This document shows, one piece after another, positions 1 through 64,000 of a stretch of DNA of 64,000 bases. Source of the stretch: Lytechinus pictus. Lineage: Eukaryota. A program made the position numbers and the translations under genes. Below the pieces are notes generated by a model, which was not told the DNA's origin, did no database searches, and worked only from the letters and a program-made list of their open reading frames with translations. The first letter of the stretch is position 1; each line of letters begins with the position of its first letter. The DNA lies in the NCBI RefSeq assembly GCF_037042905.1, contig NC_087251.1, positions 3,598,001-3,662,000 on the forward strand, given 5' to 3'.

Positions 1-551
1 ATCTTTATTTATAAATAATGGAAAACTCGAACATTAAATAATGATTATTTATAAATAATGAGAATAATGGTGCACTCGAAAAAATTATTTATAAATAATG
101 AAGTAGACGTTTTCATTATTTAACAAATAATCATTATTTATAAATAATGGAAAACTCAACAAATTATTTATAAATAATGAAAAACAAATAATCATTATTT
201 ATAAATAATGAAAAACAAATAATCATTATTTGTAAATAATGAAAAACAAATAATCATTATTTATAAATAATGAAAAACCAATTATCATTATTTATAAATA
301 ATGAAAAACAAATAATCATTATTTATAAATAATGAAAAACAAATAATCATTATTTGTAAATAATGAAAAACAAATAATCATTATTTATAAATAATGAAAA
401 ACAAATAATCATTATTTATAAATAATGAAAAACAAATAATCATTATTTGTAAATAATGAAAAACAAATAATCATTATTTATAAATAATGAAAAACAAATA
501 ATCATTATTTATAAATAATGAAAAACAAATAATCATTATTTATAAATAATG
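1..551. repeat. 31-bp AT-rich minisatellite (TAATCATTATTTATAAATAATGAAAAACAAA), ~12 near-perfect copies at ~160-551 plus degenerate copies
   Basis: Unit recurs every 31 bp (190, 221 ... 500, 531). Each unit holds the 20-bp palindrome TCATTATTTATAAATAATGA. Confidence 0.95.
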
Positions 552-954
552 GAATGTCGAACTATTATTATTTACAAATAATGAAGTATTACTTGGAATT
601 ATATATAAATAATTAGAAATGATATTTTATATAATAGTAGTTATTTACAAATAAAATGTAAATTATATATAAATAATAGTTATTATTTAATAAATAATGA
701 TTATATAACAAATAATTGTTCTATATAATATTGGTACATTCGGCGCCTCATAATGTAGGCCTAGCTACGTAGCGGTGGGGCCGAGGCCTTATGCAGCGGC
801 TAGCGGAGCTCAGACATTAGTTCAGGGGCGATGTATTCATTTCGAGGTTAGATTATCGGATTCTGATTTCATTAAATACGTTGAGAGAGCCAAACGACTT
901 ATTGTTTTGGCTTAATTTTACTGTAAAAATACCCATAGACGACAATACAGAAGA

Positions 955-1086
955 AAATACCGGTATGATATTTTCAACTTTTGGTATGACGGTATTTCGG
1001 TATTGAAATTTCAACGGCGGTATCCATACCGGTATGCCGTTCATACCGAACGGTATTACTAATACCGGTATACCGAAAAAGCTTAA
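955..1086. mobile_element. Probable DNA-transposon end with clustered TACCG/CGGTA subterminal motifs
   Basis: Many copies of ATACCG/CGGTAT in both orientations within ~130 bp. The partner end was not identified. Confidence 0.35.
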
Positions 1087-4066
1087 TAGTAAACCTACTT
1101 CATGTGCAGGCCTACATGTGCAGGCCTACATGTACATGTTCGATAAAAATTAAGCAATTAGCTTGTTAGTAATATGGCAGGAAAAGTCAAACTGTTGAAC
1201 AGCCAATAAGCTTGTGATTTTATTGCATAGTTTTACATATATTTAGCCCAATAGATCAAATACTTGATAGTTCAAAGACAGAAATAGCAATTGCAAACTT
1301 TCTGAAAGGTTGATTATTGTTTCCTCACGAGGCAGGACATATTGAAAATGAGTCATTTTGACATGACCTCCAGTCAGGAAATAGTTCACTTCAGCCAGTC
1401 TGCAACACTGTGTAATCACACACCCTCTATACTCTCTTTTGTTCAGCTTAATATGATTTCATACTAATTAACCACTGAATTTGTAAACAATTAATCTAAT
1501 CCCGATCATGAAGAGAAGCTGTTGTTGTTTGTTTGTATGTACATGTATGCGCAATATTTACGCACACCTTCATTCTCTGCCCCAAATGTCAAAGGGAATG
1601 AAAAGAATTTAAGCACATTTATAAGAGGATTATATACAGTGATATGAATGAAATTTAAGAATAAGCTACACCAAAATTGTCTAATACATTATCAAAGAAT
1701 TTGTTTCATTTTGGTTTTCTAATTTAATGTGCAATACTGTATACATGGATGGTTATACACATTGACAATTTTGGGATTTAACAATAGTACATTGCAGCTG
1801 AATTATAGAGCAAAGAGAGATTTAGTGCTTAAAGTGGTAGCTTGTCTTATTGTAGAAATGGGCTATACTACATGTAGTTATAATTCAATTAATCATTTGT
1901 AACCAAAAACACCCAAACCACAGCGAAACCTCACATGCTTTATCCTTTAAAGTTACCTAAATTACATTTGAATCATATTGATATTGTCAGCGTTTTAGTA
2001 TTGATGGATTTCTATATTTATCAGCATATATATGTATGTCGTTTATGTGAAAAATATCATGTTTGAATATAAAGAGCCACCTAATACACAATGCGATATA
2101 CAGTATGGTTACCATGGCCAACAGAATACACATGTAGCTGTTATTGCTTTGGGGAAGAAAAACTGATAAAAAGTGACAGTTGCTATGGTGTTCACTGATG
2201 CTTTTAAAATATTTTAGATGGATCCTTTGTATTGACCAAAGCTTATAAAAGATGGTTATAAATTACCTGTTGGGTGCTCACCACGACATATTTGCATCCT
2301 TATTTCATATGAACCCTTGCTGTTGACGTATCATCTCCTGTGAATACAAAAGCTCAGATTGAAAGGCTTTTCAAATCAGGGTTTTCCAGGGCTCTATATA
2401 GATGCCTGGTAAATACATTTACCTGCATTGGCAGTGAGCTAGCAATTTTCTTGAGCTTTCTTATTAAGACGAGCGAGAAGCCTCCTCCTCTGCATTCATG
2501 CTCATGTCTGTTAAAGACCTTATTGGAAGCTGAAAAAAAAAACTTTGTACTATTGGGGACTGCAAATAATCTATATTACATGTTTATGGGGTGTTTTAAC
2601 GATGCATTTCATCCCTGGGTAAAACTTGACATCATCATCACCATCATTATTATCATCATCATCATCATCAAATAAAGTTTGTTTTGGACTGCATGATTTA
2701 CCTGTGAAATATATGTCTGAGAGTATATAGTGCAAAAGCAACACAATCTGACGAATATTCCATATATTATAACTAAGCCAAGTACAAAATTAGCTGTTTT
2801 AGGGTACTGTATTGCATGGTCAAATGCGCATATGCGCTAATATGCAAATCAGACATTGATGCAGGCAATGAGCACTGCAATGCAGTGCGCATACATGTAC
2901 AGTATATTATGTCATAATGAGCTACATATTTGTAAGTTGAAATTCTATATTAAATCAAAATTATTTTATGAAGTGGGGGCCATATTAACTTATTTTAATA
3001 AGAGACATGATGCTCTAAATATCTTTACTTTTTAGTAATAATTATATTGGATGGCTTTATTTCATAGAATATCAGTCATATTCCACATGTATTACATATC
3101 ATGCACTACATGTATTAGTAATAACTCTTGTAATATCTCTTGATACATGTACGTACGACAATACTCTACAAGAGGGATGTACTTTTAATGGAAGAATAGT
3201 ATTTGCTTTAGGAACACAAAATTTGTGAGCCTCGAAAAGGGGCTCTAATTTTAAGACGTCTTCTTATGTGGATGGAGATGTGATTACATGGAAAGTTAAT
3301 TTACATTGTTTTCCTGTTTTCCAGATTACAAATTTGGATATTTGAAATAGTTTGCATAGAAAAATATCATTGGCAATGTTTAGTGCTTAAATGGTCGGAA
3401 ACCTACTGCTCTAGACCATATTTTGTGTGATTTGTATAGTCAGCCTCTTATTTGGATATGGTTACTTTGCATGGCAAAACATATTACATACTTCTTCATG
3501 CAAATAAGACTTACATTGTGATAAGCTGCGCCAAATAAAGTGGCTAATTAATGAAAATTAGTCCAAAATGTGTAATAGAGTCCTGTTTCAATTTGAACAG
3601 GAAATACACTCAGTGTAATTATTGGTCCAAATTTTTCTCGAGTTTGTAATTGTAAAAAAATGAGAACTTACAGCTTTGAAATACGATGATGCCATGGGAT
3701 TCGAGTCAGTGATGAACGCAGCGTAACCCATATTTTAGGCTTACAAGTGTTTTTAAACAGAATACTACTACCAGCGCTGGTATGTGGTGAAAATGCAAGT
3801 AACTTGGAGTGTTGTATTCTACTGTCATGTCTTTTGAATTATAATAATTGCTGTTAAAAATCTGAAATGAAATGTTACCAAAATGACACTGAAATTTTGG
3901 ATTCTGACTCGACTAGATCTAGAATATGAATCATGATGCTTTATTCACATATGATGACAAAGTATATATTAGATTGCCTTCAAGTATTTCGTCTTTCCTG
4001 TGATGTAGAATTTCATTCCACATCAGATGAGAAATTAAAAAACTGTGAACTTATTTTCTTCTACAG

Positions 4067-4630
4067 ATTTTGTACGAGGCTTGAACCATGAAAGCAAAGA
4101 GGAAGCCTTGGCTCAGGTTCTTTCACACCTACCACTCCTCCAGCCAAGCAGTACAGAGGCCAAAACAGAGTATCTCAAACTCATCCCAGAGATCCTGAGC
4201 TACATGCAGGACAATGGTATCCTCTTAAACGAAGCACATCAGCTCTTCACATACCTCGTCATTCACCCGGCTCTCAGCTGTGAAGAACAAATCCCGAGAA
4301 GTAAATGGATCAACCAGTTTGATGATCAACAGTCCTTCCCCCCATCATCATGCTACCCAAGTCAGCTTGGTTCAGACCAGCTTGTTTCACCATTCCTGAA
4401 ACCATCCCCTTATGCTCCCCAGGTGTCAGAGGGGTCCTCCACAGGGCTCCTGAGAACAGGGATGTGTGGTGATTGGTATCAAGGGAGTGGGATTAGTGAT
4501 GGAGGTGGTGGTGGCAGTGGTGGTGGAGGAGGAGGTGGTGGACTGTTGGTAGGGTCAAACTCTTTTCATCAGCCTCTTACAACAACCATGTCTGCACCAC
4601 CAGCTGTCAATGTAACAGGACCTTCATCAG
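4067..4630 (+). CDS. SAMD4: Smaug exon (N-terminal conserved region + Gly-rich linker)
   Basis: ctacag|ATTTTG...TCAG|gtatgt; encodes [19 protein letters not shown]. Confidence 0.92.
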
Positions 4631-7600
4631 GTATGTGGCATTTAAAAATCTACATTTCATCACCTTCCCGCACAAAGGCCGTTTACGCGTCGCCTTCACG
4701 CGAAAGAACCGTTATCGTGCAGTGAACACTACGCGCTAACGGGCTTTGTGCGGGAAGGCGACGCGCAGTACGCTAACGGCCTTTGTGCAGGAAAGCGACG
4801 ATTTATATATCATTTCAGATATAAAAATAGCACATTAGAAATGTAGGCCTATAATACTGAGCACTATTGTCATTTAAATGTATAGACTGAACTTGCTTAT
4901 CTGGCTTGCAACTACGTGTATCTTTAAAGTGAAATGACAGGATATAGGAATGATTATAATGTTATTCCACTTAATGTGCAGTGTGTCCCAGAAGAACGAA
5001 AAAGAGAATTCTCAATGATTTATCACAACCCCAAGATTCCTCATTCAAGTAATATTTGTATACCAAACCTTAGGCAGATATCATTCTACTGATTTGACTT
5101 ATCAGCTTGCAATATACAACTCTTTATTTAGCTGAATGCAGCTGAAAATTTCATTTTATTCACATTTATATTTTAATAAAATCAATTAAAAGAAGACTGT
5201 CCAGGATTCAAAATCCCAATTTAGAATTATTATTGTTATTATTTGATTTTATCTTTCAGAAGATAGCCATCCGAAAGGAAAGAGGAATAGCTTTTTAGAA
5301 GAAAAGAGTGGAATGAAAGGTGAGCAGTTGAATATTAAGTTAAAAATTTGTTTTGGTGTCTAATGGCATAAGGTTATAAATTTACATAAGTTTGAAAAGG
5401 TCTCTGATGGCAGTGCTGTATGTTTTTTCTGTTTTCATGACAAGTATTTTCCCAGCATTTTGTAAACTACATGATTAAAGTCTTTTTTGTTAAAGGATTC
5501 ACCATTGTGATTTCAGCAAAACTACTTTCTTTTTATTTTGTTAATTTTTTAATATGAAGGCTAATACTGTATGGAATATGTTGCAACCTCTTGAACTGTG
5601 AAAATTGCGCAGAATTAAAGAATGTAAAATGAACTTATTATTCATATTGCCTCAAACAAAAGTATTTTGTATTATGTAAATAGGTCAAAGCTGATTGCAT
5701 TATGGCAAGGCCAAATTCATGAGTCATTTGATAGTTTCCTGTTCAGAGGGAGATATAGAAGCTTCATTCACAATGCCCGAGACCAATTACTTGTTAGATA
5801 ATCTTAATTCTGTTTGTTGTAGGGCAGCAAACAATAAACAATGAAAGTCTATGGGTATCAAGTTGGTCTAGAATATAGTATAACTTTATTGTTGCCTTTA
5901 TTACACTTTATTTTTTATTAATGTGCATGAGAAGAACGAATGCTACTATGTGTACATGTATATCCTAAGATTGTTATGATGTGAATGATATGAAAGGAAT
6001 TTGTTTTTGTGAATTTATTTTGCGTTTTTCAATGAAAATTATTTGTCAGGATCCCATCTAATTTTTTGTTTTCATTTGGGGAATTAATGACCATTCATAA
6101 TGCATGGAAAGGACAGAATTTTTTTCATGAAATGTATCTAACTGTCATATATGCAAACACTCGGTTTGTAAAATCTTTGCCCAAAGGAAATTATTTTTAA
6201 AGAAAAAAGATATAATTGAGAGAGTGTGCGCTAAATATCTTCAAATATTCTTAATTTCATTTTCGAACTGATAAAAAAAAAAAAAAAACAAGGGCACTAC
6301 TTTTGTATTTATTTAAGTTTAGATGATATTCTTATCAAATTATTGAGCTTTAATTAAACTTTTGACTGTTTTTTAAGGAGATAGCAATCTTGTCAAGTTG
6401 ATATTAAGTTTAGATGTCGGTTTATGATTTCCCCTTTTGTTATTTTGATACTTGATTTAAATTCAATGTTTTATATTTCTTGACAGATGTACCAACATGG
6501 CTAAAGAGCTTGAGATTACACAAGTATACATATCTTTTTGAAAGTCTAGACTATGATGAAATGATGGCACTTACTGAAAAGCAACTGGAAGACATGGTAA
6601 TTAATAAGAATATAATTATAATGTTTTCATCATTATTATCATCATAATAACCATCATTACTATAATGATGATGATGATGGTGGTGGTGATTATGATGATC
6701 GAGATGATGATGATATGATGATGACCATGATCATGATCATCATCATAGTAATGATGGTTATGATGATGATGTTAATAGAGATGATGATAATCATCATCAC
6801 GATCATCATCTCCTTCATCATTATTATGATCATCGTCAAAGGAAAAGTGTGGAAATTTATGTCAATTTATGTCAAAATACTTAGCTAACAACCCTTGATA
6901 CATATGATGACATTGAGAGATCAAATGCCATATAATGTCTCAAGGATCTTCTCTGACTTTGTGGCAGTCAGACCATTGTTAAGTGAATCATGTGATGTGA
7001 AACCCAATCATTCGTACCCTTCATTATTTTAAACTATTATTTTTTTTATCATTTACATTATTCCCCTGTATGTTTTGATTGAGGTCATCATGTGATGGGG
7101 AATTGATTATTATGATTGTGTTTATTTTATCACAGGATGTGACAAAAGGAGCGAGGAATAAGATCATGCTCAGTATACAGAAGTTGAAAGAGAGGCAACC
7201 CATTCTCAGAAATCTAGAAAAGGTCAGACTAGATCGAATTGATAAGCATGTGAAGTAAACTTTGTTTCATGTTCTTTCTTGTCTGGAACTCCTTATGAGG
7301 ATAGAAAGTTTTCAATTCAATATTTTTCATAAAATTTTCTATTTAAATTTTTGATGTTCTGTTCGATATGTTGGTAAATACATTGCCAATATAACTAAAA
7401 TACTGTATATATCCTGTGCAATATAAAGTATTCATTACATTTGTATTAGAAGTGTCAGAGTCTCTTTTTTTAAATTTAGTAATATGTTATTAAAAAATAG
7501 ACTTTAGAAATTTAAAAGTTAATTTGCATATTTTTTTTAAAATTTCATATTCTTAGTCCAGAATATTTGAGAAAACACCCATGATTACAACTTACTGGGC

Positions 7601-10600
7601 AAATGAGAGCTTATCATACGAGATCCAGTCAATTTGTAAAATTCATGATAAAATACATTTTTGTATCAAATGTTAGTTTATTTATCAGAGGTAGACTATT
7701 AGACCTTGTTTTAATTCTAACACGCATTTCTGTGTTTATAGTGTCAAATTCACTTAAAGCTGATTCCACAGTGACATGCATTGTTGAATAAAGAAATTGA
7801 ACAAATAAAATACCTCACAAATAATTATTCAACAAATCATCCATACATATTTTTTCTTAATGGTTGAATGGTATGGTACCTTGTTAGTAATATTTATAGG
7901 ATCAGCCATTATTATTGCATTTTCAATTTAATATAATAATAGTAATATGTGAATTGAAGGAAAACAATAAGTTTAATGACAATTTTTATGAACAGTTTAT
8001 TATTCCTGTAGAACTATCCTATGTGATCTCATTGGTTGATTAATTATTAAGTTCTATTAAATCAATTTGCTTTGAGGTCATTTTTACTAGTAATAAATTA
8101 GTCTTAATATCTTATTTCAAGCCATATTTTTACAACTTCTCTTACAGTTAAAGAAATGCCTTCTCCAGAAAATCTAGGTTCTCAATGCATGGTACACACT
8201 AAAATATTTCATACTCTCACTCCATTCTACAGGATATCATGTCAACAGGTAGCTCTAAGAACCTGAGAAATGCCCTCAATGATATCAAGAATATCATTAA
8301 TACACCCATCCATGCCTTCAAACCCAAAGAACATTGTAGCAGTAGCAACAGGCCTGAGGATATCAGTACAAACCCTGCAGGAGTGGTGGGTGACATGAGA
8401 CCCGAGAGTGGTTCAGATCCTGAACAAGGTTCTATGCCAGTACAGGAGGGAGACTTACCAGGACAGATTACAAGGTTCATGGGAAAAAGTAAGTGCTCGG
8501 GGGGGGGGGGGTGATCAAGTGGGTGGCCCATATAGATTTAAGTGTTATACTTTTTTTCTTCTTGAGTGGTCCACACTTTACAAGCTTTGCTTTTCAGTGG
8601 GCCACTCCATTTTTCCAACATATCTTGCATATTGTTATTATCAAATTGGAAATATTATCTTCTGTATCAGGTGTATATTCTTTATATTTGGTTTATTTGA
8701 ATATTTATGTCATTTATATTTTCTGATGTTATGTTTTATTTATTGTAATTATTGCATTATAAATTTTGTTGGAAAAAATAATAAATGAATGAATGAATGA
8801 ATGAATGAAAGAGATATGGCAAATTTAAATGATCTATGATGTCACCTCCAATGTTAATATGAGAACTTGAATAAGTTTGTAGGAAGTATTTGTTTACCTT
8901 ACCTAGGCAATGGATGGTGTGCACAGTGCTTTGGCTGAACTTAAGGAAGAAGATTTAGTCATCCATGTGGACGACTGGAATAGCTGTTGATACATGTATG
9001 TTGCATGATGGGGGGGGGGGGGGGGATAGATCAGCCCCATTGAACACTGGGTTCACTGCTTTATTTGGTTTGCTAGGATTTTACTGCAATCTTAACAACT
9101 TGATCAGGCCTGGTAGGTCTTGATCAGAAAAGGTTATAGCTTGGATTGGAATTGATTGATAGTACTCTGCTCCAAAACAAATATTTTTGATACAGTATTC
9201 ATGTAGAAAGTTAAAAAAAAATATTCTAAACATTAGATAGTCATGTTGAAAATCAGAGCAATATAGATCAAGGTAGATTGACTGTGATTACCCTTGCCAA
9301 GGTAGACATTCCAAGCCCCAAAATAGCTTGATCATCAGTGGTAGGGTATGTTTCAGTTGATCAGTCAGCAGTAAGAATCATGAGGGCAAGTATAAATGTT
9401 CCAAATTCTACTAGGGTCCATTTCCTCAGAAATAAAACAATACATCTAAGAATGTAATAAATTCACAACTTTTTTACATCTGGTGATAAAGCTCCACATA
9501 CCCTCATTTATAACTTTAATATTTTGGTAGATTCTGTCAAGGGACTTGACTTATTTTGAATGTCATCCAGTAAGGTCAAAGGGGGAAAGACATCATACGT
9601 TAAAAATTTGTGTGCATTTATGTCAAACGAACAAGGTGATATTCTATGGTCTTGTAATTATATGCATGCCACACGCATCTTTTCAAGATATTTACTTGTT
9701 CAGTTTATACTAAAAATCTTTGTTTAAAATGTTTTATAAACCCCTTAAGTTCAATGTATCTATCAGTGTGGTTACTTTCACTCTTAAACATTGAGAAAAT
9801 ATTAAGAATTCTGATTTAATGATCAAACATTTCCTTTATAAAGTTCAGTACTAGAACAGAACTACCAACTTCCTGTTAATCTTTAGCCTGCAAACTAACA
9901 TTAACTTTGGATTGCTTTCTCCTCCCTCTAAACTCTGATTTAGACAATCAAAATGGAATGATTCCTAATTCAAATGGGATTGTTTGAGGGTTCCATGACA
10001 TCTGTTCTGGCGACAATTGCTCCGCTGTAAATTCCACTCATAAATAAAATGACCAACTTCAACTCTGGATTTGATACTATACTATACCCTATCCTAAACC
10101 TAACATAAAACACATTGCAAGGCTAACCCTAACCCTAGATCTCAGACGAAATAAAGCCCAGATTAATTATCACAGGAGCAAAGGTTGTGTCACCTGTGTG
10201 AGTGCTCTCATTGATATTCATATCTGCTCATAATAACATTTATCCAGGTGAATTAGTATGGAAGAATTGGTTTAAAACTGAGATATAAATCAATCCCAAA
10301 ACTTGATTTTAACAATGACATTACTTATAGTTGGCAAATCACCCTGTTATTATTATCGGTGAAAGGTCCTGCTTGGGATAGGTTCATTCATTTTGAGCAG
10401 CTATAGAAGTGTTAAACCCATATTCTAAAGTTGGGTTTAACTCAGACCATAGCCTAACGCTGTGCTAAAATTATGGGAAGCCAAACGTGTCAAAGTTTTG
10501 TTTACATTGAATGTCTCTCATGTTTATTGTGCTCTTTTCTAATTCTTCCCAGGCAGTTAATAATGTTTTTGAGAGAGTCAAATAAGCTGATACATTGAAC

Positions 10601-13600
10601 CTCTACTGTTAAACATTCATGTCACAACTTTCTTTCCATAGATAAACCATAACTTTAAACCAGAGTTTGAATTAAATCCGAATTTAGAATACAGGTCTAC
10701 GTGTTTAAGTAATTATTTCTTCACACAATGTAACATTTTCTAGGACATTTTTGTCTTACTCCATAAAGCCAGTAATTTCTCAGCTGTATAGAATGTTTCA
10801 TTATCCATCACTTGTGAATTGCAATCCCTTCCCAGCCCCTGAACTCATACGTAGAGCATAGTGGGCAAACAAGTCACTTCTATGTTAAACTCTGTTGCTG
10901 TCACTTCCCCTTCAAAAAGTTTGTTCAGTACCTTATATAGAATGCCATGGGAGTCATGCCAAAAAGGTATGGATGTAATATATTAGGCCTGATTAAATTA
11001 AGTTACGAAGTTTCCTTTTCATGACAGAATAATCCCTATATCAAGTGTACGTGATAGACCTCATGTGAGCTATGGTGATAGAAAATGTTGGCATTTAACC
11101 TGATAATGATAGATTTATTTTTTTATTCAAAAATTGCAGAAGTAAATCCTAATCTACATTCTATTTCTAAGAAACAAATGTATTAATGTTAATTGATCAA
11201 CTTTTAGTAGGACTTCTCTTTTCAACTTTATATAATTGGATTTACATTCATTCTGCTACTTTTATAAAGTTCATGATGTTTCAAAGGTACTATAAAGTCA
11301 TTGTGGTCATCAATATGCGATTTTAGTTTTGTGATGATGTGTTTATATGATTGATTGAATGATGATATTAAAAAATTGTAATGGATGCAGATCTTTTCTT
11401 TCTCATTTCTCTGAAAATAAACGTGATTCAAATGATTTTTAGATGAGTAAATAACATGTCAGAAATGCCTGCCAGTCATAACTATCATGAGCATTTACAA
11501 TGTATATTCAATTTATTTTTTCCATATGATCTTTTTGCTGGATATGCTAGTCCTGGAAAAAGATGATATAAAATTAAAAAGACATCAGTTAAGAACTTCA
11601 TAAAATATGAAAACTGTAATTCTATATGAAAACAAATCAAGTTCTTGGCAACAGCATGGATCACCATCATTGGAATGCAAAATTTCCAATTTATGATTAG
11701 TTCAATATCAGATATGCTGTCTGTATTTTTTATTAAATGACATTAAAGTGCGGAATCATGAGTGTGTATATTACCATCTCAACAACTGATCATTTACACT
11801 TTTTATTGCAATGTCAGTTAAATATGGACTTGAATTTTTCACCCACCAATTACACTGCTTTTGATACCTGCAACAATTTATACTTCTGAAAATATACTTA
11901 TCACATGTGATTTTTCACTTGTGTTATATTGCAAATTATGATATTTTGTTAAAACACTAGGTAATGGTTCCATTTTAAAAATCAGTCATGTATTTGTGAA
12001 TTTGCCTTGAATGAATTTGTCAAGGCAAACTTTCTTGTGGCCCGTTGTATGAGAAATCAGTGTACTCAATTCATCAACTTTGCTACTGACATCAAAGAAA
12101 GTAGCTATATAAAATAGAAAATACATATAACATCACAATGTTATTTGTAAGCCATTTTTATAAGACTGATCGAGTATAAGTTCTGCTTAAAATTTATCTT
12201 AAATACAAAATGTAGCAGTGGAAGCAAATGAGCATGTACAAACCTCTCTCCCCTCAATTCTTTTCCCCTTTCCATAAAAAAAGGAAGTTATGATACTCTT
12301 TCCTATTAACAAAAGATCAAAATTTATGCCTACTTGATGGCTTAGGGTGATAGCATGGTGATAGAGATCAACATAAGTAATTATGAGACATGTGATTTGG
12401 ATGAGTAACATTCAGAACTAGAGTATTATGTTTCTTGTATTTCTCTTAGACAGGATATTGACATCCTCACACTCAGTAACTCATATCAAACTGACGAAGG
12501 AAACTATATAAAGTTATGTGAAAAACTAGTTACAAAAAAAATATATATATGTATTTTTTAATGAATTAATGAATAATGATATTCATGGTGATGATAGAGA
12601 TGATGGTGATGGTGATGACATAATGATAACAATAATTATGAAAATATATGCCAGACCTGCTTTTGATTTCAAGTTTAGCCATTTTAATTTGTCAATAGCA
12701 AGAAAGAAATTGATTATTCTAAATTGCTAATGGAAATGATTGAAAATGACAATGACAAACTTACTCCTTACAAAGTTTTTTCACAGCTTTTTATGTGAAT
12801 GAAAATAATAAAAAAGTAAAAACATATTTTGATTACTGATACAAAAGAAGTGTTTTTTAAGATATTTTTTTGAAAACTCCAAAGATGGGAGAAGACATTA
12901 CTATACTTTTGTTTTGTTTTCCATAGTGTGTACTCAACTACTGATGTCCCCTAGACCTCATGAGGAAACGATAACACAGTACTTGCAGCTTCTGGACAAG
13001 TGCTATAACCATGAGGCTTTCACATCAGCTCAGAAGAGCAAGCTTTTATCATGGAGAAAGAATTGCCAAAAATTCAGTCCCAACCCATACGCCAGAAAGT
13101 CATCCATTGATAGCAAGCAGACAAGAGGGTAAGGATCAATACAGCAATTTAAAGGGGATGCATATTTATGAAAGGTTGACAAAAATCCATCAAGAAACAT
13201 TATTTATTTCATGATTTTTTTTAAAGATTTAGTTCTGTAAAGTCACCTCCAAACTGCATTGCACGCTGTACAATATACAATGAACTCCAGAAACTTGCTT
13301 TTTCAGAAACAAAATTATTTTTACTTGTACTTTATGTAATTACACATATTTCATACATGCTTACATGAAAATACAAAATTTATTCTTTCATCATAGACTG
13401 TTGAAATATGGCAGTTTGCAAAATTAATGATGCATTGTATATGCTGGAAAGGCTCTCAAGTGACAACAGAATTAAACTAATATAAACTAAAAAAAAAAAA
13501 AAAAAAAAACATGGTTCTAATTATTTACCCTTGATGGATTTTTATCAAACCTTCATTGCTATTTTTTTATTGCCTTTTAAAGACTTACTTAAGATTAGGG

Positions 13601-16600
13601 TGAAAATTTCCTTTATTACTATATGGATGCTTTTTGTTTTTGAATTAAATCCCAGGGAGGCATATTTTATGAGTAGATTGTGAAAAGGCATTTTTGTTAA
13701 ACTTTCTCCCTTAAGGATGTCAGATGGTTTAGTCTTCATGTACTTTTTTGTATTCATATTTAGTTGAAAGGAGGCTCCTATTTTGTGTTTCATATCCTCA
13801 AAAGTATTGACATCTTTGGTTATTATTTGTTATTCATCTCTATCAGAATACCCAGGTACCTGACTTTTCATAAACAAATGATTTACAAAGGATTAGAGGT
13901 TTGCAAGGCAAATGGAGTGGGAAAGATAAGATTTATGCTGATTTGCATACAAAACCAATTTGTAGCTTCATGGGGTAGTGGAGTGTGTGCCAGGTTGCAT
14001 TAACTAGGATTTCAATGCGGTCCCTTTTTCACCGAATATATTATTTTCTAATTGAACAATTACGTAGAAGCTATCTTTAAAAAGCCTACCCATCAAAAGG
14101 TGGTGTATTTAGCCATCAATCATACGAGTTGATCTCTAATTCTATGTTATTCATTGGATATTGTCTGTTACGAGAATATTGCTTACATACTTTACATGGA
14201 TGTGCACCATAAGTTCATCAGAATTAAGTCAGCAGGAACTCCTTATCTACATGTATCTATATAAACAGTAAAGTGATTGATTCTACTTATTGAAATTAAA
14301 TATTGAGTCATATTATTAAGAAGCAGATGTGAAAGAAAAAGACATTGGGTTGTTTTTTCATAGCAGTGGTTTAGTTAACCTTTGTTACTTTAGACGATAT
14401 TTAATAGAGTGCATGTAAAAAGTAAGTCATTAATGGTCAAGTCCACCCTAACAAAAAAGTTCATTTGAATAAATAGAGGAAAATCAAACAATCATAGGAC
14501 TGAAAATTTGATTAAAATTGAACTTTAAAAAATTTTAACTTATTTTCACACATGATTTGTGATATGCAAATTAAAGAGCTGGTGTCTCTCACTATTTGTG
14601 TTGTAAAAGTGTAAATATGAATTATTAAAAAATATTTCAATTTTTGCAGATTTTATAACAAAGAAACTTTAAATTATTAAATCACAATAAGTTTGACAAT
14701 GAAAATTCTAAACATTCAAATGATGAAACTAGACCATATATGATATACCAATTGATTTCATGGATGGTTTGTTACAGGTGGAGTCATTATTCAGGAGCAT
14801 TCAATGAGCATGGTGTTGGTAATACAGGTGTATCAGTAGGGGGTAGAAGACCAGTGAGTAGGCAACCATTTGGGGGTATGTCACAGCCCCATCTCAACCC
14901 TCTATTATCTATGAGTAGCTTGGGTAGCCCTAGTCAGGCATACAGGCAATCACCTGGTAGTAACATGTACCTTCACAGACAGGTGAGTCCATCCTATTTA
15001 TTATTAGTACACTGTTTACATCACAGTTGTTCAATTCTAAATAATCAATATTTTATTTGTCAGCTAAATTAGAAGGCAATAAATTAGAATTTTAAGAACT
15101 ATTATTTATTTTCCGATGACTTCTGAATGTTTCTAATTATTTCAAAAACTTTGCTGTAAGTAATTTGATGAGTTATCCCCTCTTTCCTCCCATTCTCAGT
15201 TACCCTTCCCCTAAAGTAGTCAGCACATTATGAGTGGTAGGGTTGAGGTTGATAATTGGGTCAATCATTAAACCAGAGAATTGCAAAATGATATTTTCAA
15301 GAAAACTGTCTCACATGCCCCCTGTGAGGGTAATAAAAAGAGGGAGTAATGTCACATGCACTCTACCATCATGTGACAATCAACCCGCCATTTTACAGGA
15401 TCTCTTTCATCGCTAATGTGGAAGTGAAAATTACTAATACCCAGTATTATGTGAATCATCTTCCTCCCTATACAAGTTTTTTTTTTCTCTATCTCTTCTC
15501 TCTTGCTCTCTCTCTCTTTAACTCTCTCTCTCTCTTTCCCGATCTGTATGTGAACTTGTCAGAACCGTCTGTTCTAGTTTACACCTCTGTGGTATGAAGG
15601 CTTTCAGCTGCTTGTGATATAAGTTCAAAGGCTGTCTGTCACTCATCCATTATTTTATCTCTGTCACACATTGTTCACGCTTGCATTTAAAGAAATAGCT
15701 CTCTTTCTTGTGGGGAGATTCACAAAGTTATGTTACATAAATCCAAATCTGTTCATCTGATTGAATAGCTTTACTAATTTAACTAACATGACTGTAGGCT
15801 GGTGACTAAATGAAATCCCAGGTACCCAAGTCCCGCCCAAGAGCTTCAGAAAATATAGCCTTTTTGCAAATATTGTATGGATTACTATGCATTCATGTCA
15901 CAAGGTGGGGCAGTTATGGCACACCCTGAAGACCAGTGGGTTATGATGGGGATTCCTTCCTGCTCCTGTGATCTAACAATAATTAGCTGGACCTAATCAT
16001 GCCAGACGGTCAGGTCTCACAATACATTATACATACAAAATATACATAAAAGGCAATGGAAGTTGAACGGAATGAGCTTTAAGTAAATGGCAATGGATAT
16101 TAGACAAAATCAGCTTTGAATTTTGATGAGAAATTGATATTCTTGAATAATTATTAAAGATGCCTATTCTGTATTAAAAGTTTCTGAATCATTCAACAAT
16201 TAGTCCTGCAATAACTTTTTTTTGTTTTCCTAATAAATAATGTATTTCTTGACCCCTCCCACGCCCCCCCCCCCCTCCCCCGAAAAAAAAAATGATCATG
16301 ATGCACATGAGTATGTTGCTGTAAGGAAAAGTTAGGTCAAGTTTTTCTCAAATTAACTACCAGACTAATGGAATTTGATATCAGACATGATTAAAATGCT
16401 GTAATGGGATAAGTTTCTACATCTTTGATATTTCAAAATTCTTGCTGTACATATGCATATGAATAATATTTGACGAGGTAGAGAAGGGCTTTGTAGATTT
16501 GACTTTATGAATATAATAAATATGCAAGGTATATTTAATAGTGTGGTGGTTATATGTGGATAAATTTGGTCATAGGCCTACATTTATTTAATGATAAAAT

Positions 16601-19600
16601 CAACATTATTCACTTTGGGGATTGACCAAACATGCCTCTGGAAAGAAAATGGCTTATTGAGAAAAAAATGAACCTACTTTGTAACCTCCTATATTATACG
16701 TACATATATATGCACATAACTGCATTAGCACCTATTTTAGAATAGTAAAAAAGTACATCATGATTATTCCTATTTGTACAAGTTTGTTTGATTTTGCTCT
16801 AAGTGACCTTGTGCCAAAGTGAAACTTGTACTTTTATAACATGAATTTTTCCACATTTTTTTATCGGTTCAACCAAAATTTTGAGATATTTCAAGTAACA
16901 CTATTGTAGTTGGGAAAGTACTTTTTTCTGTTAACACACCCTCAAAATGGCCTTGTAATATTTCACATACAGTTTACCTCTGCTAAGTACATCATTTGTC
17001 ATCTGAAATATGAAAAAAGAAATACTGATGATTTCCCTTTAAGTTGTGATAGAGAACTCGTGAGCAGCCACCCAGTGAGAATAGACAGGAAATGCACAGG
17101 GAACATGTGGAGACTAGAAAATGTGAAGTCTCATTAAATCATTATATTGAATATGATTTATTTCAAAGATAAGTGCAGTAGACTCATGAGTGGGAGAGAA
17201 AGTGAGAGAGATGGGGGGGGGGCTCAAAGTTTAATAGGAGGAAAGATGAAATTGCTGTATGACTGGGACGAGATTGAAAAAGAGAAACTATTTAGGATAT
17301 TTATGTAGAGAATACATGCATTTATGTCATGACAATTGTCTTTAATTGTGAATTACAATGTAGAAGCATAAAATGTATTTTGTTGTATTCTCAGCATAAA
17401 CAATGAAGACAAAGCTTTGATAAAATATGTAGTGTATATTTCATCATTTTTTGCATACTGATATGCCTAACATGCTGGAGAAATTTGAGCTTTGACTTGA
17501 AACTATAGTTTGTATTGATGTTAGACTTGTTTTTTTTTTTCGATGACATTTTGTATTTTTCTATGAATATAAAAAAGTTTGTTTTCTAATTGTATTGTAT
17601 AGTCTCTTGGAGGAAACCCTCATTCCATGGTACAGAGGACAAAATCAGCCCCTAACCACCGACGTTCATCGCAACCAGCCCCGCCCACCTACTCACCACA
17701 ACATCCACCCTTAACCAGGGTAGAAACACCTCTTCACTCCCTGGGGGAACCAGACATCACAGATAGATTAGAGATGCTGTGTAGGAGTGTGACGGAGCAT
17801 GCATTAGGTCAGGATACAGTCCCCCTTCTAATTTTAGATTTACTGTAAGGAAGGCCTCATGCATATATGTGTTAATCTCATAATGTGACTGTGTCTGTCT
17901 GGGTTTGTCTTTGCCGCAGGCTTTGACTTTATTATTTTTTTCAGTCAGTTCATTCTAAAATATGCAAAATTTTATAGGTAACCCTGTTGGATACTGTTTA
18001 TATTTTGACTAACAGTTCATTCCATCTGGATTCACCCAGTGGTTGCACCCAACCCTCTCAGTTTTTGTTATAATTTGGTACACATAAAATTCTCCATGGC
18101 CCAAGCACAAAACAAAAAAAAATTAGTCCAATCGGTCAGTCGGTTCTCGCGCTACGGCCCGCCCTTTTCTCCTTGTTTTGACAAAAATGGGTGTGACCTT
18201 CAACTTTCAATGGCCATTGCGTCGTAACGTGTTGACCAATTTTCACGAAACTGGTACTATTCAAAAGGAAATTCAGAGAGGAATCCAAAACATGCATCAA
18301 ATAATGTATTGGAGCGATTTATAAGGTCATGACCTTTGACCTTGAGTTTGACCCCCGGACAAATAATTTTTGAACTTGATTTTCGTGTATGTTAATTATT
18401 AGGTTGATATTGACAAAATATGTTAAAACCAATGATGATATTTTATTCCTTCACCTTTTAAAACTCTTCCAAAGATACCAATTATCTGATCTGAAATTTC
18501 ACTCTAGTCCCATATACTGATAACCATGTTAGTAAAGTGTTTACCAGTCCCATGATATATGATTTCTTCCAATCTTAAGTTACAGTATGCAAACAGATGA
18601 AAAGAAATTAAGCTTATCAGTTGATAAATGAAACATTAAACATTTATGCTTATGAATACATGTAGGTACCTGTTTAGGCATTTTGATATTGGACGAATAT
18701 ATAAAAACTAAAAAACTGCTGGGAACTGCAATATCCTGCTTTCTAGTCAGCTGTACTCCCCCAAAGTGAAAACACCCTTGAGATCCTTGAAGCATCAGCA
18801 TTGGATATGTTCTTTATAATGATGATGCTAGAGATGGATGATCAATTGGACAGATAATATTGTATCTAGCTATCCAGCAGGTATCCTTTTCACTGCCTCC
18901 CCATTGAAAAAAGACAGTATCTAAATATTGCACAAGTTGAGATATTAAGCATTTTTTGTTTTTCCAAAGCTGCTCAAAACTATTTTATTTCTTAGTATTT
19001 TTTTATCATCAAATTGTTGAGTATATATGTTCCTATTTAAGGCTCCCAAAACAAATATCTTGTTTCTTTTTTTTTATAGATATTGAAGAGATGTACCGTA
19101 GATAGGCCTACTCTGGGAAAGTCAAAGCGAATGCTTGGTTTCTCCATGGAAAAACGCAGTACATGTATCTACAGATGGACCAGAATTCCATTCAGTTTTA
19201 TTATCACTTGCTTCATTACCATGAAATAATGTGTCATTGTGTATTTCAAGGGGAAAATAATACCTTAGATACACAGAGGGCCCCCTGATAACATTGAGTT
19301 TAATTATCATGTTCTTCATCTGTGGGTACTGCATTTTTCCATGGGAAACTGAGTATTTGCTTTTCTACATTTACACCAATATCTCAAAACATAACAACAC
19401 AATTTATATGGGGGGTTTTGGCCTGAAAAAGGCATTCTACATTTTGATGAAAAAGGAATAGAGAAATAAAATAGTATGGAGCGACTACATGTAGTAAAAA
19501 AAAAAAATGCTTAATATCTTATCTTGTGCAAAATGTAGAAACTGCATTTTGCCGATTACTTGAAAGTTGCTTTTCAGAAGCAATTAGGAAAACTGGATGT

Positions 19601-22600
19601 GTCTTGTGAAAAAAAGTGGCTTACTGACTACTTTCTGAAAAAATAAAAATTGAAAAAAAAAAGTCAGACACTGCGTTCTTCCATAGGGGTGCAGTGTAAA
19701 GATGGATAAATGTACCTGCTGGATAGTTAGAAACAATATTATCTCTCCAGTCGATCATCCATCTCTAACATCATCAAGAATGTATGATGCTTCAAGGATC
19801 TGAAGGATGTATCCACTTTGGGGGAGTACAGCTTACTAGAAAGCAGGATATTGCAGTTTTCTAATAATGAGTTGATATACACTACTCAAAAAAAGTTAAG
19901 GACCACTTTTTAAAACGTACATAAAGATTTTATACAAGGTGTTTTATTTCTGGAAATACCTCAGTACAACTGTCCTAAATGTCCTTAAACACGCTGTAAT
20001 CAATTTCACGCATGGGTGGTTTCAGTTGTTGCACAATGTCTCTCGCATCACTGCACATCCTGAAAAGTGGGCCCCGAGGGGTATCAGCTACCGACATGAA
20101 GTGGTAAAAACGAATGTCTGAGTGTCTTTCAGGCAGTTCAGTAACGAGTGTAACGAGTGTGACCACCTCCTGCAGCAATAACGGCTTCACAGCGCTGTCT
20201 CATGGAGCTGATGAGGCGATTGATGTCTCTGACGTCCAGTGCATCCCATGCAGCCTCCAGAGCCACACCCAGCTGCTGCAGTCCAAGTGGATGGGCTTCG
20301 AGCTGCTCGAGACTCCTCCCCATCATGTCCCAGACGTGCTCTATCGGGTTTAAGTCCGGGGACCTCGCTGGCCACTCCATACGCTCAATCCCCTGGCCCT
20401 CAAGGAACTCGGTCACCACCCTAGCTCGGTGGGCACGGGCATTGTCATCCATGAAAATGATGTTTTGTCCCACATTTTCTGCAAATGGCACCACTATAGG
20501 TTCAAGGACCTCATCCCTGTACCTCACTCCTGTCATTGCTCCCCCTGGGACCACGTAGAGACGAGTACGGTTGGCGTAGGTGATGCCTCCCCACACCATG
20601 ACGCTGCCTCCCCCATAACGGTCATGTTCTGCAATACAGGGGTCTGCAAATCTCTCTCCTGGTTGCCTCCAGACTCTCGAACGTCCATCATTGTGGTCAA
20701 GGGAAAATCTGCTCTCATCTGTGAACAGAACTCTACGCCATTGCTGTCTGGTCCATCTGACATGCTCCCGGGCCCAGTTGAGACGAATTCTTCTGTGAGC
20801 AGGGGTGAGTGGGACACACTGAGCTGGCCGTCTGGCATGCATATTGGCTCTGTGAAGTCGGTTACGGATTGTTTGAGTGGAAACAATCACTCCAGTTGCT
20901 GCAGCGAAGTCATTGTTGAGGCGGCGTGCACTGTGAAAGCGGTTGCGGAGGCTGAGATTCGTCAAGTAGCGATCATCTCTAGGGGTTGTCGAAACTGGTC
21001 GGCCACTGCGGGGTCTCTCGGAGTATAGCCCTGTCTCTCGGTGTCTTTGATTTGCTCTGCTAATGACACTGTGTGACACGCCCATCATTCTGGCTACTCT
21101 TCGCTGACTGAGGCCAGCTCCAGCATCCCTAGGGCTCTGGCTACATCTGTTTCACCCGAATATGGCTGTCTTGAATCTCCTCAAACACCCTGTAACAATT
21201 TCACACATGGGTGGTTTCAGTTGTTGCATGATGTCTCTCGCATTATTGCATATCCTGAAAAGTGGGCCCATTGTGAAGTGGTACAAATGTGGATTCAAAT
21301 GCATTTTCTGTCTTTAGTCTCTACAATCAACAAATTGCTGACAACAGCAATGCCAAGATACAGCTGTCCAGAATGCCATCAAACACAATGACATCAATTT
21401 CACACATGCAGTTCTTTCATGATGTCTCTGGCATCATTGCAGTGGGCCATAAGACAAGTGTCTTCCAAAGCATTTTCCGTCTTAAGTCTGTACAATCAAC
21501 AACTTGCCTACAACAGCAATGCCAAGACACCACCTAAGTGAAACAGATGTAGCCAGAGCCCTAGGGATGCTGGAAGCTGGCCTCAGTCAGCGAAGAGTAG
21601 CCAGAATGATGGGCGTGTCACACAGTGTCATTAGCAGAGCAAATCAAAGACACCGAGAGACAGGGCTATACTCCGAGAGACCCCGCAGTGGCCGACCAGT
21701 TTCGACAACCCCTAGAGATGATCGCTACTTGACGAATCTCAGCCTCCGCAACCGCTTTCACAGTGCACGCCGCCTCAACAATGACTTCGCTGCAGCAACT
21801 GGAGTGATTGTTTCCACTCAAACAATCCGTAACCGACTTCACAGAGCCAATATGCATGCCAGACGGCCAGCTCAGTGTGTCCCACTCACCCCTGCTCACA
21901 GAAGAATTCGTCTCAACTGGGCCCGGGAGCATGTCAGATGGACCAGACAGCAATGGCGTAGAGTTCTGTTCACAGATGAGAGCAGATTTTCCCTTGACCA
22001 CAATGATGGACGTTCGAGAGTCTGGAGGCGACCAGGAGAGAGATTTGCAGACCCCTGTATTGCAGAACATGACCGTTATGGGGGAGGCAGCGTCATGGTG
22101 TGGGGAGGCATCACCTACGCCAACCGTACTCGTCTCTACGTGGTCCCAGGGGGAGCAATGACAGGAGTGAGGTACAGGGATGAGGTCCTTGAACCTATAG
22201 TGGTGCCATTTGCAGAAAATGTGGGACAAAACATCATTTTCATGGATGACAATGCCCGTGCCCACCGAGCTAGGGTGGTGACCGAGTTCCTTGAGGGCCA
22301 GGGGATTGAGCGTATGGAGTGGCCAGCGAGGTCCCCGGACTTAAACCCGATAGAGCACGTCTGGGACATGATGGGGAGGAGTCTCGAGCAGCTCGAAGCC
22401 CATCCACTTGGACTGCAGCAGCTGGGTGTGGCTCTGGAGGCTGCATGGGATGCACTGGACGTCAGAGACATCAATCGCCTCATCAGCTCCATGAGACAGC
22501 GCTGTGAAGCCGTTATTGCTGCAGGAGGTGGTCACACTCGTTACACTCGTTACTGAACTGCCTGAAAGACACTCAGACATTCGTTTTTACCACTTCATGT

Positions 22601-24299
22601 CGGTAGCTGATACCCCTCGGGGCCCACTTTTCAGGATGTGCAGTGATGCGAGAGACATTGTGCAACAACTGAAACCACCCATGCGTGAAATTGATTACAG
22701 CGTGTTTAAGGACATTTAGGACAGTTGTACTGAGGTATTTCCAGAAATAAAACACCTTGTATAAAATCTTTATGTACGTTTTAAAAAGTGGTCCTTAACT
22801 TTTTTTGAGTAGTGTATATTGCCCAACATCAAAATGCCAAAACAGATACCTATTCATGAGCATAAATGTTCAATGTTTCATTTGTTAACCGATGAGCTTA
22901 ATTTCTTAACATCTGTTTGCATACTGTAACTTAAGATTGGAAGAAATCATGTATCATTGGACTGGTAAACACTTTACTAACATGAATATCAGTATTTGGG
23001 ACTAAAGTGAAATTTCAGATCAGATAATTGGTATTTTTGGAAGAGTTTTAAAAGGTGAAGGAATAAAATATCATCATTGGTTTTAACATATTTTGTCAAT
23101 ATCATACTAATAATTAACATACACGAAAATCAAGTTAAAAAATTATTTGTCCGGGGGTCAAACTCAAGGTCAAAGTAAAGGTCAAAGGTCATGACCTTAT
23201 AAATTGCCCCAATACATTATTTGATGCTTGTTTTGGATTCCTCTCTGATTTTCCTTATGAATGGTACCAGTTTCGTGAAAATTGGTCAACAAGTTACGAC
23301 GCAATGGCCATTGAAAGTTGAAGGTCATGCCCATTTTTGTCAAAACAAGGAGAAAAGGGCAGGCCGTAGCGCGAGAACCGATGGACCGATTGGACTAATT
23401 TTTTTGTTTTGTGCTTGGGCCATGGGGAATTTTATGTGTACCAAATTACAACAAATTCTGAGAGGGTCGGTGCAAAATTGCACATTCATTGGGTGAATTG
23501 GCATGGAATGACCCTAACATAGAATGCTACTATTTTTGGCATATTCCAATCAACTATCATTAAATATGTCTGTTTTAATACTGTGTAAATATTATTCAGT
23601 TTCTAATTATATATTGCTTGAAATGTTCCTCATTGAGTAGTACCTGTTGATATAAAACAATTTATTTCTTTGAGATGAAGAAATGTGTTTTAGAGAAATT
23701 CTTGGACCTTTTTAAAACAAAATGAATAAATACATATTCTTGTGTGATTCAGAGAAATGATAAAATTAAAAAAATTTGTATATTTTCACAATGTGAAACT
23801 GATGCATATTTCATTTAATTCATTATATATGTATTTATATTTTATTTAAAATATGTATGTTGTGAAAAGGTATGATTGCCTCAATATTCAGTCTTTACTT
23901 TTCAAGATACTGATATTTTCCAAATCCAATTCCCTCTTTTTCAGAAGAAACTGTACCACTTGGAGAAGAAATCGATGTCTGAAAAAGTATAGATGAATAT
24001 CAATGATTTAGCATTTGGGGTGATTTGTTCATGTTTATTGATAATAAGTTCATGCTCTTTGGGACTAAATAAAGACTGCTTCATATCCGCCACTAAAAGG
24101 TTAAGGGAAATTGAATAAATCATCATCAGAGAATAAGAGGCATAATGTTCTTGTGATCACTTGGCTCTCTGAAAGCATTTACATGGATGTGCAACATTCA
24201 TCAATTCCATGTTATTTCATTGTCATTTTTCATTCTTTCACATTCTTGATCTTTTGTACAGATGAAGCAGATCACAATGGAGAAATATCAAGACATTGA
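4067..24299 (+). CDS. SAMD4: Smaug homolog (SAMD4A/B family; SAM + PHAT RNA-binding translational repressor), 5'-partial. join(4067-4630,5260-5319,6487-6596,7136-7222,8233-8488,12927-13128,14778-14982,17603-17807,24262-24299)
   Basis: All introns are GT-AG and the frame is continuous (1727 nt, phase-1 start). Motifs match SAMD4/Smaug: [104 protein letters not shown]. The first coding exon was not found in the window. Confidence 0.95.
4657..4802. mobile_element. Small GC-rich palindromic MITE-like element with internal subrepeats
   Basis: CACCTTCCCGCACAAAGGCCGTT is inverted against AACGGCCTTTGTGCAGGAAAGCG; two forward and two reverse subunits. Confidence 0.7.
5260..5319 (+). CDS. SAMD4: Smaug exon ([12 protein letters not shown])
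   Basis: tttcag|AAG...AAAG|gtgagc; 60 bp, in frame. Confidence 0.9.
6487..6596 (+). CDS. SAMD4: Smaug exon, SAM domain first half
   Basis: [41 protein letters not shown] bounded. Confidence 0.97.
6625..6836. repeat. Degenerate (ATC/GAT)n microsatellite
   Basis: Runs of GAT and CAT triplets. Confidence 0.85.
7136..7222 (+). CDS. SAMD4: Smaug exon, SAM domain second half
   Basis: [33 protein letters not shown] bounded. Confidence 0.97.
8233..8488 (+). CDS. SAMD4: Smaug exon (PHAT region start)
   Basis: DIMSTG...[13 protein letters not shown]; ctacag| ... |gtaagt. Confidence 0.93.
9989..10194. mobile_element. Degenerate MITE with internal telomere-like TAACCC units
   Basis: Imperfect inverted ends (GGTTCCATGACATCTGTTCTGGCGACAATT / AATTATCACAGGAGCAAAGGTTGTGTCACC); internal CTAACCCTAACCCT. 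Confidence 0.5.
10415..10697. mobile_element. MITE, imperfect TIRs
   Basis: AACCCATATTCTAAAGTTGGGTTTAA is inverted against TTAAATCCGAATTTAGAATACAGGTC. Confidence 0.55.
12927..13128 (+). CDS. SAMD4: Smaug exon (PHAT region)
   Basis: [46 protein letters not shown] bounded. Confidence 0.95.
14430..14700 (+). repeat. Dispersed non-autonomous DNA-transposon fragment (same family as 46833-47035)
   Basis: Both sites share GGTCAAGTCCACC...TTTGAAT.AATAG...AAAATCA.ACAA...CTGAAAATTT. Confidence 0.6.
14778..14982 (+). CDS. SAMD4: Smaug exon (low-complexity S/G/P/Q region)
   Basis: ttacag|G TGG AGT...CAG|gtgagt; phases match both neighbours. Confidence 0.85.
17603..17807 (+). CDS. SAMD4: Smaug exon (conserved C-terminal motif)
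   Basis: VQRTKSAP...[18 protein letters not shown]. Confidence 0.92.
20138..21155 (-). pseudogene. Inverted, 5'-truncated, frameshifted copy of the Tc1 transposase
   Basis: Matches the + copy except loss of the first ~6 codons, a 1-bp deletion near 21120 and one R->Q change. A 316-aa ORF from an internal Met remains. Confidence 0.9.
21519..22556 (+). CDS. Tc1 transposase, DD34E, 345 aa, apparently intact
   Basis: N-terminal HTH, RSGRP linker, [38 protein letters not shown]; 34 residues between D and E. Confidence 0.97.
   Translation: MPRHHLSETDVARALGMLEAGLSQRRVARMMGVSHSVISRANQRHRETGLYSERPRSGRPVSTTPRDDRYLTNLSLRNRFHSARRLNNDFAAATGVIVSTQTIRNRLHRANMHARRPAQCVPLTPAHRRIRLNWAREHVRWTRQQWRRVLFTDESRFSLDHNDGRSRVWRRPGERFADPCIAEHDRYGGGSVMVWGGITYANRTRLYVVPGGAMTGVRYRDEVLEPIVVPFAENVGQNIIFMDDNARAHRARVVTEFLEGQGIERMEWPARSPDLNPIEHVWDMMGRSLEQLEAHPLGLQQLGVALEAAWDALDVRDINRLISSMRQRCEAVIAAGGGHTRYTRY
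24262..24299 (+). CDS. SAMD4: Probable terminal Smaug coding exon ([12 protein letters not shown])
   Basis: Pyrimidine tract + tacag acceptor; phase matches GCA TTA G|gtcagg. Vertebrate SAMD4 also has a short tail after EHAL. Confidence 0.7.
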
Positions 24300-26068
24300 C
24301 ATCACTACCCTCCCATGAAGAAACAGACAAAATGATGGGATGTTATGGGCATACTAATGATAAAATAAAGACTGATTCATCCCAGTGGCTACCAGAACTC
24401 AAAGTAACCACCTATTTGGTCTGGACAACTGTGATTCTCTATGATGACACCAAGTAGCAGCTTCATCTCTGCACCATGAAGACAATTAGCTAAACTAGAT
24501 CACACTCTAGTTTGAACAGAAGAGTAGTTTCTAAGGAAGAAAAAGACATGTTTTTGGTTGCAGTATTACTTTGTTTAGCAACATGCAGCTGTGTGGGTTA
24601 GGTGCATGGATGATGACGATGATGATGTATATTGTAGGGTTATTATTTCATGCTGTCTTTGTTCACTTCTTGATAATAAGTGATGTGTCAGAGAAACTAA
24701 GAGGATAGTCTCTTATGAAGAATCCTATCAGGCATCTGTAGTATTTTGTGTTTACTACGCTATAAAATCAACTCCTGTAGTTAGAATGAGGTGAATAACT
24801 ACCAGTTGTCCATGATATTGTGCCATGCCAAAGTATAAGACTCTGCAGAGGATATGCACAAGATGTAAGTGATGTCATGCAAAATATGCTGAAATCAGTT
24901 TGTAGGAAGTGACATGGCTTAGTATGTTCAATTTTTTTTCAGAGCTATTCATAGTTTAGAAAGTAGTAAAGTTGATACACTTATTGGTCACTCTTTGCCA
25001 ACACAGCCAGTAATGATTTGTGGACCAAACAAGATTGCATTATTTCTTGTGTTACACTGCAATCATAGGCAACAGGATTTTGACAAAGTCAAGCACCCAG
25101 CACAAGACAATACACATGAATAAATGTGCAGTATACCACAATCAAATATCTTGGCTTTGAGATATTTTCACTAATTTGGGCCTATTATTCACAGTTTGTT
25201 ATATTTTCCACATCCAACAATGGTAATATGCATAAGAGGAAAACTTAGCAAGGTTGGATTCACAAAATCAGCGAAAATAAAACCAGCATGACATTTTGGT
25301 TTTTACATTGGTTGAGTATTGACTCATTAGATGTGTTCTGTATTGGCAAATGTTCTTATCATTCATAAGTCACTTTTTACTCTGCACAGTGACTGAAGAA
25401 AGAGGACTGTTGATATTGAACTGAACACTACACTAAAAATCAAACTATCAATCACATCACCATGTCAATTGTTGATTATATTCATTCAGCACATTTCTAC
25501 CCTATTGGAATTAGAGTATGTGGTGCTATGTAAAGATCAGGGTAGTCTAAAACTCTTCAAGCAAATAATGATCATGACAATATAGCAAATTTAGTGTGCT
25601 TACATTACACTTAAGAGTGACACCTTATAATGACTGCATTCAGGAATCCATGTAGATGAAATCCAAAATTCAGTATTACTTTGCTAGTGACTTTCAATAT
25701 ATACTTTGGGGTAAGGTAGGCCTCTCATAGTGTAACAACCACAATCTCAAGCCCCAACTTGAGACAACTAGACCTTTGATGCCCTCATTTGCGACGAATG
25801 GGTCATTTATAGGGGAAGGCGGGGTAAGTTGAGCATAGGGGCAAGTTGAGCCACCACCCCCAGGCTAATAATGAATGAGTCAGACATTGTGGTGGTGTCA
25901 TGTATTGATGACCCATTGCATAACCCTTAACCCCACCACATTGTTTTCAACTTTGAAACAAAAAGTACTTTTTTAGAGGGAAAAATAAAAATTTCAGCCA
26001 AAAAAGTAAAAAATGGGGTGAAATAGATAAGTGCTTTTTAAAGTAAAAGTAAAAAAGGGTGTGAAATA

Positions 26069-26310
26069 GATCCAATCAATCGCAACTATGGACGGCCAGC
26101 AATGTCAACAACTATTATGCATGTTTTTTCACAATATTTTCTAGCTATGATGTATATTAATGCATTCATTGTTTTATTGAAAATTCACTGTACTTCTTTT
26201 TGCATACAAAGGACACTGCAAACGTTTCATAGAAAAAATTATGACACTGATGGATTTCCATAGAGTTACGATTGATCGGATCAATTGTAACTCTTTGTAA
26301 GACGGGGCCC
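26069..26310. mobile_element. Nested Harbinger-like MITE, left end truncated
   Basis: GATCCAATCAATCGCAACT is inverted against AGTTACGATTGATCGGATC; ends GTAAGACGGGGCCC, similar to 35789-35897. Confidence 0.6.
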
Positions 26311-26750
26311 AGGTATGGATTCTCATTCTTGTCATAGTCTTTTACATGATGGATGCATAAGAAATGTGTGGATGTGAAAATATCGCAAAAAGTTCGGACT
26401 GGGGTAATTTAAGCCAACCAACATGGGGCAAGTTGAGCCATGGTAATTCTTATGGTAATGTATAATAAAAAAAAAAACAACGTAAAAAGCCATTGATATG
26501 CAGACAGAAAGGAGCAAATTCACATGACAGTTCTTTTACTTTTAGAAGATGTTAGTATTTATAGAGAATTAGCAAGTGAAAAGACTTTAAATGAAAAATT
26601 GACATCCTGGTTCTTCCCGCCTACATTTTGTACATAGTTTTTGTGGCTCAACTTACCCCGGACGGTGGCACAAGTTACCCCACAGATGGGGCAAGTTGAG
26701 CCATTTGACATAGTTTTTTTCAAAGGTCACGATGACTTTCAGTGTGGGCG

Positions 26751-27144
26751 TAGCCTATCTGATATCCGCCGGGCTATAGTGGGCAAGTTACTGGTCGCGC
26801 GAAGCAGACTGACGGGCGAGGGCGAAGCCCGAGCGCCTATCATCACTGGTAAAGTCATCAATATGCATATATGGTTATCATATGCGTGACATACTTTTAT
26901 TATGCATCATTCATGAGATAACCCTTATATGGCGATCAACTGTATTTCTTAACCAATCAAATATCGCAGTCTACCTCACGTTCAAGCCTCGTCACTTATT
27001 GGTCCGTGTTCGCGGACAGTTATGAATATTTATATTGAAGCTTAGTTGGGGGTTCGTAGAATTTCTACGAATGGAACAAGGTAAATAACCAGTGGTGATA
27101 GGCGCTCGGGCTGCCCACTAGCCCGACGCATATCGGATAGGCTA
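26751..27144. mobile_element. Nested 394-bp TIR element with 9-bp target duplication
   Basis: TAGCCTATCTGATATCCGCCGGGCTA / TAGCCCGACGCATATCGGATAGGCTA; flanks GTGTGGGCG and GTGTGGGGG. Confidence 0.85.
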
Positions 27145-28074
27145 GTGTGGGGGTAGAAAGTTATATATAGGTGAAAAATATTTCCCAAGAATCAAATTTA
27201 AAGACAAGGTACTTATTTCTACAATATTACTAGTCATATCAATTCTAACATGGAAAATGCAAAAAGTGTCACAACTTACCCCGCCTTCCGCTATAGGTCT
27301 CTATTATACTCTGGACTATGTTAGTATTTTCTTGTGTAGATAAAGTGAGTTATATTGTTTTTCCCTGAGTAGAACAAACTGATATTCATTCAAGATATGT
27401 TTTTCTTCTTTTAATAAATCTAAAGTCTGAAAGGTATGTGACTTGATATATTTGGAGAAGCGGGTTATTCTCAGTTGATTTGATTTTATTTTTGGATAAG
27501 AACAAGACAAAGAGGTATTCCATTTGAAATATGCGATTTCAAATATGTATGTACATAAATATATATGAATATATATAAGATGCTGACATCAGCATCACAT
27601 TTATTGTCTGATGTTTTTATATTTTTTTGCCAGTGCATGAAATGAAAAAAGATTTCCATTGCATGTGGTGTTAATTACATATTTTTTTTAGAAGAAAAAA
27701 GTATAGGAAATGCATTCAATTTTCATAGTGGTTCTTTTTTTTTCAAATCTTCAATTTATTCTCATATCTTCTAGTTGAAAAATGTAAGACTGTCATATAT
27801 AATGGTGTCATAATTGGGAAGTAGGCATAATATAAAGTTATTTTCTCTTGGTGTCCACATAGTTATTCTTGAAACTGCTTCACAAAATCTGTTATCAGTG
27901 ATCCATCTAGGCACTGAATGGATGTATTGATAGACCTATTTATCGGACTCAGGTTTACGCATCTTTCACTCCCTGGGGAGTAATGCAGCAAGCTAAGGCA
28001 CTGTCAATGCTTAGCAAATCTGCTATATGAATACATGTGAATGAGTTTTATTGATCACTGGAACCATCATGTTG

Positions 28075-28325
28075 TGTGGATGCATCACAATGATTCTGAC
28101 CCTTGTCTTTCAAGAAGAGGGTTCTGGATTCAAATCCTCTTCCAGGCATTCATTTCTTTTTTGCAAGAATTAATTCAGTATGCTACACTCAACAGAGGTG
28201 AAATGAATGGATACTAATATGGATACTTGTATGGCATCTCAGCTACAGCCTGGGTACATCATGGCGATACTGGCTGAAAGTTGCTTCACTATGTGAATGG
28301 ACAATATATTATTGTCACTATAAAG
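28075..28325 (+). mobile_element. Highly degenerate tRNA-derived SINE
   Basis: B-box-like GGATTCAAATCC followed by CACTCAAC.GAGGTGAAATGAATGGATAC and a simple-repeat tail. Confidence 0.35.
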
Positions 28326-31300
28326 ATGGTGATGAGGATGATGGTGATGAACAGCATTTTTATAGCACCATTTATCTGTAAAAAAAAACATTCTAAGGCA
28401 TCATTGATACTTTGCATGATTGTCACTATAAAGATTCATCAGATAATCTTGTTTCAAATTCCGAAATTGTTTATGGCGAAGATCAAAGAAATATAACCAA
28501 AATGTTATGTTTCAAAGTAAAAATTTATAAAACCCTTGATGAGTTTAAGTAAATGTGAAAGCTGAATGCATTTCCTTTTGATTTGTATGCTTCTATCCCC
28601 CCTTTTTTTTTTTTATTAATATGAGTATTTTATACTTAAAACCACAAACTAGTTCATGTTTTAAAAGCCACACATGGAGATCTCTTTGAATATTGTGAAT
28701 GTCAATGTTTTGGGTTTTTTTTTGCTTTATCATTACATTAAATTCAGTTGACAGCCAAAGTAACATAGTTAGCAGTGGTTACTCATTATACTGGATGATA
28801 AAAATAGTGTTTAAAACAAGTCTCAAGAAGGGGAGAGAAATTAATCATCAAGTACACATGCACAGCTTAAAAAGTTTAAATCTGAATATTAAGAAGTCAT
28901 TATTTTGTAAATCACTGCTATATTTGACATAGAAACATATTTTTTACAGAGAGATATTATGTGGTGGTTTTTTTAACAGAACCATTGATTTTTATTTAAC
29001 AATTTATATTGTTACTGATTTCAGCCAATGAAAGAGAAGTTGTATGGTGTGTGGTCAAAGGAGTTGTTATATTCTATATTTCTTTTGAAAAAAAAGTGCT
29101 ATTTTGGAGAGAGAAATTTCTTTAAGTATTGATATGATATATATGACATAAAATGTGTATAGACAATGCATGTATATGTAGAGCATATGCTTACAGAAAA
29201 TGCTGGAAAACCCAAACTGGTTTGAGTTGCATTTTTTTTATTAGATTGATGATAAAAGTACAAAATCTATGTGAATTTTTTGAAGATTATTGTGTTCGGT
29301 CATGTAGCATGAATTTCATCAGCTGACATTCACTTGTCAGGATCACAATACAAATGTTTTGCTACAAGATTTTATCCTAGAAATTATATTTTTTCTGTGA
29401 AATCAAAACCAAACGATGGCATTTTTTTCTAATATACAATCTGCTGGTTACAGTTATGCTTGAAGCATAGGCTGTCAGAAGATGCCATATGATACAAGCT
29501 GTTTGACACAGCAAACAATGTCTTCAAAACTCAAACTGGTATTAAAATATGATTATTTTTGTGGAGTATGTGATAATTGTATGTTTATTATTTTGTTTGG
29601 GTGACCAAATAATGTTGAACATTATCTGGATAATTTTCATGTTTTTAGGAGAGGGGTAAAGCAAAAGTAAGGAAATCACTCCTGAAATGACAAAAACAAA
29701 TAATGTAGTGAATATGAAAGTGAATTGAAAATAAAAATGACTTAGAAATAGAGCAACTATATGTTAATCATTTTGGTACAATTGATATGATTAGGCCTTA
29801 AAATATATGATTTATGGAAAACAAAGTTTGTTGGTAAAAGAAATTCAGTCAAAGTACATTACATTCATCAGAACAATGACCAGCATATGAATGAACACTA
29901 TCCTTCATTTGCAGAATCTTGACACTTCATCCTAGAATATTTCATCAAAATATAATCATTTTTATATCAAATTTTGTGCTTGTTACTCCACCAGTGTAAG
30001 TATATTTTATAAGGTGCTTGGCAAAATAGCCATGAATTCCTTTTTTGTGTTTTAATGGAAGAGCCCATGATGATGTATTATCAATATTTCATGGTCAGCA
30101 GTTCAAAGTTTCTGGTTATGTGATGTGTTGTTGGAAGGTTGACTAATTCTTTAAGTTATTTAAAATGAAAATGCACTTCATTGAATTCATGTCTGGTTTT
30201 ATTGGTTTTCATACGATTTATTTTCCATCAATACTTCATTCTGATATGCTAGTATGTATTTTGTATGAATAGAATTTTGCTTCATGACAATAATAATGTA
30301 CTGGATCATCAAAATGCATTACTTTCATGACTTTGATGTATTAAAGGAAAATATGAAATCAAGTTATTGCCCAAATAAACAGTTTTGAAAACAACGTTGA
30401 TAGAATTGATGTAAAATAGGTAAATGCCTATTTTGTAATTGAGGATATTTCAAATATCTTATTAAAACATTTCCCGTCCATATATTGTTTGTTTTACATG
30501 TATTCTAAATGGTATTTCTATGACATGACCTTCAGATTGTATACTGGCTTGATTCTCCCATTATGATGCTTTATGTACACGTATACTGGGAAAGAAAATT
30601 ATTAAAAATTGTTTAATTTATAATCTCTGTCTTACGTCATATGTTAATGTTATGTTTATGTTTTCCTTTTTAGTATTGACACATTTGTTTTCTTAACAAA
30701 TAATGTCCCATTATTGATTTTCCTTGCCCTCTTCTTTTCTGATTATCTCCATTCTATTGAAGTTTCACAAAGGTCATGTAAATGAAATAGATAGCATGCC
30801 CATCTGTTGCTAGGTGATTCTTTTATAATCAAGGAAATTCACATTGCTGTAATTTTATTTTAGCCACTTGAAGATATTCAAATTAGAAAGCAACTTTTGG
30901 ATTTATCTTTAAGGACATACAAGAAATCAATAAGTGTAATTGACTAACTTTTGTATGTAGTTTTCTATAGACTTACACACACTAACAATTCAAAATTGTT
31001 TTCTACGTTAAGATCCAATAAAAACTGATAAAGAAGTGTGAAGGCCCAATATTATTGTTTAATTCAATCAAACAAGACTCTTTTCTAAATTAGGCTTCAT
31101 ACATGTAAGCAGAAGTCTGAGTGACACTTGAGTAGCTGAAATGGATGTAATGATATGTGATTCTTCCAAGAAGAAAGAAAAGGGGTTGTATGTACGATGA
31201 GATGAAATTGTTATCAAGTACTGCACTGGTATCTCTGTCTTCTGGTAGTTTCTTGCACTTCATACACATCTTACATTATTACAGTTGGTAATTTTCCCCT

Positions 31301-33180
31301 CTGCAGACCGAAACATGATTTTATGTCTTTACTTGCATTTCTACCTTTCATTCTTACACATCATCCATGCTGAGTGCTATGCTTTATACTGTATATCTTG
31401 GTATAGTGACACAAGTCTATATGACTGATGCTGCTCAGTAATAATTTTTTTGCTACTAAAGTTGACAAAAAATTGATGGATATACAGTGTTTCCTGAGGA
31501 TCACTCAACAATTTAAGTTTTGTTTTGGATGTAAAGTTTGAATTTAAGTTGTAGGTGTAACTTGCTTAAACATGTGGCAGTCTACTTGCATTAGTCAAAA
31601 TCTGTTGTTGTTTTTTTTCTTAGATGTTAAATGCAGAAGTAGCGGAGTTGCTCTCATTGCATGTTTTGTCCATATAAGTTGTACCTTGTCATAATTTAAA
31701 TTATTCAGCGAGTCCCTGTAGCTTCATCTTGTGTATGGCTGTTGGTAATATCAAGTCATACTTGCATGTTTACAGCATAATTATGTATCAGGCATGATTG
31801 TAATTACTGGATAAGTTAAAATTGAACCTTCAATAAAAATGAAAATATTTCCTTTAATGTATTGATTGCCATGGTAATGTTCAATACGTATGTGAAATAT
31901 ATCATTAATATCCGTATGGGCTTATCTGATATTGCATGATTATATAGCTGAAGGTGTAAAGTTGTTTGGCATAAGCCACTGCAGAATTTGATTGGTTCAT
32001 TATCAATTTGTAGTTAAATACATGAAAAATCAATTTCTGCTTCTACTGTATAATTACACATTTGCAAGTCAGGTGCGTATTTACAATTCCCTTAATCTCT
32101 AATTTCTAATTGTTTCCTCAGTAAATTTCATAGGTAGCCTATACATATTTGCATGCCTTGTATGTATATTATGTCATCAAGTGTTAAAGGCATTCAGAAT
32201 GCTGTGTACACTTTGAATTTATCCAAATATTGTGAAAACAATGACCATTTTATCCTAAAAGGATTTATTTTGGTTCTAATTGTTTACAAACACTAACAGA
32301 GATATACAAATTTGTGAAAACTTCAATTTGGTAGCAGGCGTCTGGTCATAGAATTTAATACAAGAGAAATCGTCAGTAAAATTAATAAATTTTTTTATTT
32401 GTAATAGGCCCGACATTAAACAATTATATAATATATTCATATTTCACAACTTACACAAGGTAAATCTTATGACTTCAGTACCACATTCTGCACCCTATCC
32501 ACTTCACAAAATAAGTCAGTAACATTTTTAATGGGAGGGTATCATAAATAAATTCTGGAATTGTTTTTCTTTTTTTCTATTCTTTTATTTCTTGTAATTT
32601 TCTTGTATTTTCCCTAAAGTACAAAGAGATAAAAAGGTATATTAAGATGATAATTGCATGATTGGTGCACATGCATGTGATATAATGTAGATATTCAACA
32701 TGTCATGCTGCTTCTGTTCATTATTGAATTGAAATGATTTCTATGCCATGTGGATACAGGTGGATCCATATTAATAAAAACACATCACTATAAAATTATT
32801 GTTTCTATACACTTTTTAATGTTGTCAGGGAATACTAATGACAAAGACTAATGATGAGATTTTGTCAAGACAAAAAAATTGTGTTTGCTGTAACTCGACC
32901 GCCCCTTATCAAACCTGCCTAAATTTGTTAATTCCAATCCCCCCCCCCCCCAAGAAAGTGTGCTGACCAACCTTTAATTTGATTGTTATGCCTATTTTTT
33001 TTTTAAATAGCAAATGGCAGGGTAGAACACATGATATGAGAAGGGAAAAAACCAACTGACCGACCTATTAAGTTTGAAAGTACATAGTTTCATTTTACCA
33101 TACACTCTGAATCAAGTCTATTTTGCCTTGTGAGATTTTCACCTATAATTACAGTGGCTTTCAGTACATTTTTCTCTTAA

Positions 33181-33948
33181 CCCTAACTAGGCCGGGCTTT
33201 TTTGGCTGTTCTGTGGCCGGGGGGGGGGTTGATTCAACCCCCCCCCCTAAGATCTCGGCCGCCGATCACGCGAGCGCCCCAAAAATTTGCACGCTGGTAG
33301 TGTGTCATGTAATCTACAAGGCTGTATGGTAAAATTTTTCAAAATGAGATTTTACTTTATATGAATTAATTATGCTAATTTATGCATAAATCATACTTTT
33401 TGCTCTAATTCACTAAATAAAGCTCCTAGAATGCTAATTTTGGGTAAAAATATTCTTTGTAGCATTCTTAACAATGGCAATTGAAAAAAACTTCGGTTTG
33501 GAAATCAATTTCTTATGTATTTTATTGTTTTATGAATTTCTTATGTATTTCCTTTTTTTTCAACCTTTTGTTTTTCTTTGGTTTTTTCACCAGATTTATT
33601 GCACAACCTTTTTGAAGCATAATTATGCTAAAATCAATTGCTTTCAGAAGTTTAAAGTAAACATAATCATATCTTTATAAATAAGATGAGAAAAGTCAAT
33701 TTGCATTGACTTTGTACACAAAATCATGTTTTGGAACAATTTTTGGTCTGACATGCACTTGCAAAATGTTGCTTAATTTCAGAACCGCGTACCCGGGCGA
33801 TGTAAATTTGGTCTCAAAAGATGCGCGAGACTTAAAAGTATAAACTCTGCGAGTGGCGCGGTCAAAAAATTTCGCGCGGCGGAATGATCGCAGAAAATGT
33901 TGAGGGGGGGTTGATTCAACCCCCCCCCCCCCCCCGGCCATTTTAGGG
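33181..33948. mobile_element. piggyBac-like non-autonomous element (768 bp)
   Basis: TTAA|CCCTAA ... TTAGGG|TTAA; subterminal palindrome GGGGGTTGATTCAACCCCC at both ends. Confidence 0.88.
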
Positions 33949-34846
33949 TTAAGCTTGAGGTCAGGGGGCGTTTCATGAAAGGACTTATCAGATGTTTTAT
34001 CTCGCAAATTTAATTTTTTAGTAAAATTCCAACACCAGTACTTCTCGATTAAAATCCAGGAAAGGTGATGGATGATGAAATGCTCTCTGGGATTTTAATC
34101 AAGCAGGTATCATATGAGGAAGCCTAAACAATGATGCAGGCAAAATTATCACAAGGTGAAATAGATTGTTCAATGAAGATATATACTTGAAATGAACTTA
34201 TCAACATAAAGCCATCTACACAAAGGAATTACAAGTACACCATATTTCAATTTATAAATTGACTATCCAGCAAAAATATAGATTTATATTTATTTCCTAA
34301 AGACAACATCATATTTCAATTGCATTAAACAGGATTATACAAATACTAAAGAATTGCACTCTGTAAAATGTAATTGTTCCTCACTCCTATATTCAGTAAA
34401 TGAACAATGAAACCTCATTCACATGGGAGAAATGAGCTTAGCAAACTATGTGAACAGATCGAGTCAATAAGATATTGGCCATCAAATGAAGTACTGGAGA
34501 GGGAGGTGATATTTTATTTTTGGTGATGGTAACATATAAAAAAAGGTCAAATATCTTTGGACAAATCAACTTGTTAAAGAATTGTGCAAGCAAAAATTTG
34601 TCAAAAGTTGAAGATAAACACATGATTTCATATTTATGACAAAACATGGCATTGTGATGTTATAATTTTTTTTTTGCAAGTTTGGACAAAAATATATTTC
34701 CTTGAGAGAGACAGTGATGGTGTGTGATACTAGGAAGTGAGATAATTTGTCTCATGTCTGAACACTGAATAAAATATTGCTGAGCTTTGTTTTGTTTTTT
34801 AGTACGAACAAGTCTATAAGTTGATATAAATACACATCTCCATTCG

Positions 34847-35272
34847 TCATCTAAATCCAAACAATTCATTCAACCTCTCATTCATATTCCATAGTCTGGT
34901 TTTCCAGTCATTTCCTCTATCATCTAAATCTGATGAACGTTCATCCCCATCATTATCCGTGTTTCCGGTCCCGTCGAGTCTAAAATGGCTACTGATAACT
35001 CCTCTACACATTGGGCAGGCATTGAGGATTTCCAAGCACATCTGACACACGCACGCATGCCGACAGGGTATGATGACCCGTGTGATAGAAGCATTCTGGC
35101 AAACAATACAGTTCCTACTGACATCACCAAAGCTATCTCTACTCGTAGAATCTGATGAAGATACATGTTCACTAAATAGTATGCTATGATTATCATCACC
35201 CAAAGATGGTTCCTCGTCAACACTCACTCTTTCGTTGTGAAAGCTGGTCTCATCTGCAGCCATGTACATTTT
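34847..35272 (-). CDS. CGRRF1: CGRRF1 last exon, RING finger
   Basis: C3HC4-type RING; acceptor tgtag|AAA ATG. Confidence 0.93.
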   Translation of the reverse strand, partial: KMYMAADETSFHNERVSVDEEPSLGDDNHSILFSEHVSSSDSTSRDSFGDVSRNCIVCQNASITRVIIPCRHACVCQMCLEILNACPMCRGVISSHFRLDGTGNTDNDGDERSSDLDDRGNDWKTRLWNMNERLNELFGFR

Positions 35273-38200
35273 CTACAGGGAATTCAAAAGTAGATAGATA
35301 TGATGCAGCATTATGTGACTGATATACAACAGAATATCAACTTAGAATGTGATTTCTCATATTATTCAACTTGTTTGTTAGTATCCCCTCATACAACCCT
35401 TTCCAAACTGGCCATTTCTAAGATTTGAATTTTCAATAAAAACAGTCATGAAATAAATGCATCCTGGATCATATCAGTTGAAAATAAAGTAATGAAATGA
35501 ATTTTGTTTCATAACCCTTATTCACTAGTAATTGTGGGTATTTACAGTTTAAAGATCCACATGATTTCAAGCATCTGGTTTCCAGGGGAGTATTCTGAAC
35601 ATTGTTTTTTTTTATACATATTTTTATCTTTTCTAAGAAATATCACAGAATCTGCATTCTGGTGGATGTCACAACTTTTGTCTTAAAAATTATCATACAT
35701 ATTGTCTCTAGGGTGTTTGACCAACATACTTTATAATATACATGTACATTGAGACCTCTACATAAATACCACCAAAGGAGATAAGCAGGGATCCGTAACA
35801 CAAAGCTTAGCAATGATCATAGAACATTTTTCTACGATTGATTGTATTGACTACAATCAAGCATACAATTATTCGCTAACCTTTGTGTTACGGGGCCCAG
35901 GTGGTATTTATGAACAGATTTCTTGTAAATGAAAGCTTAAATGGGCAATACTATTCAAAGGAGATCAAATATGTGATCTTTATAGACAGGTTGAAATTCC
36001 ATTCAAGTGGTAGCCAAAGCAGGTTTTTGGACCTTTACATCTGCTCTTCATATTTCATTTTGTACTTCATGAATACATTGAATTGAATGTATATAATCAA
36101 GAGAAGATTACCTGAACATCACAGACTAATCCTTGAGATGTAATGAGCATTTGGCTAATGATATGAAGAGGTTTGGTTACCACAGTGTCTGGTAGATGGA
36201 TTACCCACAGCATGGTGTTCTGTATAAAACAAAGAAACATTTGAAAATTTGAAATACATGTAGATCAACATTTAGCTTTAAACAATTTACACAAATGTTA
36301 ACATTTAGACAAACAAATGAATAATATACAAATAAGTTACAGATAAACAAATGAATGAATATTTTCACTGTAATAATTACTTTTGAAATAAGCTCCTCTT
36401 GATAGTGACAATCATAATAATTATCATTATTATGATCATGATCATGATTGTTTGGAATATTATTATGATTATCATTATCATCTGCCTAAAAGTCACCATA
36501 CTATAGGGGGAATCAGTGATGGGGAGAATCATGTGGAAGGTTTATTCCATCAACAATAGGGCAAGTGTATTATGGGGAACCAAATCTATGTTAGGGGGAT
36601 TATTCGAACAATGAGAGAACACAAAAATGTTTCCCTCTACTGTTTGATGTGAAATTATTATCATCAATATTAATATTATCATAATTATTATCATCATTAT
36701 TATCATAGTTATAGTGACATTTCATCACTCAGAAACTAACGTAATGCACCTGAAAAAAAAATCAGAAAAGCACCTAAAATATGTAAAACCCCTTCACAAC
36801 ATATATTTGACTGTACAAAACATAAAATATGTATCATTTGCTACAATTGAAATAACTGTAATGATATCCTGATATTACTAGGCAGTACCTACAGTTATGC
36901 ATCTTGTCTTTTATTTGCGTCCATGAACATCAAATCATCTGCATTATAAATTCCCTATTTAGCTACTCTAATTCTAATCAATTTAGATCAATTCCAAGAT
37001 TTTGTTGCTTCATTTTTTTATTGCACCATATCCTTATAAATGGATTATCATACTCACAATCGATACACTGTGTGACCAAGTTTCATAGTCTTCATCATGC
37101 AGACTCATGAGGATAACAAGAGGATATTTTGACCTTGGAGTTGGGCCAAGATTAAAATCACTTTCACTTCCTGATCCTGCAATGCTTTGATTGAAGTCAT
37201 CTCTGAATTTCAATTGAATAGATTTTAAAGTATCTGCATCCAAGCTGTTATTCATGTTGGGTTAAGAAAAGTAATATTTTGAAAACAACATACTTAAACA
37301 GAATTTCAATAATACTGAAATAAACTCTGCCCCATCTTTCATGAGAGAAATGAAACTTAAGATCACAGAGTGGAGGAAAATATATTTGACAAGAAATAGA
37401 TTCAAAAGTGGTTATCAATTCAGATGGAGAAAGCAAAAAATTACTCAGTGTTGTGATAATGATAAATACATAACTTATGCACAAATTCCAATTCAAAGGA
37501 AACCTCAATGATCCTAAACACCTTAGACTTCAGTAAAGGCCAGCTGCTTGAAGATGATGAAAACATAACTTAACGTTCCATAAAGCTTTCTGTATGACTA
37601 AGCATGACTCTAAAAGTTAAGTCCACTCTAACCAAAAGTTAATTAAATACAGATATATAAAACAAAACACTTAATTCCATATACCTTAACTAAATCAAAC
37701 TTTGCATTAATTATGTCTGCTAATAAACTGCAAGTATGATAATCTTTATATCAAATTTTTATTTTTACTGCTATGAGTAAGAAACCAGTCTGGCTTCCCA
37801 TATTCAAGTTGATCATAAAGTGATTCATATTTTTAAAACTAGCTTTGTGCATGGGCGTCAGATGATTATCTGTTATTTTTGGGGGACGCAACAATAGATG
37901 TCCCCCCCCCCCATAAATAAAGGATAATAACCCTCTGCACTGATGCCCATGGCTTTGTGACAAAGTTTCTAGTCTCTGCTGCAAGACAAAAATTATATAC
38001 TGTGGTGGCAATGTTACACAAACCCTCTTAGCTTTGCAGACATCCACTTCATTTCACAACATATATCTGTATGGGAGGTTAGATTTATGATGTTATAAAG
38101 GTCCACTGGAGTATGGACATTACCCTGAAAAGTCTGTAAAACCCAAAAAGGCCAGCTGAGCACAGGCTCATGTAACAGTGTCAAAGACATAACATTTATG

Positions 38201-40592
38201 TGAATGAAGAAAGGATACAAATATTTTTCAGAGTTTGAATGTGAAATGCCTTCGAGCTTCCCTGCTAAATTCAAGCCTCTTAGTCTAACAGATTGACAGT
38301 CTCGTGATCTCAGCATTTCTGAAAATGATGTACAGTCAACTATCCAAAACACATGAAGGAAGCAGGGAAATGATGTATGAACCTCAACCAGAACTCCATC
38401 TGCTTTTAAAATAAAATTTAAAAAATGCATTTTAATATAAACCAATTCATAAAACTGAAGAAAAAAATCAAATTTTATTTCATTTTCAGTATTTGGTCTG
38501 CTTGTGAAAATTGCTAAAACTTCAGAATAAGTGTGGTCTAAAGCATATATTCTTGCTCAAAGTAGCATAATAGGATGTGGCTGAAATAGTTCAGCATGCA
38601 TGCATCAGGGATGAAATAAATGACTTTAATAAATAGTAAGCATTAAGTTACCTTTACAGTTGAGTTCAATTTATTTCCAATTAAAATAACATTTTCACAA
38701 TGTATGAAAACATAACATATGAGCAAATCTAAACCACATTGTAAAAAGTCTTTCCCATAAAATACATGTCTTTTACTAAATACAATTCAACAATAAAGGA
38801 AAATGCTCACACGTGTGAAACGTCCCGGCAGGCTTCACACTATAGTGTAAGGCACTGTGTGTGGGGGCTAATTAGTCTTATTAGCCTCTCTGTCTAGAAC
38901 GGTAAGCAAGATATTGCTGAGTTGGAGGCCACCGTCTTGAAGAACAGCGTCATGTTCCTTAATTTCCAATGCTTCTCTGACTCTCCGCTGATGCCAGTAG
39001 GGGACAGGGGTGACCAGTCTACTTTCATCCCAGAGGATCCGGTGATCAAGCGTGTGAGCATGATCGATGATTGCAGACTTGTCCCTCTTGTCTCTCATAC
39101 CATGGGTCTTGTGTTCCTTAATCCAAGTGTTAAAGGAACGACCCGCCTCACCGATGTAAACTTTACCGCATTCACAGGGAATTTGCTAAACTCCAGGGAG
39201 GTCCTTAGGGGGTCATAGCTCCTCAAATAAGCTTTAATCTGCCCTCACTACCCACAAGGACAAGCGCAACTAAACAATCTTAACAATTTATTTGAGCATT
39301 TATTTAGGCCGGGTATGCTACTATACAAGAAGTGGATTTTGAAAGGACAATTACATCAGAGGATTTTTTTTTCAAAGAAGGGGGGGGGGGATAAATGAAA
39401 ATAAAAATAAATCACCTTTGAATGATGCAGGAGATGATGATTCTTCTATAAATTTGACTGAGAAAGGAAGAGTAGAGGTCATGACCTTTGTCTCTGGAAT
39501 TGGTGAATGGTCATCTTGGTGTGAAACATCTCCAACAAGTTGAATATCCAATCTAAGAAATAAACATAAAAAAAACACCAAAACACAATAAATTAATAAA
39601 TAAATTAATGAATGAATGAAATGGATATATGCAATATAATCAATATAAACAATAATTAGTACAACAAAATAAATGTTGCTAATGAACTTTCTTCTCATTA
39701 TTAGCCAACCTGAGGCAGGGGGGCAGGGAGAGCAGACTATCCCCTTACATTGTTTCTAGTATTTCATATTTTGGCTTGTTAGGAAGATTTTGACAGGAAA
39801 GTGTTTCCTATAATGACCTCTTTGAACTTGTTCCTAGTTTTCAGAAAACTTGCCACCCTTGATTAGGTTTCCCAGGTATTTCATGGATTCTAATTTTGTT
39901 ATCTTTTACCAGATTATAGGCCTCGATGGTGATTAAAGACAAACCTTTTCATGGTGGTTATGAGCAATTTAGAAAATATAATCAATGGAACTTGCAAAAG
40001 AGCCATGGATATAAAGTTAGTTTCACATGAAATGTAATTTGTAATAATCAGATTTAGAAAGACAGCTCCTATTCATTTGTATGTCTTTACTTTCTCTGAT
40101 GGACATGTGAGGAACAATTCAAAGTCTATAGTTTATTCTAAATGCATGATACATGCAATTTTATACAGCTTTTAGCTAGAGAGCAAAGATTAAGAAATAA
40201 GTGTTTGGTTATTCTTTCCAAGATAAATCTCACAAATGATTTGATTTTCATGATATAATATATTTGTGAAAAAATACATATTTGAATAAATCAAATCAAT
40301 CATATCATATGTCACTGTCTCACTGATCAGTAAACTTGAAATCAAAGCTGTCACTACATCAATTCTGTAAAGTCTTTCACTGTTCCTTCTACATTATTAT
40401 AGTGCTCATGTGTGCTACCATAACCAATTAACCAAGAATCACAATGAAACTGATTCTGTGAGACTAAGCTTACCGTTGAAGGTAAAAATAGAAAAGAACC
40501 ACACATAATATTGTTCCAGCAACTGAAATAATCTCAGTAGAGGATTCACTTAAGAGAATCAGGAGCTCACTGCTGAGAGTAGTCCCTCCCAT
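34847..40592 (-). CDS. CGRRF1: Cell growth regulator with RING finger domain 1, 385 aa. complement(join(34847-35272,36112-36219,37058-37244,38219-38399,39416-39552,40474-40592))
   Basis: Six phase-compatible exons (1158 nt). N-terminal TM (IISVAGTILCVVLFYFYL), GPTPRSKYPLVILM, VIHLPD, and C-terminal RING CIVCQNASITRVIIPCRHACVCQMCLEILNACPMCR match the CGRRF1 layout. Confidence 0.9.
35789..35897. mobile_element. Short Harbinger-like MITE with CAG target duplication
   Basis: CAG|GGATCCGTAACACAAAGCTTAGC ... GCTAACCTTTGTGTTACGGGGCC|CAG. Confidence 0.7.
36112..36219 (-). CDS. CGRRF1: CGRRF1 exon
   Basis: NTMLWVIHLPDTVVTKPLHIISQMLITSQGLVCDVQ; AG/GT bounded. Confidence 0.88.
37058..37244 (-). CDS. 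CGRRF1: CGRRF1 exon
   Basis: FNLGPTPRSKYPLVILMSLHDED; donor gtgagt. Confidence 0.9.
37245..38218 (-). other. U12-type (minor spliceosome) GT-AG intron of CGRRF1
   Basis: 5' site GTATCCTTT; branch site TTTCTTAAC ~16 nt before the 3' end; no polypyrimidine tract. Confidence 0.9.
38219..38399 (-). CDS. CGRRF1: CGRRF1 exon
   Basis: DGVLVEVHTSFPCFLHVFWIV...; phases fit both neighbours. Confidence 0.85.
38812..39220 (-). mobile_element. Penelope-like retroelement 3' fragment (GIY-YIG endonuclease, disrupted)
   Basis: GV*QIPCECGKVYIGEAGRSFNTWIKEH...SAIIDHA...HRILW...RRVREALEI. Confidence 0.88.
39416..39552 (-). CDS. CGRRF1: CGRRF1 exon
   Basis: LDIQLVGD...LPFSVKFIEESSSPASFK; AG/GT bounded. Confidence 0.82.
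40474..40592 (-). CDS. CGRRF1: CGRRF1 first coding exon (exon extends to acceptor at 40687)
   Basis: MGGTTLSSELLILLSESSTEIISVAGTILCVVLFYFYLQR; in-frame stop upstream; donor gtaagc. Confidence 0.8.
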
Positions 40593-41185
40593 CACATCTT
40601 GTACTACTGGTCTTCTGAATCTATACTTCTCATTCCACAGCTTTCAGAGACATGCAGGCAGATAGATAGGTCTACACTTCTCAGGTGCTAGAAGTAAAAT
40701 AAAGTGAGTTCATGGGATAAAAATAGCAATTGAAAAAAAGAGGTGAATTGGTTAAAGATCAATTTTTAAACTGAGAGGTGAATATATCTGCCCTACTTTG
40801 ATGAAAAAAAGAATGTGACATATCACTTAAATCAAGTTTATGAGTTTACATTTTGTAATTTGATTTCTTCATCTTGGCTAAATTTCATAGATATAAAATG
40901 ATGTAATGAGATATTTTAGTTTAACCAATGTGCTATAAATACGTAATTCACAGACACATTTTATTCTTTTAATCAAAATTATACGAGCAAGAGTTAATTA
41001 CTTCCTTTTATCAAAGTAGGGCAGGATAGCTTTCACCTGTAACTTTAACTAAATCTATGTTGTGTTAAGTTCAAAGAGATAAACTTCCCAACGTCCCCAG
41101 AATATGAAAAGATGAGAAATGGCGGCCTGGCCCAATAAAAGTTCCAATTAAATGGGACGTTTACCCTGACAAAAAGTTTATTGTA

Positions 41186-41450
41186 ATAAGTGGAACGCCT
41201 CTGGCAGTCTCGCCTGCATTACACGATTCGATATAGCACCAGTGCTGACTTTGAAAACAGCTATTGAATTATTATTCACAAAAAAAAAAAAAGATGTGTG
41301 CAAAACAATCATTCATATTTGATTACCTTTATGTCTAGACATTTAATTTTATGCCAATTCAATAAATACCCCCAACACGGTCTAAGTTCATTGACATTAA
41401 ATGACCTTTGATCTCGGTCATGTGATCTGGAACATGCACAGGATATTCAG
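41186..41450 (+). mobile_element. Truncated copy of the minisatellite-bearing dispersed element
   Basis: Same head as 42150: AAGTGGA.CGC.TCTGGCAGTCTC.CCTG...ATATAGCA.CAGTGCTG. Confidence 0.75.
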
Positions 41451-41602
41451 GGGCAGCTACTCATGACGTGACAAATCCAAAACTTAGAATTCTAATAACT
41501 TTCTTAATCTTTAATGGATTTTCCTCAAACCTTCATCAATATTTTTTTTTTTTCTGCTATTTTTACAACAAACTTTTCTTCAGGGTGAACTTCCCCTTTA
41601 AT

Positions 41603-41880
41603 GAGGGTTGCATGGTCTAGTGGCTAGAGCATTGGTCTCATGATCGTGAGGTTGTGAGTTAAAATTCTTGCTCTGCCATTGTCTCCATTCTGATAAAAAG
41701 ACTTGAGAGTAATTTTTGTCATGATAAGGTCAGCCACTATGCCTGATTGACTTAGACGTAATATGTTTCCTATGTAATCTGTTATTCCAACTTTCCATTA
41801 TCCAGCAGGAAGCTGTCCTGCCAAGTGCCAAATTCCTAAGAGAGTTACCATAACAGACTCCTTTTGTCAATTAACAATAC
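41603..41880 (+). mobile_element. tRNA-derived SINE, degenerate
   Basis: A box TGGTCTAGTGG, anticodon-arm-like GTCTCATGATC, decayed B box GTGAGTTAAAATTC. Confidence 0.55.
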
Positions 41881-43033
41881 ATCTGTATATACAGCGTGAA
41901 ACACTGGCACTGGTCCGATGGTCCCAGACCGGTAAAAATTGCTGTCGAGCCAGTAACTTTTCAGAAATAGCCAGATATTTGCTGGTCTAACAATATAAAA
42001 ATATATCAAACTGATATAAATTATTTTTTTTCTCTTTTGTTAATGACAAATCACAAAAATGGCTAACATGAATTACCGGTATGTTGTGTGTTTGTGTTCT
42101 TTGCACTATTTTTTTTTTTTTTGGGGGGGGGGGGTTAACAATAAGCAATAACAAGTGGAGCGCATCTGGCAGTCTCACCTGTATCGCGCGATTCAATATA
42201 GCAGCAGTGCTGGCTTTGAAAACTACTATAAAATAGTTATTCACAAAAAAAACATTCATATAATGATACAATACTACTTTCATTGACAATAAATTACATT
42301 TGACCTTGATCATGCGACCTAAGACTTGTCAGTGATACTTGATTACCCCTATATCCACATTTTATAAACTATATCTATAAACTTTGAAAGCTATTACAAC
42401 AATCTAATAATTACCTCCAAAATGACTTTTGACTTTGGTCATGTGACCTGAAACTCGCATGGGATGTTCAGTGATACTTGATTACTCTTATGTCTAAGTT
42501 TTATGAACTAGATCCATTCACTTAGAGTTATGATGGTTATTCAACAAATACCCCCAACATGGCCAAAGTTCATTGACCTTAAATGACCTTTGACCTTAGT
42601 TATGTGAGCTGAAACTCGCACAGGATGTTAAGTGATACTTGATTACTCTTATGTCTAAGTTTCATGGATCAGATCCATAAACTTTCAAAGTTATGATGGT
42701 AATTCCACAGATACCCCCAACATAGCCAAAGTTCATTGACCTTTGACTTTGGTCATATGACCTGAAACTCGCACAGGATGTTCAGAGATATTTGATTACT
42801 CTTATGACCAAGATCTATACACTAGACCAATAAATTTTTAAAGTTATGATGGTAATTCAACAAATACTCCCGATGTGGCCAAAGTTCACTGACCTTTAAT
42901 GACCTTTGACCTTAATCATTTGATCTGAAACTCGCAAGGGATGTTAAGTGATACTTGATTACCCTTGGCCTTATGGCTAAGTTTCATGAACTAGGTCCAC
43001 ATAATTTCAAAGTTATGATAAAATTTCAAAAAC

Positions 43034-44980
43034 AGGAAACCCACTTCCTTGATGTTACAGTCCAGAAAAAGTCTAATGGTATCACCACTACCCTATACTC
43101 TAAACCCACAGATACCCACCAGTACCTCCACTCATCCAGCTGCCACCCCCGTCACTGCAAAACCGGCATCGCTTACAGTCAAGCCCTCAGACTTCGCCGT
43201 ATCTGCTCCGAGGACCCTGATTTTTCCTTCCATGCCAGGAATTTGCAGAAACATCTCTGTGCCAGGGGCCACGGGGCCAGGGCAGTCCAACTGGCAATTA
43301 ACAAAGTTTGTTCTCTCCCCAGATCTGAAGTTCTCAAACCAAAAAGTGACAAGGAGACCACCGACAGAATACCGCTTGTGACCACCTTCCATCCCAATCT
43401 ACCCCCTCTCCGCAAAATCCTGTGTGATAACCACCACATTTTACACACTTCTGATCGTCTCCAACAGGCCGTTCCCGATACTCCCCTTCTAGCATACCGA
43501 CGCCCACTGAATCTCAGGGACCTCATTGTTCGTGCTGAAGTGCCCTCCCTCACTAACCATTCTTCTCCCATACAGCATGGCACCTTCAAATGCACCAGCA
43601 ACAGGTGCATCATATGTGAAATACACCTTCACGAGGGCGATACTTTCACCAGCAACTCTACCAGCCTGTCTCACCAAATCAAGGGCAACATCACATGCAC
43701 TACCACTAATGTTGTATATCTCATCACTTGCAGAGTTTGTAGGGTACAATACATAGGGGAAACCAAGACCACACTCAAGAAACGATTCTACGGGCACAGA
43801 TCCACCGTCAACACAGCAAAGCTGGACACTCGAGTTGGCCGCCATTTTAACCTCCCCAACCACTCCATCACTGACATGATGCTACAGGGCATCGAATCTT
43901 TAGGTACCCGTCCTGACTCAGTCCGTACTAGCAGGGAGAAGCTCTGGATGAGACGACTTCGCACCACCCAACCTCATGGCCTGAACATCCAAGAGGGGAA
44001 CGACTGATTATTCTTTCCTATCCACTTTCAATTTATATATACATATAATTTTTCCCCTCAGCTCTTTTGAATAGTTACATTATAGTTTCTTCCTCTACTT
44101 TCCTCCCATATCTCATACAAGCTCAGCTCCAATTTTTCCTTCCTTATTCAGGCGATATAATAATTATTATATATATATTTTTTTTTCTCCACTCACCTCT
44201 TTTAGATTTACCACATTTGCTTATTTACATGTATACTAAATTACTATGGTTTCTTCATAATACACCCCCTCTCTTCTATATTTGCTTTTACCTTTTTAGG
44301 CAATTTGCTTCCTCTTTTTCACATATACAGGTTTTTTTTGGTTTTTTTTCCTACTATATAGTCTTATGTTTTTTTCCCGTCACACCTAGCGGATTACAAT
44401 ATCAGTTACACCATATGTGTATTAATATTTTTTCATATACATTTCTTTTTTGGATATATTTATATACATATCACTTATAGATACATATTTACACTTACCT
44501 TCTCTTAGTTTGTTTAATGCTTTATCATATATACTTATATGTCTTTTGCACATTATCAGTTGTTCCCCATTCTTTTCCTTTTTTCCCCCTCTTATGCACC
44601 AGTTTATTATGCCTTTCTTTGTAACCTGTTTGACCCACCTCTCACTAATTTTCTGTTATTCATCCCATTATCACTGTTTTGTTCCAGATCCTGTTTGATG
44701 TTGCCTGCCTCATTATCTTAATCCCTCTTGGCTTGAGGCTTTTTACTGGCCTTACTTACACTAACTTCCCTTTGTGTCTGCCTACTCCTTTTCTTTCATC
44801 CCCTTCACTAACCTGATTGGTCTTCTCTACTCACTAATGCCCCTTTTGTCTCCTTGTTTCTAGTGTTGCTGTAGCTTGTTTGTGGTCTATATTATGGTTG
44901 TTCCACTTTATATGTTTGTCATTTTGCCTCCGACGAAGATTCTGCTAGGATCGAAAGCTTAGGGCCCCTTTTTGACTTTC
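43034..44980 (+). mobile_element. 5'-truncated Penelope-like retroelement: RT C-terminus + Cys-rich linker + GIY-YIG ORF (to 44007), long pyrimidine-rich 3' region
   Basis: FLDVTV, YSKPTDTHQYLHSSSCHP, SQALRLRRICS, CTSNRCIIC, NVVYLITCRVCRVQYIGET, RFYGH, REKLW, PHGLN; imperfect ATTTCA.AAAC duplication at the ends. Confidence 0.93.
44926..44966 (+). ncRNA. Minimal hammerhead-ribozyme-like motif at the Penelope 3' end (variant core)
   Basis: GCCT-CCGACGA-A-GATTCT gct AGGATC-GAAA-GCTTA-GGGC: C(U>C)GANGA core, stem II, GAAA, palindromic AAGCTT. Confidence 0.55.
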
Positions 44981-45185
44981 TAATTTCATAAACTTATAAT
45001 CTTAGGTTAAGATTTTGATGTTGATTCCCCCAACATGGTCTAAGTTCATTGACCCTAAATGACCTTTGACCTTGGTCATGTGACCTGAAACTCAGGCAGG
45101 ATATACTTGATTAACCTTATGTCCAAGTTTCATGAACTAGGTCCATATACTTTCTAAGGACATTTTTAATGAAGAGGGAATCTTA

Positions 45186-45655
45186 GGTAACAGTCAATTT
45201 TGCTAGGTTTATTTATTTAATCTGTACTCTTACATTTGGCTTTCCATACTTTATTGTTTACATTCAACTTGTTTATTTCCATTCCAACTCATCTCATCCT
45301 TCTTTCCATCCTCACAATCCACATACATTGTCATGATCTCATCTTTCATTCCATCTCCACAATACATCTCACATAGCAACACAGGTTCATTGCATTTCAT
45401 TCTTTTATTCAGTTTCCCCTCAGTCATGCTTCCTGGTTTTCCACTCCACATGGTCTTCTTGTTTAATTCTCATTAGTGCTGATCTGGACTTCATCGTGTT
45501 AAGTTCTAATTTATTCTGTGTTCACCCTATCTTCAGTTTAATGATTTTAGTTTAATTAAATTAAGGAGAGCTTTGGAGATTGAATTTGCAGGAGAGCATA
45601 GGAGACTGAAGTGCAAGAGTTTATGATTTTGAAGTGTACAAACGGTCATGTTACA
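45186..45655 (+). mobile_element. LTR (~470 bp) of an LTR retrotransposon
   Basis: (T>G)GTAACA ... TGTTACA termini, followed 2 nt later by a tRNA-Leu primer-binding site. Confidence 0.8.
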
Positions 45656-45657
45656 AC

Positions 45658-45688
45658 TGGTGGCAGCGGTGGGATTCGAACCCACACC
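45658..45688 (+). other. Extended primer-binding site: reverse complement of the tRNA-Leu 3' end including CCA
   Basis: TGGTGGCAGCGGTGGGATTCGAACCCACACC is the reverse complement of GG(C>T)GTGGGTTCGAATCCCACCGCTGCCA-CCA. Confidence 0.9.
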
Positions 45689-46780
45689 AGTCAAATGTAA
45701 GAGTACAGATTAAATAAATAAACCTAGCAAAATTGACTGTTACAATAACTAATTTTATCTTCTAATTTTCTTTTAATTTCATTGGCTAGCCTATGGACCT
45801 GAGTTTGATTATTCAGGTTTATTTTATAATAAGGTTTTCACGAATGAACAAAATTATAATATCATTTACATACGGGGCCGCAGAATGATTTTGAAACAGG
45901 GGGTGCATAAAATCACAATCATTTATTATGTCATGTTCATTTTCACTTTTGGGAGGGATCCATGCAGTCGCGCCCCTTGTATTTTATTTTGATCAGTGTG
46001 TCAAAGTAATTTTGATTAGGTGCGTATGACACATTAATTACACCCACCCCTTAAAAAGCGAATAAAAAATCGATTCTAACTTAAAGTGAAGGGAATTAAA
46101 AAGCAAATAGTTATTGGAAAAAGTAATTCTTTACATTTTTTTATCAATATTTCATTTTCGGTGCCATATAGGCCTGCAGATTTTGGGAATATATCATGTT
46201 CCCATGAGAAAAAAAAATCAACACGAACACTCTGAATTCCATGGATTTAAAATAAATCCAGATCGGCTGTGAACCAGCCAAATTTTTGTTATATTTTTAA
46301 TCTGTAGGATTAACTTTTAAATCTCAAATGATTTAAATTCAAATCTTTTAACTTTTATATGTTTAAATCCTATATGGTTTAAATCTTAATCTAATATTCT
46401 GCTGGTCACTATTCACAGCCGAACCTCGGAATTTAGAATGTACACTGGTGTAACGCCAAGAACAGTAATGAGATACCCTTCAGGCCTCTACACAAAAAAA
46501 ATTCATCACTTGCCCTATCGGGCAAGTGATAAAAAAATTTGCTTGCCCGATAGAAAAAACTGCTTGCCCGATTAAAAAAAAAAAAATCTTTTGCTCTTAA
46601 TTATTCTTTTCTGTCCTGGCTGAACTTGATTTACTGGCGCTGCCCTTTGCATTTCTTTTTCTTGACTCTTGTTCAAGTTGTTCTGGCCTTCATTCTTGGA
46701 AAGAAAGAAGAAAACAGGAAGGAAGGAAGAAAGGGAAAGAAAGTATAAGGGAAAAGAATAAGGACAAAATGAAATAAATA

Positions 46781-48583
46781 ACTAGAACTGCAATCGTTTC
46801 CGAACGATGTGCATGCATTGACGCGTCTGATTGAAAGGTCAAGTCCACCTCAGATAAATGTTGATTTGAATCAATAGGAAAAAATCAGACAAGCACAATG
46901 CTGAAAATTTCATCAAAATCGGATGTAAAATAAGAAAGTTATGACATTTCAAAGTTTCGCTTATTTTTAACAAAAGAGTTATATGAACGAGCCAGTTACA
47001 TCCAAATGAGAGAGATGATGATGTCACTCACTCAAAATGGTGCATGCACTGTCATGCATGAATGATTTTAGAAAATGAAATAAGAGATACACAAAAATGC
47101 ATCATGGACAACATGTCTACCAAATCGGAATGAATTTGGATGAGGAGCGGAGGCAGGGGAGGACTAACAAAAATTATATGTTAATCAAAGTGGATTTTGG
47201 TACATTTTGCCCTCCATAGGAAGTTACATTCTGGAGTCAAACATATTTCGTCCATTTTTAGACCATATGGCTGCTCAACAAAGAGAGAGAAGGGAGAAAA
47301 AGACACAGAGAGTGATATGAATAAGCATACAAATTTCCCTGACAGTTCATTAACGTAACTCAGTGTAAAGTACATAACAGAACGATGTGCATGCATAATA
47401 CGTTATGCCATAGACATTGTGTACAATTCTGTTGTTGATAATGTGTGCATTGTGAGTAGTATACCATGTGTTCAGATTGGCTTATCTTGAAATTTTCTGT
47501 TGTAACCTATGTCGTATTTGGTATCACTGGATAGAGCATTCCAATGCGGTGACATTGATACCACTTTTATTTGTGCGCAAGCAATAGACCGGAAGTAAAT
47601 GCCATATAAAGAAAGACATTAAAAATGACAGTTTTGCACAATAATTTTAACCTGACGTCAGCTCTATGTCAGTTTCTGTCACAAACGGTTGATGAACGGT
47701 TAAAGTATATATCAATACTCATATCTGCCAAGTTAGAAAGGATAAGCTTCAATAATAAGGAAATAAGAGCAAGTTGAAGTTGTGCTGGCATTATAGTGCA
47801 TTTTTGCGTATTTTGCTGATTTTCGGGAGCATTTTTCAGATATTTCGTCAGCGGTAAGGTATATATTTTTCTAAATGGCATGAAAGGGCATATCTTGAAC
47901 ACCCTAAATCTAAAAAAGGGTACGGGTTTGGCCATGCATGACGCAATGAGGAGCATTCAAAGGTAAGCGTTTTTCAGACTTTAGAGGGCGCTATTTCAAT
48001 AACGGAAGGTCAATGATGCGTGAAAACTTATTAATATGTATGATATGGTACCAATATCAATTCCTTAAAATATGAGCTTGAAATTAATAAAAACAAGAAA
48101 GTTATGGCCATTTTACGATTTTTTTTACTTTACATTTCAATAAATATGAAGTTTTTGAAGGAAGGCTATTTTGGATTTGAATTTAGGGCATGAAGATGGC
48201 ATTTTAAAGGTCAGGTTATACGTCGCAGATGATGGAGCAACTCTTTGACTATCTATAGCAATTTGTTAGAAGTCTGTAGCATGTAGGATGCGGGAGTTAG
48301 GACGAGATTAGTAATGGTATGCAAATGGACTTGAAATTTACAAAATGGCGCCTTGATGGTCATGCATGAGTGATTTTGGAAAATGGAAGACGAGGTGCAC
48401 AACTAGGGTTGCTGGACAACATGTCTACAAAGTTTGGATGAATTTGGATGAGGGACGGAGCCAGGGTAGAGCTAACAAAAACCATGTGTTAAACAAATGG
48501 GATTTTGTGGAAGAAGAAGAAGACGACGGAATAGGAATACGGAACAAGAACAATGCATTGTCGCCATTGGGCGTCAATGCAAT
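46781..48583 (+). mobile_element. Helentron/DINE-like non-autonomous element
   Basis: Subterminal TGCATTGACGC near the left end and GCGTCAATGCA in a 3' hairpin (GCATTGTCGCC attg GGCGTCAATGC); internal ~120-bp direct repeat at ~47053 and ~48361; A-rich flanks. Confidence 0.5.
46833..47035 (+). repeat. Dispersed DNA-transposon fragment (same family as 14430)
   Basis: AAAGGTCAAGTCCACC...CTGAAAATTTCATCAAAATCGGATG. Confidence 0.65.
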
Positions 48584-50046
48584 GAAAGAAAGAAAGGAGG
48601 AAAGAGAGGGAGGAAAGAATGAAGGGAGGCCAGAATGAAAAAAAAAAAATAATGGAAGGAGAGATAGAACGAAAATAAAAACGAGTGGAAGAGAGAAGGA
48701 ATGAAGGAAATAAAAAAAAGGAAATGTAATAAAGAAGGCAAGTAAGAAAATGAACAGAGAGAGAGAGAGAGAAAGGATCAGGAAATAAAAAAAAGATATG
48801 TAACAAAAAAGGGCAAGAAGGAAAGATAAAAGGATAGAAAAGAAAGAGAGAGGAAAAAGTTCAAACTTCAAGCAAATAAAAACAATCCAATCATATAACA
48901 AAAATCCTAATGATATTTGGTGTTTCTATTATATATTTGTAAAATAAAATAAAAACTAAAATGTTTTAGAAATGAATAAAATACGGGACGTCTGGTCCTG
49001 GCCGAGTCAGTCCGAAGCTTGCATGCATTCAGCGCGATCTAGCTCGAGACTCGGCTGGCGCGATCGCTCGTGTACGTCCGTACATGCGCTCAGAGGGCGA
49101 GAGAGGGGTTTCCCCAGCTAGCTCCTTCATCGATTAGTAGCGCATGCGCACATTGTAGTTCAGAAAGTAAGATGGCAGCCTCCATCGAACGGGACCGCTG
49201 GCGATAAATCGTCGCCTTTTGTCGGTAAATTGGCGCTGATTTGACATGTTTCCACTGTTTTTTTACTGGTATGACATTGTATGAGAGATAATTGGCCGAT
49301 AATTGCAATTTATCAAAAAATTATTAAACTTTACTGTCAATTTATCTTGTTCATTTTCAAAACAACCACTTGCCCGATCGGGCAATTGACTTTGAGAAAT
49401 GATTGCCCGCACGTCATTTTCACTTGCCCCGGGCAAGCGGGTTTGTCGCGCCCTGCCCTGTATACTACTTGCTATTATAATAGCGCATAATCAAAGATCA
49501 AAACACTAACCTATACAAATTATTGTTAGTGATATATTTCTTACAAATTAAAGCAAGTTACATATAGTAGGCCTATATAGAAATAAAAATATTATATCCA
49601 ACGTAAACAAATTGGTCATGAGAACATCAAGTGACGTGAATGAAGGAAATGTGGAAAAGGACGATGCAGTTAAAGGTAGGGATATCCAGCGGAGAAGATG
49701 GGCTAATTCACTGTCTTTTGAATTAATTGTCAATCTTTCCATTAATGTACATTGTATATTTTTATTTTTATCTGATATAGGCCTAATAAATATTGTTATC
49801 TATTATTATCTAAAATAGGCCTAGGCTATAATATAAACAGAGAGGTAAATGCAAAAATTATATAAGAGAATTTCATCCCGAGAAGTCAGGTATAAATGCC
49901 AAATTCACAGCATAATCCTCATGTAATCACACTAATAGTTAATTGAGATGCAATTTGTCATTATTATTTTCGATTGTAACGAGGTTGGATTCTTTTCTTC
50001 AAGAAAAAAGGCCGGAGACGGCATCCCTTTTTCACAGCGTTACAAC

Positions 50047-50493
50047 CAGTAGAGGCGCACGGCCAATATGGGAGACTCTCTCCAATAGGGGAGACAATCT
50101 CCCACATTGGAGACTTGCTTTGCAAAAGGACAAAAGAAACAACACCAACAAAAGCATGATTTTTTCCACCCAAAATTTTGTCTCACTGAGGTCAGAAGCC
50201 CATTTGTTTTGTGTGTGATTGACAACAAAAATCCTTATCAAAACAAAAGTAGATGGTGAATTTTTAAAGTAGACGGTGAAAAGGGGTAATTTTTCATGAG
50301 GAATCTGCTTATCACATTTTTATTTGCCGCCAAGGTAATCCTTTTGCAGCAAATGTAAACAAAGGAAATTGGTATCCAAAACTGGAGACTGTCTCTGAAA
50401 TTGGATACCCAAATTCTTTACAAAAGTCTCTGATATTGGAGATAATCTCCCACATTGGAGACAGTCTCCAATATTGGCCGTGCGCCTCTACTG
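50047..50493. mobile_element. 447-bp MITE with 5-bp target duplication
   Basis: ACAAC|CAGTAGAGGCGCACGGCCAATAT ... ATATTGGCCGTGCGCCTCTACTG|ACAAC; subterminal TCTCCCACATTGGAGA repeats. Confidence 0.9.
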
Positions 50494-51339
50494 ACAACGC
50501 ACGAGCTATGTGTACATCCGGGTAGTTCTAGTTCTGCAAATCAAGACCTATCGAGCAATGGCCGACCACGCTCCGCGCAATCACAGACGTTAAGTACGCG
50601 CACCTATGGCGACTCCGCACTCTAGCGTAATTAGTATACATCTCTATCTATGTCCTATGACTAAGTCTAAGACAAGTAATACTAACCTCGCAATACGTGC
50701 GAGTGGGTATATGGACTGATAATTTATTTTATGATAATGTCAAAACTACTAACTTTTAATCTTTTTTATTTGACTTACAATGCACTTTTATAAATGTGAC
50801 TCTTGACAACCTTGACAACCTTGTTCATTGAATGAGTGACTCTTGACTTGAGAAAAACTCTGTCACAAAAAACACAAACAATAAAATGAGTAGATGGGAC
50901 TGATATAACTATTTTAAGTTGTCTGCTGCTATCATTAACATTCATAAACGCGCCCTTGTCATTCCATAAATTACCTAGTACTAGAGGTAGGGCCAGGGGA
51001 TATCCAATCCTTCTGACTAGGTCTGGGTTTGCACTTGCCTGCTTCCAAATGTGTATCAGTACTAGTAGATCAGCTCAGCTGAGGAAATGTTCGTTCCTTC
51101 CGTTCCTTTACTTGCGATCATAGACTAATAAATACGTATAGACTGAAAGGTAGCACCCGCGGAAAAGCCTCATTTAAATAACATTTGCATATAACGTACA
51201 GATACTCCATAGAAGCTCCATGGTGATAAGCGTATTTTGTACCACTTTTGGCCACACCTCCTGGGAGACATTTGAACCGAATCCTAAGCCCCCATTTGCA
51301 TATTGCTAATGAATCATTTATTTTTTCTTTGCGTATTCG

Positions 51340-51506
51340 CAAGATACTATGATTTGATTGGACATTACCTCATGAATAATGTATTTTTCTATTGAAATTC
51401 GTACGTCATAATTTGACCCCTATCGTCACTTCGGCTTAATCAAGGGCTGAAAGGTGACGTCACCCGCACAGAAGAAGGTTATTTCCTTGAAAGATTTTCG
51501 GTGAGT
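51340..51506 (+). promoter_or_regulatory. Probable promoter / first non-coding exon of a + strand transcript
   Basis: Inverted CCAAT (~51357), palindromic CRE GGTGACGTCACC at 51453-51464, strong donor CG|GTGAGT at 51501. Confidence 0.45.
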
Positions 51507-52857
51507 ACTGTCAGATTAACGCTGAATTTTAATTCATTTACAAAAATAAATCAAAAGATCTGATGTTATATGGGATCTTTAGATGTCTGGGTATAACGTG
51601 AATTAATTTTTGTTTATAAAAAGTGAACAATTAGGAAGCAAACGACTTGCGAAAACTCAAAACTATTTCCATCGTCGTGAGCTAAAAATGGTGGCTATAA
51701 AGCCTATATTACTTGATGTAAATCTCCATCTGCTACCATTTGAGACCTCGTATATTCAATTCACGCCAGACTTTCGGGCGAGAGTTTCTCTGAAATTTCG
51801 ATTCCTACCGAAGATCTCAGCAGGCATGAAAAGAACTAGAATCTAGATAACGTTTAGGCTAGACATATTGAGTTTAGAAAGACATTCACTCCATTAACCC
51901 GTCCCTTTGAATTCACATATCAAGACAATACTAGGACCGTAGCCTCTAGAGTAGATCTAGAGTCTAGTCCACGATCATTTTGTAAAAAAAGATGTTTTTC
52001 CCAAACTTATTTCTACTAATAATACGGTACCGGTACTAGGCCTAGGCCTACACTAAAGTTAGTTCTTATGTTTCCTTTTATTTTTTTAAACTTGAAAGTT
52101 GGGCCTACCGCCTTGATCTAGATCTAGACCAAGTCTAAGTTAATCTAACTTAGAGTTAGACGTAGGGCCTACCCCGGGGTCTGAACGTCGCCACTTCGGA
52201 CAGCCTCGGACTCGGCAACATAGATCTAGACTAGAGGGGAGTAGAGATCAAGTCTAAGTTGGGCCTAATTCATCGGTAGATCTGATTACAGGTCTTGGCT
52301 AAAGCTAAAAGAAAACATTTCTACCTCCCAGCCTATCTAGCTTAGGTCTAACTTGTTATAGACCTAGACTAGACTTGGATCTAGGCCTACAAGTACAACA
52401 AAGTCAAAGCGACCTGTAGAATATATATAGGCCTAGGCTTAGTATTATTTCAGTCAGGGTCTTAAGTTAAGGCCAAAGGGTTTATTTAATTTTGGAGGTT
52501 AGCTTTTGTTTGGCCTAACGTGCAGATTTTCCATCGGAGCACTTGTCATCAGAGCAAATGTCATGAAACTATTTTAAAGACACTAGGTCAAGACAGCTTT
52601 AGTCTAGATCTATCACTTGTATGATTCAATAACATTGAAAGTTCGCAGAATAGTAGGTTTAACAAATATGAAATTTAGATCTACTTTTGATGTAGGCCTA
52701 GATCTAGATCTACTTACATTTAGTTCCAGATCTATGTACGTCAGAGTCTATGACTAGATCTAGATTATACGCTATAGTCCAAGTGTTATGTTTTTTTGTT
52801 TTTTTACAATAGCTTGTATTGCTAACATTTCTGTCTGTGTATTGTTTTAATCAACAG

Positions 52858-52948
52858 ACATAGAACATGATGCTGCTTCACATCCTCTTTTAAAGACTCA
52901 AGAATTACAAGACCAAATTAAGCTGCAGGACCCTCCTGATTCAAAAAG
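52858..52948 (+). other. Candidate exon of an unidentified + strand transcript, with a diverged duplicate at ~53838
   Basis: tcaacag| ... AAG|gtaaaa; the ~200-bp block is duplicated ~980 bp downstream. Confidence 0.4.
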
Positions 52949-54656
52949 GTAAAAAAAAACAATAATCATCCTATATTATATATCAAACTGAATGACTTCA
53001 TGTATTTACATACCAAACGACTTTATCCAAGAATGATTCCAGATGTCAATGATTTCATAATCCTACAATGGTTATATTAAAACCCATTTCAAATTTCAAT
53101 ACCCATGTTCAATAATTTACAAGATAATTGTTTAGTAAATTCTTTTTAGTGTCAATACACAAATTAATTTCTTTGAAATTTTGCTAACTCATAGATTTTG
53201 ACATCATTGGCATCTGGAGTCATTAATTTTAGCCATGCCTTATTTCGGTGCAAATCAAAATCTACATCTCTGCAAAGAATACATACTGACTATCCAACCA
53301 TGAATATGATATCAAATTATTTGGGAGAATATACTCTTTCTAGTGGTATAATATGCGTTCATGACATATTTTTACCTTAAATTGGGGCTTTGTGAGGTGT
53401 CCCTTTTTTTTTGGGGGGGGGGGGGGGGGGGCTCACACGGTAGACCAAGATCTAAGTTTTATTGAGTAAATGAAAAGAAAATCAGCTCAGAGACTAGGCT
53501 GGAGTCGTTTTGACAGGCTCCATTTTCATTTTCACCTGTCATATTTTCACGGGACAATTAATATCACCTACCGGTAGATCTAGCTTGTCAAATTTAAATA
53601 AGAAAATCAGAATATACTATACTATAGGCTAAGCAAGTGGAAAGTCATTTGTAATCAATTTATTTGCTTCCTACCCACTCATGAATTCCTCAATCCACAC
53701 CAGATTTTGTAAAGGCGACTCATTCGGCTTGTGATTTCATTAAGCTTTTATATATTTTTTTATTTCTTTTTATTTTGATGATGGCTTGATTGAATTGCTA
53801 ACATTTCTGTCTTTTTGTGTGTGTTTTTTTTCAACAGACATGGAACATGACTCTGCTTCACATCCTTTGTTTTAGAGACTCAAGAAATACAAGACCAAAT
53901 TAAGGGTTTGTTTTTTTAATTCCAATAATAATTTTCTGGTGGAAGAATTAGGGAATAATGCATTGACAATATGCCAAACATCCTATATCAAACTGAATTA
54001 CTGCATGTATTTACAATAGAGTATTGTAACCGTTTCCCCCTCACCACTGACCAAACAAAACCCACAAACAATTTAAGAGGGATAGGGTTATTTTAGGGGT
54101 AATTATCCTTGCTGATTGTAGCAGTAGTTTTTACAAATATGGATGTAGTTAATGATGATGTTTATGATAATAATACTTAGAATAATAAATTCATTACGAT
54201 GACATAACAGTAATGATGAATAAATATGATAATTCAGCACTATAATATGTACATGAAATTGTGTAACAATTTTGGCAATAAAGAATTTTAAACAAAAATA
54301 ATGATCAATGAATTCGGGGGGGGGGGGGGCATGTGACATTTTATCTGTGTTTGTGAGGACAGTAGTCTCTTTCACACCATTTCATCTTAAGCAGATGGGA
54401 ACGAGCTCTGATCAAAATTTGATCTTTAAACTCAAGAGGAAAATAATTGTTACCTGATTTATGTATTTGGAATAAAATGAATTGAAATAATAATTTTGTC
54501 ATTGTCACTGAATTAACAAGTCTTCTATAATTCTTTTAGCTGAGAGTTTAGGTGAATCAAGATATTTGAGGAGACACTGAAAGTACTAGTAGAATTAATG
54601 GACGAGCAATAGTGAACAAGCAGCATAAATTTAAGAGTAATGAGACCTACATTTTG

Positions 54657-54871
54657 CAGCCATGGATCAAGGTTGGAGGGGGTGGTAGTTGCAGGTTTTC
54701 TCTGTAAAAATCACCCCCATTAAAAAACATAACAAATAATATATAAAGATATTTAAAAAAAATGAATAAATTTGAAAATAAAATAGAAAACAATCCTTTT
54801 GAGAACCAGGACCTTTAAGGTGGAGGGCAAAAGACCCCCCCCCCCCTTAAAGAATTTTTGATCCATGGCTG
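54657..54871. mobile_element. Short MITE
   Basis: CAGCCATGGATCAA / TTGATCCATGGCTG inverted ends. Confidence 0.6.
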
Positions 54872-56770
54872 TTATGTAGATGTGATAGAGAATTTCTAAA
54901 TATATATTTTTTTTTAATGAGAAAGATACATGGGTGATTTCAAGTTTGCTGTTGAACTTTTGGTGTGGCGTCTTACAAGTTTTACATCATCATCACAGCA
55001 CCAAAATTACAATCAAATTGATTCATAGATTCATCTCACTTGATGTTGAGCTATTAATGTGATTTGGATTATTTTTGTAAACTCACATTAGGTTTTGGAG
55101 GAAGGAAGAACTAAATTGTGCTACGAACACCAACGCCAAAGTTAGAATCACCCAGTGTATTTTATTTTTTTTAATGAATTGCGAGAAGAGCTGAGAGGTG
55201 GAAAATATAAGAGAAAGAGTTGTGTGTGTGGTTTAATAATGAGAGTGCGATATGGCAAAGAGAGAGCTGAAGAGAGATTAAAAGAATAGATAATGTATTA
55301 CAATGATAATGTGAAGGGGCATAGGGTGCACAAGAGAGTGGACAGAGCCAATTGACAATTTACCCACAAGGAGAAACCATAAAGGGCCATTTTATTCTTT
55401 ATTTATTTTGAGAGGAGGCGGGGATAAATGAGGGAGAAACAATTTATAAAGAGTGGGGAAGAGGAATAAGATGAATAGAGATGACTTTTAAAGACAAAAA
55501 TTAGGCCAATCAGAGTGTGTGTGTGGGGGGGGGGGGGGCAAAGCCGATCAGTGCGCCCCCCCCCAATTTGACAGGCTCAATTAAAAATTGTAATGTAAAG
55601 TGTGTCCCCCTTCTGAAAGTGAAGACCCCCCTTTTTTTGCTTTTCAAATTTTTCCTTGAGAAAATGTGCCCGGCCCCTTTGGAAAAATCCTAGATCCGCC
55701 CTGCCTGAAACTGATGAAGTTTGGTAATGACATGTCACTTATCTGTGCTCTTAAAAAGAGTGAACACAAAGAAATTAGATTACCCCCCCCCCCTGCAAAA
55801 AAGAATTAAATGATCATTATCAATAATTGGAAAGGCTTAGCGTAAAAAACACACTATTAATTAATTACAGAAAATAAATAGGTTCTAATTAAATCCAATC
55901 CTATTTTCTAAAGAAATTTTGGATTCAGAATTTGTTTTTACTATATCATTAATAACATACACTGCGATGTGAAACATGCCTCTAGTGATTCTGATCTGGA
56001 GAACAGCAGAGAAAGGTCGTATTTTTTTTAAATGAAAGAACCAAATTACAAAACCAGTAAGTGAAACGTTCAAACTGAAATACATTGTTATTATTTATAT
56101 TGGCGTATTGTTATTGTGAAATAAACTAGTTCGTAAATATCTTCCCCTTTCATTTACACCAATGTTAAAAAGAAACAGGCTGATTCACCCCCCCCCCCCC
56201 CCCCCCCCCCCCCATCTCCAGGTTAAACAAGATTAAGAAAAGTGTCAGGCTGCGGTGCTAGTGTACGTTGTTGCATGTAAACTGCATTCTATGCACGGAA
56301 GTTGAAAAACGATGCATGCATGATGACTCATTGTAGTGAAGAACGCTGATTGGTCAATAGTAGTAAGAAGTAGATTAATCACGTGATGAATATATTAAAT
56401 TTCATGAATAATTAACGCAAAGTTGACCTCGCTCAATGCGCATGCGTGACGCTGATCTCCACTTTCTGCTTCGTCATATAAAGAGTCTATTGGGATGTGT
56501 GGAGCAGCGAACTGATGAATTATTCATGTATATGCAAATGGGGGCTTAGGATTTGCCCAAATGTCGCCAACAAAATGGCGGAGCTTCGGGGGCCTGTTTT
56601 ACACCATGGCGAAGGCATTTTCCGCAAAAATAGCCACAAAGCGACTAGTGAAGAGTCTACACACGTCGCTGGTTGCAGCTTGCGACACAGGCGAGCCCCG
56701 CATGCAATCTGCACAGTTACTGATAGAGCCTGGAGCATGAAGCTATCATAGAGTTCCTCGGCACTTCATG

Positions 56771-59910
<3,140 letters not shown>

Positions 59911-62142
59911 ATATAACTATCAAAATACAATCACATGCAGTCAAAGACTGAAATAAGTGAATGTTTACATACAAATAGAATCATAACAAAATATAAAGTA
60001 AACATTATAAATAAATATCAAATACAATACAAATTCATACAGATAAAAAAGAAATGTATCATAAATAAATACAAAAGGCCAAAAGTAAAGTGTCACCAAA
60101 GAAGAAAAATGCGGAATGAAAGATTAAGAAGAAAGAGGTGAGAGAAGGGAAAGAAATTGGGATAAGACAAAGAGAAGGGAAAGCAAGAGGTGGAATTTGA
60201 AAGAGAATAGGAGGCAACCTTCAGAAGAAAAAAAACTAATTATGCCTTACAAGACATTTAACAATGGTAACAAGTAAATAAAGTAGTAATTGAATCGAAT
60301 CGAGCACAAAAAAGGGAAAGTAGAGCTGAGGAAATAGACTCCCGAAGGAAGTCGAAGCAGTGTTGATATTGCACATTAGTAGATTAACAGATGGATAGAG
60401 AGAAATAAAAGAGAGACAGATGGATAGATAGACAATTTGAGAGATAGATGTTAGATGGATAGATAGATAGACAGATAGATAGGTAGATAGAGAATGAGAG
60501 AGACAGAGTAGATAGACAAATTAACAGATAGATATATCATGTAGTACCATATATTGATTTATAACATAGATAGTGCATGGATAGACAGATATGATAGATA
60601 TAAGGATAGATATAAAATGAAAAAAAGTAATTATGTGTTTTATTTTTCAATATTTTAGCTATTATTCGTTTTCATTCATATAAACGATCATGTGCGATAA
60701 AGTAAAAAAAATCATGAAGCCAACGTATATAGTTCAGCGGAACAACCAAAATACAGAGACTGAAGATTTTGGTCTATAAGCTCAGCTGCATTTGCACGTA
60801 TGTTCTGCGGATATCTTCGGTGCGGACTTTATCGCGCCCAGCTGATTATGTAAACAAACGTAGACGTAGACTCTTCACTAGTCGCTTTGTGGCTATTTTT
60901 CCGGAAAATGCCTTCGCCAGGGTGTAAAACGGAAACGCGCGGCCCGCGCGCTGGAAGAGCAGTCTTATGATTGAAGTAGCTACCCTGGGTAAATAAAACG
61001 TTATTATTATTCTCCATTTTTTAGGTCTATGCACGATAACTACATCTCTGAACAGCCTCTTCCTCATGTGTTTTTTTCTCTCTCTCTCTTGATCATAAAA
61101 TGAACAAAGATGTAGAACTTTCTCAAACTTATCAATAAGTATACACCCCCTCCCCTTCCTCGGCAGCTAGCTTCCACTGGCACACACGCCCTCACATACA
61201 CGTTCATCACACATCTCTATTATTCAACCTCAATATTTCAGCTCTTGAACAATACTTCAAATAGAAGCATCATTTAAATTTTCATACAATTTCATCTTGT
61301 CTGAATATTCCTTCTACGTATAATTAAATTTCCCACAAAAGACATGTGCAAATAGTGCAATATTTCATTCTTGGATGTACATTAGACACGATTGGGTATG
61401 AGGATTTGGGTTGATTTTTTATTTTTTTTTTATTTGAGTATCAAGATAACTGGTAAGAAATTACATACAGTTTGTATACTACGGAACACAAATAATGAGA
61501 AAAACACGATGATAAAATATAACATAGTTGAAAATTATTTTTTATTATACCCGAAGTTTAATTAAAATTGTATCCTTCAATAGAAATAAAGTTACAAATG
61601 TGAAAAAAAATAACTGAATTTGAAACCAAACAAACTTGCTTAAAATACAAAACTCTATAGTTTTTAATAATTTCATTTTAACGTACCTATTTATGTAAAA
61701 CAAAACAATTTCAAACCATATTGGGAGCATATGCCCCTGAATCCTAAAAGATATATGAATACAATCGTTTCCTAAATTGTTTTTATTTACCAAACAATTT
61801 TTCTATGCAAAAAGAAACAAACGAAGTATAATTCCCTGTTGTACTAAACTAACTCGTGGACAACCTTCCTTAAAATGTTACAGTAGTACTGGGTCTAAAT
61901 ATCAGCCAAAGAATTTTAAACTTTTCAATATTAGCCAATATGAATCAACGTTAATACTTATATGCTTAATTTGCACTTTTGTCAAATTTTAAACGTCGAA
62001 GTCACCTTATAGAAAACTAAAATTATCGATGAACAGTCATAATCATTATAGGCCAAGTACATGATCAAAATATAGTAGGTTACGTATGATAAAAAAATAC
62101 ATTTACTATGATAGAGCGTTTATTTATTAAAAAACATGTTAC

Positions 62143-62250
62143 TTTGCCCAGTTAGGGAATTATTCTTTACAACTGAATGTCCAGATGCATTAATCGTCAG
62201 ATTGACATCCCTTTGAGTATGTTGAGTAACAGTAGGGCTATGTCCACTCC
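62143..62250 (-). CDS. Candidate second coding exon of the CARD gene
   Basis: ctacag acceptor; phase 1 matches the upstream donor; open frame GSGHSPTVTQHTQRDVNLTINASGHSVVKNNSLTGQ. Confidence 0.45.
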
Positions 62251-63495
62251 CTGTAGTATAATTAAGAAAATTAATAGAATATGATGGCAACATCATATTT
62301 TCCTACATCGCATTCTTGAATTCTTTTACAACTTATAATCAATTATATTCAATCATGCATTAATATTTCAAACACTCATAATTTTTTGGTATTATTATAT
62401 GGAATATAATATATATAATATTTCTAATTTTTCAGTTTTGACAAGAAAGAAGCTCTTTGGGTCCCAATTAATAGCAACTCTACATGATCAGGGAGGAATG
62501 AAACTTTGCTTAAAAGTAAAATGAAGATGAGAATAAAAGTTTCATAAACTTAATACAATAAAACACAATTTAACAGTGAGCGGGTGACATCATCGTTTCC
62601 CCCATTTCCATACTGGCCATGCAGATTTCATAAGATCATTATCTTTTTGCGTTATATATATTTCTTTTATTTTTATCCATGTAGGCCTATAAAATAAAAT
62701 TTTATGGAATGGACTAATTTTTTCAATAGTTTTATGTAAGTGAATGATATAAATCAATAATCATGATCAAACAAAGCCACAGACAAAAAACACAAATATT
62801 TCTTTGTTAAATTTTATATAGGTCTACACTGACACGAAAATGAATGTTTTAAACACAATTGATATCCTGTATATAAAATCCAAAATCATGAAAAGGATAC
62901 GCATGTCAGTAAATTAATTTTGGGAGCTCAAAGCGCAAGCTGATTTATTGGGAGATAAACAATTATTGTTGTTGTTGTTTGGTTATTTTACAGCGCTCTC
63001 GTTAAAAAGAAGAATACTTTTTTATATAAGCCAATCAAATTTATTTTTTTATCTCACTACAATGTTGTTGCTTTTTCATTAAATAAGGCCTTATGAGAAA
63101 TTTCGCATGTGAACGCCTCATCGCCAATAGGCAAAATCTTGCCTAGCTCTTCATGCACATCGAGTCAGACGTAAGAACTAGCTGGGCATTTTCCACAGTT
63201 TTTTGTGATCTAATTATAAAGTTAATGCGGTCGCGACGTGCGAGCATTTTTTACCTGAAAAGTAACATTTTAAGCATTTTTGGACATTTATAGGAACATT
63301 TTTATTCGGATACGTTTGTCAGTAGATAACCAACCGAAGTACATAATATTTTGGGGCATGGCCTGATTTATCCCCCACCCTTTAATTTTTATTTTATTTT
63401 ATTTATCAATATTTTTAGGGATGGCTTCTCAACACCCCCCCCCCCCCCCCTTCCCCGGTCTTACGCCCATGTATATGTATCTGCACATAACCTAC

Positions 63496-63835
63496 CTTGA
63501 TTAGGCGGCGTATATTCTTCATGTATAGGACAAGATTGCTCTTGGTAAGTGTCTTCGTATTTCTTCATTGTAAAATATAGATGAGTCGAACCCTCCATCT
63601 TCTTAAGGCACTCCATAAATGATCCATAGGCTTTATCCCCTCTCGTCGGTATGATATCCAGAAGGGCTGATACTTTATCTCTTCTGGTTGTTTCAGCTTT
63701 GACTTTTGCAGCATCATGTGAAGTGATTATCATATCTGCTAGAAGGTGTGGCACTATATCATCTGCATCCAAATCGTTCAGAAGATCAGGAGTAACCTGA
63801 AGAAGAATCTCACGATGTTTCGTTGTCATAGACAT
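63496..63835 (-). CDS. CARD (death-fold) domain protein, first coding exon
   Basis: MSMTTKHREILLQVTPDLLNDLDADDIVPHLLADMIITSHD...RRDKVSALLDIIPTRGDKAYGSFMECLKK has the CARD pattern; acceptor tttttcag at 63840; donor G|gtaggt. Confidence 0.85.
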
Positions 63836-64000
63836 GTTGCTGAAAAAAATATTTTGGTAGAAATTGATGCCGAAAAACAAATTCAGGTATTGTCATGAAT
63901 AGTGAGTTACGGTTTTAAATAGAAATATCATAGGATGGAAAAATAGAGATTTAAAAAAGAGCAGAGCTCAGAATATAGGACTTCACACAGAGAGTACACA

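Follow-up and report, generated by a model that had tools for sequence, protein, structure and literature searches.

Tc1 excision generates non-complementary 3′ overhangs of 2 nt (PMC4490562, accessible text). The octamer TACATGTA is a documented class among Tc1 footprints (PMC4490562 Supplementary Data 3 and PMC3520976), which bears out its recognition as such in an earlier note on this DNA that was made from the letters alone. The share of TACATGTA (class L) among germline Tc1 revertants of worms, counted on in-frame products only, was 24/103 in repair-proficient animals, 10/36 in lig-4 worms, and 3/39 in polq-1 worms (PMC4490562 Supplementary Data 3); on the last value we discarded the idea that it is the dominant polq-1 class. 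The available part of PMC3520976, with reference to Eide and Anderson 1988, calls the same word a rare Tc1 footprint in worms. The excerpt of bioRxiv 10.1101/659086 gives TACATA and TATGTA as the commonest Tc3 footprints and TACAGTA or TACTGTA as those left by Sleeping Beauty (SB), and the eight SB footprints of its abstract do not include TACATGTA. The target consensus sequences are ANNTANNT for SB, CAYATATRTG for Tc1, and CTAG for IS630, according to the accessible parts of PMC8934666 and PMC2577343. In Phytophthora, TACATGTA is an abundant promoter motif (motif-1), and the word is also named as the preferred Irx homeodomain site; motif discovery has read it as a transcription-factor site, and in the available text of PMC3520976 an origin as a footprint was weighed and set aside, without indel evidence. 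In the open-access literature, a partial coverage from which subscription journals are mostly missing, we found no treatment of these words as a genome-scale class of scars in animals.

The octamer described here has the same eight letters as the C. elegans Tc1 footprint and the same net gain of 6 bp at TA. In both, the letters are those of a duplicated TA and of the 2-nt overhangs at the two ends of an element that runs from CA to TG, the worm product having been observed in the germline. The two cases differ in that TACATGTA is one class of many in worms, called rare in the accessible source, whereas in the present DNA few 8-mers are more over-represented, and in that excision was tracked in worms, whereas our case is deduced from existing sequence in which TACATA and TATGTA show no clear excess. 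The Tc3 and SB footprints also combine the TA duplication with terminal bases of the element, but they keep the letters of one end and add 4 or 5 bp (bioRxiv 10.1101/659086, excerpt). The Phytophthora motif is the same word and is likewise very abundant in non-coding DNA (PMC3520976, available text). Templated insertions by polymerase theta likewise place a few letters at a break and are primed by minimal homology, but they copy variable flanking letters (PMC4490562, accessible text); here the insert is one fixed word that is absent from the immediate flanks of site 1. We propose, with a probability of roughly 65%, that cut-and-paste transposons of the IS630/Tc1/mariner type, which target TA, left the octamers as scars when they excised in the germline. 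The TACATGTA footprint itself is known, and what is new here is its unusual density, the presence of sister words, and their stacking.

We counted words in the window, which is the whole stretch of 64,000 nucleotides and consists of animal DNA with introns, and calculated the expected counts from an order-3 Markov model of the window with tandem arrays masked. TACATGTA occurred 17 times against 2.9 expected (p about 1e-8), and the earlier impression that it is conspicuously frequent was correct. After homopolymers, the most over-represented 8-mers were TAGGCCTA (13 vs 0.66), TAGATCTA (10 vs 0.7), and TACATGTA itself, followed by TTCTAATT (16 vs 2.9) and TACCGGTA (6 vs 0.22), and four of these five are palindromes of the form TA-xy-y′x′-TA. 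The 16 palindromic TA-xxxx-TA words together reached 74 copies against 29.7 expected, and the 240 non-palindromic words 443 against 372. Stacks on shared TAs were found 4 times among 49 sites, where about 0.5 was expected. An A adjoining the TA was avoided in the flanks of TACATGTA (3/34 vs 10.7 expected) and of the sister words (1/26 and 1/20), and a T at +3 of TACATGTA was present in 15/34 flanks against 11.7, which was not significant. The usual shorter footprints TACATA and TATGTA were not clearly in excess in the window (73 vs 62.7, p=0.1), and this is the chief weakness of the scar reading. In the same window, the 3-nt products of the local Tc1 ends (TACACTA/TAGTGTA) numbered 9 against 7.7, and the SB footprints TACAGTA and TACTGTA were at most weakly raised (14 vs 9.4).

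Several stretches rich in related words were observed apart from these counts. The region 51800-52800 holds dense CTAG, GATC, and GGCC words with stacked TA-bounded palindromes in an apparent first intron beside CpG-rich DNA, and G adjoins the TA in 13/20 flanks of TAGATCTA, an IS630-like CTAG context. Of the 16 ATACCG/CGGTAT hexamers in the window, 12 fall in a stretch of 150 bp at 930-1080 and are probably subterminal repeats of a small element. Three of the six copies of TACCGGTA (958, 1027, and 1063) lie in this stretch and were rejected as scars, being probably subrepeats of the element. At 1101-1140, a 14-bp tandem repeat of CATGTGCAGGCCTA (2.4 copies) runs into TACATGTACATGT and resembles stacked or slipped units. 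Homopolymers of G and of C also show a strong over-representation.

Table 1. Coordinates of the features discussed, numbered from the first letter of the window.
Feature	Position	Strand	Remarks
TACATGTA cluster	1127..3151		6 of the window's 17 copies
Host foldback element	18013..23514		TAA flanking each side
Left arm of host element	~18013-19250
Right arm of host element	~19251-19879 and 22817-23514		split by Tc1
Site 1, TACATGTA, left arm	18657..18664		clean 6-bp gap relative to right arm
Empty TA, right arm	22851..22852		counterpart of site 1
Site 2, TACATGTA, inner left arm	19160..19167		gap placement and direction ambiguous
TA, inner right arm	19327..19328		counterpart of site 2
Site 3, TACATGTA adjoining an A run	19486..19493		counterpart ~18963-18972, left arm
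Site 4, TACATTTA, right arm	19707..19714	-	clean 6-bp gap; one change from TACATGTA; missed by the earlier note
Empty TA, left arm	18882..18883		counterpart of site 4
Tc1-family element	19880..22814		ends CAC...GTG; interrupts the right arm of the host element
Inverted, 5′-truncated copy of the transposase gene	20138..21151	-
Intact Tc1 transposase, 345 aa	21519..22556	+	DD34E: D153, D244, E279, spacer 34
Sister-word cluster	51952..52762		8/10 TAGATCTA, 5/13 TAGGCCTA, 1 TACCGGTA; stacks 52037-52050 and 52693-52712
Stack of TACCGGTA and TAGATCTA	53569..53582		on one common TA

The Tc1 element nested in the foldback element is flanked by TA at 19878-19879 and 22815-22816 (target ATA-TA-TAT), and its first 61 bases are the reverse complement of its last 61. 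The DDE_3 and HTH_Tnp_Tc3_2 domains of its transposase score above the cut-off. The ends CAC...GTG with TA on both sides confirm the previous description of local Tc1 ends as CA...TG, and the CA and TG of TACATGTA are the terminal bases of this element, a match that is not specific to it. The element is possibly the source of the scars; by their letters, any TA-targeting element with CA...TG ends, or with CAT...ATG ends and a 3-nt cut, would fit them. The flanks of the scars (GAA/GGT, CAG/TCT, and GAC/GTA) differ from the ATA-TA-TAT site of the local Tc1. The element is also a near-perfect palindrome (1275/1277 columns identical) with two head-to-head copies of the transposase gene, in which both outer ends correspond to one terminus and a 382-bp centre contains decayed copies of subterminal repeats; this could be a genuine foldback rearrangement or an assembly artefact.

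The outer 670 bp of the host foldback element belong to a high-copy family, and the inner part is low-copy in the run contigs; the summed depth over the outer arm was mostly 1e4 to 3e5 in the sequencing runs X1, X2, and X6. Contigs that join 18658 to 19858/19873 suggest that copies of the foldback element lacking Tc1 exist. Searches for other copies of the host arm gave no match in metagenome contigs and none in viral contigs. The right end is of the GGG...CCC type with TAA on both sides, which we take to resemble PIF/Harbinger or Zator-type elements.

We aligned the two arms, each serving as the reference for the other, and obtained 1006 matching columns, 122 differing columns, and 23 gaps from 18050 to 19180. 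Five of the 23 gaps were 6 bp long, and three of these five read TA to TACAT(G/T)TA. None of the three exact copies of TACATGTA in the arms was shared by both arms. The best alignment of site 1 removes TACATG, ACATGT, or CATGTA, which are equivalent, with 2 distant mismatches in 26; the pairing of GAA-TACATGTA-GGTA with GAA-TA-GGTA given in the earlier note is thus a clean gap between TA and TACATGTA, with correct coordinates and letters. CATG is absent from the immediate flanks of site 1, and the added letters are therefore not the product of a local duplication or a hairpin. At site 4, GG-TACATTTA-TC on the minus strand aligns with GG-TA-TC without any flanking mismatch in 16. The duplicated target TA lies on both sides of the added letters cleanly at sites 1 and 4, and a duplication is possible at site 2 at the cost of one extra mismatch. 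The indel reported previously at site 2 does exist, but it aligns best as a gap of ATGTAT, with 3 mismatches in 24, whereas a TA-bounded gap costs 4. Site 3 does contain TACATGTA, but the net gap is 5 bp with 7 mismatches in 32, and the case is blurred and not clean. We accordingly restate the former count of three events within ~850 bp as one clean site, one decayed extra site, one ambiguous site, and one blurred site. If existing octamers were lost by random 6-bp deletion (a rough null), two or more of the five gaps would be of this kind with a probability of 7.5e-6, which rises to 7.4e-4 if TA microhomology is granted a tenfold boost. We also compared ten further paralogous pairs within the window and counted 17 gaps, of which one was 6 bp long and none was a TA-bounded gap of this class. 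A copy of TAGGCCTA at 19103 was rejected as an insertion, since contigs span these letters and their absence from the opposite arm looks like a loss.

To polarise the gaps, Logan contigs from 4 of 18 sequencing runs (X1, X2, X6, and X11) were aligned to 18000-19880 at 80% likeness. Among the indels listed, a six-letter gap at 18656 was carried by a single contig in X2 (depth 687 of 5066) and by a single contig in X6 (depth 2833 of 20718), and this gap was absent from X1 and X11. Three X6 contigs stop at 18658 and then run on with short-form letters, and three joints begin at 18658. The long form of site 1 was found only in low-depth pieces, and 3/5 long pieces across the site, at depths of 13.6 to 47, leave out fewer than 6 letters and so retain it, which speaks against insertion. 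The gap is missing from about 86% of the depth at 18656 in X2 and X6 and from the whole depth in X1 and X11, and in this remainder clipped short forms cannot be told from true long forms. Because family contigs of high depth have the short form in 2/4 runs, site 1 is probably an insertion common to a few alleles or copies. We did not use as evidence of polarity that the right arm has the family letter at 15/19 positions, since these rows by construction differ from the left arm.

At site 2, the long form is certainly retained by 2/7 pieces that span 19160, and 3/4 long contigs across the counterpart at 19327 carry 6 or more extra letters somewhere along their length; because of these extra letters, a loss of six bases from the short arm is possible. 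The short counterpart has at most 2 extra letters in 4/7 pieces for site 3 and in 4/9 pieces for site 4, and 2/2 pieces at site 4 itself lose fewer than 6 letters; at sites 3 and 4, both arm forms are thus old and shared. The proposed comparison of indels between repeat copies leans toward insertion at site 1, where high-depth family contigs carry the short form, but is ambiguous at site 2. The earlier idea of a scar of repeated insertion and excision is strengthened by the known footprint class, by the low probability of such gaps under random deletion, and by the short form at site 1, but not by site 2, the direction of which is ambiguous. TACATGTA was also found in one X1 contig, in a TA run homologous to the Tc1 site of the window, and the same run in an X6 contig of depth 335 consists of plain TA repeats. 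This contrast is the nearest approach to a pair of filled and scarred sites, although the two positions lie one TA apart and belong to different copies; no filled, empty, and scarred trio of one locus was seen in the arm contigs of the 4 runs.

The scars would arise in the following steps. Insertion duplicates TA, which is shown for the local Tc1 and would hold for the other donors as is established for the family. Staggered excision would then leave the first bases of the element as 3′ overhangs on both flanks, as is established for Tc1, and repair that keeps the letters of both ends would give TA-CA-TG-TA with a net gain of 6 bp, as shown in worms. Two 2-nt CA overhangs may be joined end to end to give TACATGTA, as in worms; alternatively, two 3-nt CAT overhangs may anneal through their self-complementary last two bases to give the same word. 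We lean slightly toward end-to-end joining. The annealing of 3-nt overhangs would account for the fact that only palindromic words stand out and that TAGGCTA and TAGCCTA accompany TAGGCCTA in other hosts, but TACATTA and TAATGTA are not raised (23 vs 19.4 and 58 vs 60.6). The local Tc1 suits only end-to-end joining, because its ends are CAC. Each scar would hold two fresh TAs, on which later visits could stack further scars, as the observed stacks suggest. TAGGCCTA and TAGATCTA would be scars of the same type from families with GG...CC and GA...TC ends. No TA-flanked elements with GG, GA, or CC ends were confirmed in the window or the other-host loci scanned. Tc2/pogo-like and some mariner elements begin with CC, Minos leaves a 6-bp footprint, and none of the tested TA-flanked families known to us ends in GG or GA.

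We searched metagenome contigs with a stacked 18-mer to examine the same words in other hosts and obtained at least 119 loci; after removal of 7 near-identical overlaps and masking of the match, 112 loci (265,639 bp) were analysed. TACATGTA (67 vs 8.4) and TAGGCCTA (84 vs 4.4) were both raised in these loci, with counts that are biased by the selection with the 18-mer. The unselected cores CCGG (15 vs 2.2, in 9 loci), CTAG (14 vs 3.3, in 10 loci), and GATC (20 vs 2.8, in 8 loci, with 13/20 from locus L056) were also raised, AGCT reached 8 against 2.7, and TATA 82 against 11.2 (simple repeats). The cores ACGT, CGCG, GCGC, GTAC, and TGCA were not raised in the 112 loci. TAGGCTA and TAGCCTA, the products expected of GGC...GCC ends and a 3-nt cut, numbered 90 against 26.4, and TACATA and TATGTA 211 against 183 (p=0.02), a ratio equal to the class median of 1.1. 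A T at +3 of TACATGTA, a position conserved in SB targets, was present in 63/134 flanks against 40.1 expected, and a T at +1, which is part of the Tc1 consensus, was depleted (28 vs 40.2). Homologous stretches gave 111 indel rows, and the 11 rows of 6 bp represent 5 or 6 events, one of which changes TA to TACATGTA (L035/L047). The arm pair of L039 differs by a 12-bp double unit, which is the selected match. In L017, TAGGCCTA lies within a 9-bp insertion missing from 2 other copies; this is the sole polarised TAGGCCTA indel and is not 6 bp. Long TAGATCTA stacks occur with TACATGTA at 1700-2100 of L056, L015 also has long stacks at 1440-1475, and L068 contains 15 copies of TACATGTA in 8.2 kb.

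Transposases could be dispensed with if breaks at TA were patched from a nearby TA-bounded word, by templated insertion in the style of polymerase theta with the 2-bp TA match both starting and sealing the copy, or if units of 6 bp slipped, so that palindromes would spread locally. We consider such self-copying unlikely. Adjacent pairs within 1 kb are indeed more frequent than expected for TACATGTA (8 vs 4.1), TAGGCCTA (6 vs 2.4), and TAGATCTA (8 vs 1.5), GA is repeated in 9/20 flanks of TAGATCTA where 1.1 is expected, templated inserts are common at worm breaks (PMC4490562, accessible text), and no donor elements for GGCC or GATC were found in the window or the other-host loci. However, non-palindromic TA-xxxx-TA words should spread by the same route and are only slightly raised, and other hosts share the same small set of leading cores. 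Moreover, the flanks of TACATGTA are not repetitive (5/34, p=0.11), and those of TAGATCTA in the other-host loci repeat GA in 5/40, which is not strong. Less likely again is that the long form is ancestral and that slippage from one TA to the other, or an ordinary deletion, removed six bases from the short arm, although for site 2 taken alone this has a substantial, if minority, chance. The non-TA-bounded best gap at site 2, the contigs that keep the long form or extra letters there, and the absence of 26 bp near 19363 from the inner right arm of the window copy favour deletion. Against it are the improbability of two or more such gaps under the deletion null, the high depth of the short form at site 1, and the few extra letters at the counterparts of sites 3 and 4; the sixfold enrichment of TACATGTA would also be left unexplained.

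That the words are transcription-factor sites retained or built by selection is very improbable. The description of TACATGTA as an Irx site and a Phytophthora promoter motif (PMC3520976, available text) and the clustering of sister words in the apparent first intron beside CpG-rich DNA agree with selection, but the words arrive as whole 6-bp indels inside transposon arms and not as point changes, and selection could retain scars but does not create them. An origin of TACATGTA as the double CpG-deamination product of TACGCGTA is scarcely credible: TACGCGTA has no copies in the window, its single-step forms together have 2, and the other double products, TATGCATA, TATGTGTA, and TACACATA, have 4, 4, and 2 copies against 17 of TACATGTA. 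Before thinning, TACATGTA tended toward CpG-poor bins, which speaks for CpG decay. A division of the words by CpG level seemed significant at first (p=0.001) but disappeared when each cluster of sites was given a single count (9 vs 9 sites, p=0.43), and we rejected it as unproven. A broader and rather doubtful proposal is that the TA-bounded palindromes with the cores CATG, GGCC, GATC, CCGG, and CTAG are the output of one germline process in several marine eukaryote lineages and not passive scars from many families. This process would insert six-base TA-bounded units at TAs with earlier units as target or template; the words would thereby propagate on their own, pile up as 6-bp microsatellites, and go on making sites of the homeodomain type.

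If the excision-scar reading is correct, the word count reads out transposon traffic that has vanished, with about 14 excess scars in 59 kb, which far outnumber the transposon copies still visible. Germline repair would then mostly retain both overhangs here, compared with the mixed outcomes in worms, and a fixed 6-bp insertion would be a major class of indel for alignment, population genetics, and motif discovery.

Other features of the window were as follows. A small inverted-repeat element at 50047-50493 has ends that read CAG...CTG and what looks like a duplication of 5 bp, ACAAC. A frame of 351 aa at 42952-44007 matches a GIY-YIG endonuclease and lies among TGACCTTTGACC-type repeats; it is likely the end of a Penelope-type retroelement. 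About 4.5 kb at 56180-60700 consist of GATA and AG microsatellites with internal higher-order duplications, and the host exons at 34847-35272 and 63461-63892, both on the minus strand, encode a RING finger and a CARD domain.

Follow-up and report, generated by a model that had tools for sequence, protein, structure and literature searches.

In the mariner families Rpmar17 and Rpmar49 of Rhodnius prolixus, elements occur in which the 5′ part has been replaced by the 3′ part, and the available part of that report (PMC4678618) counts 227 rearranged copies with variable breakpoints for Rpmar17 and 13 copies, amplified by transposition, for Rpmar49. For Goblin, a MITE of Aedes aegypti that derives from the Tc1/mariner element Ozma, a template-switch model during gap repair after excision is put forward in the accessible text of PMC3814204. 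According to the available portions of two further reports, Mos1 substrates with two right ends (RR) transpose in vitro 26-fold better than the natural LR arrangement and those with two left ends (LL) 50-fold worse (PMC4505599), and Sleeping Beauty 'sandwich' vectors, in which the two complete end pairs are inverted relative to each other, are mobilised whole (PMC5715130).

The element described here lies in a window of 64,000 nucleotides from Lytechinus pictus (contig NC_087251.1, positions 3,598,001 to 3,662,000, forward strand), to which all coordinates below refer. It is very probably a real germline derivative of a young Tc1-like DD34E family, an RR inverted duplication that is mobile and is a selfish by-product. 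As in Goblin, insofar as the accessible text of PMC3814204 describes it, the right end is the source of the subterminal regions on either side and the junction shows inverted-orientation microhomology; Goblin, however, is miniature and non-coding, whereas the L. pictus palindrome holds nearly the whole gene in each arm. It also resembles maize Mu killer, in which, in the available part of PMC3440606, a transposase gene is naturally duplicated in part and in inverted orientation, one terminal repeat is present twice, and transcription of the flanking gene would yield a hairpin. Mu killer is, by the same partial account (PMC3440606), a single immobile Mutator locus of a plant for which siRNAs and heritable silencing have been demonstrated. 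The L. pictus form is in contrast mobile, multi-copy and found in an animal, and is a candidate silencer at most. Kilobase-scale TIRs and structural dynamism are shared with the foldback-like Galileo, a member of the P superfamily whose long TIRs are internally repetitive and are not copies of the transposase gene. Searches of the literature outside subscription journals brought up no RR Tc1 elements with transposase-bearing kilobase arms, and the nearest cases among the reports that came up are the shorter mariner and MITE derivatives.

Architecture of the palindromic element

The TA-flanked Tc1 palindrome spans 19880–22814 (2,935 bp) and is made up as follows.

19878..19879, no strand: left copy of the TA target-site duplication; the flanks abut with exactly 2 nt in common in 6/9 paralogous copies of the host repeat
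19880..21155, minus: left arm, the inverted last 1,276 bp, which extend from the right terminus as far as transposase codon ~7; two private differences
20138..21151, minus: truncated and frameshifted transposase copy, start missing; longest ATG ORF 316 aa
20143..20160, minus: mirror copy of the lineage-specific 9-bp tandem duplication; its pattern has 4 genome matches, which are the 4 arms at two loci
21154..21156, no strand: rearrangement junction, inverted ORF codon ~7 fused to canonical nt 79 with 2-nt microhomology (AC)
21156..21537, plus: spacer of 382 bp, canonical nt 79 to ~460, comprising the inner left TIR and two tandem 5′ units
21519..22556, plus: intact 345-aa ORF of a Tc1-like DD34E transposase, longer than the canonical 342 aa by a TRY duplication
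21538..22814, plus: right arm, with no private differences from the lineage ancestor
22534..22551, plus: lineage-specific 9-bp tandem duplication, ACACTCGTT x2
22557..22814, plus: right end, 3′ UTR and right TIR
22815..22816, no strand: right copy of the TA target-site duplication

The sequence-only reading of the window had placed two mutually reverse-complementary arms around the 382-bp spacer and had noticed two differences between them, and BLAST recovers the same coordinates (19880–21155 and 21538–22814; 1,276 and 1,277 bp) at 99.84% identity over 1,277 columns with one mismatch and one gap. Owing to the substitution, which turns R into Q, the left-arm copy reads VWRQPGERF where the right arm has VWRRPGERF, a 1-bp deletion lies near 21119 in the left arm, and the spacer carries a private A at 21484. 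A near-perfect inverted repeat of 1.28 kb cannot have arisen by chance, and in the fold predicted by RNAfold 1,276 of the 1,276 left-arm bases are paired with the right arm (MFE −2888 kcal/mol).

The right-arm ORF matches Pfam DDE_3 (3.2e-19) and HTH_Tnp_Tc3_2 (7.8e-19), D153, D244 and E279 form its catalytic triad, the second D and the E being separated by 34 residues, and its best match among solved structures is the catalytic domain of SB100X (2.8e-28); named homologues are Tc1-like, Tcb1 and Tcb2. The DDE domain and the N-terminal paired-like HTH domains, the D–E spacing of 34 and the TA target-site duplication place the window palindrome with the Tc1-like DD34E elements. The earlier description of an intact DD34E ORF on the right and a start-less antisense copy on the left is borne out by the 345-aa ORF and by a left-arm copy that begins at about codon 7, lacks the start and is frameshifted.

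Canonical copies of the family measure 1,730–1,896 bp and have a single ORF between short TIRs (195 bp), whereas the window palindrome has 1,276-bp arms that hold the ORF and is thus a derivative formed by rearrangement, not a canonical member of the Tc1-like DD34E group. The canonical left end is unlike the right end (83.6% identity over 195 bp), and both outer termini of the palindrome are, as proposed earlier, copies of the family right end. Canonical copies align to the window only from 21154 rightward. The window copy is a canonical element in which the first 78 bp have been exchanged for the inverted last 1,276 bp.

The host gene and the insertion site

The palindrome lies within a repeat, here called R, in the last intron of a Smaug/SAMD4-like gene.

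17603..17807, plus: penultimate coding exon of the Smaug/SAMD4-like gene (RNA joints 14980→17601 and 17805→24260)
17808..24261, plus: last intron of 6,454 nt with a GT..AG splice joint, housing R and the Tc1 palindrome
18017..23513, no strand: host repeat R, foldback-like, with ~900-bp inverted arms
24262..25837, plus: last exon, 12 codons, stop at 24297–24299, 3′ UTR to at least 25837

The placement in the last intron of Smaug, predicted earlier, holds: the joint 17805→24260, which spans the palindrome, is found in 3 reads of one RNA run, in 1 read of another and in one contig, and the SAM exon has Drosophila Smaug (PDB identifier 1OXJ) as its best solved match (E 7.6e-8). Among the translated Smaug exons, the SAM exon alone matched Pfam, and a PDB sequence search with exon 12833–13132 gave no match. 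The last exon came from the RNA joints, and a scan downstream of 17800 for a C-terminal motif of SAMD4 found none. R belongs to a family that is common genome-wide; its arms form a 900-bp inverted repeat of 93% identity, the left arm at about 18043–18963 and the right arm split by the Tc1 palindrome into 19496–19879 and 22815–23477. Nine paralogous copies of R offer empty sites for comparison, and at six of them the two flanks of the insertion overlap by exactly 2 nt. One RNA contig has a joint 18042→23478, which may represent an R-less allele or another copy of the repeat.

A second copy and the family-wide census

A 39-mer across the junction (21154–21156) has two matches in the 812-Mb genome, the window copy and one other, C1, so the palindromic form recurs at one other TA site. 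C1 is TA-flanked, its flanks are unrelated to those of the window copy and were without an obvious coding exon when inspected, and it differs from the window copy by private mutations and one extra 5′ unit while its 345-aa ORF is intact. The 9-bp insertion is present in 4 of 4 arms of the two copies and absent from 25 of 25 canonical copies, and the remaining differences among the four arms are private singletons. From these shared markers, the window copy and C1 are taken to be one lineage of two copies with the 9-bp duplication in each arm. The recurrence of the identical junction at another TA site, between unrelated flanks, the clean TA duplication relative to the paralogous empty sites and the RR lineages at 27 and 12 other loci described below all uphold the earlier proposal that the palindrome is a mobile unit.

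A 47-mer from the right end of the family has 421 genome matches and one from the left end 126, of which 100 each were listed. Among the first 100 right ends listed, 34 facing pairs account for 68 ends, while no facing LL pair occurs among the 100 listed left ends. If each left end partners one right end, the genome would hold roughly 150 RR elements, and the RR architecture would make up about half of the family copies, about as many as the canonical ones. All 33 RR pairs that were retrieved are TA-flanked; 30 are simple two-segment fusions, 1 has the class A junction with an extra deletion and 2 are complex. With the window copy and C1 included, the 35 RR elements fall into 19 simple junction classes with overlaps of 0–11 nt or fillers of 1, 5 or 31 nt, and 27 loci share the class A junction and 12 that of class B. 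The full 342/345-aa ORF is kept in 22 of the 35 RR elements, compared with an intact ORF at 17 of 28 canonical loci, and one 27-copy RR lineage keeps two full ORFs.

The palindrome is not singular: about half of the family shares its architecture, and rearrangements of this type have been described before, in mariner elements (PMC4678618). What looked like one odd element is a genome-wide pattern in a young, probably active family, in which RR palindromes have many different junctions and still transpose and LL forms are unseen among the ends listed. The likeness to Rpmar17/49, within the available text of PMC4678618, extends to the inverted 3′ part in place of the 5′ part, to very long TIRs with transposase homology, to right ends at both termini and to recurrent junctions, here at 27, 12 and 2 loci. 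The Rpmar17/49 derivatives are mariners, mostly <1 kb and deleted or non-autonomous, whereas here a Tc1-like DD34E family has arms of up to 1.29 kb and mostly full ORFs; the available part of the same account (PMC4678618) does not link its elements to dsRNA or silencing.

The end counts suggest that the family transposase prefers right ends, and since the terminal 34 nt of left and right ends are identical, any such preference must be subterminal. The RR excess would be the equivalent, in nature, of the end preference that mariner transposases show in vitro. RR mariner substrates and 'sandwich' vectors likewise double a preferred end or end pairs and move as units, in what is available of the reports cited above, but these are engineered, whereas the RR bias in L. 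pictus is natural, as far as counts indicate.

Origin of the RR elements

We propose that two left-truncated copies of one source element were fused head to head, one inverted (right terminus to ORF codon ~7) and the other direct (nt 79 to right terminus), the two being joined via the 2-nt microhomology. To judge from the breakpoints, the likeliest starting event is that the element was broken or gapped on its left side, and repair could have proceeded by end joining or by a template switch involving sister sequences or the same copy, a mechanism that has been put forward for other Tc1/mariner derivatives. Transposase may come from the intact ORF of the palindrome itself or from canonical copies, many of which are intact, and since the family transposase probably accepts two right ends, the palindrome moves as a unit. 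The window copy was inserted, with duplication of TA, into the right arm of R within the last intron of the Smaug/SAMD4-like gene. The roughly 150 RR elements with many independent junctions point to a selfish by-product of family activity rather than a dedicated host device.

A different history, possible but clearly the less probable one, is that a few complete head-to-head dimers with abutting left ends were transposed via their outer right ends and that the junction classes are later central deletions; it departs from the fusion of truncated copies solely in how the structure arose. One central deletion of a full dimer can formally give every class, the origin put forward for Rpmar17 and Rpmar49 in the available part of PMC4678618 is in essence the same, and the copies L078, L076 and L075 each have private variants on both arms, which implies that arms interact by gene conversion. 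However, an abutting left-end pair is absent among the 100 listed left ends, and the classes L(874,3), S(628,79), A(605,283), C(590,652), K(917,57) and P(815,405) are not inter-derivable. Moreover, canonical copies are polymorphic (G or C) at one site where both arms agree in every RR element, with C in classes B, K, P and Q; the RR classes hold both alleles, each also found in canonical copies, which argues for at least two sources. The breakpoints themselves would fit recurrent formation as well as central deletions that diversified a few complete dimers. That a chimeric palindromic long read has doubled a single Tc1 copy is very improbable: palindromic chimeras are a known long-read artefact, but the same junction and 9-bp marker exist at C1, which has mutations of its own and one 5′ unit more, 33 further RR elements are TA-flanked, identical junctions occur at 27 and 12 loci, and the window arms differ at two sites, all of which contradicts an assembly artefact. 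There is just as little likelihood that two canonical insertions landed head to head and later lost their left parts on the spot through a local deletion. A single deletion between inverted neighbours could give such a structure, but the 9-bp duplication is in both arms and in 0 canonical copies, the identical junction exists at C1, and the R flanks are contiguous in the paralogues with only the 2-nt TA overlap, so that a single unit was inserted with no space for two insertion sites; two separate insertions are contradicted on all three counts.

For annotation, palindromic copies of this kind should not be discarded as assembly fold-backs. The genome-wide RR pattern also shows a route by which long-TIR or foldback-like elements and MITEs may be born from autonomous elements.

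Family RNA and the silencing hypothesis

Long inverted repeats that give Dicer-dependent ~21-nt RNAs are what defines endo-siRNA hairpin loci in animals, and any transcript crossing the palindrome, including Smaug pre-mRNA, would carry a 1.28-kb transposase hairpin. In three long-RNA runs, of each of which about 6% was read, more than 90% of the family RNA is antisense and comes from copies other than the window palindrome. Antisense coverage is 16–38x, against 0–2.5x for sense coverage over the spacer and right arm. At 21484, where the window copy has its private A, 156 of 156 reads carry T and no plus-strand reads were seen; likewise, no read in these runs was assignable to the window copy. 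Antisense coverage drops to about 2x in the terminal ~311 bp, which suggests element-internal starts over host read-in. Reads on the arms are those of the whole family, with identical antisense reads mirror-imaged on both, so that an excess of A-to-G or T-to-C there, as editing would give, is inseparable from differences between copies, and the depth of about 0.4–1.9x over the Smaug exons is below the level that would reveal intronic RNA.

The earlier suggestion of a Mu-killer-like silencer, in which Smaug read-through would give the 1.28-kb hairpin and hence small RNAs that silence the family in trans from a mobile self-silencing unit, is on these data unlikely. The palindrome duplicates transposase sequence in inverted orientation, lies inside an intron that is transcribed and spliced, and is predicted to fold completely, and scarce sense RNA beside abundant antisense would fit a silenced family. 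Mu killer itself is thought to be read from a flanking gene (available part of PMC3440606), and inverted duplications formed via alternative transposition are reported to initiate Ac/Ds silencing (10.1101/2020.01.07.897926, in its accessible portion). On the other hand, the RNA seen is that of other copies, is antisense at 21484 and apparently starts inside elements. The same intron, moreover, already contains the inverted repeat of R, of a kind common genome-wide, so that long intronic hairpins are ordinary here. The many hairpin-capable copies coexist with amplified RR lineages and many intact ORFs, which argues against a strong and immediate shutdown as by Mu killer.

A somewhat more doubtful extension is that the family, by spawning mobile RR palindromes, generates its own transposable analogue of Mu killer and thereby caps its copy number in an animal germline, with the Smaug-intron copy delivering the trigger maternally; the right end would then drive inward antisense transcription, making every RR copy a source of dsRNA by convergent transcription or read-through. 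With dozens of marked transposase copies that can form hairpins, some of them in expressed genes, the family offers a test system for whether inverted transposon duplications initiate RNA silencing in an animal. As a side observation, sequencing runs of other organisms and of echinoderm or marine metatranscriptomes contain 0.07–0.19 of the sampled words.

Structure of the palindromic element and its family

The sequence-only reading had described the element at 19880-22814 as a TA-flanked Tc1-like transposon with two inverted arms around a spacer, an intact transposase gene on the right arm and an antisense copy on the left, and all of these features were recovered by self-BLAST, ORF analysis and Pfam searches. 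Overall, the observation is confirmed and the interpretation placed on it is partly supported.

19880-21155: left inverted arm, antisense transposase copy starting at about codon 7
21538-22814: right arm, completes the transposase ORF
382 bp between the arms: spacer; TA lies outside both arms

The arms align over 1,277 columns at 99.84% identity, and the two differences, a mismatch (an R-to-Q substitution) and a gap (a 1-bp deletion), lie in the left arm. The ORF (21519-22556, 345 aa) matches the Pfam families HTH_Tnp_Tc3_2 and DDE_3 and has D153, D244 and E279 as its catalytic triad, the last two separated by 34 residues; the nearest solved structure is the SB100X catalytic domain.

Ordinary family copies with one left and one right end (hereafter canonical), found in the 812-Mb assembly, are TA-flanked and measure 1,730 bp, a third tandem 5' unit raising this to about 1,896 bp. 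Their left and right ends are 83.6% alike over 195 bp and identical in the outermost 34 nt. Canonical copies align to the window only from 21154 onward; thus, the window element is a canonical copy in which an inverted duplicate of the last 1,276 bp has taken the place of the first 78 bp, the two source segments overlapping by 2 nt (AC) at the junction. The family is young; canonical copies are 98-99% alike, and 17 of the 28 loci examined retain an intact 342-aa ORF. The closest protein relatives, from public assemblies, are 99% and 89% identical and the next at most 59%, those bearing names being called Tc1-like, Tcb1 or Tcb2. The 5' region (21156-21537 in the window; also family loci L020-L030, L026) is built of tandem units of about 165-190 bp, two, three or more of them depending on the copy, each with a piece resembling the inner terminal inverted repeat and a start-codon-like motif.

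A sister copy and integration as a unit

A 39-mer spanning the junction matches twice genome-wide, once in the window and once on contig C1 (C1:26478143-26478181). The C1 element (3,094 bp) is TA-flanked, so the palindromic form does recur at a second TA site, and its flanks are unrelated to those of the window element. It has one extra 5' unit (three tandem units vs two in the window copy), its arms differ from each other at 7 sites and by an 8-bp deletion, and its 345-aa ORF is intact. In all four arms of the two elements, 9 bp are duplicated in tandem, so that TRY occurs twice at the C-terminus; this duplication is present in 0 of 25 canonical copies and its pattern has exactly four matches genome-wide. 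Any other arm difference is confined to a single arm. We therefore conclude that the two loci descend from one rearranged element, both arms of which derived from one source copy. An assembly artefact is contradicted by the same junction and 9-bp marker at a second locus with its own private differences.

The window copy is inserted in the right arm of a foldback-like repeat, R. In six of nine other R copies the Tc1 flanks are contiguous, overlapping by exactly the 2-nt TA, and in the remaining three the left-flank alignment ends short of the insertion site. The contiguous flanks indicate that the palindrome integrated as a single unit with TA duplication, and this, with the second locus, upholds the proposal of a mobile unit.

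Two-right-end elements in the genome

A right-terminus-specific 47-mer has 421 genome matches and its left-terminus counterpart 126, which gives a rough figure of 150 two-right-end (RR) elements, (421-126)/2, assuming that each left end represents one canonical copy. Among the first 100 right-end matches listed, 34 facing pairs occur, 1.5-3.1 kb apart, and none among the 100 left-end matches listed. Besides the C1 copy, 33 right-end pairs were retrieved (n=35 with the window and C1 copies) and measured against a three-unit canonical copy. All 33 have TA flanks; 30 are simple fusions of the form rc(x..end)+(y..end), one is such a fusion that has lost an additional internal segment, and two are complex. 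Among the 35 elements there are 19 simple junction classes, 15 of them singletons, with joins that overlap by 0-11 nt or contain a filler of 1, 5 or 31 nt. Arm length ranges from 110 to 1,291 bp, and a 342/345-aa ORF is kept in 22 of 35. The class A junction is found at 27 loci genome-wide and that of class B at 12; class A has an ORF on each arm (342 and 360 aa).

Recurrent junction classes (x, y) in the 35-element sample
Class A: (605, 283), 9 elements
Class B: (1106, 243/408), 4 elements
Class E: (694, 565), 3 elements
Class S (that of the window): (628, 79), 2 elements

Origin of the two-right-end form

A G/C site polymorphic among canonical copies is C on both arms in classes B, K, P and Q and G on both arms elsewhere. 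This split by class, matched between arms, speaks for two or more source subtypes and for one source copy per element. Some variants are private to one RR copy and yet present on both its arms (three in L078, a 4-bp insertion in L076 and one in L075), pointing to gene conversion between arms. The two arm differences of the window copy are not yet homogenised.

We infer that end joining or template switching repaired a left-side break or gap in the element, which would fit the microhomologies and fillers at the joins and the fact that right ends alone are used; a template-switch gap-repair model has been proposed for the Goblin MITE (PMC3814204). The resulting units may then have been preferentially mobilised, which would agree with the behaviour of Mos1 in vitro, where RR constructs are reported to perform 26-fold better than the natural left-right form and those with two left ends (LL) 50-fold worse (PMC4505599). 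That a few head-to-head dimers, diversified through central deletions, gave rise to all junction classes, along the lines suggested for Rpmar17 and Rpmar49 (PMC4678618), appears the less likely alternative, given that several classes are not derivable from one another by central deletion, that no complete dimer occurs among the left-end matches listed and that the two alleles at the G/C site point to more than one source subtype.

Rearrangement of this type has already been described in mariner lineages of Rhodnius prolixus, with the inverted 3' part in place of the 5' part, long terminal inverted repeats, many copies and variable breakpoints (PMC4678618), and in miniature form in Goblin (PMC3814204). 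New here are its occurrence in a Tc1-like DD34E family, the kilobase-long arms carrying nearly the whole transposase gene, the stark RR vs LL asymmetry, and the retention of ORFs by which most such elements are potentially autonomous, including one 27-copy lineage with two. We found no published report that combines DD34E, kilobase arms, retained ORFs and RR/LL asymmetry in a search from which subscription journals were excluded.

Smaug context and RNA over the element

The exons on the forward strand of the window code for a protein resembling Smaug/SAMD4. Its SAM exon matches Pfam SAM_1, with Drosophila Smaug (1OXJ, 7.6e-8) and yeast Vts1 as top solved structures. Three rRNA-depleted stranded runs and one contig set with the same species label were mapped to 14500-34499, and splice joints with GT..AG ends were found at 14980->17601 and 17805->24260, the latter in three reads of run X22, one of X23 and one contig extending to 25837. 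The Smaug-like last exon begins at 24262 and encodes 12 residues before the stop. The second joint thus defines a last intron at 17808-24261 (6,454 nt) that holds R with the palindrome inside it, placing the palindrome where the earlier reading had put it; the gene does not end before 18000, as it would have to if its transcripts were to speak against that reading.

Because the first mates of Smaug junction reads fall on the minus strand, first-mate-on-minus denotes plus-strand RNA in these libraries. Over the spacer and right arm the first-mate-on-plus depth is 16-38x vs 0-2.5x in the opposite direction, with the mirror image over the left arm (6-22x vs 0-2x); more than 90% of family RNA in the three runs is therefore antisense to the transposase. 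Of 28 copies, the window copy alone has A at 21484, where 156 of 156 RNA reads have T, and one contig of the RNA set (X1) over the element lacks the 9-bp duplication; the observed RNA hence comes from other family copies. In the 667-bp bin holding the terminal 311 bp, antisense depth is down to about 2x; at that resolution, this suggests that transcription begins within the element, close to the stop codon, and not in the flanks. The sharp drop in the terminal ~311 bp, seen for antisense RNA at 21170-22503 and its mirror 19836-21169, looks as if due to an inward-facing right-end promoter.

The sequence-only reading had further proposed that RNA of the palindrome silences the family in the manner of Mu killer. 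The site is a spliced intron, and the RNA is predicted to fold fully, with 1,276 of 1,276 left-arm bases paired to the right arm (MFE -2888 kcal/mol). With about 6% of each run sampled, Smaug exon bins reach just 0.4-1.9x, a depth so low that intronic pre-mRNA would be invisible. Very many hairpin-capable copies coexist with amplified RR lineages and intact ORFs, which argues against a strong effect of this kind, and we regard the silencer as improbable. Mu killer (PMC3440606) is a functional analogy, of which the window element has the structural features only.

Neighbouring features

R (18017-23513) has arms of about 900 bp, about 93% complementary, around a spacer of about 530 bp. Its two-arm architecture occurs at many loci (279 first-look candidates), with adjacent inverted arm matches on contigs C14, C5, C9, C7, C20, C10, C2, C3 and C1. 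In two X1 contigs (depth 48.9), 18042 is followed directly by 23478, with 6 letters shared at the joint and all of R missing; they may stem from an allele without R or from a further copy of some larger repeat. Hundreds of RNA reads connect 16258-16281 with 33917-33939 or stop at these sites in long stretches of C, and coverage over 25839-26505 and 33176-34499 is very deep, rising to thousands in X1; strongly transcribed repeats containing homopolymer tracts are the probable cause. On the minus strand, a neighbouring gene has a C3HC4 RING-finger exon at 34847-35272 (Pfam zf-C3HC4_3, 2.1e-10), and an open frame at 38868-39185 has no Pfam match at E <= 0.01 and a GIY-YIG-like motif (KVYIGE...), of the kind found in Penelope-type elements. 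Of the sampled words of the stretch, 0.07-0.19 occur in runs from echinoderm or marine metatranscriptomes and in those carrying the labels of other organisms (B-E), a fraction close to the Tc1 element's share of the stretch.

Follow-up and report, generated by a model that had tools for sequence, protein, structure and literature searches.

A 588-bp insertion in the genome of Lytechinus pictus joins an LTR, an over-long copy of a primer tRNA-Leu and an inverted copy of the LTR's own beginning, and we propose, with a probability of roughly two in three, that it arose once, when a dead-end intermediate of a Ty3/Gypsy LTR retrotransposon was rescued. The insertion lies in a 64,000-nt stretch of contig NC_087251.1 (positions 3,598,001 to 3,662,000), the whole of which we call the window. 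Taken alone, this copy is an inert scar: it has neither a 3′ R nor a downstream PPT and is not a replicating element.

Anatomy of the insertion

Read along the forward strand, the locus begins in host DNA with a ~160-bp dispersed-repeat unit (44998-45156; repeat families D9/D17/D18) that ends at the junction; other units of this repeat run on differently past the point matching the 45156 join. The next 29 nt (45157-45185, forward strand) are the 3′ end of the internal region of the retrotransposon family, including the PPT. They are identical to locus L031 at 29/29 positions, meet the host repeat at a 2-nt microhomology, and form a tract that also stands 5′ of the LTR in 7 other loci of 30. 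Since these PPT-bearing nucleotides precede it, the window LTR is in a 3′-LTR context and the left inverted arm lies within the insertion; no further internal sequence of the family was found within the window. The LTR itself (45186-45655, forward strand) measures 470 bp and ends TGTTACA, as the first-pass annotation of this DNA had reported. That annotation remarked on neither the 29-nt PPT context nor the ~181 bp of U3 that are missing when the LTR is aligned to its family. A natural solo LTR (L010) is 662 bp long, the window's internal gap is joined at 45475-45476, and among 31 aligned LTRs it is present in this one only. The first base of the window LTR is G, where the family has T.

A 2-nt spacer (45656-45657, forward strand), identical in all eight family junctions with a tRNA copy, leads from the LTR end into a 32-nt reverse copy of the 3′ end of a mature tRNA-Leu(AAG/TAG) with its CCA (45658-45689, forward strand). 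Compared with the host tRNA-Leu 3′ end plus CCA, 31/32 nt match, the sole mismatch (45686) being a CpG transition, and the copy extends 14 nt beyond the m1A58 stop with the correct base opposite A58. An Rfam tmRNA match at this place (16 bits vs a gathering score of 47) was rejected as merely reflecting the tRNA end. On the reverse strand, an inverted copy of LTR nt 1-56 follows (45689-45744), stops exactly at the CA att end and differs from 45186-45241 at 2/56 positions (blastn E 1e-21 within the window). The tRNA-Leu copy with its non-genomic CCA and the inverted LTR start had both been recognised at the outset, and both are upheld here. Beyond a blunt join at CA lies the downstream part of a high-copy host repeat (45745-45948, forward strand), recognised from fetched copies of that repeat.

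The junction of tRNA copy and inverted LTR was found once, both in a genome search in which 40 of 145 candidates were scored and in a listing of LTR-end/tRNA junctions. Half of the words of the locus were found in none of 24 public read runs, the best share (0.35) being about what its multi-copy parts would give. Elsewhere in the window, a transposase ORF, presumably Tc1-like by its motifs, is present twice in divergent orientation at 19875-22819 (337 and 356 aa between stops); the two copies form an arm pair of 1245 bp, reported as 100% complementary and nested in older inverted repeats at 18049-23470. At 56596-60930, 65-bp inverted repeats (97%) surround 4.2 kb of GATA-rich satellite organised in a higher-order repeat of ~1 kb, and a 31-bp tandem repeat with an internal palindrome lies at 70-658.

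The parent LTR family

A search of the 812-Mb assembly for the family raised 145 candidates, of which 40 were scored, yielding 123 matches. The family does occur as paired LTRs, as the first-pass annotation presupposed: in L040 two direct LTRs differ at 3 of 634 columns and are flanked by the TSD GTAG. Exact 4-bp TSDs were seen in 14 solo LTR rows, two of which are duplicates of one site, and family copies carry a PBS after the 5′ LTR and a PPT before the 3′ LTR. An ORF in L031 matches rve (E 4e-17), Integrase_H2C2 (E 1e-15) and Ty3 Gag-Pol (E 2e-28), with foamy-virus integrase scoring slightly higher. Ahead of the integrase stands a putative RNase H tail, and the motifs labelled GPY are likewise putative, neither having come out as a search match. 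With its integrase placed after this putative RNase H tail, the parent family is, on sequence grounds, a decayed Ty3/Gypsy-type LTR retrotransposon. No intact element was found among the family copies recovered, no stretch coding for reverse transcriptase was recognised among the ORFs of the fetched copies, and 5′-truncated copies are frequent.

The window LTR lies 2.4-2.9% from its nearest relatives (family median 3.2%). The LTR tree is mostly unresolved, with 4/28 inner branches starred, and is too weak to show a clade of loci with long tRNA copies. After its gap, the window LTR resumes at LTR nt 483, at a motif that we take to be initiator-like and downstream of several presumed CCAAT boxes, and LTR pieces in L036 and L031 start at nt 479 and nt 490. 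Judged at the DNA level, from the motif and these three breakpoints, R would start at about LTR nt 479-490.

Native PBS and over-long tRNA copies

ARAGORN called tRNA-Leu genes in 10/20 loci fetched around tRNA-like matches (5 AAG, 5 TAG). Nine of these ten genes lack an encoded CCA, and the AAG and TAG isoacceptors are identical over the copied stretch, such that the primer is tRNA-Leu(AAG/TAG) and no finer. A tRNA copy follows the LTR end in eight family junctions, a ninth match belonging to another family, with lengths of 18, 18, 18, 18, 32 (window), 42, 43 and 45 nt; L040 was counted as 18 nt, its 19th base coming from the landing site. Half of the eight overshoot 18 nt, mostly to 42-47 nt, and 7/8 jump via microhomologies of 1-7 nt to non-native sequence, landing in inverted U3 (window, L032, L033 and L038), in pol (L031 and L036) or in the 3′ internal region (L040).

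Native 5′ sequence is kept in just three family copies, and a simple layout of LTR, spacer and 14-nt PBS was seen in 0/3. In L037 and L041 the native sequence comes after a 14-nt tRNA match with one mismatch, itself following a few extra bases, and in L039, the longest family copy, after 42 nt of tRNA, rejoined inside the PBS. Based on L037, L041 and the sister families described below, the native PBS appears to be ~14 nt (13-15), short and imperfect, in which case even 18-nt tRNA copies would be aberrant. The first-pass premise that the m1A58 stop holds a PBS to at most 18 nt therefore needs adjusting here.

For two sister families, B and C, whose LTR nature we deduce from anatomy and not from paired LTRs or pol, junctions were listed by LTR-end patterns and all 12 and all 25 were fetched (37). 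A 13-15-nt, mostly imperfect PBS with common downstream 5′ sequence is present in 20/37, tRNA copies of at least 17 nt in 15/37, and 2/37 were unclassified, these proportions being biased upward since the families were picked for holding long copies. None of the 15 long copies runs into native sequence, and apart from two nearby duplicate pairs they lead to different places. In these two families long tRNA copies are thus, as expected for Ty3-type dead-end strong-stop DNA, not normal internal sequence. Genome-wide there are 473 exact 18-nt tRNA matches and 11 exact 26-nt matches, one of the latter probably a gene, and overshoot is therefore rare overall.

Three further sets of matches stand apart. 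L059, a full tRNA with CCA after an LTR-like end, was considered as a complete read-through and is probably an ordinary gene, with its modified positions unchanged and a T run after the tRNA. L066 and L070 have a 39-nt match and downstream sequence in common that could be an inherited long PBS; just these two copies exist. When metagenomes were scanned for the native 5′ junction, 21 matches came up, none of them LTR- or 5′-like beyond the pattern, and these were taken as chance.

The question raised by the first-pass annotation, whether a long match could be normal internal sequence, is answered in two ways: the sister families give 0/15, whereas L039 in the window's own family has its 42 nt in front of native 5′ sequence. 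The main alternative to our reading, which we hold to be unlikely, builds on this copy. An ancestral 42-47-nt read-through, realigned on the PBS, would have become normal in the family, and the window junction at nt 32 would be a template switch or deletion inside the inherited match; read-through would have happened once, and not in the window molecule. The extra bases between LTR end and short PBS in L037 and L041 would also suit this history, tRNA nt 43-47 repeat nt 1-5 and make realignment possible (the L077 array is built so), and all four long copies are compatible with one master. However, these four end at different points and have no derived change in common, the LTR of L039 is sister (99/94) to that of L040, which stops at 18 nt, and in the sister families 20 copies retain the short PBS and the long ones lead elsewhere.

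Source of the inverted arm and sister template-switch products

LTR nt 10 is C in both window arms and A in all 38 other rows with a base there, two of these being repeat fetches and five further rows not covering the site. Judging from this private base, the inverted arm is a copy of the window LTR or of a molecule of the same template. The fold-back junction has 1 nt of exact microhomology, with an offset 4-nt match and a substitution 2 nt away. Together with the 0/15 of the sister families, the private base supports the earlier proposal that tRNA copying went past A58 and then switched onto the element's own LTR start.

The search for other LTR-tRNA-inverted LTR copies that the first-pass annotation had called for did yield L032, L033 and L038, in all of which the copy stops at 18 nt of tRNA and continues on inverted U3 from nt 187; the window junction itself is single and not replicating. 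L032 and L038, both in the LTR tree, are not grouped there (L032 groups with L034, 95/86), and the structure of L033 is unlike either. Rather than a family, the nt-187 junctions appear to be the same error made repeatedly at a hot spot of microhomology. L033 (G000:C11:21928150-21928414) measures 266 bp, is bounded left and right by LTR att ends and has an exact 4-bp TSD, ACAG. It opens with an inverted U5 end, folds back through the LTR end plus 18 nt of tRNA (an inverted PBS) and then jumps onto inverted U3. It is a double template-switch product inserted by integrase, and two-ended products do therefore integrate. The TSD of L032 is equivocal: an ATTG followed by TG is placed exactly as LTR nt 1 would require, but its first 63 nt are not significantly LTR-like, 72/1000 shuffles scoring as high; at the arm end of L038, its right end, no TSD was found.

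Other aberrant products of the window's family (L034, L035, L036 and L031) show internal inversions and large deletions, L031 with a 22-bp inverted duplication at its jump into pol, and internal jumps are accompanied by exact TSDs in L034, L036 and L040. In family B, L056/L160 (G000:C9:11010000-11010300) comprises an LTR end, a 44-nt tRNA copy and 246 bp of inverted LTR, truncated on both sides. As a separate observation, L157 (G000:C2:762200-764800) and L154 hold family C LTR pieces, direct and inverted, with two 17-nt tRNA copies.

Host junctions and integration

The right-flank repeat gave at least 40 scored matches, and 6/6 fetched copies have the same upstream sequence, ~800 nt of which are without a match in the window. 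The first four bases of the right flank, ATAA, fit an xTAx target preference, TA standing in the middle of 13/17 family TSDs vs a background of 8.7% (counted without L017, L021, L032 and L045). The blunt CA join and the xTAx flank make the right end look like the work of integrase. On the left, the insertion begins 29 nt before the LTR and has no att end; for this copy the earlier picture of a TIR-bounded element with two integrase-compatible ends is not supported, since only the right end is att-like. The left half of the target is absent from the window, so the missing TSD, which the first-pass annotation took to weaken the integrase step, says nothing either way. Whereas concerted insertion gives an att end at both host junctions and a 4-bp TSD, the window copy has an att end at one junction and no TSD that can be scored. 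Its 5′ end is not at LTR nt 1 with the PPT removed, as in strong-stop DNA; because 29 nt of internal sequence precede the LTR, part of the product must stem from a minus strand or from priming further upstream.

Origin of the window copy

In the history that we favour, minus-strand strong-stop DNA would have landed in U3 and not in R, dropping ~181 bp. A PPT-primed plus strand then very probably copied the LTR and went on past A58 over at least 32 nt of tRNA-Leu, the primer tRNA probably being without m1A58. With the native PBS pairing over only ~14 nt, this over-long 3′ end would have been unfit for the normal second transfer. It would instead have primed at nt 56 of a plus-strand U3 of the same sequence, a template to which the two arms attest, and have been extended, presumably by reverse transcriptase, until synthesis ran off at LTR nt 1 and rebuilt the CA end. 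Integrase would then have joined the rebuilt CA end into the host repeat; on the other side, host repair at the 2-nt microhomology with loss of host DNA and a later trimming deletion are equally possible.

We regard it as improbable that reverse transcriptase made only the over-long strong-stop DNA and that the arm was added in the nucleus, by a host polymerase that extended the free 3′ end along the integrated U3 end into the flank after one-ended integration. Host polymerases do extend a free viral end on either viral DNA strand, with rearranged host DNA, according to PMC5041404, and the left half of the target is missing here as such an event would leave it. The jump of the same kind in L033 has, however, a clean TSD on both sides, which argues that it was finished before concerted integration, and the internal jumps with exact TSDs in L034, L036 and L040 point the same way. 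Very improbable is an origin from two independent convergent insertions, or from a tandem array and a second insertion, brought together by a later deletion and then made alike by gene conversion. The frequent 5′ truncation in the family and the missing host DNA on the left would be in keeping with it, but conversion would be needed for the private base, and it would leave unexplained why a tRNA copy exceeding the native PBS follows an LTR with a PPT in front of it, and why three loci have one identical junction. The strongest form of the first-pass reading, a TIR-bounded mini-element replicating as a family, has next to no chance of being right despite the two att ends and TSD of L033 and the candidate TSD of L032 in register with LTR nt 1: the window junction occurs once, the nt-187 junction three times with L033 built differently and L032/L038 ungrouped in the tree, a PPT or second R follows the PBS in none, and the first 63 nt of L032 are not significantly LTR-like. 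A MITE or other TIR DNA transposon does not fit a single copy whose left arm is internal to the insertion, and auto-integration was rejected since the internal junction is not at the att end.

Stop positions and modification of the primer tRNA

With duplicate pairs counted once, the window family and families B and C provide ten long LTR-linked events, which end at 32, 34, 42, 43, 43, 44, 45, 45, 47 and ~53 nt. Counted from the anticodon position, G37 is nt 48 from the tRNA 3′ end, and 7/10 of these events end at most 6 nt before it (nt 42-47; p about 4e-6 under a crude uniform null). The correct base stands opposite A58 in 10/10 long LTR-linked copies vs 17/26 other CCA-bearing copies, the corresponding counts of events with a wrong base (0/10 vs 9/26; Fisher p = 0.039) coming from a small sample in which some of the 26 may themselves be LTR-linked. 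This comparison is without tRNA genes, duplicates and L079, and tandem arrays were counted once. At non-CpG control sites a wrong base is found in 5/442 cases, vs the 9/26 at A58 in the other CCA-bearing events. The simplest reading is that the LTR-linked overshoot used primers without m1A58. Among non-LTR copies reading past G37, 4/5 have a wrong base at G37 and 4/5 an inosine-type change at position 34, one of them judged by eye. We assume that tRNA-Leu(AAG/TAG) carries m1G37. In general, this modification causes misincorporation signatures and arrest of reverse transcriptase, as described in PMC8062790.

Two side observations concern other tRNA-Leu fragments in the assembly. CCA-bearing fragments with no evident LTR and with wrong bases at A58, G37 and position 34 include L055, L072, L073, L074, L084, L091 and others among L049-L093; an identical 5-nt motif precedes L055, L073, L074 and L091, which suggests capture by the reverse transcriptase of another retroelement. 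Tandem arrays whose unit is a tRNA-Leu 3′ fragment are present at L077 (G000:C2:26785770-26786570), L075, L076, L080, L082 and L085. The L077 unit, 42 bp long, has the spacing of two 5-nt repeats of the tRNA, of which the second ends just before G37.

We tentatively advance a wider reading, about which we are more doubtful than confident: these insertions may preserve, in an animal germ line, a readable record of how the primer tRNA was modified. On this view tRNA-Leu without m1A58 would sometimes have primed Gypsy families whose PBS is short as in Ty3, with stops just before G37, and the dead-end DNAs would have been rescued by jumps onto LTR ends, some as two-ended mini-elements inserted with a TSD (L033).

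Relation to known systems

Among retroviral DNAs cloned in earlier studies are some that carry additional tRNA sequence and have deletions starting at the PBS. Genomic LTR-tRNA-inverted-LTR fold-back fossils were not described in the literature that we searched, in which coverage of older and subscription papers is thin. Each step proposed here is known from retroviruses and yeast, and the related copies record the errors unusually clearly.

In Ty3, tRNA-bearing first plus-strand strong-stop DNA is a dead end and the PBS is not inherited from the tRNA (PMC5371799). The dead-end strong-stop DNA of Ty3 and Ty1 resembles the present case in a short PBS that is apparently RNA-inherited and in the absence of a normal second transfer. 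Unlike those systems, the element here is an animal Gypsy primed by tRNA-Leu, with stops at 18 or 42-47 nt rather than 12 nt, and a jump rescued the window product, which became fixed in a chromosome. In retroviruses m1A58 sets the 18-nt stop and overshoot products fail (PMC8599865), with minor HIV stops at positions 55, 54 and 37 (PMC13191261). The over-extended products of HIV-1 and MLV are similar in their 18-nt m1A58 stop, their read-through and a later stop at position 37; however, the long products there are unable to complete synthesis, whereas here they survive as germ-line insertions, and stops near positions 54-55 do not occur among the ten long LTR-linked events (PMC8599865, PMC13191261).

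For retroviruses it is documented that one end can be integrated while the host repairs the other, and such aberrant integrations resemble the window copy in having a precise att junction on one side, a truncated end with short homology on the other, and rearranged host DNA; the event here is a natural germ-line one, and its precise end is a rebuilt inverted U3 copy (PMC5041404). TRIMs, including Helenus/TRIMp3, are likewise short, non-coding and LTR-derived with tRNA-derived sequence, but they have two direct LTRs around a PBS and PPT and replicate, whereas the window repeats are inverted and single-copy, and the tRNA-derived piece of Helenus serves as a promoter within the LTR (PMC10886601). 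Inversion circles formed by auto-integration also place inverted element sequence beside an LTR and are made in the particle; there the att end is the internal junction, while here the internal junction lies between tRNA and LTR nt 56 and the att end faces the host (PMC7197481).

Based on these comparisons, the window feature is best filed as a reverse-transcription by-product of a known class, with its value in the pattern across the family and genome more than in this copy. Stops of reverse transcriptase on primer tRNA have so far been studied mainly in vitro or in cell culture, with a few retroviruses and yeast Ty elements. If the wider reading is true, many natural read-outs of where synthesis stopped and of what became of dead-end strong-stop DNA in germ lines could be counted in genome assemblies, with no need for an active element. 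The same reading would also suggest that the Ty3 pattern of a short, RNA-inherited PBS applies to some animal Gypsy families, in which a perfect PBS match of 18 nt or longer could mark aberrant, not intact, copies.
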